Source: an archaeon | GTDB taxonomy: Archaea > Asgardarchaeota > Thorarchaeia > Thorarchaeales > Thorarchaeaceae | Assembly (NCBI GenBank): GCA_024275415.1 | Contig: JAJRZD010000006.1 | Location: 1 to 29,672 of the forward strand | DNA: 29,672 nt | Direction: 5' to 3' | Part shown: positions 1 through 29,672 of the stretch, in pieces | Layout of the letters: each line of letters starts with the position of its first letter | Numbering within the stretch: the stretch's first letter is position 1 | The notes under the pieces: generated by a model | The model's input: only the letters and a program-made list of their open reading frames with translations | Told to the model about the DNA's origin: nothing | The model's database searches: none | Translations under genes and position numbers: made by a program

Positions 1-1059
1 CCACCAGAGCCATTAGTGAGCCACCCCATTGACCTCCAGGTGATGGAGGGTTCCATTGGTGAATACCTCACATGGAACGGTAGCGACATCGACCCGAGCA
101 GTTATGAGATCTACAGGGACGGAGAGCTTGTCCTGTCAGGGCAGTGGAACGCGTCCAGTGACCTGCTGACCATTTCTCTTGATGGGCTGACCATCGGGAC
201 CTACGTGTACTCCATCACCGTCTACGACAAGGAGGGCTACACAGCCAGCGATGAGGTCACCGTGACAGTGTATGATGGGACAGCTCCAGTCGTCGATGCT
301 CCCTCAGATGTGACGATGAATGAGGGCGAAACTGGGGTGACCATCACTTGGACACCCACCGACCTGAACCCCGCGAGCTACTCCATCAGTCGCAACGGCA
401 CGCTGGTCGTGTCTGGTTCGTGGAACACTACAGAGGAGAGCATCTCACTTACTCTGGACGGGCTTACGCTGGGGATGTGGCAGTATGCTATTACAGTCGA
501 AGATGTACATGGGAACGTCGGAACCGATGATGTCTATGTGGACGTAGTCGACGGGACAACACCAGAGATTACAGGTCCTGATGACTTCGAATACATTATC
601 TATTCCACAGGCAATACAATTGTCTGGAATGCAACAGACCTGCATCCTGCGAGCTTCTCCATAGCTGTGAATGGCACCACATTCATCCGTGGCATCTGGC
701 GCGAATCTACGATTGAGATCAACGTTGACTGGCTGGATGTGGGCACCTATGTCTACACCCTCACAGTGGTAGATGTGGGCGGCAACTCGGCTCAGGACAC
801 TGTGGTCGTCCGTGTAATAGCCGAATCATCTGGTTCACCAGACACTACTACAACAACTACTACAACCACGACAACAACAACTACTACAACTACCACTGGT
901 GGAACCCAAACGACCACACAGGATCCAATTGATGACTATGGCCGTGATCTCATAATGGGTGAGCCTCCTTCATCCATCCTTGGGGCTTCCCTTCTGTTCC
1001 TGGCCATGGGCGGAATTATCCTGATCATTGTCGTAGTGTGGCGTGCAGAGATTGTCTAG
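1..1059 (+). CDS. Cell-surface glycoprotein, 5'-truncated: at least three ~90-aa Ig-like beta-sandwich repeats, Thr-rich linker, C-terminal TM anchor
   Basis: Frame 1 is open from base 1 (PPEPLVSHP...), so the real start lies upstream of the window. Three repeats share P-x-D...W..xD..PxSY.I..NG.....G.W....I.LDGL.xG.Y.Y.ITV.D..GN...D.V.V.V. There are six N-x-S/T sequons (NGS, NAS, NGT, NTT, NAT, NGT), then 18 Thr, a hydrophobic helix (ILGASLLFLAMGGIILIIVVVW) and a short tail RAEIV. Stop is TAG at 1057-1059. Confidence 0.85.
   Translation, partial: PPEPLVSHPIDLQVMEGSIGEYLTWNGSDIDPSSYEIYRDGELVLSGQWNASSDLLTISLDGLTIGTYVYSITVYDKEGYTASDEVTVTVYDGTAPVVDAPSDVTMNEGETGVTITWTPTDLNPASYSISRNGTLVVSGSWNTTEESISLTLDGLTLGMWQYAITVEDVHGNVGTDDVYVDVVDGTTPEITGPDDFEYIIYSTGNTIVWNATDLHPASFSIAVNGTTFIRGIWRESTIEINVDWLDVGTYVYTLTVVDVGGNSAQDTVVVRVIAESSGSPDTTTTTTTTTTTTTTTTTTGGTQTTTQDPIDDYGRDLIMGEPPSSILGASLLFLAMGGIILIIVVVWRAEIV
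844..897 (+). repeat. ACN trinucleotide run encoding an 18-Thr linker
   Basis: 18 consecutive Thr codons (act/aca/acc/acg) between the last Ig repeat and the TM anchor. Confidence 0.95.
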
Positions 1060-1089
1060 ACAACAATAAGGTCTTAGTTCGACATCAAA

Positions 1090-1128
1090 GAATGTGGGGC
1101 ATCTTTGCCCCACGTTCAGACTCTTTTT
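1090..1128 (+). terminator. Hairpin plus T-tract downstream of the surface-protein gene
   Basis: gaatgtggggc (1090-1100) pairs with gccccacgttc (1107-1117), 11 bp with one G-U and a 6-nt loop, followed by ttttt at 1124-1128. Confidence 0.55.
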
Positions 1129-1362
1129 CATAGCTCAGACAACAGATCCAACCAAACTGGGAGCAAATCAACGTCTATCTCGAATCATGGTATTGCGAGA
1201 TTTGAGAATGCTCATCAACATGATATCCGAAAGCCGTCTTCTTGCGAGTCTGCACATTCCCAATGCTTAGATTGGAATAATGTTATGTTCGTATTTAATC
1301 GTACCCGGGGAGTTCTCACAAAAGAGCGATTATCAGTATTACAAGTTCGTCATTAACTATTG

Positions 1363-1370
1363 TTTATATA
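1363..1370 (+). promoter_or_regulatory. TATA box of the cupin gene
   Basis: tttatata about 33 nt upstream of ATG 1403, matching the archaeal TATA consensus and implying a very short leader. Confidence 0.5.
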
Positions 1371-1402
1371 TGGGGGTGCAAATGTCAGTTACGTGAATAG
1401 TC

Positions 1403-1702
1403 ATGACAAGTGGCGATATCTTTGAGAATTTGGTGTTCCCAAAGGGCGGACCGAACAAAATCTCTATTGTGGAACGTGGTGCTTACTCGGTTGTACGGGT
1501 ATCTCTTGGAAAAGGAGCTAGAATTCCTCCTCATGTAGCAAATCATTCAGCATTCTTTCTTGTGCTAAAAGGAAAGGCGATAATCACATCTGGGGATAAA
1601 GAAGTCGAGCTTGGTCCAAACCAGTATATCATCCTAGAAACGAATCAGATGAGGGGTATTCAGGCATTAGAAGACCTAGTCATCCTTGGTGTAAGGGACT
1701 AG
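1403..1702 (+). CDS. Small cupin-domain (cupin_2 / QdoI-like) protein, 99 aa
   Basis: Cupin motif 1 VRVSLGKGARIPPHVANHSAFFLVLKGKAII and motif 2 GPNQYIILETNQMRGIQA. The second-motif metal His is not evident. Confidence 0.85.
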   Translation: MTSGDIFENLVFPKGGPNKISIVERGAYSVVRVSLGKGARIPPHVANHSAFFLVLKGKAIITSGDKEVELGPNQYIILETNQMRGIQALEDLVILGVRD

Positions 1703-1833
1703 AACTACATCTCTAGGAAACTTTAATCACAAGCATTTAACCCCGAAGGAGTCGATCACTTAGCAATGGGGCGGGCAACAATAAAGGCACCTCCATAGCA
1801 TGGGTGAAAAATGTACCTGAGATCGAGTGCGTT

Positions 1834-3426
1834 TCATTTCGCTAGCGGTATTGAGATATAGAAGCTGTTCATGCCCTCATGCAGGTTATGATCATATGAT
1901 AGTTGACCATCAAAAAGCTCGATAATTGAACGCGCAACAAAGATGTCAAAGTCAATGTTTGTGGAAAGTTGGACATTCTTTTGATGGAGGTATTCTTGGA
2001 TTGCATTCGTGAGTTCAATACCCGGACATTGAACACTCAGGATTACCGATTCACTTTGCACATCGCATTTGATTACAAAGGAGAGGTCTTCAGTTATCCG
2101 TGTCTTCACAACAAATGAAACGATACTCAGTATCGCGATGGAGAGCATTTCATTGGCCCTGAGTAACGGATTGTCGCGTACCTCAAGATAGGCTTTGAAT
2201 TCTTGGGGGTCAAGAAGAGAACCCACAAGATCCATCGCATTTGAGAGGATCATAGCTAAGGGTGTTGCGTACAGCATGTTATCTTTCGAGTCAAGGATTT
2301 GAGAGAGATTGGTCACTTGGAGGTTCAGTAATGTTGCTTCCCTGCTAAGTGTCTTTGCGCAGAACCGAATCTCCTTCAGATCCCCTGTTGCTAGGGAGGG
2401 AGTTCCCATCATATCAAGGTATATCAGTAATGCCTGTAGAAAGTTTCCCATTTTATGAGCCCACATTGCGAGATAGAACTCACTTTCAGCCTTTGACTGG
2501 CTCAATTCTCTGGTTCTTTGGCTCACAGTTTCCTCCAAGTTTCGTTGTGGTTCCAACACAGCAGAGAACAACATGCTAAATGCAAGCAGAAGGAACCCAA
2601 TACCAAAGGCTCCCAGCCAGATGATTTCAGCGAATTGGAAAGGACTCTCAAGAAGAACGAGAATGATTTCTCCGTAAAGCCAGAATCCCAGCGCCACGGT
2701 CGATACCATGATGACCCTATCTCGTGTTTTTATCCAATCATATGCATACTTGACAAGTGCCACAAGCATTGTGACCCCAATAGTAAGAACTAGCCCAAGT
2801 GCCAGAGGTGTAAGTCCTGTTAGACCTCCGCTTGGGCTCGTGACAGTGAATACCGGTTCAGGGCTAAAAAGGAACCAAAACCCAAGCGAGGGGATTATGA
2901 CCAGTGACCACAAAAGCGCAACGAATGAGTTTCTCTCGTTAGCAATAGTATTCCCTGTAAACGAGCCAGCAAGCATACCAGGAAAGATGACAATCCCCAT
3001 CAATAGGATTAGTGACCTGTTCCTGTTCCGATCTGCAAAGGAAATCCACCCTGAAAAAATCGGATGCGAAACGAGATAGGTCATAACAAGCATGATGAGG
3101 TCAAGAGCCATCAGGAGGATGACCAGATCATAGATACGCCGAGTTTGAAAGAATTGAACCGTTGAATGGGTCAGGATGATGCTCACGGAGGCCAGAATGC
3201 CTCCTGAGAACAGTGGAATTACGACTAAAATAAACTCTGGCGTAACAAGGCTCCAAACGGCCCCTGTCAGTGTGATTACGCCTAGATAGATGGCACAATA
3301 GGCACTCAGGACTAATATGACCACATCTGCCCATCTATAGCGTCTGCTATTCCTATCTTTCAACTGAACCAAGCATCCAAGCGAGGATAATGATGGTGTT
3401 CGAATATTATAAGATACCTTGTACAT
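1834..3426 (-). CDS. Membrane sensor (about 8 TM, MASE3-like) with His-containing DHp helix and a degenerate HATPase_c domain (probable pseudo-kinase), 530 aa
   Basis: About eight hydrophobic segments in residues ~30-295, signalling helix LEETVSQRTREL, H-box-like YLAMWAHKMGNFLQAL (His codon 2455-2457). The C-terminal fold pattern of HATPase_c is visible, but the N box reads SIVSFVVKT, G1 reads QCPGI and G2 reads DFDIF. Confidence 0.75.
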   Translation of the reverse strand: MYKVSYNIRTPSLSSLGCLVQLKDRNSRRYRWADVVILVLSAYCAIYLGVITLTGAVWSLVTPEFILVVIPLFSGGILASVSIILTHSTVQFFQTRRIYDLVILLMALDLIMLVMTYLVSHPIFSGWISFADRNRNRSLILLMGIVIFPGMLAGSFTGNTIANERNSFVALLWSLVIIPSLGFWFLFSPEPVFTVTSPSGGLTGLTPLALGLVLTIGVTMLVALVKYAYDWIKTRDRVIMVSTVALGFWLYGEIILVLLESPFQFAEIIWLGAFGIGFLLLAFSMLFSAVLEPQRNLEETVSQRTRELSQSKAESEFYLAMWAHKMGNFLQALLIYLDMMGTPSLATGDLKEIRFCAKTLSREATLLNLQVTNLSQILDSKDNMLYATPLAMILSNAMDLVGSLLDPQEFKAYLEVRDNPLLRANEMLSIAILSIVSFVVKTRITEDLSFVIKCDVQSESVILSVQCPGIELTNAIQEYLHQKNVQLSTNIDFDIFVARSIIELFDGQLSYDHNLHEGMNSFYISIPLAK

Positions 3427-3427
3427 A

Positions 3428-5152
3428 TTACTCGGTTATTAATAACCGCATGACCTCGACACGCAGGTCATCTTCAGACAGAAATCCGGTCAGTTCCTGC
3501 CCACCAATATGGATTGTGGGCAATGCTGGAAGGTCTTCCTCTGATACTCCTGCGGCAGGGTCATCGATATTGATGATATTGAGAATTGAGAGGCCAATCC
3601 CAAGATCGTTGAGAACCGTCTTTAGGGACTCAAGAACTGGACCGCAGAAGACACAATGATCAGACTTGTAAAAGTCAATGGGCGAAAATTCGACCTCCTC
3701 TTCCCATCTGGGTAGGATGACGATGACCTTGCATCCTTTCGATGGGTCACCTTTGACCCTATCCTCAATCCATATCCTACCTCCTAAATGGTGCACATAT
3801 CTATCGACGACGGTCAGTCCAAGTCCTTTGGTGCTAACATCTTCCGGCCTGCGCCTGAACACTTTCTGTTTCAGTTCGTCAGGTACTCCGGGACCTGAAT
3901 CAGCGAATTCGATCCGGACTTCACGTCCAAAATCCTCTGTTGTGACTCGGATTTCAACATTCACAACATCACTTGGATCGTGAGTCATGGCATTATGAAG
4001 AATGTTGAAGAATATGTTGTGAAGAAAGACATGACCCGCTACTTCGATGTCCTTGTCCTCTATCTCTGTTTCATATTTCAGCTCCTTGCCTTCAAAATCT
4101 CTCTGAACCTCGATCAAAGCCCGTTTGAGATGAGGCTCGATCTTAGTATTGGTGGTTGTTGGAGGTGTCCGGTTAAGGCTCAGCAAGACGCCCATGTTCA
4201 CAATCAGACGCCCTGCCCTGCGCAGATTCCAAGATGCATCTCGCACCAGCAGGGACTCCCTGGGTGGGAGTTCCACGGACACCTTAAGATCCTCTAGGGT
4301 AAATAGAATGGTCTGTAAGATGATATTCAAGTCGCTCGTCATCAAGTCGAAATAGAGATTGGCCCGGTCGCTTTCTTCTCTCAGTCTTTGTTCTGCTCCT
4401 CGACGCCGAGTTATATCAACAGCCGTCAAACCTATCTCTGATGGGGCTTCGCTTTCAGGGTTCAATGATCGAGCAGATACACTGACCCATATTGACCGGC
4501 CAGAACAATGTTCCATCTCCAACTCGATTCCCATGACACTCTTGCCTCTTAGAACCTCTCCAACAATGTCACGTCCTGGATCAAAACCAGTTTGACCACC
4601 CATCGGTCTAAAGAACGAACCTATCGAACGGCCAATGATATCCTCAGCATTACATCCTAGGAGTTCCTCTGATGCTGCATTGACTTGTGTGACAATGCCT
4701 TCTGAATTAATTGTGAAATAGGGGACAGGGGAGAAGTCATACAGAGCTGCAAATCGTTGTTCTAACTGAATGACAGCTTCCTGCAAAGCGAGCTGGCTTG
4801 AAATGTCACGGATTGCAGCGATGATAATCGGTTCATCTTCTACTTCGATTATGCGTGGGTTAATCTCCGCATGGAATACACGGCCAGATTTAGACTTCAT
4901 CCGTGTTATGAATTGTTCAGCTTTTTTGCCATCCAGAAGATCCTCAATCTGTCCCTGATGCTGCCGTTTTGCGATCGGATCGAGGAGATCCTCAAATTCC
5001 ATGTCCAGCATGTCCTCGACATCATACTCCAACATATCAGCAAAGAGACGATTGACCTGAATGATCTCGTCTGCATGGATAACGAACATTCCCTCATGGG
5101 CAACATCCAGCATCTGTTGAAGCAAATGATTCACATCTTTCAGACTGGACAT
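3428..5152 (-). CDS. PAS-PAS histidine-kinase-like protein with His-to-Ser H-box, intact HATPase_c and C-terminal thioredoxin-fold (CVFC) domain, 574 aa
   Basis: Two PAS/PAC domains (VNRLFADMLEY...IRDIS; VNAASEELLG...AVDITRRR). H-box reads LMTSDLN (AGC at 4334-4336). N box FNILHNAMTH, G1 DSGPGVP, G2 KGLGL. The last ~85 aa read DFYKSDHCVFCGP...LPALPTIHIG, with CxxC codons at 3644-3655 and the cis-Pro motif. Confidence 0.85.
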   Translation of the reverse strand: MSSLKDVNHLLQQMLDVAHEGMFVIHADEIIQVNRLFADMLEYDVEDMLDMEFEDLLDPIAKRQHQGQIEDLLDGKKAEQFITRMKSKSGRVFHAEINPRIIEVEDEPIIIAAIRDISSQLALQEAVIQLEQRFAALYDFSPVPYFTINSEGIVTQVNAASEELLGCNAEDIIGRSIGSFFRPMGGQTGFDPGRDIVGEVLRGKSVMGIELEMEHCSGRSIWVSVSARSLNPESEAPSEIGLTAVDITRRRGAEQRLREESDRANLYFDLMTSDLNIILQTILFTLEDLKVSVELPPRESLLVRDASWNLRRAGRLIVNMGVLLSLNRTPPTTTNTKIEPHLKRALIEVQRDFEGKELKYETEIEDKDIEVAGHVFLHNIFFNILHNAMTHDPSDVVNVEIRVTTEDFGREVRIEFADSGPGVPDELKQKVFRRRPEDVSTKGLGLTVVDRYVHHLGGRIWIEDRVKGDPSKGCKVIVILPRWEEEVEFSPIDFYKSDHCVFCGPVLESLKTVLNDLGIGLSILNIINIDDPAAGVSEEDLPALPTIHIGGQELTGFLSEDDLRVEVMRLLITE

Positions 5153-5218
5153 ATCTCAACCTCAGAAATCTCCAATGGACATTATCCTACATAAAGAATC
5201 GTCTAATGTGTCCTCATC

Positions 5219-5264
5219 AAAAAATCGGGGAAAAGAAGGAGTTTCATTCGTTCCGGAAAGCCCC
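5219..5264 (-). terminator. Possible hairpin plus T-tract after the Lon-type protease gene
   Basis: On the minus strand ggggctttc...gaaactcc forms an imperfect stem, followed by ttcttttccccga and tttttt (5224-5219). Confidence 0.35.
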
Positions 5265-5275
5265 ATGAGTTACTT

Positions 5276-7657
5276 CTAACCGAATAATGAGTATTCCTTC
5301 ACTTTCTCAGCCATTTCTTTAAGGCGTTTGTCTACCAAGTAATAGACACTGCCTTCTTCAAAGGAGCCATCTTCGAGCCTCTTTCCAGCCTTGACGCCTG
5401 TCAGTATCTCGATGCCCTCTTCGATTGTACGGATGGGATAGATGTGGAACTTGCCATCTCGCGCGGACTGCACCACTTCCTCTTTTAGCATGAGGTTCTG
5501 TACATTGCTTTCAGGAATAAGCACCCCTTGATCACCAGTGAGTCCCTTTGCCTTGCACACCTCGTAGAATCCTTCGACCTTTTCATTGACGCCTCCGATT
5601 GCCTGCACTTGTCCGTGTTGGTCGACAGACCCAGTCACAGCAAAGTTCTGCTTTATGGGCACTCCAGAAAGTGCTGATAGAAGGGCGTAGAGTTCTGTGC
5701 TTGAAGCGCTGTCACCATCTACACCAGAATAGCTCTGTTCGAATACAATCCTTGCAGTCAGGCTGAGCGGTTTGTCCTGAGCAAAGACTTTTGAGAGATA
5801 CCCTGCGATGATCATGACTCCCTTTGTGTGTATATTCCCACCAAGATTTGATTCCCGCTCGATATCAACAAGTCCCTGTCGTCCTACAGCCACGCTTGCG
5901 GTCACTCGTGAGGGGCCTCCAAAGCTGAAATCACCAAATTGCATGACGGCAAGGCCATTGATCTGCCCGACAACACTTCCCTCGGTCTGGATACGGATGA
6001 CTCCTCGGATGATGTAGTCGCGAAGGTGTTCCTGTATCAAGTTCGAGCGATATATCTTCGCTTCGATTGCCATCTCGATGTGTTTGGCAGATACATGGGG
6101 AGTGTCTTCCTGTGAAGCATAGAACGTCGCTTCTCGGATAAGGTCGGCCACATCAGCGAACCGAGTGGAAAGCTTGTGCTTGTCAGCTGCTATCCGTGAA
6201 CTAAACTCGATCACTTTGGCTGCTGCGTCAGCATCCAGATGCATCAAGCCTTCTCTACCACAGACATTGGCCATGGCACCAGCATATTTCAAGATGTTCT
6301 CTTCATCTCTGAACATGGTTGTATCAAAGTGTGCCTTGACTTTGAAGAGTTCCTTGAAGTCAGGGTCTTCAGAATACAGCATCTCATACGTAGCTGTATC
6401 ACCAATAATGACAACTTTCACGTTCAATGGAATTGGCTCAGGTTTGAGGGTCTGCGCTGAAAGTGACGTGCCAGGGATGTGTACATCCTCAATTTCGATA
6501 ACCTCGTTTTTCAACGCGCGTTTCAAACTCTCATACGAACCAGGATTCTTGCCAAGACCTTCTATTGGAATCATGATGTACCCGCCGTTGGCTCGATGAA
6601 GGCTCCCGGGCTTTATCATGGTGAAATCCGTCGTGAGAATACCATACCGAGCTTCTTTCTCGATTCTCCCGAAGAGGTTAGCATAGGTCGGGTTCAGCTC
6701 CACGACTACTGGAGCGCCAGTGGTCTTTGCATGGCTCACCATGATGTTTACATCGTAACGAGTGAAGAATTGCTCTAGCCTACCAGCCTCCTCGGCAGAC
6801 TGAGGTGCCTTTGCTTGAATGATTGTTGAGATATTGTTCAGTAGACTCTCTTGTACGTCCTCGATATGTTTTGTAGCTTCATCAATTCCCTTGTACAAAT
6901 CCTTCATATCGGATATCATGTCACCAATCGCATACAGTGCCATCTCACGATTTAGCTTGTCCAGATTGGCATTGAGTTCACTATCCAGCTTCCTGAGCTT
7001 TCTCATGGCCTCCCTTAGATCGGTATCAATCGAGGAGCGGGCTTTGTTGAGTTGGTCAATCACTTCAGGACTGAGAGCAGCGATCTGTTCCTCCGTAAGG
7101 GGTTGCCCCTCAATCACGGGAATGACCATCACACCAGTCTGGGTCCCTTTAAGCAGGAATCCCTTGTCCTGCGCTTTCTTGCTGACCTCGGCGAATATCG
7201 CATTCCTTTGGGCATCAATAGTATGTGTGGTAGCCTGTCTTCGTGTCACGTAATCCTCGCTCTCAAACACTTCAGGAATGACCTGTCTTGTTGCTTCGAT
7301 AAGAGAATTAAGTTCCTTCTTGAACTTCTCAGCCATCCCACTTGGCAGCTCGATGGCATTGGGCTCAGACGGGTTCTCAAAATTGTAGACATAACACCAA
7401 TCAGAAGGTGGGTCACGCACGGCTGCACGTTCGCTGATGAAGGCGTTAACTGTCGTTGTCTTCCCAGTACCAGGTTCTCCAGCAGCATAGACATTGAAGC
7501 CCTTTTCCTTTATCGCCAGACCAAAGCTTAGCGCTTTTAGAGCACGTTCTTGTCCAATGATGTCATTGTTTGGAAGAAGATCCTTCGTCGTCTTACATCC
7601 TATGATATCTGGGCTACAATAAAAACGATAATCTTTCACATCAAGTTCCTTGACCAA
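5276..7657 (-). CDS. lon: Lon-family protease, LonC type (AAA_32 plus Lon_C, no membrane anchor), 793 aa
   Basis: IIGQERA start of the AAA module, Walker A GEPGTGKT, long coiled-coil insertion, KPGSLHRANGGY, Lon Ser-Lys dyad (GVDGDSAS and GGVNEKVEGF), C-terminal GVLIPESNVQNLML. No TM segment is present. Confidence 0.9.
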   Translation of the reverse strand: MVKELDVKDYRFYCSPDIIGCKTTKDLLPNNDIIGQERALKALSFGLAIKEKGFNVYAAGEPGTGKTTTVNAFISERAAVRDPPSDWCYVYNFENPSEPNAIELPSGMAEKFKKELNSLIEATRQVIPEVFESEDYVTRRQATTHTIDAQRNAIFAEVSKKAQDKGFLLKGTQTGVMVIPVIEGQPLTEEQIAALSPEVIDQLNKARSSIDTDLREAMRKLRKLDSELNANLDKLNREMALYAIGDMISDMKDLYKGIDEATKHIEDVQESLLNNISTIIQAKAPQSAEEAGRLEQFFTRYDVNIMVSHAKTTGAPVVVELNPTYANLFGRIEKEARYGILTTDFTMIKPGSLHRANGGYIMIPIEGLGKNPGSYESLKRALKNEVIEIEDVHIPGTSLSAQTLKPEPIPLNVKVVIIGDTATYEMLYSEDPDFKELFKVKAHFDTTMFRDEENILKYAGAMANVCGREGLMHLDADAAAKVIEFSSRIAADKHKLSTRFADVADLIREATFYASQEDTPHVSAKHIEMAIEAKIYRSNLIQEHLRDYIIRGVIRIQTEGSVVGQINGLAVMQFGDFSFGGPSRVTASVAVGRQGLVDIERESNLGGNIHTKGVMIIAGYLSKVFAQDKPLSLTARIVFEQSYSGVDGDSASSTELYALLSALSGVPIKQNFAVTGSVDQHGQVQAIGGVNEKVEGFYEVCKAKGLTGDQGVLIPESNVQNLMLKEEVVQSARDGKFHIYPIRTIEEGIEILTGVKAGKRLEDGSFEEGSVYYLVDKRLKEMAEKVKEYSLFG

Positions 7658-7759
7658 CAGACTCCACTCGTTTTTCTACCTGACATTTTTACGTTAAGGC
7701 TGTTTCTAGTCCTGCAAAAAAACAGTATCGAATCAAAAGAAGATGGAGAAAAAGGGATG

Positions 7760-7783
7760 GGCGGGGCTCATAGAGGAACCCCG
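7760..7783 (-). terminator. GC-rich hairpin after the ssb stop, followed by a pyrimidine/T-rich tract
   Basis: gcgggg (7760-7765) pairs with ccccgc (7778-7783). On the minus strand the stem extends by G-U, U-A and C-G-type pairs and is followed by ccatcccttttctccatcttcttttg. Confidence 0.5.
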
Positions 7784-7809
7784 CGTATTCAATTGTGAAT
7801 TATTGATGT

Positions 7810-8340
7810 CTAGCGTCTTCGTCTGCCGCCACCATAGCCACGGTCTCTTCGGTCTCTGTGTCCACCATAACCGCCACCACGGCCGCCACCATAGCCAGAA
7901 TCGCGACCGCCGTAGCCACCACCACGGCCACCACCGCCACCATAGCGTGGTCGTCTGCGAAAGTCCTCATGTTCCACCGCACTCATATCGTTTTCCATGT
8001 TGACTTCTTCGATTTCTTCCTCAGCATCAGACACTTCGCCGTATTTACCAATGTTCAAGCGTAGGTTGCTTTTGAAAAGACCTGTGTATCCATTCTTGAG
8101 CTGATAGGTGGATCCAACTTCCATTGAATCGATGCTATCATCCCAGAGGGGGACTAGAACAGTGCCTGTGGAATCACCAACGATAGCATCAGCAACCCTA
8201 TGGGTCGTACCATCGTTTCGCGATGTGACTTCACGTGCCTCGCCAATCTCCACCATCTTAAAGGTGATAGTGATATTCTTCATGCGGGGTTTCAACTCCG
8301 CAATAGTAGCCTCAATAGGCTCACGTTCGTAACTACTCAT
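7810..8340 (-). CDS. ssb: Single-stranded DNA-binding protein, single OB fold (crenarchaeal SSB type) with Gly/Arg/Tyr-rich tail, 176 aa
   Basis: IAELKPRMKNITITFKMVEIGEAREV...VADAIVGDSTGTVLVPLWDD...G.TYQLKNGYT..FKSNLRLNIGKYGEV is the OB-fold SSB pattern, followed by an acidic linker and an RGG/GYGG tail. Start moved from TTG 8385 to ATG 8340. Confidence 0.9.
   Translation of the reverse strand: MSSYEREPIEATIAELKPRMKNITITFKMVEIGEAREVTSRNDGTTHRVADAIVGDSTGTVLVPLWDDSIDSMEVGSTYQLKNGYTGLFKSNLRLNIGKYGEVSDAEEEIEEVNMENDMSAVEHEDFRRRPRYGGGGGRGGGYGGRDSGYGGGRGGGYGGHRDRRDRGYGGGRRRR
7826..7945 (-). repeat. Imperfect coding repeats for the RGGGYGG tail of SSB
   Basis: ccgccaccatagcc occurs at 7826-7839 and 7883-7896, with further ccgccaccac/ccaccaccac variants up to ~7945. 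Confidence 0.8.
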
Positions 8341-8577
8341 TGTGTATTCTCTCGTTAGTGCGAATTGCAGGGGAATCAAAAACAAGATGCGTAACGGAAA
8401 TGTGAAAGAGGGTCTACCAGATTCGTTGCTTCCTTACAGCCCCTTTGAGTTTGCTTTCCTGCATTTCTATTCTTGTTGTTTAGTCCTTATTACTTTGTCC
8501 TTTTTTGTCAGCTATTTAAGAACTACAAAAGATGCCAGAGGTGAATAAAATGTAACGGGCGTAGTTAGAACAGAAAC

Positions 8578-9240
8578 TCATTTCCTCTTGGCATACTTCT
8601 TGAGGTAGTATTGCCTCATGAAGTGAGCGTCGAACTTGCTTATCGTCTTGGCACCACCCAAGAACTCTGCTTCAATAAATGCCTTACACGCCTTCTCTAG
8701 AACGAACGTACATGTGAATGCCTCATCCATATCTCGTCCAAGACAAACTGCACCATGATTTGCCATAAGTGCCGCATTCCGTCCCTTTAGAGCCTTCATT
8801 GTCTTCTTGACAATTTTCTTGGTAGCTGGGAGAGCATATTCAGCCACACGGATAGTTGGGCCAATGATTTGAACCATATCATCTAGAATGGGAGGAACCT
8901 CTCGCCTAGCGACTGCAACAGTGGACGCATTCATCGAGTGCGAATGGATGACAGCACCAATCTCTTCTCGTTCTCGATAAATAGCGATGTGGAGCTTTAT
9001 CTCAGCGGAAGGTTTGTGCCGTCCATCCCAAACAATATCATTAGAGCTGAAATCGACGACAACAATATCATCAGGTATAAGGAGTTCATAGCTCATCCCT
9101 GAAGGTGTTATCGCCATCCTGTCTGCATCGATCCTGCATGAGATGTTGCCCCATGTTCCCCCAACTAGATTATGCTCAAAGAGCTTCTTGCCTGCAGCAC
9201 ACACAATGCTTCGGGCTTGGTTCACATCCATTCCAATCAC
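8578..9240 (-). CDS. Class II aldolase/adducin-family protein (FucA/AraD/MtnB-like), about 217-220 aa
   Basis: GTWGNIS, ITPSG, PSAE (catalytic Glu), HIAIY, VIHSHS and NHG (three Zn-binding His). Substrate cannot be assigned. Likely start is ATG 9231 or GTG 9240. Confidence 0.9.
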   Translation of the reverse strand: MIGMDVNQARSIVCAAGKKLFEHNLVGGTWGNISCRIDADRMAITPSGMSYELLIPDDIVVVDFSSNDIVWDGRHKPSAEIKLHIAIYREREEIGAVIHSHSMNASTVAVARREVPPILDDMVQIIGPTIRVAEYALPATKKIVKKTMKALKGRNAALMANHGAVCLGRDMDEAFTCTFVLEKACKAFIEAEFLGGAKTISKFDAHFMRQYYLKKYAKRK

Positions 9241-9420
9241 TAGAGTAAGGTAGCCTGCCTCGCTTCATTAGCATTGCTATGAATACCTCTTCTGGTAGAG
9301 GGTTTGAACGAATCACAAAGCTAAAAGCAGATTTGAAACCAGTATGCATCAAAAAGGCAACCTCAGTTGACCAATCCTTTTTCTTCAAAGCATGTTTGGT
9401 GGTAGGCGGAGGTGTAACAG

Positions 9421-10224
9421 ATGACTGGAGCCCTCGTATTTAGAAACATGACGAAAGATGATTGGGAGGAGTTCCACGTTTTTGACCTCATTGTATTTCC
9501 AAGTGACACAATGGCTAAGGAAGCATTCATGAGAGGAGTCGAACGAGGCTCTTTTTTTGCACTTCGTCTGGCAGGGAACATAATTGGCCAACTTTTCCTT
9601 TCTCCTTTTGGAGAGGACGAAGGCTATATAGGAAGAATTGCTATATCTCCAGAGCATCAGGGCAAAGGATATGGAAAAGGTTTCATGAGTCATGCGATAA
9701 AATGGCTGAAGAACCAAGGGATTAGAAAGGCGCATCTATACACTCAGGATCACAATGAGCGAGCTCAAGCATTGTATAAGCAATTCGGGTTCAAAAAGAG
9801 TGGAAGTGCTTGGCATTATTTTGTTCCGCTGGCATCACTGTGCCCAAGTGGACATTACAGTTGTACACCTATCAGGTCTGAAGAGATTGATATCGTTGGT
9901 AAGAAATATCAATCGTTGCCTGCGAAACAGATTCGACATTTTCTCAAGTCATCAGAGCATCTCGTCTTCACGCTTAAGAACAACAAAGAAGTAATTATCG
10001 GAGCGTGTAGATTCACGCCAAGCTTTCCAGGATGCTTCCCTTTCGAGATTGAAGATACATCTGCATTCGATGATTTTCTCCACGGGCTGAAGCCTCATGC
10101 AAGCCCTGAATTTGACTATATCAGAATAGTTCTCCAAGACAATGATAAATTAGCAGAGGTATGCCAGAAACGGGGATACAGATTGCACCACAGGCTCATC
10201 AAGATGACCGCGAACATTTCTTAG
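9421..10224 (+). CDS. GNAT-family N-acetyltransferase with a second degenerate GNAT-like half, 267 aa
   Basis: Motif A IGRIAISPEHQGKGYGK and motif B NERAQALYKQFGF in the N-terminal ~130 aa. The C-terminal half has an alpha/beta pattern without the QxxGxG loop. Confidence 0.85.
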   Translation: MTGALVFRNMTKDDWEEFHVFDLIVFPSDTMAKEAFMRGVERGSFFALRLAGNIIGQLFLSPFGEDEGYIGRIAISPEHQGKGYGKGFMSHAIKWLKNQGIRKAHLYTQDHNERAQALYKQFGFKKSGSAWHYFVPLASLCPSGHYSCTPIRSEEIDIVGKKYQSLPAKQIRHFLKSSEHLVFTLKNNKEVIIGACRFTPSFPGCFPFEIEDTSAFDDFLHGLKPHASPEFDYIRIVLQDNDKLAEVCQKRGYRLHHRLIKMTANIS

Positions 10225-10308
10225 ACCATCATGAAGGATTCGCCAACTATCTGGAACAAAGAGGTGACAGGTCACATTGTCCAACTTTCAATCAACGATT
10301 CACTAGAA

Positions 10309-11865
10309 TCAACGTGGGATCGTGAATGTGAACCGTGAGCCTTTCCCAACTTTGCTTTCGACGGTAATACTGCCTCCATGCATCTCAACCATCGATTTTG
10401 TGATCCAAAGTCCAAGACCCGTTCCACGAACCGACTCGACATATGGGTTGCTAGAACGATAGAATTTCTCAAAGAGATGTTCAAGATCCTCTGAACTCAT
10501 CCCAATCCCGGTATCTTCGACTGAAACCGCAATTGCTGATTTTCGTTTCCTGACTGTTACAGTGACTCTTCCCCCTTCCTTCGTATACTTGATTGCATTG
10601 GACATCAAATTCAGCAGGATTTGTGAAAGCCTATTGGGATCTGCTTTTATTTCAAGTGGGGATTTCGGAATTCTTGTCTGTAAGCGAATCCTCTTTTCGC
10701 TAGCCTGGGGCGAGAGTCGCTCAATCACATCCTCAATTGAAGATCGCAGGTCAACCTCTACAAGTTTGATGCGGACGGCACCAGATTCGATCTTTGAAAC
10801 TTCCAGAAGGTCGTTCACCAAGTCGCTAAGGTAATTTGCATTACGAGAAACTGTATTGAGAAACTGTCTTTGGTCATCACTAAGTTCTCCTGTATCGCCA
10901 TCAAGCATCATTTCAGTATAACCACGTATAGAAGTCAACGGAGTCCTGAATTCGTGAGTAATGTGAGAGATGAACTCTGTTTTTAGACGTTCCACTTCAC
11001 GTTCACGCGTTACATCACGAAGCACGACAAGAGACCCTATGTATTCCTCGGATTTGCTTTTCACTGGCGATGCGTATATCTCCAAGTTTCGTTTTTGAGG
11101 CCAGACCTGTGTATAGGTCGCTTGTTCGGTGAAAGTGCTTTCCGTTGATGTGAAATACTTGGAAAGAACTTCATTAGCGTTCTCAAATGCTTTTTGAAGG
11201 TGTGAATGGAGTGCCTCTGTGGTAATGGACGAATCAGAGGTGTATTGGACAAGGAACATGTCTTCAAAGCTACGGTTGAACCACAGGATGTCATGTTGAT
11301 TTGAGATGAGTACCATCGCTTCACCTGTTGCATTGAGAATGGCATCCTTTTCAGTTCGGGCATTTTCCAGTGCAGTTGTCGCTTCTTTCAACTCCTTCAT
11401 GAGTGGCATGAGGGTTGTCAGCAACTCGTTCTGTTTCTCTTCTGACTGCTTCAATCTTTCTTGCAATTCCATCTCACGAGTGATATCTTCATAGAGTGCA
11501 ATAAAGTGGGTTATCCCCTGTTTTCTTTTTTTGAATGGGATAATTCTAAGGCGGAGATGAAGTAGGCTTCCATTTCGGTCACGGTTGGTCACTTGACCTT
11601 CCCAAATCTTGCCCTTCGTAATGGTCTTCCATAGTTTGCCATAGAATCGATTATCATGTACTTGGGATTTGAATATCTCCGGCGTCATTCCGACGATATC
11701 TGCAACAGAATATCCTGTGAGGTCTCCGAACCTTTCGCTGCCCCAGAGAATGATGCCGTTAGAATCTGTGATGAATGCAGGGACTGCACTTAGAACAGAA
11801 TGGATGAGATACTCCCACTCTTCGTGTCGTAATGTGGATGGAGGCGCCACTGTCAATATCATCAC
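10309..11865 (-). CDS. PAS-PAS sensor histidine kinase (canonical HisKA plus HATPase_c), up to 518 aa
   Basis: H-box ITHEFRTPLTSIRGY, N box NLMSNAIKY, G1 DTGIG, F box LFEKFYR, G2 GTGLGL. Two PAS domains with a coiled coil between them. Starts immediately after the helicase stop (GTG 11865, ATG 11862 or TTG 11856 behind AGGTGA). Confidence 0.92.
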   Translation of the reverse strand: MMILTVAPPSTLRHEEWEYLIHSVLSAVPAFITDSNGIILWGSERFGDLTGYSVADIVGMTPEIFKSQVHDNRFYGKLWKTITKGKIWEGQVTNRDRNGSLLHLRLRIIPFKKRKQGITHFIALYEDITREMELQERLKQSEEKQNELLTTLMPLMKELKEATTALENARTEKDAILNATGEAMVLISNQHDILWFNRSFEDMFLVQYTSDSSITTEALHSHLQKAFENANEVLSKYFTSTESTFTEQATYTQVWPQKRNLEIYASPVKSKSEEYIGSLVVLRDVTREREVERLKTEFISHITHEFRTPLTSIRGYTEMMLDGDTGELSDDQRQFLNTVSRNANYLSDLVNDLLEVSKIESGAVRIKLVEVDLRSSIEDVIERLSPQASEKRIRLQTRIPKSPLEIKADPNRLSQILLNLMSNAIKYTKEGGRVTVTVRKRKSAIAVSVEDTGIGMSSEDLEHLFEKFYRSSNPYVESVRGTGLGLWITKSMVEMHGGSITVESKVGKGSRFTFTIPR

Positions 11866-14800
11866 CTATCCAAGTACTGCCTGAATCCAGCCCTTGATGA
11901 TCAATGGATCTTTCTCCCGAAGAAGTTTGGCAAGGTGCAGCTTCAATTGCGAGGGTGAATGTTCTCTGGGATCCTTGACATAGACTAATGGTGCATGTGC
12001 TTCGCCCTTTGAACATTCCCCAGTAAAGGGATGGACTGAGTAACTATGGGAGTGCTTTCTAGCGATATTCTGCTTTCTGTGCCATGTATTTGTCCGACGC
12101 CGATATCGAATCTGAGAATTAGATCCCATGGCCTTCACTAGCTCGTAAATATGAGTGACTTTATTTCTTGACTCCATCAGCTCAACAGCAAGCTGAATCC
12201 GTTCATCTTGTGTGAATCTGGCAAGGTTCCCTTGTGATATCTTCTTGGAAAGATCGACTCCCCCATTAACAGTATAGTCCAGATTGGAAACCCGAACCTG
12301 CTTTTCCGTGTGTACATTTTGAAGTAACTTCTTTTCGGATTCCTCAAGGCTGACATCCAAATGTTTTGAGCCGTCCGTATTATTCTCAGCTTCTGAGAAG
12401 CCAAGCAGCCGAATCATTAGCTCGTAACATTCTCTGTTCCATGTACGCAAGGCTCGCATCGTCCTACCTCGAAGCTGCTGCCATGCTGTAACATTCCGCG
12501 TTGTAGTAGCATCGATGAGTAGGTTTGGTGTGATCACGTTCCACCCTGTCCGCGCCCATCCGGAAACTATGATGGTATTCAATGACAACTCAGGGGCGTC
12601 AACAACACGAGCTGCAAGATCGTACATGAGTTGTTTGCGATCACCTTGAGCCATCCGGACAACAAAGAACTTCTGAACCTTTCCATCAGCCTGTTCCAAT
12701 GTCGCTAGATGTGGTTTCTTGAATTTATAGGCGATAATCGCGTAATCAACGAATGTCCCTAACCATTTCCTGATATGTGAATTCTGTAATGTCAATCGAC
12801 TCTTGAGCAACAGGGCTTCTGATGGGATGCTCTCGTCCAATGCATTTCGTAGTTCCTCAAGGATAATATTCTCGAAAACATTTGGAGGTGGAGCTCTGTA
12901 CCTAGAAGAAATCTTGAGGAATTCACGAAATCTCTTCCTGAATCTGAGTGCGAGAATCTCCAGTGCATCTTGATTCTCAGCACATTCCCTAGAAAGGATT
13001 GAGAGAAATGCTTCACCTAATTCCTCATTCAGTATTTTCTTTCGAATGAAATCGGAAATCTGTAGAGGTATCGGATTGCTCTCGGCCCAAGGCATATACA
13101 TCTCGCTTGAGAGAACTGCAAGCGGTTTCAGATTACGTTTTCCCAGCAGCTGGGCGAAGATTCCCGCAACACCTGCATAACCCGGATTCGTCGTTCCTTG
13201 CTCCCAGCGTATTCTCTTTCCGGTTCCAAAAACGATAGTCCCGGTCACCCTTCGCGCCATACTCTCGGCTCGGATAATCGAGTGGATGGAATCAACAATT
13301 CCCTCGCCCATCCGGTAGTATATACTTCTGAGTGCACTGAAAAGACCTACAATACTTGTAGAGATGATAGAACGAATCTGCGATCGCTTTGAAGCCTTTG
13401 TCAAGCCATCATCCTGAATTACCCTCTCAATACGGTGAAAATCAAAAGTTGAACCAAATCCAGGTTGTTTCAGGAGTTTGACAATGTCAGAATAAAAAAT
13501 CCAGTTCTGCAAGTCGCTTCTGATTGTTTCGATATCGTGAATGATTTTCTCGTACTTGCTTAATGTCATCCCACGGTTGACTGGTTCTATGGTCGAGATC
13601 TTTTGCATTACCAACGCTTCGTCTGAGAGTTTCTCATAGACTTGGATGATTGTGATAATGGACAACTCATTCAGGGTTATGGCACCGCTTCGTTCCCACT
13701 TTCTCAAACGGCTCCGTATTGCTCGGTTCCTGTTCTTACGCCCCTCGTACATACCGAGGACATTTCTGGCGATGTACACGCGCTCAGCTGATGGTATCGC
13801 TGCAAATCTCTGCTTGATGAACTCAGTGTCTAGAAGATTCACGTAGCTTCGAATTAATTCCTTGTACCTGTCTAATAGTGCAAGAACCTTCTTCTCTCGG
13901 TCAGAATGCGTGAATGGGATACCCAGCTCGGCGAATGGTGCGACAAATCCATATGCGATGAGATCAGCCGTCGGCATGACATAGACGAGCTTCAGACCCA
14001 CTTCTTCGAATCTCTCACGATAGGCATCTGCGGTTCCTGAGAAACCTATCAATCCTTCAAGGCTCCCGTCCTTCAGCCAATCCACAAGAAGTCTTGTGAC
14101 TCCGGCCGATACGCTTTGAAGGTTTTCAACAACTTTATGCACTTCGTCCAATACTATATTCCTGATATTGGCACCTTGAAGGAATTTCTCGACTGAAACG
14201 TGGTCGAACCCGCCCTTTCCTTTTGGCGAGCCAAGCTGTGCCAGAGATGTATATGTCATTATCAGGACAGGTGGTGTGTAACCATCCCGTTTCCGTTTAT
14301 CAAGATACGCAGATGGAGACCCGGCATACACCAAGTCAGGTGATAGACCCAGGCCAATATCATTGTAACACAGTTCACGCACCCACTGCTGTTCGTAGTT
14401 TACGGTTGGAACAAGAACAAGAATCGACTCTCCGGAAGATAATGATGTCAGCCAGTCTTGGATTGCCATCATCCCAATCAATGTCTTTCCTGAACCTGTC
14501 GGAGCCTCAATCACATGACCCTGATACCCATGTGCTCGGAAGATAGAGAATGCTTCTCGTTGATAAGGCCGAGGTGTCTGTGAGCCGATTAGATCCCTAC
14601 AGTGAAAGCGATTCATTAGTGTCTCACGAACTTCTGTCCCAAGAAGGTCTGAAACCGTAGCAACAAAGAGTTCGGAAACAACAATCCCACAACTTGTTTC
14701 TTGTTCGAAGAATCCATGAAACTCTTGAATCTTGTTCATAATATTAGAAATCCCAATAAAGCCTTTCCTTTCAAACCGCTGGTATATTTCTCGTCCGAGA

Positions 14801-15441
14801 AACGCCTGCAAGCTAGCATCATCTAAGTTTGTGGATTTGTAGACTCTTCGAGTTCTCTTGTATGTATTATCTACCTTCAGTACATGTCCCTTTGCCTCAA
14901 GCTCCCCAAGCAATCTTTTGATATCGTTCTTTCGAATCCCTGTGAGAAAGGTATGAGAGAGGATGTACTTGGTGAGAGCATCTATCGATTGCGGTTGTGA
15001 CGAGTTGGACAAGGCTTTGACAAGCAAATCCTTGATGATTTGTTTTTTGAGTGTGGTGTCAATGGTCAATGGCAAGGGAATCGAGTTGGGAGCGGCTGCA
15101 TACATATCGTAGATTGGCGTCTTAAGAGCCATGAGGCTTCTAAGCGAAGAAACAATCAGTACAGAACTCTGTCTAAGATATCCCTCTCGAAATGCCATCA
15201 TCGCTCTGTTGTAGTAATCAATGAGTGCATAGAATCTACTTTTCATCCCTGCAACGTTACCCTGCCTGACGCTTTCCTCAAATTCTCTATGTACCCTTGA
15301 CGCAAAGGATTGAGCTTGCCAATAGTCCACAGTAATTCTTTGATCACATCTTTGCCCGAGGAGTTGATCGATAGCGGATTCGAAGAACTGAGCCCTTTCA
15401 TCAACTTCAGTTTTCTTCTTGTGAAATCCCTCTTCAAGCAT
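11866..15441 (-). CDS. Large superfamily-2 (DExH, ResIII/XPB-like) helicase/translocase with N-terminal helical and winged-helix extension, 1191 aa
   Basis: Q-motif PRPYQREA, Walker A APTGSGKT (14482-14505), Ia VLVPT, Walker B DEVH (14137-14148), III FSGT, V GWARTGWN, VI WQQLRGRTMR. There are ~290 aa before the core and ~480 aa inserted between motifs III and V. Confidence 0.85.
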   Translation of the reverse strand: MLEEGFHKKKTEVDERAQFFESAIDQLLGQRCDQRITVDYWQAQSFASRVHREFEESVRQGNVAGMKSRFYALIDYYNRAMMAFREGYLRQSSVLIVSSLRSLMALKTPIYDMYAAAPNSIPLPLTIDTTLKKQIIKDLLVKALSNSSQPQSIDALTKYILSHTFLTGIRKNDIKRLLGELEAKGHVLKVDNTYKRTRRVYKSTNLDDASLQAFLGREIYQRFERKGFIGISNIMNKIQEFHGFFEQETSCGIVVSELFVATVSDLLGTEVRETLMNRFHCRDLIGSQTPRPYQREAFSIFRAHGYQGHVIEAPTGSGKTLIGMMAIQDWLTSLSSGESILVLVPTVNYEQQWVRELCYNDIGLGLSPDLVYAGSPSAYLDKRKRDGYTPPVLIMTYTSLAQLGSPKGKGGFDHVSVEKFLQGANIRNIVLDEVHKVVENLQSVSAGVTRLLVDWLKDGSLEGLIGFSGTADAYRERFEEVGLKLVYVMPTADLIAYGFVAPFAELGIPFTHSDREKKVLALLDRYKELIRSYVNLLDTEFIKQRFAAIPSAERVYIARNVLGMYEGRKNRNRAIRSRLRKWERSGAITLNELSIITIIQVYEKLSDEALVMQKISTIEPVNRGMTLSKYEKIIHDIETIRSDLQNWIFYSDIVKLLKQPGFGSTFDFHRIERVIQDDGLTKASKRSQIRSIISTSIVGLFSALRSIYYRMGEGIVDSIHSIIRAESMARRVTGTIVFGTGKRIRWEQGTTNPGYAGVAGIFAQLLGKRNLKPLAVLSSEMYMPWAESNPIPLQISDFIRKKILNEELGEAFLSILSRECAENQDALEILALRFRKRFREFLKISSRYRAPPPNVFENIILEELRNALDESIPSEALLLKSRLTLQNSHIRKWLGTFVDYAIIAYKFKKPHLATLEQADGKVQKFFVVRMAQGDRKQLMYDLAARVVDAPELSLNTIIVSGWARTGWNVITPNLLIDATTTRNVTAWQQLRGRTMRALRTWNRECYELMIRLLGFSEAENNTDGSKHLDVSLEESEKKLLQNVHTEKQVRVSNLDYTVNGGVDLSKKISQGNLARFTQDERIQLAVELMESRNKVTHIYELVKAMGSNSQIRYRRRTNTWHRKQNIARKHSHSYSVHPFTGECSKGEAHAPLVYVKDPREHSPSQLKLHLAKLLREKDPLIIKGWIQAVLG

Positions 15442-15454
15442 CTCATATCATTCC

Positions 15455-16087
15455 TCATCGGGTGTAGCAGCTAGTTGCGAAATCATGTTCTGCTGGCTGC
15501 TTTCGTTTTATGAGCACAACATTCACACGCTCGATTAGTTCTCTGGGGCTGAACGGTTTCGTGATATAGTCGTCAGCTCCAGATGAAAGCCCTTTCACCA
15601 TATCTGCGTCTTCGGATTTTGCTGTCAGCATGATTACAGCAGGTGCAGCATCTCCAAGCTTGGATTTGATCTCTGATACCACCTGATACCCATCTTTTCC
15701 AGGCATCATTACATCGACAATCACAACCTCTGGTTTATACATGAACACCTTCTTTATTCCTTCAATCCCATCGGACGCCGTAATTACTTCAAACCCGTCC
15801 TTGGAAAGTTTAATTTGAATGAGCCTGCGTATGTCTGCTTCATCGTCAATTGCAACGATTCGGATAGCATCGGATGGTTCAACCTCTGTGTAGTCTTTAG
15901 ATTTCAAGATACGATAAAGAAGAAACGTTCCTACTAGAATGAAGACAATGCCAGCTGTATTTAGACTGGTTCCAAAAACGGGGTCAATAGAGATACTTGT
16001 AGTCAGAACGAGAATGATTAGTAGTGTTCCAGTTATGAAGAGCACCAGAGACGACAGGATACCGATGTGTTTCATTGAATCTCGCAC
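15455..16087 (-). CDS. Membrane-anchored response regulator: two N-terminal TM helices plus one REC domain, about 210 aa
   Basis: Hydrophobic IGILSSLVLFITGTLLIILVL and TAGIVFILVGTFLLY, then REC with IDDE, phospho-Asp IVDVMMPG, MLTA and ITKPFSPREL. Start placed at GTG 16087 behind the strong SD AGAGGTGATCC (16099-16089). The longer ORF from 16165 runs through AT-rich promoter-like DNA. Confidence 0.8.
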   Translation of the reverse strand: MRDSMKHIGILSSLVLFITGTLLIILVLTTSISIDPVFGTSLNTAGIVFILVGTFLLYRILKSKDYTEVEPSDAIRIVAIDDEADIRRLIQIKLSKDGFEVITASDGIEGIKKVFMYKPEVVIVDVMMPGKDGYQVVSEIKSKLGDAAPAVIMLTAKSEDADMVKGLSSGADDYITKPFSPRELIERVNVVLIKRKQPAEHDFATSCYTR

Positions 16088-16088
16088 T

Positions 16089-16160
16089 GGATCACCTCTA
16101 TTATTTAGGATATTAGACATAAAATAATGATATATTTGGTTATTATGTATATTTGCGACT
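16089..16160 (-). promoter_or_regulatory. AT-rich promoter-like segment and SD for the TM-REC / helicase / kinase unit
   Basis: Minus strand reads aaatatacataataaccaaatatatcattattttatgtctaatatcctaaataatagaggtgatcc. AGGTGATCC is complementary to the conserved 16S rRNA 3' end. Confidence 0.5.
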
Positions 16161-16161
16161 T

Positions 16162-17439
16162 TCATAGAATGACGTCCGACAGATAACGTCCGTACTTGTC
16201 ATGGCAACGTTTCCTAATTGGATCAAGCACCTCTTTCTCTACATCAATCCTAGTTTCTGCTGCGAGAAGTTCCGAAATGATGTCCATGACTTTGTCAATT
16301 CCTTCATAGATGTCATTTAGGTCTGTAGGCGTTGTATCTGCCTCAAGAGGATAGACCAATGTGGAGTCTGCTCTCACCGAGAATGTTCCAACGCGAGGAA
16401 GTTCATCAATAAGATAATCGATGGCTTGATCGAGATATGATTTTGCTGTTGAACTCCCAACAAGGTTTGCACACGCCTGTAGGAATTGCGAGAGAATGCA
16501 ATCGTTTAGCAGCAATATTCGACGTTCTAATGGGATTCGCTGAATGAAACCATTACTGATGAGGCGACCAAGTTCAAGCAATAGCTCTTCGTTCTCACGT
16601 ATGCCCAGTTCTTTGAGAATTTCGGTCACAGTCTTTCTACCGTCCAACTTGGTCAGGAAACGCAAGAGATTATGGGATAGAGAATATGGATTACCTTTCG
16701 CGAATAGCAATGTCGAAGACCCCTCAGAAAGAGACAAGATATCTTCACCATCAGGAATCGAGATAACCTTCGCTGCATGGTTCCAGAATGCCCTCGAAAC
16801 GAACTCCTTCGCATCATTGATGCTTATCTTCTGATGCTGTGCTATCTCTTGTATCGAATTCCAATCCTCACTTTGCAAGAGGGTCTTGGTGACTTTGTAG
16901 ACCGTGGATGGCCGACCAAGTTCTCGTAACTTCTCTCTCCAATCAGGAGGCTTGATGACTATCGCCCTGTTGGAGATATAGTCGCTAGTGAACACTCTCC
17001 GGACGTAAGCATCGAACTCCTTGAAAAGGGTGCCTCGTACATGATCCATATCCCGCAGGAGCTGGAAGCTCTCCTCAAACTCCTGAACGATGCGTCGGAG
17101 TTTACTTCGTGCTTCGCTTGTTTCTCGCTGAACAGCAAGGACTCCAAGGCACCATTCGCCTCCTTCAACAATTAGGGTTGCATTAGACCCGTAGACGGTC
17201 TTCCATGCACGTTGGTTTTTCCCGATGAGCTCACCCATGAAGCTCGAGATAGCCGAGATGAGACCAGACAGTAGCTGTGGATCCTGACCACTTGTCACAA
17301 ACTCGTGTGAATAGGGACAAACACCAGATTCGCGGTTCAGGATGAATACGACTATTTCGTTACACTGTATTTCGCCACCGAGTTCTGCTGCATCAAACCC
17401 AGCATCCCTCAGAGAAGATGCAACTTCATTCATAACCAT
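16162..17439 (-). CDS. Asgard-type longin-like domain protein with two predicted winged-helix domains, 425 aa
   Basis: N-terminal VVFILNRESGVCPYSHEF...DPQLLSGLISAISSFMGEL...LIVEGGEWCLGVLAV...ARSKLRRIVQEFEESF is the beta-beta-alpha-beta-beta-beta-alpha longin pattern. It is followed by wHTH-like SIQEIAQHQKISINDAKEFVSRAFW and LDGRKTVTEILKELG...LGRLISNGFIQRI. SD GAGG lies upstream of ATG 17439. Confidence 0.7.
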   Translation of the reverse strand: MVMNEVASSLRDAGFDAAELGGEIQCNEIVVFILNRESGVCPYSHEFVTSGQDPQLLSGLISAISSFMGELIGKNQRAWKTVYGSNATLIVEGGEWCLGVLAVQRETSEARSKLRRIVQEFEESFQLLRDMDHVRGTLFKEFDAYVRRVFTSDYISNRAIVIKPPDWREKLRELGRPSTVYKVTKTLLQSEDWNSIQEIAQHQKISINDAKEFVSRAFWNHAAKVISIPDGEDILSLSEGSSTLLFAKGNPYSLSHNLLRFLTKLDGRKTVTEILKELGIRENEELLLELGRLISNGFIQRIPLERRILLLNDCILSQFLQACANLVGSSTAKSYLDQAIDYLIDELPRVGTFSVRADSTLVYPLEADTTPTDLNDIYEGIDKVMDIISELLAAETRIDVEKEVLDPIRKRCHDKYGRYLSDVIL

Positions 17440-17447
17440 CGCCTCAT

Positions 17448-17813
17448 TCAGGCTGCTGCTACTGACGTTTCTAGTATGCTGAATAAATCTGCGCTTCGAA
17501 TCGGCTTTGTTAGGAACGCCACCGCACCTGAAGAAAGTGCCTCTGCCTTCACGGTATCATCTGCACTTATGAAAATGACCACAAGATTCGGATTGATCTC
17601 CTTTAACTTCTTCGTGGCCTCAGAACCATTCATCACGGGCATTCGATGATCCATTAGGATAACCTCTGGTTTTGGCTCGGACTGAAGATAGTTCGAAATC
17701 GCCTCGGCGCCATTGCTGGCCTGAGAAACCACCTTATGACCTCCGATTGTCAGAATCCTGTTCAAGACTTTTCTTAGAAATTGGTCGTCGTCCACAATCA
17801 TTACTGAAACCAT
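17448..17813 (-). CDS. Stand-alone response regulator (REC), 121 aa
   Basis: IVDDD, phospho-Asp LMDHRMP, FISAD, LTKP. True start is ATG 17813, one base after the upstream kinase TAA. The longer ORF-track version overlaps that kinase. Confidence 0.92.
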   Translation of the reverse strand: MVSVMIVDDDQFLRKVLNRILTIGGHKVVSQASNGAEAISNYLQSEPKPEVILMDHRMPVMNGSEATKKLKEINPNLVVIFISADDTVKAEALSSGAVAFLTKPIRSADLFSILETSVAAA

Positions 17814-17814
17814 C

Positions 17815-18918
17815 TTATGCAACCTCCTGACTTTTTGCCTTGGCCAATCCCGTATTCTCACCTCTATGCAACATAAGTACAAAAGATGCTCCTTCTTTGC
17901 TCTTCCCAGGAATCCGGTCTTCCACTCTGATATAGCCCCCATAATGCTCCACGATTTTTTTCACAAGTGTCAGCCCTAATCCCAATCCTTCCCTTGTGAG
18001 CTGGCGATGGACTGACTCCTGAAAGATGAGCTCCTTCTCTGAATCAGGAATGCCAGGACCATCATCCTTCACCTCAATACGAAGGAATGGTGTGAATTGA
18101 ACTGGCTGAACAACCACCTAGATTGTAACATCCTTCTTCTTGCTATGTTTCAACGAATTGTGCAATAGGCTGTAGAATATGTCTACAAGGTATTCATCAG
18201 CGACGACAAAGTATTCGCCGTGTTCAACATCTGTAACAAGCTTCAATGTCTTTTCAGGAAATGCCAAACGTGCTTGGATTGCCCCGCGAAGCAGAGCGAG
18301 TGAGATGTCCATGCACTGTAGGTCAGGCAACGCTTTTGAAACGATTGAAATCTTGCGTACGCTGGATATCAGACGCGTTGCTCTCTCAATCTCTGAAATC
18401 CCTTCTTTGATAATCCCAACTGTTTCATTCGGAAGATCCTCGTTCAGAATGAGGAAATCAAGCATGGAGATTATCTCCTGATGGATGTTTGCAAGATCGT
18501 GGGTCATGATATCAATCAGAAACTCAGTCTGATTACGCTCACGTTCCAAATCCTCTTCCATTTTCTTTTGTTTAGAGATATCCCTGAACAATGCGATTGT
18601 GGATACCTTCTTTCCACCTTCGAAGAACGGCGAAAATGCTCCCTCGACATGAAGCATCTCTCCTTCCTTTGTGACCATAATTGTCTGCACATCTGAAATG
18701 ATTTCATGTGTATCCTTTGTTACTATCGCCTTGATTTTCTTCTGCTCACCAGGGAAGAAGATTGTTCCGATACTTAGAGTGTCAATCTCCGATTCCGAAT
18801 AATGCAGCTTCTCCATAAGCGCCCGGTTGACGTAGCTGAAAGTACCATCTTTATTGATACTTGTAATAATATCATTGGTGCCTTCCATTAAATGCCAAGC
18901 TATTTGCATCGGATCCAT
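17815..18918 (-). pseudogene. PAS histidine kinase interrupted by one in-frame TAG (18118-18120) inside HATPase_c; 367 aa if read through
   Basis: ORFs 18118-18918 and 17815-18117 are contiguous and in the same frame: ...NSLKHSKKKDVTI*VVVQPVQFTPFLRIEVKDDGPGIP... The H-box MTHDLAN and N box lie before the stop, and G1 DDGPG and G2 GLGLGL lie after it, all intact. Confidence 0.75.
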
Positions 18919-18985
18919 TTTGCCCTACCTCAAATTGAGATTCCTTTGGTCCTTTTGGCGCTAGACATACCACTGTAATCATGAA

Positions 18986-19002
18986 TTTATATACTTTTAT
19001 CG
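18986..19002 (-). promoter_or_regulatory. BRE plus TATA promoter of the interrupted PAS kinase
   Basis: Minus strand cgataaaag-tatataaa, about 68 nt upstream of ATG 18918, preceded by the T-tract cttttatttttt that could terminate the upstream REC gene. Confidence 0.6.
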
Positions 19003-19032
19003 TAGAAATTATTATAAAAAATAAAGGATACG

Positions 19033-19398
19033 CTACTTTTCACCAAGACAGGATTTAACGGCCCGAAATAAATCCGCGCTGCGAATTGGCTTTAGGAGGA
19101 ACCCAACAGCACCTGCCTTCAGAGCCTCTGATTCCGCGGTTTCGTCAGCACTGATGAATAGAATTCTTTGTGTACTGTCTAATGCGAGAATTTCTCGTGT
19201 TGCGGTAGTACCATCCATGACAGGCATCCGATGATCCATAAGAATGATGTCAGGTTTTGTTTTTGAGTTCCTGATGAACTCGACAGCCTCACTCCCATTA
19301 TATACACTACCAACTACCTTATGGCCTTCGAGTTTAAGGACACGAACCAATACCTTGTGCAGTGACTCATCATCATCGACGATCAAGAATGTCCCCAT
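19033..19398 (-). CDS. Stand-alone response regulator (REC), 121 aa, paralog of 17448-17813
   Basis: IVDDD, LMDHRMP, FISAD, LLKP. Start placed at ATG 19398 behind GAGGT. Confidence 0.92.
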   Translation of the reverse strand: MGTFLIVDDDESLHKVLVRVLKLEGHKVVGSVYNGSEAVEFIRNSKTKPDIILMDHRMPVMDGTTATREILALDSTQRILFISADETAESEALKAGAVGFLLKPIRSADLFRAVKSCLGEK

Positions 19399-19498
19399 CT
19401 GGTCAAACCTCATATACAATACGGCTAAGTCCGCGAAGTAGTGCCTTTTTTATCTATATTGTATAACCCGTTTCATGTGATGCGTACAAGAATGAAAG

Positions 19499-19571
19499 GG
19501 GAACCCTGGGGATGGGGATCATTCGAGGGAGGAGGATGAGAGATGAAAAGAGGGATATTTCCAGGGTTCCC
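19499..19571. repeat. Perfect 11-bp inverted repeat around a 51-nt purine-rich spacer in the divergent intergenic region
   Basis: gggaaccctgg (19499-19509) and ccagggttccc (19561-19571). Confidence 0.85.
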
Positions 19572-19731
19572 GGATTGCAGTCCCACGGATTGCAATTAAT
19601 TATTGTAATATTTCCTATATAAATTAATTTATTATATACAATTGTGACAAGTTAAATTTATCAGAAGAAATCTTATCTGTGTTTCAAATAAACGAATCCT
19701 GAACGTGAGATTTGTGTCTTGAGTTGATCAA

Positions 19732-22700
19732 ATGGAACCTGTATACTCAAGAGATATCCTAGAAAAAATCCAATCTGGCATCCTGATAATCGATTTAAAA
19801 ACGCACAAAGTTATTGATGTGAACAAGAGCGCCCTTAAAATGCTTAAGAGGCAAAGAAAAACAGTCATCGGATCCAGTTGTTATGACCTGTTCTGTAAAG
19901 GTACCTCAACTGAGTGTCCCCGTGAAAATGGGAAAATGACCGATTCTCCAATTGAACAGAAACTGGTTAGACGAGATGGAACCGAGATCCCTGTCCTTTT
20001 GACATGTTCAGAAGTGATTATCCAGCGCAGAAGAAAGCTCATTGTGAATATCAATGATCTGTCATCACTTGTATCAACTCGGATGGAATTGGAACAAGAA
20101 AGGAACAAGATCAAACGATATCTCGACATTGCAGATGTCTTGATTGTGACAGTCGGAACAGATGGGAAAGTGCAAATGATTAACCAGCGGGGCGCAAAGG
20201 TTCTTGGCTACCCCCAGAGAAATATCATCGGAAAGGACTGGTTTGATAACTTCATCTCTCCTAGTATGAGAGAGCAGCTAAGGACAATCCACTCGTGTAT
20301 ACTCGAAGGGGAGATCGAACCCTACAGATATGTTGAAGGGACTATCCTAACGAAGACCGGTGAGGAGCGATTAATCGCATGGAGAAACGCACCAGTCTAT
20401 AGTGATGAAGGTATTATCACTGCAACGATAAGCTCAGGGATGGATATCACAGAGAGGCGGATAATCGAGCAGTCACTTCGAGAGAACGAGATGCGGACTA
20501 GGAAGATTCTAGACTCGATTCAGACGGGGGTCGTCATTGTAGACGCAAAAACTCGAAAGATTGTCGAAGCAAACCCAGCTGCCCACAGAATTTTAGAAGT
20601 AGAACACGGGAAACTGATTGGAACTGACTGTAGAGATTCCCTATGTGCATCGGATGAATGTCTAGGTTCCCAGAAGAACTTCGTCAATGTGGAAGTGGAA
20701 TGCAAAAGTGGGAAAGGAAACCCGATTTATGTACTCAAGAATGTGTCAAGAATGCTTATCGGTGAACAGGTGTTTCTGATTGAAGCATTTCTAGACCTCT
20801 CGGATAGAAAGGCCGCCGAGAACGAGCTTCAATCTGTAAACCATCGCCTGAAAGAACGCATCAAGGAGATTCAGACTTTACTCCGAACTAGCGAGTTAGT
20901 CCATATGGCTAATACTGATCTGGATTCAGTCTTTGAAAAAATACCTAGGATCATTCAAGACGGTTTTCAGTATCCCGAGATTACACACGTAAGAATCACA
21001 GTTAATGACAGGAGTTACTTTTCTCGCGACTTCAAGGCATCAAATTGGCAACTTTCCACCCCAATCAGTTTTCAAGAAGAGGAATTTGGTTCGATTGATG
21101 TATTCTATGTGGAAGAAAAACCAGACGAAGATGAGGGGCCATTTCTAAAAGAAGAACGGGATTTACTGAATGCACTCGGTCAGCAAATTGGAACGGTGAT
21201 ATATCAGAAGCAAATTGAGGCTGCCATTGACAAAGAACGTAGGCTTTTGGACACTCTGACCAATACGACGCTTGATGCCATCATCTTGATGGATCCCGAA
21301 GGGAAAATTGCTTACTGGAATCACTCCGCACAAGTAATCTTCGGGTATACACCTGAAGAAGCGATAGGAAAACATCTACATTACTTGCTGGCACCAAAAC
21401 GATATCACAACGCTTATCGTGAGGCGTTTAAAGAATTCCTCCAGACTGGCAAGGGAAATGCCATTGGAAAGGTCGTTGAACTCCACGGTCGTCGGAAAGA
21501 CGGGTCTGAATTTCCTATTGAATTATCATTGTCGGCATTCCATGATATCAAAGGATGGAATGCTGTAGGTAGCATAAGGGACAGCACAGACAGACAGAAG
21601 GCAATGGAGGCAATCAAGGAGTCTGAGAGAAGGTATCGAGATCTCATAGATTTGTTACCAGAAGGCGTGGCGATTGGTGACCTCGATGAAACTATTGTGC
21701 TTGCAAACAAAGCGATGGCAATGCTTGTGGGACTTAATTCTGCTGAGGAACTAATTGGTAGGAACCTAGTCGACTTCATTGACGAGAAGGATCGCCTCAT
21801 GCTAGAAGCCGAAACTAATCGTCGTGGATCAGGAGCGGTTTCGTCGTACACGCTTCATTTCCGTGATGTTCATAATAACATCAAGGAAGTATACGTTTCA
21901 GCAGTTCCACGAAGGAACAATGAGGGTGAGGTCATTGGTGCAGTAGGTGTATTTGTTGATGTCACAGAGCGCAGAAGAACCGAGCGTGAATTGCGCCGGA
22001 CTAGCTATAACCTTCAAAAACGAATGAAGGAGATTCAGGCGCTGTTCAACATTTCAGACCTATTGAAAGTGACGCAGACAAGTAAACGCTCGAAGACATC
22101 ACGATCTGAATTACTTTTCAGGATTATCAGTGAGGTCATTGGGGCTTTACAGTATCCCCATGTTGGTTGTGGGCGTATTTCAGTTGGTTCAGACGTTGGA
22201 GAAACAGCCAACTACCAATCTGAAGCAATCTCCGTACGTGAGGGAATCTGGGCAGGAGGGAGCCAGATAGGTGTGATTGAGGTGGGCTATACCGAACTGA
22301 TGCCGGAAGCCGATGAGGGGCCCTTCTTGGATGAAGAGATAGGGCTAATAAGAAAGATCTCAGTAGAGATTGGGCTTTATGTCGAACGAGAGATTGCAGA
22401 GGAGGCGCTCGAAGAACAACGTAAGACACTTGGCGCAATAACTAATTCAACATTCGATGCAATAGTGATGGTGGACTGGGATGGCAAGATTGCCTATTGG
22501 AATCCCGCAGCTGAACGAATATTCGGATATAAACCCTCCAACATCCTCGGCAAGACTGTTCATTCCATATGTGAGGGAATTAGCCAAATAACCGAAACAC
22601 AATCGGTGGAAGACTCAGATTCAGTCGTAGAGTCAAAAATCCTAGAGCTTGAGGCGATCCGTGAGGATGGGACACGGTTTCCAGCTGAAGTTGCTATGGC

Positions 22701-23442
22701 GCCTATCCTTATTGGTGACAAGTACGGAACCTTGATGAATATTCGTGACATATCTGAGAGAAAGTCGATTGAGCGTGAACGTGAGCAACAGCAACGTGAG
22801 CTTGAGCTGTACGCATCACTGCTTAGGCATGACCTTGGGAATGATCTCAACGCTATTGTTTCAAACATGGAAGTTGTCCGGATGCTACTTGAAGAAGACC
22901 CGGATGAGGCAAGAGAGTTCCTTCATTCGAGCTTTGCGGCTGCACAAAGAATGGATAATCTCCTGAAATCAGTATCAAGAAGCCCTCTCATGACGAAAAT
23001 GGATTTCGTTGAGATGCTTCGTGAGGTCGCTCGGATAACAGAAAAATCTGCAAGAGGTACAACAATCAGAATAACAACTAATGGTGACCTCTCTGGCATT
23101 CGGGTGAGTGGAAGCAGACTTTTGCCGACTGTTTTTGAGAATCTTTTCAGGAACAGCATCCAGCATTCTGATAAGAGTCCAAAAATTGATGTTTCACTAC
23201 AAAGAGAAGGGGATATCTTGGAGATAATTGTACAGGATAATGGACCAGGAATCCCGAAAGAGATTCGAGAAAACCTCTTTGAGCGAGGTGTTTCAACAAA
23301 GAAACAAGGAGGCGGGGTCGGCCTTTACCTCAGTAAGGAAATAGTCAGAGCATGCAATGGAACCATTGAAGCATTGGAGTCAGAATCAGGGAAAGGTGCC
23401 AAATTCCGAATTGTGCTGCCGACCACTGAATATTATAGATAA
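19732..23442 (+). CDS. Soluble multi-sensor histidine kinase: six PAS/PAC domains, two GAF-like (QYP...EGPFL.EE) modules, HisKA, HATPase_c, 1236 aa
   Basis: Six PAS starts (IQSGILIIDL, ADVLIVTVG, IQTGVVIVDA, TLDAIILMD, LPEGVAIGD, TFDAIVMVD), H-box LLRHDLGND, N box NLFRNSIQH, G1 DNGPGIP, G2 GGVGL. No TM segment. Confidence 0.92.
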   Translation: MEPVYSRDILEKIQSGILIIDLKTHKVIDVNKSALKMLKRQRKTVIGSSCYDLFCKGTSTECPRENGKMTDSPIEQKLVRRDGTEIPVLLTCSEVIIQRRRKLIVNINDLSSLVSTRMELEQERNKIKRYLDIADVLIVTVGTDGKVQMINQRGAKVLGYPQRNIIGKDWFDNFISPSMREQLRTIHSCILEGEIEPYRYVEGTILTKTGEERLIAWRNAPVYSDEGIITATISSGMDITERRIIEQSLRENEMRTRKILDSIQTGVVIVDAKTRKIVEANPAAHRILEVEHGKLIGTDCRDSLCASDECLGSQKNFVNVEVECKSGKGNPIYVLKNVSRMLIGEQVFLIEAFLDLSDRKAAENELQSVNHRLKERIKEIQTLLRTSELVHMANTDLDSVFEKIPRIIQDGFQYPEITHVRITVNDRSYFSRDFKASNWQLSTPISFQEEEFGSIDVFYVEEKPDEDEGPFLKEERDLLNALGQQIGTVIYQKQIEAAIDKERRLLDTLTNTTLDAIILMDPEGKIAYWNHSAQVIFGYTPEEAIGKHLHYLLAPKRYHNAYREAFKEFLQTGKGNAIGKVVELHGRRKDGSEFPIELSLSAFHDIKGWNAVGSIRDSTDRQKAMEAIKESERRYRDLIDLLPEGVAIGDLDETIVLANKAMAMLVGLNSAEELIGRNLVDFIDEKDRLMLEAETNRRGSGAVSSYTLHFRDVHNNIKEVYVSAVPRRNNEGEVIGAVGVFVDVTERRRTERELRRTSYNLQKRMKEIQALFNISDLLKVTQTSKRSKTSRSELLFRIISEVIGALQYPHVGCGRISVGSDVGETANYQSEAISVREGIWAGGSQIGVIEVGYTELMPEADEGPFLDEEIGLIRKISVEIGLYVEREIAEEALEEQRKTLGAITNSTFDAIVMVDWDGKIAYWNPAAERIFGYKPSNILGKTVHSICEGISQITETQSVEDSDSVVESKILELEAIREDGTRFPAEVAMAPILIGDKYGTLMNIRDISERKSIEREREQQQRELELYASLLRHDLGNDLNAIVSNMEVVRMLLEEDPDEAREFLHSSFAAAQRMDNLLKSVSRSPLMTKMDFVEMLREVARITEKSARGTTIRITTNGDLSGIRVSGSRLLPTVFENLFRNSIQHSDKSPKIDVSLQREGDILEIIVQDNGPGIPKEIRENLFERGVSTKKQGGGVGLYLSKEIVRACNGTIEALESESGKGAKFRIVLPTTEYYR

Positions 23443-23604
23443 TCACACTTGCAACATTGGATTGGGTGAGGAAAAGGAACCGATACCCCTCCCTATGCAA
23501 TATATCAACATTCTTGCACAACGTCCAGCACCCCATCGAGTACTGCTTTGTGAATTATTTTTATTCAAACAATACTTTTAACCTAAATTCTTGCATTTCA
23601 GGAT

Positions 23605-25428
23605 ATGCGAATCCGAAGGCAGCTCAGTATAGCATTCATCCTAATCGCTGTCATGACGATAGGTGCTACTCTTGCAGTTAATGTTCCAATCCTCTGGAGC
23701 GAGAGCACACAAGAGGCCTTTGACAATCTTAATTCAATTGCGACTATACAGAAGGCAAGTGTCATTTCGACGCTGACCCACTATGACGAAAGAATCAGCT
23801 ATGCTATACAACTTGCTCCCGGGTCATATCTTGTGCAGTATCAGCTCAATTCGTCTTTTGACATCCAGAATGCACTATATCCTATATTCATTGAGATGAT
23901 GGAAACCACTCCGTCTGTCAATTCAATCTCGATTGCCTCGACAGAGGGTGAGATTATCACATCTACCGACTTGGGCTTGATTGGCGAGAACATCAGTCAG
24001 GAATCCTATTTCATCCGAGGCTTGGCCAGAACTCGAGTGATGGATGAGTTCCATCTCGATACATCAATGGATTTGCATCTCATCCTTGCAGGTACTATTA
24101 TCGAGAACAATACTGTTGTAGGCGTTTTAATCATTGACCTTAGTCCAGTCGAACTTGTGACTTTGTTCCAACAGTACGCAGGTCTCGGACAGTCAGGAGA
24201 AGCAATCCTTGTCGCACACAATCCAGATGGGGATGTCGTGGTCGTAACTCCGACTAGGCATAACCCAGACTCGTCACTGGGCATCATAATCCCAGCAAAC
24301 CATACTTTTGACCCTGCAATCAAGGCATTATCGGGCATCGAGAACACATTTACTAATGTGACTGACTATCGAGGAACCAGCGTCCTTGCATCAACCAAAT
24401 ATATTGAACAGGTGGATTGGGGAATTGTTGTAAAAATAGACCTTGATGAAGCGTTTCATAGCGCTCGACTTGTACTCTTGACTCACATTATAACCTCAAT
24501 TGCAATAGCTGTTCTTTTCATCGTTATCGGTTATCTTATTATCAGCATGATTACAAATCCAATACTTGAATTAAAGAAAGTGGCTGTAGCGATAAGCGAT
24601 GGTGATTACTCACAGAAGGCTAAACTTGGACAGATAGACGAACTCAACATGCTCGCAGAATCATTCAATCAGATGACTGAAACATTGCTAAGACGGCGAG
24701 AAGAACTCGAACGTTTGGTTCGGGAAAGAACCAAAGAATACGAGCGGTCTAATATGGAACTCGAGCAGTTCGCTTATGTGATATCACACGATCTCAGAGA
24801 ACCACTGCGAATGATTGTAAGCTATATGCAGCTGTTGGAAACTAGACACTATGACCAGCTTGACGACAGTGCCAAAGAATACATCTCCTTTGCAATCGAT
24901 GGATCGAAACGAATGAATCAGATGATTATGGATCTCCTTGCGTACTCTCGTGTGGGGCGAGAAAATATCGAATTCGAACTGCTAGATTTGAATGAGGTCG
25001 TTTCAATAGCCATTCAGAACATGAAAGTGCTCATCGAAGAAAAGCAGGCTAGCATAGAGGTAGGGGAGTTGCCCGAAATCCATGGCTGTCGCACTCACAT
25101 AGCTGCGGTTTTCCAGAACCTCATCTCCAATGCGATAAAGTATAACGAGAGCGAAACGCCAACCATACAAATCTCAGCAAAGCCTGAAAATGGGAAATGG
25201 CACTTTATAGTTGAGGACAATGGCATAGGTATCGACCCAAAGTACCATGAGAGAATCTTCCAGATTTTTAGAAAACTACATTCAAGGGCCGAGTATGAAG
25301 GTTCTGGAATCGGGCTTTCATTATGCAAAAAGATAATAGAGTATCATGGTGGCAATATATGGGTGGAATCTGAATTGGGAAAGGGGTCCGAGTTCCATTT
25401 CGTCCTCCCAGCAGGTGTAAATAGGTGA
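23605..25428 (+). CDS. Membrane sensor histidine kinase: TM, dCache-like extracellular domain, TM, HAMP, Cph1-type HisKA plus HATPase_c, 607 aa
   Basis: TM1 LSIAFILIAVMTIGATLAV, Cache-type DYRGTSVLAST...WGIVVKID, TM2, HAMP NPILELKKVA...DELNMLAESFNQM, H-box FAYVISHDLREPLRM, NLISNAIKY, DNGIG, GSGIGL. Confidence 0.92.
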   Translation: MRIRRQLSIAFILIAVMTIGATLAVNVPILWSESTQEAFDNLNSIATIQKASVISTLTHYDERISYAIQLAPGSYLVQYQLNSSFDIQNALYPIFIEMMETTPSVNSISIASTEGEIITSTDLGLIGENISQESYFIRGLARTRVMDEFHLDTSMDLHLILAGTIIENNTVVGVLIIDLSPVELVTLFQQYAGLGQSGEAILVAHNPDGDVVVVTPTRHNPDSSLGIIIPANHTFDPAIKALSGIENTFTNVTDYRGTSVLASTKYIEQVDWGIVVKIDLDEAFHSARLVLLTHIITSIAIAVLFIVIGYLIISMITNPILELKKVAVAISDGDYSQKAKLGQIDELNMLAESFNQMTETLLRRREELERLVRERTKEYERSNMELEQFAYVISHDLREPLRMIVSYMQLLETRHYDQLDDSAKEYISFAIDGSKRMNQMIMDLLAYSRVGRENIEFELLDLNEVVSIAIQNMKVLIEEKQASIEVGELPEIHGCRTHIAAVFQNLISNAIKYNESETPTIQISAKPENGKWHFIVEDNGIGIDPKYHERIFQIFRKLHSRAEYEGSGIGLSLCKKIIEYHGGNIWVESELGKGSEFHFVLPAGVNR

Positions 25429-25868
25429 GTATGTTTTTGACTCGGGATCGACTGAACATCCTAATTATTGAAGACAATGAGGGGGACATCAGGTTGATTG
25501 AGGAGGCATTTCAGGAACTTGACAGGACGCTAAGTCTAAATGTGGTTGTGAATGGGGAAGACGCTATCTCGTATCTGAAGAAGGAAGGGCAATGGTCAGC
25601 AGCATTGCGACCTGACATTATCCTGTTGGATCTTAATTTACCAGGGATTGGCGGCGGCGAAGTCCTTTCCTACATCAAGAAAGACAAGAACCTACGCGCA
25701 ATTCCTGTCATCATTCTATCAAATTCTTCCAGAAATGAGGATATCGCTGCGTCGTATCAAGCATGTGCCAGTTGTTATATCGTAAAGCCACTTACATTTC
25801 AAGACTACATCAATATGATGAAAGTGATAGAGCAGTTCTGGTTCAATACAGTCATTCTCCCTAATTAA
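25425..25868 (+). CDS. Rcp1-type stand-alone response regulator, about 145-147 aa
   Basis: IIEDNEGD, LLDLNLPG, ILSNSS, CYIVKP, QFWFNTVILP C-terminus typical of Rcp1-like RECs. GTGA overlap with the kinase stop, alternative ATG at 25431. Confidence 0.9.
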   Translation: MSMFLTRDRLNILIIEDNEGDIRLIEEAFQELDRTLSLNVVVNGEDAISYLKKEGQWSAALRPDIILLDLNLPGIGGGEVLSYIKKDKNLRAIPVIILSNSSRNEDIAASYQACASCYIVKPLTFQDYINMMKVIEQFWFNTVILPN

Positions 25869-25909
25869 TCAACACATGGCATTCTCCATTTCCATGTTCA
25901 TTTGTTTAA

Positions 25910-25917
25910 TTATATAA
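25910..25917 (+). promoter_or_regulatory. TATA box upstream of the second Rcp1-type regulator
   Basis: ttatataa about 85 nt upstream of TTG 26001, with SD aaggtg just before the start. Confidence 0.4.
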
Positions 25918-26000
25918 GTGGCTGATTACCACTAATGCCAAGGGTTTGCCGTTGGAATCGATTCCATCATTGATCAAATCCAAAAAAGGTGTAATGCTGT

Positions 26001-26444
26001 TTGAGTATTTCTTCCGAAAAAGGATCTTCAACAATTCTTATAGTTGATGATAATCCCGCTGATGTCCGGCTCATAAAAGAGGCATTCTTTGAGATTGGTA
26101 AAAGCCCAGAGCTGATGGCTGTTCATAGTGGGAATGATGCTATGGCATTTCTTAGGAGAACCGGTAAATGGGCAAATGCTACAAGGCCTGACCTCATCAT
26201 TCTCGACATTGGACTCCCCGGTGTTCAGGGGGGCGATGTGCTGTCAATGATCAAAAGTGATTCAAGTCTTCTCACAATCCCAGTAATCATGTTCACAAAT
26301 TCCTCAAACACCGACGATATCATTACCTCCTATTCCAACCATGCGAATGGCTACATAGTAAAGCCAATCTCTTTTGAAGACTATATTGTCACTATTCGGG
26401 CAATTGAGGCATTCTGGCTCCAGACTGTAACACTACCTAACTAG
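26001..26444 (+). CDS. Second Rcp1-type stand-alone response regulator, 147 aa
   Basis: IVDDNPAD, ILDIGLPG, FTNSS, GYIVKP, AFWLQTVTLP. Clear paralog of 25425-25868. Confidence 0.9.
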   Translation: MSISSEKGSSTILIVDDNPADVRLIKEAFFEIGKSPELMAVHSGNDAMAFLRRTGKWANATRPDLIILDIGLPGVQGGDVLSMIKSDSSLLTIPVIMFTNSSNTDDIITSYSNHANGYIVKPISFEDYIVTIRAIEAFWLQTVTLPN

Positions 26445-26658
26445 TCTGCTGAAAGACAAGTTTCGAACCGAGGCTGAATATACCAAATCCACACCTATAC
26501 CTTGTACAGTATACTCTCCTGATAGTTGGACTAACTGTCCTGAAAAAGCGCCCTAGCACCTGATAAAATCAGTTTTCCAAAAAGTATATGTCCTCCTTGC
26601 TGTATCCTCTAATCGACTGCACGACATCCTGTGCAGAGCCAATGTGCGGTAGATATCG

Positions 26659-27048
26659 ATGTGTACAACCCTACGGATTCTTCTGGTTGATGATGATATT
26701 GACCTGTGCAGGGTGCTAGGCTTGTTCTTTAAAGATAAGGGACATGAGATTGTGTATGTCCACGATAGAGATCAAGCTCTTGACATTTTCGAACAACAAG
26801 AATTTGATTTGATATTGCTTGATGAGAACCTTCCCAATGGCTCTGGGCTAGGTGTTATTGAGGATCTCTTGAAGATGAACCCGCATATTCCAATCATTGT
26901 CCTTTCAGGCTACTACTCACGAGGGATGAACGACCAAGCTCTCGAATTAGGTGCAATCGGATGCATAACAAAAGACATTGATGTAAAAGAAATCATTCCC
27001 CGTATTGAATCAGTCCTTGAAAAATATCGAGTCACATCATTTTCATGA
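26659..27048 (+). CDS. Stand-alone response regulator (REC), 129 aa
   Basis: LVDDD, LLDENLP, VLSG, ITKD. The conserved Lys is kept but the following Pro is replaced by Asp. Confidence 0.9.
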   Translation: MCTTLRILLVDDDIDLCRVLGLFFKDKGHEIVYVHDRDQALDIFEQQEFDLILLDENLPNGSGLGVIEDLLKMNPHIPIIVLSGYYSRGMNDQALELGAIGCITKDIDVKEIIPRIESVLEKYRVTSFS

Positions 27049-27268
27049 ATAACTCGACTCGTCTAAAAGTCTAGTCTGCTAGAATCTGCTCGTAATCCTT
27101 TCTTACGCTGGCACACATAGTATTGTGTATTTTTTGGGAGCTGCAATGCATCATATGCAATAGATTGTTCCTATTCAAATCCTGTTCCTCCGTTAAATCG
27201 ACCGTCCCCTCACGAGTCTAATCACTTGGGCATGCCAGTCGAATCGCAGCATTAATAAATAGATGATA

Positions 27269-27291
27269 AATATGTATATGATATACATATT
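27269..27291. promoter_or_regulatory. Perfect 10-3-10 palindrome (candidate operator) upstream of the CopD-like / PadR genes
   Basis: aatatgtata-tga-tatacatatt, ending 26 nt before ATG 27318. Confidence 0.65.
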
Positions 27292-27317
27292 CACAATCTA
27301 CTTATGAGGTGAAAAAT

Positions 27318-27809
27318 ATGGCAGAACCACTCGTACTGGGACTCGTGGAGTTCCTGCACAATCTATTCACGACTCTATGGATTGGCGGCCTTTTCACATT
27401 GGCATTCATAGTCATGCCGTCCATAAAGAAGACTCTCGGGATGACTCCTGAAACAAAGCAACTGACAGGTGCTATCAAGACGCGCTTGAATAAAATAGTC
27501 TGGATTAGTATTGTTGGACTTTTTGTGACTGGGATTCCATTGAGCGTTAGTAACTCGCCAGACCTGTTCACTGGGTTCCTTAGTTTCAGCAACACCTATT
27601 CCTCGCTTCTTTCTATAAAGCACATTGTCGTCATCTTGATGGTCGCAATAGTAGCAGTTAGAGGAAATATCCTTCCAAAGATGGCAAGTTTACCCCCCTC
27701 GAAGAATGAGAAGATAAGCGCCCTTCTGATGATGGCTAATGTGGTTCTTGGAGTTGTCGTGTTGTTGTTAAGTGGGCTTTTGGCAACAACACCACTCCCC
27801 ACTCCGTGA
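27318..27809 (+). CDS. Four-TM CopD/DUF4149-like membrane protein, 163 aa
   Basis: FLHNLFTTLWIGGL...IVMP, IVWISIVGLFVTG and LLSIKHIVV match the CopD-family pattern (H..a..lWiGG, ltG, L..K). SD GAGGTGA at 27306-27312 points to ATG 27318. Confidence 0.7.
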   Translation: MAEPLVLGLVEFLHNLFTTLWIGGLFTLAFIVMPSIKKTLGMTPETKQLTGAIKTRLNKIVWISIVGLFVTGIPLSVSNSPDLFTGFLSFSNTYSSLLSIKHIVVILMVAIVAVRGNILPKMASLPPSKNEKISALLMMANVVLGVVVLLLSGLLATTPLPTP

Positions 27810-27875
27810 TGAATGAACTTATGTAGTCCGTTCTGAATGTACAGTGAAATCGCATAACATGAGGTCTGAGTCGCA

Positions 27876-28268
27876 TTGACACATGACACAGAACATGACT
27901 GCAAAGAGGCCAAGATAATTGGAGGTTCTTCGGATGGGAATGTCCTAGAGCCATTACCAATTGTCAGAGGCCTCATTCTCACTTTTATCCTGAAGCATCC
28001 AGAGTCAACAGGTTACGACCTAATGCGTTTGATTTCCGAGTTCACCAGTGATCTGATATGCCTGAAATCCGGAACACTCTATTCCGAGCTCCGAAGACTG
28101 GAACGTCAGGGCATGGTTCATTCAGTTCAAGAAACCTCTGGGAGAAGGCGTCGGAGCTATGTGATCACAGAACAGGGAAAGATCGAACTTCAACAGCTTG
28201 TTCAGCAGATGAAGGTTCGAGTCAGCTGCATCCTGTTGCCACTTATCTCCCTCATCGAGCAAAAGTGA
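27876..28268 (+). CDS. PadR-family winged-helix transcriptional regulator (start uncertain)
   Basis: GLILTFIL...TGYDL...KSGTLYSELRRLERQGMV...RRRRSYVITEQGK is the PadR signature. The only in-frame start is TTG 27876. Confidence 0.88.
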   Translation: MTHDTEHDCKEAKIIGGSSDGNVLEPLPIVRGLILTFILKHPESTGYDLMRLISEFTSDLICLKSGTLYSELRRLERQGMVHSVQETSGRRRRSYVITEQGKIELQQLVQQMKVRVSCILLPLISLIEQK

Positions 28269-28372
28269 TGCCTGAGCATCTTTTTGGAGAGCCGGCATTT
28301 CTATAGTTTGTCTATTGGACATTGCCTCCAAACCATGAACATGTTTTTCTTGCCCTGCACAGTTGCGGAGTT

Positions 28373-29569
28373 ATGTCCAGAGAGATTAGGAAATGTGAAC
28401 CAGATGACTCCGAGAAGATCTGGGAGCTCTTGTCTTACTCCTACGGAATTCCTCAGTCTTCTCGTGATGGATTTCTCAAGAAGTTTGAGATTATTGGATG
28501 CGAGTTCTACATCTATGAAAGGGGCGATAATACAGTTGCAACAGCCCGAGCCATCCCTTTCGAGCAGAATATCAGAGGAATCATGAAGCCGATGATTGGC
28601 AGTGCAATGGTGGCGAGTTCTCCTGAACACCGGATGAAGGGATACGTGAAGGAGCTGGTATTGGGAATACTGAGAAACGCCAGAGTTGAAGGAGTCGCTA
28701 CTAGCACACTCTACCCTTTCAAGGATATCTTCTACATGCGAATGGGCTATACCAAAATGCATCCCGTGAGTGTATTGCAAATCGACCCGAGGACTCTTTC
28801 ACGAATTGTGATGCCACATGGTTATTCAGTTAGTCGTGAACATGGAGATACCGCATTCGAGGCGTGGCGGACAATCCACGAAGAGGCTGTTGGAGAAATT
28901 CATGGTGCTGTGAGAAGGAATGACACAAGATGGAAGGAGATTACAGCGGACTACAATGGGCATGTGGTGATCGCAAGGAACTCTGAAGGTAAACCAGAAG
29001 GAGTTGTAGCTTACACTATAAAGGGATATGGTGAGGGATACTCTTGGGCGCCTACAGGTGAGGTCAGTATCAAGGACATTCATTGGACTACCTTGCCCGG
29101 AAGAGATTGTATCCTGAACTACTTACATCGTCACTCGGATCAGGTTGTCAAGATGGAGGTCATTGTGTCACAATGGTCTGATGACTATTACCATTGGCTC
29201 CACAACATTCATACTCCAAACCTTCGCGCTCACACAATTAGTATGGCTCGCATTGTTGGTGTCGAGAACGCATTGACCGGAATACCCGTACGGGGTGAAG
29301 GGACAGTAGCACTCGAAGTTGTTGATGGACAAGTGCCTGAGAACAGTGGCGTATACAGGATCACATGCTCTGATGGGATACTTGATGTTGTTCTTACGCA
29401 AGAACCTCCTGATGCTAACCTGACAATCGAAGGGCTGACGTCACTTCTCTATGGGAGCTTGAACCACGCTCAGTTGAGGTCGCTAGGATGGTTCAATGGT
29501 TCCGCCATGGCAGACAAGATTTTCGAGTGGGTCAGTAAATCATCATACTGGCTAACTGAAGAGTTCTAG
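28373..29569 (+). CDS. Eis-family (enhanced intracellular survival) GNAT acetyltransferase with C-terminal SCP2-like domain, 398 aa
   Basis: VASSPEHRMKGYVKEL, STLYPF...FYMRMGY, second GNAT-like domain, MARIVGVE, and VVDGQVPENSGVY...LTIEGLTSLLYG C-terminal module. Start placed at ATG 28373 behind GGAG. Confidence 0.88.
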   Translation: MSREIRKCEPDDSEKIWELLSYSYGIPQSSRDGFLKKFEIIGCEFYIYERGDNTVATARAIPFEQNIRGIMKPMIGSAMVASSPEHRMKGYVKELVLGILRNARVEGVATSTLYPFKDIFYMRMGYTKMHPVSVLQIDPRTLSRIVMPHGYSVSREHGDTAFEAWRTIHEEAVGEIHGAVRRNDTRWKEITADYNGHVVIARNSEGKPEGVVAYTIKGYGEGYSWAPTGEVSIKDIHWTTLPGRDCILNYLHRHSDQVVKMEVIVSQWSDDYYHWLHNIHTPNLRAHTISMARIVGVENALTGIPVRGEGTVALEVVDGQVPENSGVYRITCSDGILDVVLTQEPPDANLTIEGLTSLLYGSLNHAQLRSLGWFNGSAMADKIFEWVSKSSYWLTEEF

Positions 29570-29672
29570 CTGGTTCGGAATATGACAATTCCCTACATGG
29601 TGGGGATGGTGACTCTCTCAATCCTTCAGGAAACGCGGTCCGCTCCAAAAGGAGAAAGCACACAACAATAAG

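Follow-up and report, generated by a model that had tools for sequence, protein, structure and literature searches.

The neighbouring genes A and B, encoded on the minus strand of the window (the whole stretch of 29,672 nucleotides analysed here), specify two histidine-kinase homologues with reciprocal motif defects: A keeps the ATP-binding boxes and has no acceptor histidine, and B keeps the histidine and has no ATP-binding boxes. The reading that we favour, and to which we give about an even chance from the sequence comparisons, is that B would be a sensor without kinase activity that serves as a phosphatase or phosphotransferase, A being a redox/PAS pseudokinase co-expressed with it in a single genus. 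Judged from the distribution of the motif states, the defects had both arisen before the genes were paired, and each persists in the absence of the other gene, such that two co-expressed pseudo-kinases appear likelier than one obligate kinase.

The open reading frames, sequences and motifs of the pair were re-derived from the DNA (Table 1). Both genes lie in the same orientation and, as the first-pass annotation had described, the minus strand reads TAA (3430-3428), T (3427) and ATG (3426-3424) across their junction; the spacing of one nucleotide holds only if ATG 3426 is the start of B. The position of TTG 3363 is the start in all homologues, and its use in B would leave a spacer of 64 nt, the spacer in relatives being 63-70 nt. 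In seven loci A and B share their orientation with no more than 70 nt between them, and they are probably co-transcribed; no public sequencing run was listed for 1834-5152. The LonB-type protease gene located upstream of A is conserved in the genus and also adjoins A in the loci L051, L058, L065 and L068. No response regulator gene is encoded next to either A or B, candidate receiver proteins of the genome being encoded for instance at 15455-16165 and 17448-17942, and an Rfam search of the window returned no match.

Table 1. Features of the A-B locus, in window positions.
Feature	Positions	Strand	Details	Basis
Gene A (P0001)	3428..5152	-	574 aa	ORF and translation; Pfam; orthologues
PAS domain 1 of A	4802..5125	-	residues ~10-117	Pfam PAS/PAS_8/PAS_9
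PAS domain 2 of A	4400..4732	-	residues ~141-251	Pfam PAS_9/PAS_4
Degenerate H-box MTSDL of A	4328..4342	-	residues 271-275	alignments
HATPase_c of A	3707..4027	-		Pfam E 1.5e-17; motif columns
Thioredoxin-fold domain of A	3431..3700	-	C-terminal	invariant columns; profile; model
Gene B (P0002)	1834..3426	-	530 aa from ATG 3426; alternative TTG 3363	ORF, hydropathy, homologues
Hydrophobic helices of B (~8)	2545..3333	-	residues ~32-294	hydropathy
DHp helical hairpin of B	2290..2556	-	residues ~291-379	invariant columns, ZraS alignment, model
H-box WAHKMGN of B	2443..2463	-	residues 322-328; His324 codon 2455-2457
Pseudo-CA domain of B	1837..2271	-	residues ~386-530	model, Foldseek, motif table
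LonB-type protease gene	5276..7657	-	upstream of A, co-oriented	Pfam

Gene A encodes a cytoplasmic protein with the domain order PAS-PAS-DHp-HATPase_c-thioredoxin fold, and its orthologues (71-40% identity) are spread over at least 11 genera. Its ATP boxes are intact (N383/N387; G1 D418-x-G-x-G with G420 and G422; G2 G443-L-G-L with G445), such that the N, G1 and G2 boxes of a functional HisKA-type kinase are present and the acceptor histidine is missing. No Pfam match to HisKA was found in A; the acceptor position is occupied by Ser273 (codon 4334-4336), Asp274 is retained, and the His+4 residue is Ile as opposed to the Asn of the A paralogues. In fact, A shares with the DivL-type pseudo-kinases a replaced acceptor histidine within a preserved DHp-CA fold. 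Ser273 aligns with His in 21 of 21 paralogues, which read MTHDL like the paralogue within the window (18118-18918). The contrast between MTSDL in A and MTHDL in the latter, drawn in the first-pass annotation, is therefore right for both motifs, with the caveat that the in-window paralogue is interrupted by an in-frame TAG. Pyrrolysine was considered for the in-frame TAGs of the neighbouring kinases and rejected, as no match to PylS or PylD was found in the genome (92.9% complete).

The C-terminal domain of A has the beta-alpha-beta-alpha-beta-beta-alpha fold of thioredoxins, including a cis-Pro loop and an invariant CxxC (C500, C503) where helix 1 begins. Its profile matches M. jannaschii thioredoxin 1FO5 with an E of 0.015, and its model (pLDDT 80.6) retrieves thioredoxins in Foldseek with TM-scores of 0.65-0.74.

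The His-less sequences form a clade of single origin (aLRT 99) comprising 41 sequences from at least 11 genera. Position 273 is S, N, Q, T or R in this clade, Ser being the commonest; having drifted among these residues, it offers no conserved phospho-acceptor, and Ser273 as a conserved alternative acceptor was ruled out. The residues beside it, T272, D274, L275 and N276, are invariant or nearly so, which suggests a conserved binding surface. The ATP boxes have stayed intact despite the loss of the histidine in eight genera (g1, g2, g3, g4, g8, g13, g15 and g16), and the N-box Asn has been lost as well in 23 of the 23 sequenced His-less orthologues of the large genus g6, with Tyr at this position in a g6 orthologue. 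Phosphorylation of Ser/Thr by proteins of the GHKL type is exemplified by PDK/BCKDK, SpoIIAB and the plant phytochromes, and A might likewise be a Ser/Thr kinase acting on another protein, or autophosphorylate Ser273. The intact boxes of the eight genera and the prevalence of Ser would suit such an activity; however, the occurrence of N, Q, T or R at the same position and the loss of the Mg-ATP Asn in g6 speak against it, and we hold it to be decidedly improbable.

A His-bearing paralogue with the same PAS-DHp-CA-thioredoxin build (in genome G000 at positions 45956-47269 of contig C21) is present in 15 of the 17 sampled genomes with a His-less copy, the other two (G003 and G007) giving partial matches only. 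The kinase cores of A and of this paralogue are 37% identical (E 9e-53), and the CxxC is invariant in the His-less and His-bearing clades alike. All this would fit a scheme in which the real partner of A is its paralogue, within a kinase/pseudokinase heterodimer or a regulatory complex, with B functionally unrelated; indeed, paralogous kinases can heterodimerise (ChrS-HrrS, PMC9491836; RetS-GacS, PMC12189002). Nevertheless, the A paralogues are never neighbours of each other, and the scheme leaves the conserved A-B adjacency in the genus unexplained, so that it seems improbable to us. Outside the genus, the conserved gene downstream of the A orthologues encodes a TrmO_N-domain protein, which is neither a kinase nor a regulator.

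Gene B encodes a membrane sensor with a HisKA-type DHp and a dead ATPase-like domain. B itself has no match in Pfam or NCBIfam, HATPase_c included. Its membrane region appears to be of a divergent MASE3 type: Pfam MASE3 (PF17159) matches the homologous region in 10 of 46 members of the B family (best E 7.7e-53), B falling below the threshold. Together with the two PAS domains and the thioredoxin fold of A with its invariant CxxC, this MASE3-like domain accounts for the three kinds of input that had been attributed to the pair. With a profile of its cytoplasmic part, histidine kinases of solved structure were matched across DHp and CA (ZraS, E 4.5e-25), and in the profile alignment His324 falls on the acceptor His of ZraS. 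HK853, DivL and RetS can be superposed with the AlphaFold model of B (pLDDT 88.8), helices 4-53 and 60-92 (model numbering) making the DHp hairpin. The pseudo-CA domain has an alpha/beta GHKL-like fold without the N-box Asn, the G1 Asp and the G2 glycines. B thus has the DHp acceptor histidine of a functional HisKA-type kinase and none of the N, G1 and G2 boxes, and the combination of a DHp His with an ATPase-like domain devoid of ATP-binding motifs is that of Spo0B and ChpT. The reciprocal defects first noticed in the two proteins are accordingly real, and their states are conserved, as seen in alignments, Pfam, profile and model.

His324 and Asn328 of B are invariant in the 46 family sequences, and the His+1 residue is Lys325, which replaces the usual acid. 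The two positions serve different activities in HisKA kinases, the acid at His+1 being required solely by the kinase reaction and the Asn/Thr at His+4 solely by the phosphatase reaction (PMC3510030); by sequence, B has the phosphatase-specific residue and lacks the kinase-specific one. For archaeal HisKA proteins that lack a functional ATPase, a role as phosphatase or phosphotransferase has previously been suggested (PMC5847659).

In a set of 1.8 billion proteins, the B family counts 72 representatives. Decay is nested within it: E/D at His+1 goes with intact boxes in nine members, E is still found there in seven whose boxes are degenerate, and 29 have dead boxes together with K/R at His+1. 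K/R occupies this position in 29 of 44 members, all with dead ATP boxes, and neither B nor any of its 28 closest representatives retains the N, G1 or G2 box. Distant members with intact boxes match HATPase_c, and by these comparisons the membrane domain and the HisKA core of B would descend from a MASE3 sensor kinase lineage. HisKA_2/HWE kinases can be active with a basic residue at His+1, and Lys325 is therefore not decisive. The decayed ATPase domain is found in paired and unpaired members alike, and the family is mostly orphan: 5 of 5 unpaired B paralogues checked lack an adjoining kinase or regulator gene, and no receiver gene was found beside B or its paralogues. A search of the genome contigs with B detected one distant locus only.

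Catalytic residues are gone from both A and B, and one could regard either or both as decaying relics without function. This was already disfavoured and is hardly credible: the frames are open over their full length and conserved in many species, the models are confidently folded, and invariance holds for His324 and Asn328 of B and, in A, for the CxxC and numerous further columns.

Adjacency of A and B is confined to one genus, g1, where it occurs in five of seven genomes and in two metagenome loci. The pair is found again, its reciprocal states unchanged, in G001, G003, G005 and G006 and in the metagenome loci L065 and L068, and by this recurrence the arrangement exceeds chance. Across the pair-bearing species A is 58-73% identical and B 43-62%; adjacency and exact reciprocal retention kept across species so diverged argue for functional coupling. 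Among 86 genomes of the family, 26 have both genes, 31 only A-like genes, 10 only B-family genes and 19 neither, with no co-occurrence beyond chance (odds ratio 1.6, p 0.36). Genome G007 has no B-family match, yet it has a His-less A orthologue with intact ATP boxes. Inside the pair-bearing genus, genome G004 has A in its usual place beside the Lon and Hdr genes, and B is missing from the site. The 345-bp gap of G004 gave a single tblastn match to B, 36 residues long and in the opposite orientation (E 4e-4, the subject being 400 bases), which was treated as chance and not as a remnant; the closest B orthologues had no match in the gap, nor was there a nucleotide match. Adjacency with the same reciprocal losses is thus kept in one genus and the orthologues occur separately elsewhere, a finding that the first-pass annotation had itself named as refuting its proposal.

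That proposal was an obligate heterodimer, on the argument that neither protein is competent alone. In a split-function kinase of this kind, the ATP domain of A would phosphorylate His324 of B in trans within an A/B hetero-oligomer, and all three inputs would be needed. The motif states do place an intact ATP domain and an invariant acceptor His on separate proteins, and the tight, co-oriented spacing in seven loci is what one would wish to see. In EnvZ and in NtrB, mutants with defects can restore each other's function in trans. CheA3/CheA4 of Rhodobacter sphaeroides, a split histidine kinase, provides a precedent (PMC3591291). However, the halves are not co-inherited, and both defects arose before the genes were paired; A orthologues retain their ATP boxes in a genome that lacks the B family (G007) and in one that lacks a syntenic B (G004), and 10 genomes have the B family and no close A orthologue, there being no co-occurrence signal. 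Moreover, B lacks the His+1 acid required for HisKA autokinase chemistry (PMC3510030), and the DHp domains of A and B are too diverged for a significant alignment (E 0.55 between the kinase cores). Prediction of a complex between A (248-486) and B (288-530), both with alignments, scored 0.24 against a mark of 0.32, in a run without controls, and is taken as evidence neither for nor against binding. We consider trans-phosphorylation within the pair possible but unlikely, and a shade less likely still the fuller version of it, a natural split kinase of two full-length sensors that would give an Asgard-type archaeon an AND gate with three inputs and would have been assembled secondarily from pre-existing pseudo-kinases. 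The earlier interpretation is thus supported in part, for the homology to histidine kinases, the reciprocal defects, the probable co-transcription and the three inputs; an obligate heterodimer is unsupported, in view of the earlier defects, G007, G004, the loss of the Asn in g6, Lys325 and the counts in the 86 genomes.

According to the favoured reading of two co-expressed pseudo-kinases, A and B would have evolved independently into pseudo-kinases, each keeping half of the histidine-kinase toolkit, and would have been joined into a common transcription unit in only one genus of the archaeal family. B would be a MASE3-type membrane sensor whose ATPase domain decayed while the acceptor His and the phosphatase Asn were kept; because it keeps both residues, B most likely acts on a response regulator, be it by signal-controlled dephosphorylation or by phosphotransfer in the manner of Spo0B/ChpT. 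A, cytoplasmic and with PAS and thiol-redox inputs, would have lost all DHp chemistry and may still bind ATP in the genus, which makes it most likely a DivL-like modulator that works through binding and not as a phospho-donor. Both proteins may feed the same pathway, possibly a redox- or Hdr-linked one. The comparisons establish the domains, the motif states, their distribution over the phylogeny and the succession of events; the activities and the common pathway are deduced from these. Against this picture, reciprocal retention is exact in the genus, adjacency is kept there between diverged species, Lys325 is not decisive and no response regulator gene adjoins A or B. Also, an invariant His in a family whose ATPase domain is dead must receive its phosphate from elsewhere, and the closest ATP domain that is intact belongs to A.

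To our knowledge, few cases of pseudo-histidine and split kinases have been described, and these are bacterial only. The present locus adds two dated, family-wide archaeal examples of pseudo-histidine kinases. A thioredoxin-fused clade lost the acceptor His once and then the ATP site lineage by lineage, and a MASE3 sensor lineage underwent stepwise decay of its ATPase domain, with the His and the phosphatase Asn invariant throughout. The secondary A-B operon is a natural experiment on the ways in which half-enzymes that complement one another might be brought together; if A and B do trans-phosphorylate, this would show that split kinases can arise through recruitment and not gene fission.

Rv0600c/Rv0601c of M. 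tuberculosis is another split histidine kinase. As in this system and in CheA3/CheA4, ATP-binding capacity and acceptor His reside on two polypeptides, A and B being encoded by neighbouring genes; unlike these systems, in which whole domains are missing, A and B keep the full DHp and CA fold and differ in point motifs. Also in contrast to the known split kinases, the A/B halves are not co-inherited across the family, and a complex of A and B with phosphotransfer between them is hypothetical. In RetS-GacS (PMC12189002) and ChrS-HrrS (PMC9491836), an impaired sensor kinase modulates another by direct contact; unlike A and B, these partners are not reciprocally defective, nor do they form an operon of two orphan sensors. 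B would have its membrane domain and HisKA core by descent from the MASE3 sensor histidine kinases (Pfam PF17159, NCBIfam NF047874), from which it and its 28 closest representatives differ in lacking the ATP boxes and the His+1 acid. Like Spo0B/ChpT and the archaeal proteins with HisKA and no HATPase (PMC5847659), B combines a DHp His with an ATPase-like domain unable to bind ATP; Spo0B and ChpT, absent from the best 60 of 82 solved-structure matches to B, are small soluble relays, whereas B is an integral membrane sensor of MASE3 lineage without flanking receiver genes. The best TM-scores of the B model are with DivL (0.72-0.77). DivL of Caulobacter, a pseudo-histidine kinase (PDB 4Q20), has Tyr at the His position and binds DivK~P to control CckA (PMC4211667); A resembles it in the replaced His, the DHp-CA fold and the PAS inputs, and unlike DivL bears an extra thioredoxin-fold domain.

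The reciprocal defects of genes A and B are real, old and under selection, and their pairing is a later event specific to genus g1, to which the window belongs; in many genomes each gene evidently works without the other. In Pfam, gene A matches PAS twice and also HATPase_c (E 1.5e-17), with no match to HisKA. Translations confirmed what the first-pass annotation had read in its H-box, that is, MTSDL (residues 271-275) against MTHDL in the in-window paralogue, and the ATP boxes N, G1 and G2 are indeed intact, as they are in the His-less orthologues of g1 and of several other genera. All the orthologues and paralogues collected (40 from relatives and 22 more by a family-wide search) have the PAS-DHp-CA architecture and end in a domain of thioredoxin fold whose CxxC is invariant.

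In the maximum-likelihood tree, every His-less sequence falls in one clade of 41 (aLRT 99) nested among the His-bearing paralogues, and the acceptor His was lost once, at the origin of this clade. The former His position is occupied by S, N, Q, T or R, so that no alternative acceptor is conserved and residue 273 was ruled out as one. The Asn at His+4 is gone from every His-less sequence except that of genome G008, and T272, D274, L275 and N276 are retained across the clade. In another genus, g6, the Mg-ATP Asn of the N box is replaced by Tyr, His or Phe in 23 of 23 orthologues sequenced (the 22 newly sequenced loci L069-L090 and genome G011); in L069-L090, G1 and CxxC are kept and G2 mostly so. 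This loss is a second step of pseudokinase decay limited to one genus. In genome G016, all three boxes of the orthologue (N, G1 and G2) are gone, and from these two cases we infer that the function which the His-less protein had originally cannot need ATP turnover in every lineage.

Gene B has no Pfam or NCBIfam match of its own, and an exhaustive search of 1.8 billion proteins returned only 72 representative relatives. When 46 of these were aligned, the only invariant columns were His324 and Asn328, within WAHKMGN (residues 322-328). Because these relatives match HATPase_c (18/46), MASE3 (10/46) and HisKA (9/46), gene B is, judging from sequence, probably a diverged offshoot of the MASE3-type sensor kinases. 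Its cytoplasmic profile matches solved kinases across DHp and CA (ZraS, E 4.5e-25), where His324 aligns to the phospho-accepting His. Its AlphaFold model (pLDDT 88.8) consists of a hairpin of helices and an alpha/beta domain, and can be superposed on HK853, RetS and DivL (TM at most 0.77). Gene B is genuinely homologous to histidine kinases and its ATPase domain is dead; the proposal that it keeps the His and lacks the ATP boxes holds for it and its closest relatives. The decay is nested in the family: N, G1 and G2 are retained in nine distant members, with E/D at His+1, degenerate in an intermediate group of seven, with E, and lost in gene B and its closest relatives (29 members), with K/R.

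In HisKA kinases, kinase activity requires the acid at His+1 and phosphatase activity the Asn/Thr at His+4; neither residue is needed for the other activity (PMC3510030). By these rules, gene B would be equipped as a phosphatase or phosphotransferase rather than an autokinase substrate. The argument is suggestive only, since HisKA_2 kinases function with a basic residue at His+1.

The two genes are co-oriented, with a TAA-T-ATG junction on the minus strand. The single-base gap first reported requires the long ORF of gene B; its homologues all begin where codon 22 lies (TTG at 3363), the first 21 residues of the long ORF are not conserved and spacers in relatives measure 63-70 nt, so the true spacer may be 64 nt. 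With either start, the genes are close.

Coordinates of the genes discussed
Feature	Locus	Coordinates	Strand	Description
Gene A	window	3428-5152	minus	ORF, 574 aa
Gene B	window	1834-3426	minus	ORF, 530 aa
MTHDL paralogue	window	17857-18918	minus	PAS-DHp
ORF between two receiver-domain genes	window	16162-17439	minus	425 aa; no Pfam match at E 0.001
Cupin and PKD-domain ORFs	window	1-1702		convergent
TrmO_N-domain gene	L052	4772-5224		after His-less kinase
TrmO_N-domain gene	L053	2469-2921		after His-less kinase
TrmO_N-domain gene	L055	2308-2733		after His-less kinase
TrmO_N-domain gene	L057	2503-2949		after His-less kinase
FlpD	L052 (G007)	1719-2165		directly upstream of A orthologue
Actin homologue	G000 C73	101853-102956		full length; Pfam Actin, E 5e-133, 443.6 bits

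Adjacency with the same reciprocal losses, which had been expected of orthologues, was found only within g1 (genomes G000, G001, G003, G005 and G006 and two metagenome/NCBI loci, L065 and L068), with identical motif states in every pair. In genome G004, which is nested in g1 as sister to G003 and G006 in the maximum-likelihood tree, gene A has kept Lon and HdrC/HdrB as its flanking genes with no gene B at that site, so that B was most parsimoniously lost there. Genome G007 (94% complete) belongs to the sister genus; the ATP boxes of its A orthologue are intact, and the genome gave no match to the B family. Of all 86 genomes in the family, both genes occur in 26, a close A orthologue alone in 31, a B-family gene alone in 10 and neither in 19 (odds ratio 1.6, p 0.36, without correction for kinship). 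B paralogues that are not paired are orphans beside housekeeping genes, and outside g1, in three other genera, a conserved TrmO_N-domain gene (142-151 aa) lies about 65 nt 3' of the His-less kinase gene. These observations speak against the obligate heterodimer of the first-pass annotation. Trans-phosphorylation of B by A within g1 is a rather unlikely alternative, although the invariant His of B requires a phospho-donor, the nearest intact ATP domain is that of A, and CheA3/CheA4 offer a split-kinase precedent (PMC3591291). Genomes G013 (contig C28) and G045 (contig C1), of different genera, each have an A orthologue and a B-family gene about 24-25 kb from one another on a single contig, which may reflect a looser ancestral linkage before tight pairing.

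It also speaks against an obligate pair that A and B are not significantly similar in their kinase cores (E 0.55), with A sharing 37% identity with the His-bearing paralogue of its own genome. That A partners with this paralogue would be analogous to RetS-GacS (PMC12189002) and ChrS-HrrS (PMC9491836); we regard it as improbable. The in-window paralogue has a TAG stop after its N box, past which the frame matches the remaining kinase ATPase domain (open frame of 369 aa with one TAG); single in-frame stops also occur in many kinase matches of relatives, and neither PylS nor PylD was matched in the window's genome.

A LonB protease gene and HdrC/B/A-MvhD-type genes flank the pair in relatives, and HdrC-, HdrB- and HdrA-like plus MvhD/FlpD genes follow 3' of the A/B locus in L058, L051, L065 and L068; in the window, the Hdr block is replaced by the cupin and PKD-domain ORFs. 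This heterodisulfide-reductase neighbourhood is consistent with thiol-redox signals entering A by its CxxC domain. No receiver gene adjoins the pair. The actin gene of the source genome is consistent with the Asgard assignment.

Our best reading, to which we give about an even chance, is two pseudo-enzymes in one operon. Gene B would be a kinase-dead membrane sensor acting on a regulator as phosphatase or phosphotransferase, a role that archaeal 'HisKA, no HATPase' proteins have already been suggested to play (PMC5847659), and gene A a redox/PAS pseudokinase. We found no description of the pair or of either clade in the literature; one study of Asgard kinases notes, only as an aside, that some have no catalytic His (PMC10343646). 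Since pseudo-kinases, split kinases and DHp proteins without a working ATPase are already known, the pair is a variant on known concepts, in which A may be likened to the pseudokinase DivL (PMC4211667) and the proposed role of B is analogous to Spo0B and ChpT.

Follow-up and report, generated by a model that had tools for sequence, protein, structure and literature searches.

We identified in a Thorarchaeaceae archaeon a gene, P0001, that encodes a soluble PAS-PAS sensor built on a histidine-kinase core, with a redox-type thioredoxin domain at its C-terminus. The gene lies in the window, the whole 29,672-nucleotide stretch of DNA that was analysed (assembly GCA_024275415.1, contig JAJRZD010000006.1), and its features are collected in Table 1. 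From its sequence and from a structural model of the tail, we propose, in a judgement that stands evenly balanced, that P0001 may be a non-phosphorylatable regulatory paralogue of histidine kinases whose tail serves as a dithiol switch. Prokaryotes rely on two-component proteins as their main sensory system, and repeated surveys have catalogued how the domains of these proteins combine; Asgard archaea are the closest known relatives of eukaryotes. We found no description of the fusion in the literature on histidine kinase-thioredoxin fusions, on Asgard archaea and Thorarchaeota and on PAS domains, and no model in Pfam or NCBIfam for the architecture of a kinase with a thioredoxin tail, as had been supposed in a first-pass annotation made from the letters of the DNA. 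The 2018 census of archaeal two-component systems lists fusions of REC with thioredoxin reductase and no kinase-thioredoxin fusion (PMC5847659). The design of P0001, which probably ties thiol redox state to signalling, is undescribed and lineage-specific. With the phosphorylation chemistry decayed and the dithiol module invariant, the fused family, universal in one Thorarchaeotal family, offers a natural case for how a kinase scaffold gets re-used for redox signalling, and it is a further sign of how elaborate signalling is in Asgard archaea.

Table 1. Position of P0001, its domains and motifs, and the adjacent gene P0002 in the window
Feature	Coordinates	Strand	Description
P0001, whole gene	3428..5152	-	574 aa; PAS-PAS-DHp (no His)-HATPase_c-thioredoxin-like tail; TAA stop 3428-3430
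PAS domain 1	4802..5125	-	residues 10-117; Pfam PAS/PAS_9 and TIGR00229
PAS domain 2	4409..4729	-	residues 142-248; Pfam PAS_9, E 1e-22
DHp-like helical region	4163..4390	-	about residues 255-330; aligns unambiguously with His-bearing sister kinases
H-box remnant LMTSDLN	4325..4345	-	Ser273 (4334-4336) where sister kinases have the acceptor His (THDLNN)
HATPase_c	3707..4027	-	residues 376-482; Pfam E 1.5e-17; N box NILHNA, G1 DSGPG and G2 GLGL intact
Thioredoxin-fold tail	3431..3685	-	residues 490-574; beta1, CxxC, alpha1, beta2, loop, cis-Pro position, beta3, beta4, alpha3
CVFC dithiol motif (C500, C503)	3644..3655	-	preceded by near-invariant His499; aligns with CPHC/CPYC of 1FO5, 1NHO
Pro545 in LPALPT	3518..3520	-	thioredoxin cis-proline position just before beta3; aligns with AVPT of 1FO5
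P0002, partner gene	1834..3426	-	530 aa; multi-pass membrane protein, downstream of P0001

The fusion is real. The first-pass annotation had described a thioredoxin-like extension behind the HATPase_c domain, at the place where hybrid kinases carry REC, and both the extension and its placement hold. The ORF of P0001 is uninterrupted and contains no in-frame stop, so that selenocysteine or other recoding was rejected. The HATPase_c domain ends in ...KVIVILPRW and is followed by 91 more residues (484-574), which hold all the strings quoted in that annotation, IDFYKSDHCVFCGP, NIINIDD and LPALPTIHIGG; the region it had marked, 3428-3690, corresponds to E488 to E574 plus the TAA stop. The tail is no chance extension: a word search recovered it in about 98 full-length homologues, and 31 representatives were found among 1.84 billion proteins. 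About 110 fused proteins from independent assemblies (NCBI, JGI, ENA and Logan) share the same continuous frame; every one of the 76 genomes sampled from the window's family carries the fusion, often in two copies, in open frames of 575-660 aa; and the linker from HATPase_c to the tail, W-K/E-E-x-L-x-x-P, is itself conserved among homologues. All of this speaks against an assembly or sequencing error that joined a kinase gene to a gene for a small thioredoxin, a reading in whose favour nothing was found and that these homologues leave effectively refuted and with next to no probability. The first-pass annotation had recognised no described family in this architecture, which stands, but the architecture is not rare inside its lineage, being carried by every family genome sampled.

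The tail had been read as following the pattern of the small archaeal thioredoxin/glutaredoxin-like proteins, and we recovered this homology with a family profile, which was needed because single-sequence scans against Pfam and NCBIfam stay sub-threshold. P0001 alone reaches no thioredoxin threshold in Pfam and gives no match to PF13192, a model that stand-alone relatives do pass; its best Pfam match, to PF05768 (Glrx-like), has E 0.04 and scores 14.7 bits where the cut-off is 26, and the NCBIfam scan returned sub-threshold matches only (DF family, E 0.06). The profile of the tail family, in contrast, matched the PDB sequences 1FO5 (Mj0307) at E 1.3e-8 and 1NHO (MTH895) at E 2e-7, covering about 80 of the 85 residues, with the CxxC and the cis-Pro position lining up. 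The cysteines are kept in homologues: C500 and C503, like P545, are invariant in 110/110 fused proteins, and His499 is present in 109/110, the HCVFC segment being encoded at 3644-3658. Near-invariance extends to HCVFCGP, DLPALPT and L-T/S-G-F, the three loops that line the thioredoxin substrate groove. The AlphaFold (AF2) model of the tail (pLDDT 88.7) adopts a thioredoxin fold of beta-alpha-beta-beta-beta-alpha topology, with strands at 9-13, 41-45, 63-66 and 69-72 and helices at 20-33 and 77-90 (model numbering), helix 2 being shrunk to a short turn. In this numbering C500 is residue 17 and C503 is residue 20, at which helix 1 begins, and P545 precedes strand 3 by one residue, although its cis geometry is not readable from the model. 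Thioredoxins rank top when the model is compared by Foldseek and VIA-align, with Z up to 10.6. Profile and model together thus support placing the tail among the true members of the small archaeal thioredoxin/glutaredoxin-like fold class. It resembles Mj0307, MTH895 and Pfam Thioredoxin_3 in its size (about 85 aa), its minimal thioredoxin fold, a CxxC where helix 1 begins and a proline ahead of strand 3. Mj0307 and MTH895, however, stand alone and carry CPHC or CPYC, whereas the P0001 tail is fused behind a kinase core, carries HCVFC, has a shortened helix 2 and on its own falls below the Pfam threshold.

The kinase core has followed another course. Judged from its alignment with the sister kinases, P0001 is not a working histidine kinase, the acceptor histidine being replaced by Ser273, and because of this replacement it cannot autophosphorylate; therefore, a redox switch on kinase activity cannot act via autophosphorylation of P0001. 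The missing histidine (H-box MTSDLN) had been overlooked in the first-pass annotation. The DHp-like region of P0001 gives no match to Pfam HisKA. Across the fused members, the acceptor histidine is absent in 98 of 110 and present in 12. The His-bearing members keep the Mg-binding Asn in 12/12 cases and G1 in 11/12, whereas the Asn is lost in 76/98 His-less members, 42 of which have also lost G1; the residue at His+4 is Asn in the sisters and Ile or Met in the His-less group. The mean pairwise identity within the His-less clade is 0.71 for DHp, 0.65 for the thioredoxin domain, 0.62 for PAS2, 0.61 for CA and 0.54 for PAS1, DHp thus being the most conserved domain (36% of its columns are at least 95% identical). 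When the His-less and His-bearing groups are compared with each other, the tail is the best conserved domain (0.39). In the His-less clade, then, decay has reached the ATP-binding motifs but not the CxxC, the cis-Pro position or the DHp surface, which remain fixed. Six neighbourhoods of P0001-type genes were examined, and none has an adjacent REC gene; orphan kinases being common, this absence carries no weight.

Twelve His-bearing sister proteins keep THDLNN, including one in the source genome (480 aa; G000 contig C21, L008 1495-2937), which combines this motif with a six-Cys tail. This sister and its relatives (P0105-P0121) have the same domain order as P0001, PAS, DHp, HATPase_c and thioredoxin tail, but they differ from it in keeping the acceptor histidine together with the Mg-Asn and G1, and most carry four extra tail cysteines (CGRxxC, RIC and a C-terminal Cys). 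The nearest stand-alone relatives carry them likewise; the P0001 clade lost these four, and two per chain remain. Both the His-less and the His-bearing types are widespread in the family, and a single contig often carries the two at a distance of 17-34 kb. In a domain tree of the tails (unrooted, about 100 columns), all fused tails form one group (99/93), which shows, at the level of the tail sequences, that the fusion arose once. They group with the six-Cys stand-alone forms (99/88), and stand-alone thioredoxins linked to KaiC split off by a branch of length 1.31 (support 94/88). The source-genome sister lies in a neighbourhood with a luciferase-like oxidoreductase, a DsrE protein and a P-type ATPase, and with no REC gene; no hint of function came from the neighbourhoods of P0104 or of the stand-alone six-Cys relatives (P0137). 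The start of P0104 coincides with a contig end, and P0104 is probably a truncated piece of a fused gene. The source genome also encodes several stand-alone thioredoxins and three thioredoxin-reductase-like (TrxR-like) genes (319-341 bits), and the catalytic subunit of ferredoxin:thioredoxin reductase, PF02943, was not found in this genome, which is 92.9% complete.

We propose that P0001 would act within a kinase complex as a regulatory partner that is non-catalytic or, at the very most, donates ATP. Its tail would form a dithiol/disulfide switch whose oxidation state is set by the cellular thiol redox systems, and the redox state of the tail may alter how the DHp/CA scaffold engages a partner; the thioredoxin domain could be either an input, sensing redox, or an output, reducing or trapping a target. 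The invariant CxxC and cis-Pro position, the decayed kinase chemistry and the TrxR-like genes as a supply of reductant are among the evidence for this proposal. On the other side, reductases do not usually have a CVFC dipeptide, kinases do not typically carry a sensor domain on the C-terminal side of the ATPase domain, and neither a response regulator nor a redox target is encoded beside P0001 or the source-genome sister. The tail had been proposed to be either a dithiol redox switch or a KaiB-like interaction module. The evidence leans to a dithiol function, because the CxxC and the cis-Pro position are invariant, because the tail resembles the redox-active Mj0307 and MTH895 and not KaiB, and because the tree sets it apart from the KaiC-linked thioredoxins; the KaiB-like half of that proposal emerges weakened.

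In this genus, the likeliest partner would be P0002, the membrane protein whose start codon lies one base past the P0001 stop (TAA-T-ATG). P0002 bears a histidine in its H-box (WAHKMGN) but its ATPase-like domain is devoid of the N, G1 and G2 boxes, whereas those of P0001 are intact. P0001 has no hydrophobic segment, unlike P0002, and the possibility that P0001 is itself a membrane-bound sensor was rejected for that reason. Orthologues of P0002, in which the histidine is conserved and the CA motifs are absent, adjoin P0001-type genes in L004, L005 and L006, and the adjacency is also found in four other genomes of the same genus (G257, G161, G224 and G245). The pairing is limited to this one genus and therefore cannot explain the thioredoxin tail of the other His-less members; one fused protein with intact ATP motifs, P0060 (L001), has no P0002-type neighbour. 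The hypothesis of a redox-gated regulatory paralogue lends itself to direct testing in vitro, since each genome holds a working sister alongside a dead paralogue, to which this genus adds a complementary membrane partner. A more far-reaching version, speculative and rather unlikely, would make the tail the working end of the protein: an Asgard sensor derived from a two-component system would then signal by thiol-disulfide exchange or by redox-gated docking, not by phosphotransfer, and in this genus its role would be to gate a split kinase, with the ATP-binding half encoded by P0001 and the His-bearing half by P0002. If true, this would add a new class of output or gating to the sensors derived from kinases.

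Three other readings of the tail can be set against the regulatory paralogue. The PAS domains and the dead kinase core might do no more than position or expose the tail, which would be an active disulfide reductase or isomerase for a specific target, the output being thiol-disulfide exchange and not phosphate. Such an enzyme would fit the near-invariant groove loops that persist while the ATP motifs decay, the conservation of the tail between His-less and His-bearing groups and the TrxR-like genes of the source genome. We nevertheless regard it as unlikely: no candidate target was linked in the neighbourhoods examined, the DHp is conserved even more than the tail, suggesting a partner at the kinase core, and the several stand-alone thioredoxins of the genome could serve general reduction.

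The tail might instead bind a KaiC-type ATPase, as the N-terminal domain of SasA does, and so couple P0001 to the Thorarchaeal pair of KaiC proteins. The tail model superposes on fold-switched KaiB (5jwo_B) with Z 9.8 and an rmsd of 2.5 A over 81 residues, but this Z is within one unit of those of many thioredoxins, and the shared fold cannot tell KaiB from thioredoxin. It also matches N-SasA (1t4y; TMq 0.67). The source genome encodes a stand-alone relative with 40% identity over 65 residues (E 4e-14); translational coupling links it to two genes of the KaiC family (PF06745, E 2.9e-69 and 2.3e-31; L021 5041-5787 and 5800-6519), and this cluster of a stand-alone thioredoxin and KaiC genes is kept in other Asgard contigs. 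The fused tails, however, lie with the six-Cys forms and are separated from that KaiC-linked group by the long branch described above. The P0001 tail has no match to the KaiB model PF07689, for which the KaiC-linked relatives themselves are sub-threshold (24.8-25.7 bits against a cut-off of 27); KaiB and SasA are absent from the 60 best profile matches to PDB sequences; and none of the six neighbourhoods examined has a KaiC gene close to the P0001-type gene. KaiB and SasA are not known to have the CxxC that is invariant in the fused tails. When the tail was modelled in complex with the KaiC-like ATPase of the source genome, the score was 0.00, which, with no controls run, is evidence neither way. 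Binding to KaiC is decidedly unlikely in our view. SasA of Synechococcus (1T4Y) likewise joins a thioredoxin-fold domain to a kinase core, and superposition of the tail with SasA and KaiB (5JWO) is as good as with thioredoxins. In SasA, the KaiB-like domain is N-terminal, and KaiC binding activates a working kinase. P0001 differs in the C-terminal place of the domain, its invariant CxxC, its His-less core and its phylogenetic distance from the KaiC-linked Asgard thioredoxins.

In the third reading, the two HCxxC motifs of a kinase-like dimer would share in binding a metal ion or a [2Fe-2S] cluster, and the tail would report oxygen, iron or metal status instead of thiol redox state. This is improbable to a high degree. 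Dimeric DHp scaffolds would bring two tails together, His499 stands just before the first Cys, and the four more cysteines conserved in the sister clade and in the nearest stand-alone relatives form a pattern typical of metal sites, yet it is exactly these four that the P0001 clade has lost. In addition, the CxxC and the cis-Pro position occupy canonical redox places, and no cluster-binding glutaredoxin ranks above plain thioredoxins in the profile search.

Precedents exist for the regulatory paralogue that we favour. DivL of Caulobacter and RetS, which acts on GacS in Pseudomonas, belong to the pseudo- or non-canonical histidine kinases and work through binding. P0001 shows the features of the DivL type of pseudo-histidine kinase, a kept fold, a replaced acceptor histidine and a constrained DHp surface, and by analogy with DivL and RetS it may regulate another kinase. 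To our knowledge, neither of these carries a thioredoxin domain; the P0001 family further differs from them in being archaeal and in that many members also lose ATP-binding residues. ArcB and RegB/PrrB sense redox through single cysteines within the PAS or DHp domains of active kinases. The state of thiol oxidation is proposed to control a two-component protein in these kinases as in P0001, which instead has a complete CxxC thioredoxin module appended to a dead kinase.

P0001, the PAS-PAS-DHp-HATPase_c protein of the window, is encoded by an uninterrupted frame of 574 codons, and NCBIfam as well as Pfam gives its PAS sensor-kinase build. The frame runs past HATPase_c, as the first-pass annotation had claimed: 91 further residues follow ...KVIVILPRW, with IDFYKSDHCVFCGP, NIINIDD and LPALPTIHIGG. 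A word-indexed search with this tail only retrieved about 98 proteins, 560-614 aa long and built alike, from NCBI, JGI, ENA and Logan assemblies; those with names carry Thorarchaeota labels, plus single Hodarchaeota and Promethearchaeota labels. When 1.84 billion representatives were scanned exhaustively with phmmer, only 31 tail relatives came up: more fused proteins of full length, fragments, and some proteins of about 110 aa that stand alone. By whole-genome search, the fused gene was matched in 76 of 76 sampled genomes of the window's family, in open frames of 575-660 aa among the matches listed, and phylum matches outside the family were far weaker (1e-9 to 1e-18). Since homologues from many assemblies, including all 76 sampled family genomes, share the same continuous build, the fusion is real, and an artefact is so improbable that we set it aside. 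The thioredoxin-tailed kinase-core architecture is lineage-specific and universal in its family. That it had gone undescribed, as first supposed, also held: neither Pfam nor NCBIfam has a model for it, full-text literature searches found no description of a kinase/thioredoxin fusion, and a 2018 census of archaeal two-component systems has a REC-thioredoxin reductase only (PMC5847659). P0001 resembles two known kinds of protein: pseudo-histidine kinases, and kinases that bear a thioredoxin-fold domain.

Locations of the features discussed (window positions unless a locus or contig is named)
Feature	Location	Remark
P0001 gene	3428-5152 (-)	
PAS domains 1 and 2	residues 10-117, 142-248	Pfam
HATPase_c	residues 376-482	Pfam, E 1.5e-17
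HCVFC of the tail	3644-3658 (-)	
P0001 stop codon	3428-3430 (-)	TAA
P0002 gene	1834-3426 (-)	530 aa, multi-pass membrane protein
Lon-type protease	5276-7657 (-)	793 aa, upstream
OB-fold protein	7810-8385 (-)	upstream
Surface protein	1-1059 (+)	C-terminal part
Sister kinase gene	contig C21, L008 1495-2937 (-)	own genome
Cluster of 109-aa relative	contig C104, L021 3562-6519	also L010, L014-L019
Paralogue pair	G137:C431 11750 and 31023	one contig
Paralogue pair	G087:C5 96165 and 115316	one contig
Heterodisulfide-reductase-like genes	L004 9556-13743; L006 10186-13223	
ATC_hydrolase-family genes	L001 9957-11713; L023 4343-4855	

By itself, the tail falls below every Pfam threshold (best, Glrx-like, E 0.04); its stand-alone relatives do reach Thioredoxin_3. 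A profile made from a 55-sequence tail alignment (A2) and searched across every PDB sequence matched Mj0307 (1FO5, E 1.3e-8) and MTH895 (1NHO, E 2e-7), small thioredoxins from archaea, along their whole length, with LPALPT on the cis-proline loop and CVFC at the place where these proteins have CPHC/CPYC. The AlphaFold2 model built on A2 (pLDDT 88.7) runs beta1, CxxC opening helix 1, beta2, loop, beta3, beta4, helix 3; a short turn in the loop replaces helix 2, and Pro545 lies one residue ahead of beta3. Foldseek and VIA-align placed thioredoxins at the top (Z up to 10.6). Profile, model and structural matches together thus bear out the thioredoxin-like fold with CxxC first read from the sequence. 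Fold-switched KaiB (5jwo_B, Z 9.8) and N-SasA (1t4y, TMq 0.67) superpose about equally well, so that the fold alone cannot tell the two readings apart. Cysteine conservation, proposed at the outset as a check, proved complete: C500 and C503, like P545, are identical in all 110 fused proteins scored, and H499 in 109.

Judged by its motifs, the host protein is predicted not to be a working kinase. Its H-box reads LMTSDLN, against MTHDLNN in more distant fused relatives. The acceptor His is present in 12 of the 110 proteins, all with the Mg-binding Asn and 11 with G1. It is absent from the other 98 (S, N, T, Q and others), where Tyr or Phe replaces the Mg-binding Asn in 76, 42 of them also having a broken G1 box; P0001 is among the minority of 22 His-less proteins that still have N, G1 and G2. 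At His+4 the sisters have Asn and members of the His-less clade Ile or Met. Within this clade, mean identity is highest in the DHp (0.71) and next highest in the tail (0.65), with lower values for the ATPase domain (0.61) and PAS1 (0.54), which argues that a dimerisation or partner surface and the dithiol module are under constraint, and catalysis is not.

Elsewhere in the window's genome (3.5 Mb, 92.9% complete), a second fused gene encodes a sister of 480 aa with one PAS, THDLNN and intact ATP motifs; genes for a luciferase-like oxidoreductase and DsrE follow it. The sister tail has four extra conserved cysteines (CGKTSC before beta1, RIC in beta4, C-terminal PCY), suggestive of a metal site. 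Many family genomes carry both His-less and His-bearing paralogues, often on the same contig 17-34 kb apart, which suggests an old conserved synteny. An unrooted maximum-likelihood tree of thioredoxin domains, computed on about 100 columns, unites all fused tails (99/93) and places a six-Cys stand-alone form next to them (99/88); the two-Cys tails also cluster together (98/90), comprising the His-less clade and P0105, a protein whose acceptor His is still present. The simplest reading would be that a single fusion was followed first by loss of the extra cysteines and later by that of the His, an order that requires a root outside the fused group.

The start codon of P0002 lies one base past the P0001 stop. 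P0002 has an H-box with His (WAHKMGN) and a C-terminal ATPase-like domain without N, G1 and G2. Its orthologues follow those of P0001 in L004, L005, L006 and four other genomes of the genus; the rest of the family has only paralogues at 25-34% identity, none adjacent to a P0001-type gene, and the neighbours of such genes in L001 and L002 differ from this arrangement. The pairing is genus-specific.

Everything beyond the anatomy of P0001 is what we infer. Likeliest in our view, with about even confidence, is that P0001 serves as a regulatory, non-phosphorylatable paralogue of a thioredoxin-tailed kinase, its tail a dithiol/disulfide switch whose redox state would alter what the DHp/CA scaffold does; in the window's genus, P0001 would most plausibly lend ATP-binding capacity to P0002, which bears the His but is CA-dead. 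Three TrxR-like genes in the genome (319-341 bits, slightly below the curated cut-off of 343) indicate that a reductant system exists.

That the tail is instead a catalytic output seems unlikely. KaiB/SasA-like docking by the tail, which we consider less probable, draws on a 109-aa stand-alone relative in the same genome (40% identity over 65 residues, E 4e-14) coupled to KaiC-family genes: its gene overlaps the start of one, a second comes next, and Ras-like GTPase and Roadblock-like genes lie upstream, a cluster also found on other Asgard contigs. The cluster thioredoxin is a CxxC Thioredoxin_3 protein with a sub-threshold KaiB match. However, the tree puts the fused tails across a long branch (94/88) from the KaiC-linked thioredoxins, the neighbourhoods examined around P0001-type genes contain no KaiC gene, and the CxxC invariant in fused tails is not known as a trait of KaiB or SasA. 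Within the KaiC-linked group falls P0129, an NCBI metagenome protein of 306 aa that has a Thioredoxin_3-like CxxC domain on the N-terminal side of an Arf-family GTPase (Arf E 9e-34). A metal or Fe-S site formed by HCxxC in the dimer is more doubtful still.

Downstream of the P0001/P0002 pair, L004 and L006, from close relatives, have heterodisulfide-reductase-like genes (Fer4 plus CCG, and two FAD/Fer4 flavoproteins), a redox context absent from the window. The upstream Lon-type protease (LonC_helical/AAA_32/Lon_C in the L004 orthologue) and OB-fold protein, with its long Gly/Arg-rich tail, are syntenic with P0001 orthologues in both loci. Genes of the ATC_hydrolase family lie in the vicinity of a P0001-type gene in L001 and immediately next to a six-Cys stand-alone thioredoxin relative in L023, a proximity that may be coincidence. 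The surface protein of the window carries Ig-like repeats of about 90 aa each, a stretch of some 20 threonines and a membrane anchor at its C-terminus.

Follow-up and report, generated by a model that had tools for sequence, protein, structure and literature searches.

A three-gene unit on the minus strand, spanning positions 10309-16087 of the window (the whole 29,672-nucleotide stretch of Thorarchaeaceae DNA analysed), encodes a response regulator (REC), an SF2 helicase and a PAS-PAS-HisKA kinase in this order, and was found to be a conserved, co-inherited unit whose REC family is dedicated to the helicase, with the catalytic residues intact in all three proteins. We interpret it as a signalling module running from the kinase through the dedicated REC to the SF2 motor, a reading which we favour by a modest margin and in which the binding, direction, substrate and process are inferred. 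No published description of this system was found in the literature searched. The genes and the spacer ahead of them are as follows:

16088..16161, minus strand: A+T-rich spacer of 74 nt, 5′ of the REC gene, with an SD-like GAGGTGA at its end
15455..16087, minus strand: single-domain response regulator of 210 aa (GTG start at 16087), a two-helix anchor followed by a receiver
11866..15441, minus strand: SF2 DExH helicase/translocase of 1191 aa from an uncharacterised family, assigned from homologues, an AlphaFold2 model and invariant motifs
10309..11865, minus strand: soluble PAS-PAS-HisKA-HATPase sensor histidine kinase of 518 aa (Pfam: two PAS, HisKA, HATPase_c)

The sequence-only reading had claimed that the three genes are tightly linked with gaps of 13 and 0 nt, and this held, with the coordinates confirmed on the minus strand: 13 nt separate the REC stop from the helicase ATG, and the helicase TAG abuts the kinase GTG. 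It had also claimed an AT-rich, promoter-like segment with a strong SD; a composition count gave 75.7% A+T for the spacer 16088-16161 versus 54.8% for the whole window, and GAGGTGA stands ahead of the REC GTG start (other possible starts are ATG 16075 and ATG 16120), while no match to the consensus archaeal TATA word TTTAWATA was detected within the spacer. The spacer is probably the promoter region of the unit, its promoter function being inferred. In four of six Thorarchaeota relatives, the next gene 5′ of REC is encoded in the other direction, which makes REC the first gene of the unit there. The claim of a full set of core SF2 motifs without a methyltransferase, nuclease or repair gene adjoining the unit in the window was upheld; the neighbours are a GNAT, an aldolase, an SSB-like OB protein, LonB, and more kinases and receivers. 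Two-component genes are very abundant in the window, and for this reason adjacency within it is not significant on its own, the significance of the linkage rests on other genomes, and cross-talk involving the remaining kinases and receivers stays possible.

A total of 65 informative helicase loci, that is, those with enough upstream sequence, were obtained from at least eight phyla, including Thorarchaeota, Bathyarchaeia, Methanomicrobiales, Chloroflexota and Desulfobacterota, among others. In 55 of them, the helicase is immediately preceded by a small REC gene in the same orientation, against a background of 18 REC-bearing genes among 623 other genes of the helicase loci (2.9%), and the best 120 REC relatives are single-domain without exception. 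The reciprocal look-up, carried out with four REC relatives from contigs not previously known to hold the helicase, revealed a helicase of the same family directly after REC in 4/4 cases, although it is broken in one (L096). The gap between REC and helicase is ≤20 nt, or the start and stop codons overlap, in 31 of the 55 pairs, which is only an indirect sign of single transcription. A PAS-HisKA kinase adjoins the pair (within ~6 kb) in 30/65 loci, making it a looser partner than REC; it is located 5′ of the pair in Chloroflexota and 3′ in Desulfobacterota, Eubacteriales, Bathyarchaeia and Thorarchaeota, with 0-40 nt between helicase and kinase for the window and the clade to which it belongs. 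A single protein combining kinase and REC adjoins the helicase in one Dormibacteraeota locus (L048). PAS-HisKA kinases account for 27 of the 93 flanking genes that come next, all others being unrelated housekeeping genes; all-against-all clustering yielded no further conserved partner.

In the phylogenetic analysis, the RECs next to a helicase fell into a single clade (SH-aLRT 97), which includes the window REC and excludes all other REC domains of the same loci. The module kinases likewise form one group (SH-aLRT 90), in which the window kinase clusters with kinases linked to other helicase loci, and the kinase tree repeats the helicase tree. The patristic distances of REC and helicase correlate with an r of 0.58, above every one of 2000 permutations (maxima of 0.34 globally and 0.46 within phyla). 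The congruent phylogenies suggested as a check were thus obtained. Of the outcomes named beforehand as refuting the idea (helicase homologues not associated with REC or kinase genes, unrelated histories, separate transcription), none of those testable from sequence held. The outgroup-rooted tree placed the archaeal copies among bacterial ones, which fits the suggestion that the unit was possibly acquired as a block.

The kinase domains, assigned by Pfam, are as follows:

11026-11820, minus strand: PAS region
10780-10983, minus strand: HisKA
10315-10641, minus strand: HATPase

The H-box of the kinase is HEFRTPLTSIRGY, and the hydropathy scan found no hydrophobic segment in this protein. The earlier claim that the kinase is unlike the HDLxN kinases elsewhere in the window was only partly supported, as a second kinase at 23605-25428 is also of the HisKA type. 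Kinases near the helicase loci bring their own input domains (PAS/GAF/DUF4118), and this bears on a reversed flow, in which the helicase would sense damage, dsRNA, R-loops or stalled forks and modulate the kinase or REC, with the real output elsewhere. RIG-I-like helicases are known as sensors rather than remodellers, and the short distance from helicase to downstream kinase in the window and its clade also speaks for such a flow. Nevertheless, we consider it unlikely, given that the kinases already possess inputs and are the least constant partner, that REC has no output domain, and that the loci contain no other conserved partner.

The helicase is composed of the following regions, with the insert and domain boundaries read from the secondary structure of the model:

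14587..15324, minus strand: family-specific N-terminal region, residues 40-285, with a helical bundle, a winged helix and a helical linker (modelled separately)
14827-15063, minus strand: winged helix, residues 127-205 (structure match)
13906..14586, minus strand: RecA-like lobe 1, residues 286-512, with motifs I, Ia, II (DEVH) and III (Pfam DEAD/ResIII)
12718..13905, minus strand: mostly helical inter-lobe insert, residues 513-908 (~400 residues), from model secondary structure and per-domain conservation
11869..12717, minus strand: RecA-like lobe 2 with motifs V and VI, from VIA structure alignments and invariant residues

Full-length homologues with 40-55% identity were found in bacteria and archaea. 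The translation contains motifs I (GSGKT, 316-320), II (DEVH, 432-435) and III (SGTA, 468-471), as well as TGWN (965-968) and QQLRGRTMR (988-996). Across 84 helicase sequences, motifs I, II (DExH), III and VI show no variation, with K319, T320, D432, E433, H435, T470, R993 and R996 being invariant, together with S960, W962-W967, Q989, K1094 and H1097 in lobe 2. Pfam matches lobe 1 only (residues 289-472), lobe 2 being visible only in the predicted structure (AlphaFold2, pLDDT 86.7, pTM 0.82), where the VIA alignments with XPB, Hef and RIG-I extend to model residues 1106-1173. A short conserved beta segment (730-789) inside the insert is predicted by the model and likely belongs to lobe 2, whose region also holds a variable helical insert (1016-1092) and then a conserved C-terminal part (1093-1191). 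The N-terminal region (pLDDT 83.6) has a winged helix resembling PadR/MarR/Z-alpha/cullin-WHB domains (Z 10-12, rmsd 1.1-2 Å over 60-70 residues), and generic helical repeats are the sole structural matches outside it.

The family is rare and undescribed, with an XPB/Hef/RIG-I-like translocase core. Lobe 1, which has a mean identity of 67% inside the family, is closest in sequence to XPB/Rad25 (NCBIfam NF045503, E 5e-8; PDB profile 5fmf, E 2e-6), and the helicase shares the DEVH motif II and the QW..E motif Ia with XPB/Rad25/Ssl2 (COG1061; TFIIH, archaeal XPB-Bax1), with structure matches to 2fwr (Z 18.2, rmsd 21.9, 328 residues) and 6p4f (Z 18.1, rmsd 2.6, 307 residues). However, it scores 31.9 bits against an XPB model cut-off of 610, is ~700 residues larger with the ~400-residue insert and another N-terminal domain, has a translation in which no RED motif was seen to follow motif III, and has no Bax1-like nuclease adjoining. 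The best Foldseek matches were MDA5 (7bkp, E 5.7e-7), Hef (1wp9, E 3.7e-6) and FANCM (9el5, E 1.4e-5). The hallmark of the Hef/FANCM/RIG-I/Dicer helicases is a helical insertion placed inside a RecA lobe or separating the two, and such an insertion is shared with Hef/FANCM/RIG-I/MDA5/Dicer; unlike in the Hef/FANCM/RIG-I group, the insert here is ~3x longer, identity is 10-18%, and no CARD, nuclease, RNase III or zinc C-terminal domain as in Hef/RIG-I/Dicer is present. On a second comparison, Hef and RIG-I matched no better than XPB or SNF2, with XPB, Hef, UvsW, FANCM, RIG-I and SNF2 enzymes tying at Z 16-18, so the structure matches point to no one helicase family or substrate.

The resemblance of the core to RIG-I/MDA5/Dicer-type sensors is one argument for anti-virus or anti-plasmid defence, in which the helicase, armed by the two-component pair, would sense or attack foreign nucleic acid. 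The patchy distribution in close relatives (6/24 same-family and 2/6 same-genus genomes) and the CHAT and DUF4062 genes near one bacterial locus (L002) also favour it. On the other hand, no nuclease, methylase, toxin or protease was found among the 93 flanking genes, the unit is not accompanied by a nuclease, methylase or integrase across loci, and the housekeeping flanks differ at each locus. PADLOC matches are weak and confined to the P-loop region (best PbeA, 36 bits over 70 residues), PHROGs matches are generic lobe-1 ones, and the helicase tree mostly tracks phyla without the scrambling typical of defence islands. Defence, which had been raised as a possibility, is therefore unlikely and without evidence from PADLOC, PHROGs or the flanking genes.

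The two parts of the REC protein are as follows:

15902..16066, minus strand: two predicted transmembrane helices, residues ~8-62 (Kyte-Doolittle 19-residue maximum 2.76)
15488..15862, minus strand: receiver domain, residues 76-200, with the phospho-acceptor set D81, D82, D125, T155 and K177 complete in the alignment

The receiver is complete (Pfam PF00072, Response_reg, residues 77-189, E 7e-27) and contains DDYITKPFSPREL. The NCBIfam/Pfam profile comparison detected no output domain; the closest NCBIfam models are OmpR/PhoB-type receivers, as had been proposed, but all fall far under their cut-offs. The membrane anchor claimed for REC is true of the window, with a predicted N-in/C-in topology by the positive-inside rule. 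Among 56 RECs compared, it is limited to Thorarchaeota-type relatives (the window, L004-L006, L010, L015 and L017), the others lacking a hydrophobic segment (maxima up to 1.79) and mostly having ~130-160 aa; the anchor is thus a Thorarchaeota-specific addition outside the conserved system.

The receiver resembles the CheY-type regulators (CheY-FliM, CpdR-ClpXP, DivK) in that it stands alone, is encoded beside its kinase, has its acceptor pocket complete and lacks an output domain, and its output must pass via protein-protein contact. Unlike those, it is OmpR/PhoB-like in sequence and membrane-anchored in Thorarchaeota, and its partner is a 1200-aa SF2 helicase, which was not found described as a receiver target in the literature searched. 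NtrC consists of REC, an AAA+ motor and an HTH, and by analogy only, the unit may resemble NtrC-type enhancer-binding proteins, where a phosphorylated receiver governs an ATP-driven motor with an HTH-type domain. Here, however, the motor is SF2 and carries its winged helix at the N-terminus, the receiver is a protein of its own, and there is neither a sigma-54 link nor evidence of action on RNA polymerase.

The DD-D-(T/S)-K set is kept in 47/54 REC family members by alignment residue count, while the acceptor Asp is replaced by Glu or Gly in the other seven, from one Chloroflexota/Actinomycetota subclade and L081. A kinase is nearby in none of these seven versus 29 of the 47 canonical RECs, and all seven still stand before the helicase, which is subunit-like behaviour. 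REC is absent beside two bacterial helicase homologues (L062, L073) and in a Heimdall-type clade, so the motor can work without it. As a side observation, this Heimdall-type sister clade (30% identical) carries an MglA-like GTPase gene in the REC position (PDB 6hjh, E 7e-15); a different two-state switch protein thus fills the slot, in genes that are not the window's own. Its eight loci come from close genomes with fully conserved flanks and count as about one independent observation.

The predicted complex of REC 72-200 with helicase 40-905, which left out helicase residues 906-1191, scored 0.51 (0.50-0.56 in three runs), the best of three controls scoring 0.00. The runs share ≥80% of contacts with partner pLDDT ≥80, and no interface was reported. 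The pass mark was met by 58/80 solved complexes and 2/110 mismatched pairs; passes at a score ≤0.60 comprised just seven of the 80 solved complexes plus both passing mismatches. REC-helicase binding rests on gene linkage and this one weak prediction, without experiment or transcript data. Co-expression without contact would have REC acting elsewhere or as a phosphate sink, with the helicase merely co-needed in the operon. Single-domain receivers are often phosphate sinks or connectors, and direct binding has not been demonstrated. Yet this too is improbable, since loose links seldom persist throughout phyla of both Bacteria and Archaea while the REC family stays monophyletic, the trees mirror one another and the adjacency is reciprocal, and RECs without acceptor Asp and kinase remain with the helicase, unlike a phosphate sink.

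In the signalling module that we favour, the cytoplasmic PAS-PAS kinase would detect an intracellular cue and phosphorylate the dedicated single-domain REC, which would bind the neighbouring 1191-aa motor and switch its ATP-driven translocase/helicase activity or location. In view of its winged helix and XPB/Hef/RIG-I-like core, the motor would most likely track duplex nucleic acid and remodel either a structure in DNA (RNA being less likely) or a protein-nucleic-acid complex. In Thorarchaeota, REC would also tether the motor to the membrane, with the phosphorylation state setting whether it is held or free. The linkage supports the earlier proposal of a phosphorelay acting on a nucleic-acid motor, with signal direction and substrate inferred; if this reading is true, the signalling pathway would act through a nucleic-acid motor instead of a conventional transcription factor.

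The unit consists of three consecutive genes, arranged as follows:

15455-16087, minus strand: REC gene (210 aa), with a GTG start after GAGGTGA, encoding two hydrophobic helices and a complete receiver domain
11866-15441, minus strand: helicase gene, encoding a 1191-aa DExH protein
10309-11865, minus strand: kinase gene (518 aa), encoding a soluble PAS-PAS-HisKA-HATPase protein (Pfam)

The REC stop codon lies 13 nt before the helicase ATG, and the kinase GTG directly follows the helicase TAG (0 nt). The spacer 5' of the REC gene measures 74 nt and has an A+T content of 75.7%, compared with 54.8% for the window; the consensus archaeal TATA word was not found in it. A single helicase copy was found in the genome. 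The motifs cited in the sequence-only reading held, as DDYITKPFSPREL and HEFRTPLTSIRGY were both found in window proteins, and so did the helicase core motifs (I GSGKT, II DEVH, III SGTA, V TGWN and VI QQLRGRTMR). The helicase and kinase genes share a frame across one TAG (GGA TAG GTG ATG; window 11863-11868). A read-through fusion is nevertheless without comparative support, because no fused forms occur among 120 close relatives or 150 cluster representatives and the two genes in Thorarchaeota relatives are about 40 nt apart or overlap out of frame. No sequencing run, whether of RNA or DNA, is on record for the 5.9-kb unit, and this counts neither for nor against co-transcription.

Kinases and receivers are dense in the window, which carries at least six kinase-like ORFs and at least five receiver ORFs in 29.7 kb. 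The surrounding features are:

1834-5152, 17815-19419 and 19732-25868: dense two-component stretches
5276-7657: LonB-like protease, beside the two-component genes
7810-8385: SSB-like OB protein, beside the two-component genes
16162-17439 and 17448-17942, co-oriented with and upstream of the unit: a second receiver gene and the gene of a 425-aa protein

In such a crowded stretch adjacency alone proves nothing, and the test therefore needed other genomes. The 425-aa protein went unmatched in Pfam, NCBIfam, PADLOC and PHROGs. In four of six Thorarchaeota relatives the anchored REC has its upstream neighbour on the opposite strand, which places the second receiver and the 425-aa protein outside the conserved unit.

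We sampled 80 loci from the species-genome collection and three from protein look-ups, and called their ORFs. A small REC gene was observed directly 5' of the helicase, on the same strand, in 55 of the 65 loci with ≥700 nt upstream, compared with REC domains in 18 of 623 (2.9%) other genes of those loci. The gap, measured from the nearest possible start codon, is ≤20 nt or an overlap in 31 of these 55 pairs and ≤120 nt in 53. The association is reciprocal: many of the 120 best REC relatives lie on contigs that match helicase contigs in length, and a helicase of the same family directly follows all four REC relatives picked from other contigs (one copy being broken). The proposed linkage of helicase and REC was thus upheld beyond the window. 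A HisKA kinase was present in the cluster in 30 of the 65 loci, and PAS-HisKA-HATPase kinases make up 27 of the 93 genes flanking the REC-helicase pair, the remainder being unrelated housekeeping genes. All-against-all clustering of 823 ORFs gave a single candidate for a further conserved partner (12 loci), which was rejected as an antisense shadow ORF of the REC gene.

Two loci showed peculiarities of their own. At L096 (6497-10093), the helicase behind a dedicated REC is split, leaving a 624-aa ORF with small ORFs after it, and the broken ORF suggests that this is probably a decaying copy of the module. The REC, helicase and kinase of L016, labelled 'Patescibacteria group bacterium', nearly match those of the Bathyarchaeota bin L014 (branch lengths 0.03-0.07), and L016 is probably an archaeal contig that was binned wrongly, not the result of a transfer.

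Full-length relatives of the helicase range from about 1040 to 1250 aa, most with 40-55% identity over 96-100% of the query, and come from Thor- and Lokiarchaeota bins, Bathyarchaeia, Methanomicrobiales (Methanosphaerula subterraneus among them), Desulfuromonadales/Geobacter, Ktedonobacteria and other Chloroflexota, Actinomycetota and others. It is a small family: an exhaustive scan of 1.84 billion cluster representatives gave 254 matches at E ≤ 0.001, with 72 reaching E ≤ 1e-30 and many being fragments, and a scan of 185,579 species with one genome each gave 88 relatives. The helicase was detected in six of 24 genomes of the same family and two of six of the same genus, and this patchy presence marks the gene as accessory. 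The distant relatives P0190 and P0174 (25-28% identity) have neither a REC nor a GTPase adjoining. Neither the 120 best relatives (1039-1254 aa) nor the 150 top cluster representatives included a REC-helicase or helicase-kinase fusion. One 246-aa protein, P0217, joins the first 78 receiver positions to the last ~120 helicase residues; it was rejected as a true fusion, being most simply explained as the remnant of a deletion spanning the junction.

In the REC of the window, Pfam recognises a receiver (Response_reg, E 7e-27) whose acidic pair, acceptor and Thr/Lys set are D81, D82, D125, T155 and K177, and the canonical acceptor-pocket residues were maintained in 47 of 54 family members. The best NCBIfam matches, RpaB (120 bits, cut-off 330) and PhoB (117 bits, cut-off 296), cover the receiver alone. 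No C-terminal winged-helix Trans_reg_C output domain was found, and the protein ends 10-20 residues past the receiver domain; an identity as an OmpR/PhoB-family transcription factor was rejected on both counts. The 120 best relatives are all single-domain proteins of 126-221 aa. The membrane anchor is limited to the Thorarchaeota-type clade (the window, L004-L006, L010, L015 and L017), and RECs outside this clade, most of about 130-160 aa, have no comparable hydrophobic segment. Information might also flow in reverse, with the helicase as the sensor, which we consider unlikely, as the REC would then be left without any output.

The phylogenetic analysis placed the helicase-adjacent RECs in a single clade (SH-aLRT 97), to which neither any other REC domain at their loci nor the other receiver of the window belongs; four rows labelled as controls inside the clade are adjacent RECs of loci that had been left out for being too short. 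The REC clades mirror those of the helicase, and the patristic distances of the two proteins correlate with r 0.58 (n=52), against maxima over 2000 permutations of 0.34 globally and 0.46 within phyla. The catalytic cores of the linked kinases likewise form one group (SH-aLRT 90) that excludes four unrelated kinases, and its branching order repeats the helicase tree. Chloroflexota come first, their kinase lying upstream and in most cases being a hybrid that carries an additional receiver; Ktedonobacteria-like rows come next; a clade with the kinase downstream follows, uniting Geobacter, Eubacteriales, Bathyarchaeia, Desulfobacteraceae and Thorarchaeota. With the root on the Heimdall-type clade of divergent sister helicases, the REC-linked helicases of archaea fall into a single clade (SH-aLRT 97) inside the bacterial ones. 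The suggestion that the genes were acquired as a block was compatible with this topology, which fits a bacterial origin of the archaeal unit with its OmpR/PhoR-like parts, though the polarity is a reading that rests on a long outgroup branch.

The kinase carries HisKA (PF00512, E 4e-22) and HATPase_c (PF02518, E 2e-33) domains in Pfam, with HEFRTPLTSIRGY as its H-box. At L048 (3861-5951), from a Dormibacteraeota bin, the kinase and the dedicated REC make up a single fused protein of 696 aa, with 1 nt between its end and the helicase. Phosphotransfer from kinase to REC is inferred from the linkage, the shared phylogeny and this one fusion only, without transfer data.

Several variants of the module were observed. 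The acceptor Asp is replaced by Glu or Gly in seven of 54 RECs, belonging to one Chloroflexota/Actinomycetota subclade plus L081; the loci recorded with such an altered REC gene directly 5' of the helicase are L036, L039-L043, L055 and L081. Within the fetched flanks, a HisKA kinase lies nearby in none of the seven, compared with 29 of 47 canonical RECs, and all seven still precede the helicase. These proteins are likely pseudo-receivers that act independently of phosphorylation, and the retention of a REC before the helicase without Asp or kinase fits a subunit-like partner, not a phosphate sink. Two bacterial homologues (L062 and L073) have no REC. In the Heimdall-type clade (~30% identity, ~1400 aa), found in Heimdall/Promethearchaeati-type bins (L063, L067-L072 and L074, e.g. 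L069:1824-11600), an MglA-like small GTPase (245 aa; PDB 6hjh, E 7e-15) takes the place of the REC directly upstream. It is preceded by two unknown genes and an ALP_N/MreB-like actin-like gene, and a RING-finger gene lies downstream. The entire neighbourhood is common to the eight loci, which are thus closely related and amount to about one observation. An alternative in which REC and helicase are merely co-expressed without contact appears unlikely, since it fits poorly with a linkage that is reciprocal and co-diversifying, and with Asp-to-Glu receivers that have no kinase.

The AlphaFold2 model of the helicase was confident (pLDDT 86.7, pTM 0.82), and we read the following layout from its secondary structure together with conservation:

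residues 1-39: N-terminus, disordered and unconserved
residues 40-125: helical bundle
residues 127-205: winged helix, followed by a helical linker
residues 286-512: RecA lobe 1
residues 513-908: mostly helical insert, with a short conserved strand segment inside
residues 909-1015: RecA lobe 2 with motifs V and VI, followed by a variable helical insert and a conserved C-terminal part

The winged helix resembles PadR, MarR, Z-alpha and cullin-WHB domains (Z 10-12, rmsd 1.1-2 Å). The rest of the N-terminal region lacks a specific match: Foldseek against the PDB gave none at E ≤ 0.001 (best, PCI-domain proteins at E 0.09), the atlas TM was ≤0.34, and the VIA matches were designed helical repeats. 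For the C-terminal 160 residues, the best ESM Atlas feature-search score (0.79) was under the level reached by shuffled proteins. Small proteins matching only residues ~1060-1190 were rejected as evidence of a stand-alone domain; they look like C-terminal fragments from short contigs, and Pfam is silent on them.

MDA5, RIG-I, LGP2, Dicer, Hef, FANCM and XPB held the top Foldseek ranks (E ~1e-6 to 1e-5), and a second-look alignment left XPB (Z 18.2), Hef (18.2), UvsW (17.0), FANCM (16.9), RIG-I (16.8) and SNF2 enzymes tied. The XPB superpositions (Z 18.1-18.2) had rmsd 21.9 over 328 aligned residues for 2fwr and 2.6 over 307 for 6p4f. Lobe 1 is closest in sequence to XPB/Rad25 (NCBIfam NF045503, 31.9 bits; PDB profile search, E 2e-6), but membership of this family (NF045503, COG1061) was rejected, because the match falls far below the cut-off of 610 and covers lobe 1 only. 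The XPB partners, Bax1 in archaea or TFIIH subunits, are also absent beside the helicase, both among the window neighbours and in the 93 flanking genes of related loci. A helical insert of ~400 residues is present and RIG-I, Hef and FANCM are the best Foldseek matches, but TM by query is only 0.2-0.26, and the likeness of the insert to theirs is tentative, without a superposition at the domain level behind it. Membership of the RIG-I-like, Hef or FANCM families was rejected, as Pfam and NCBIfam detected no CARDs, zinc CTD, XPF-type nuclease or RNase III and the N-terminus is a helical bundle plus winged helix; SWI2/SNF2 membership was rejected on PF00176 (17.0 bits, gathering score 24.9). Pfam, NCBIfam, PADLOC and PHROGs contain no family model that matches beyond lobe 1. 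We conclude that the helicase represents a new family in the duplex-tracking SF2 branch, outside the XPB, RIG-I-like, Hef and SNF2 families, whose substrate cannot be read from the structure.

A role in anti-virus defence, one of the outputs offered in the sequence-only reading, or in defence against plasmids is improbable, as there is no effector, no defence context and nothing but weak library matches. PADLOC-DB v2 gave only short P-loop matches (PbeA 36 bits; Cas3/DinG ~20 bits) with the companion genes absent, PHROGs gave generic lobe-1 matches only, and no nuclease, methylase or integrase family was detected among the 93 flanking genes.

A complex of REC residues 72-200 with helicase residues 40-905 was predicted, leaving out helicase 906-1191 owing to the size limit. 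It scored 0.51, with runs between 0.50 and 0.56, and the best of three controls scored 0.00; the runs share ≥80% of contacts with partner pLDDT ≥80, and no interface was given. The pass mark is met by 58 of 80 solved complexes and two of 110 mismatches; at scores ≤0.60 it is met by seven of the 80 and by both passing mismatches. The model prediction, for which there are no binding data, is thus weak support that nudges the odds up given the linkage prior.

The reading we prefer, with moderate confidence, is that a PAS kinase signals to a dedicated receiver and the receiver to the helicase, with direction and binding both inferred. The receiver would be a subunit of a duplex translocase that controls it allosterically or sets its location, and in Thorarchaeota the anchored REC may hold the motor at the membrane or release it. 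Membrane sequestration of regulators is known, as for Mlc by PtsG, and is offered as an analogy only. A bolder reading, which remains a possibility, is a signal-licensed XPB-like motor that opens or remodels specific DNA, promoters, chromatin or transcription complexes, an SF2 analogue of NtrC. A switch protein would license the winged-helix motor, this being a phosphorylated receiver in most lineages and the MglA-like GTPase in the Heimdall-type clade, and the control step in Thorarchaeota would be release from the membrane-anchored receiver. If true, two-component outputs would gain a new class, and regulated remodelling of promoters or chromatin in the XPB/TFIIH manner would have a prokaryotic precedent in Asgard archaea.

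Prokaryotes rely on two-component systems as their main sensory wiring, and the known outputs comprise DNA-binding domains, a small number of enzymes, ANTAR domains that bind RNA, and some protein targets, the flagellar switch among them. That a single-domain receiver acts on a protein is familiar; the novelty lies in the inferred target, a co-evolving SF2 helicase, and no description of a receiver-helicase module was found in the literature searched. The REC-helicase pair occurs in at least one cultured organism, Methanosphaerula subterraneus, with further copies in metagenome bins labelled Geobacter, Trichloromonas and Desulfuromonas, which makes the idea directly testable. Natural experiments are provided by the tethered REC of Thorarchaeota, the Asp-to-Glu/Gly RECs without a kinase and the GTPase that replaces REC in the sister clade. 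A dedicated receiver family co-evolving with a giant SF2 motor in bacteria as well as in methanogens, Bathyarchaeia and Asgard archaea would extend the known outputs to a nucleic-acid motor, and would provide a function-finding handle on a family of ~1200-residue proteins now labelled only 'DEAD/DEAH box helicase'.
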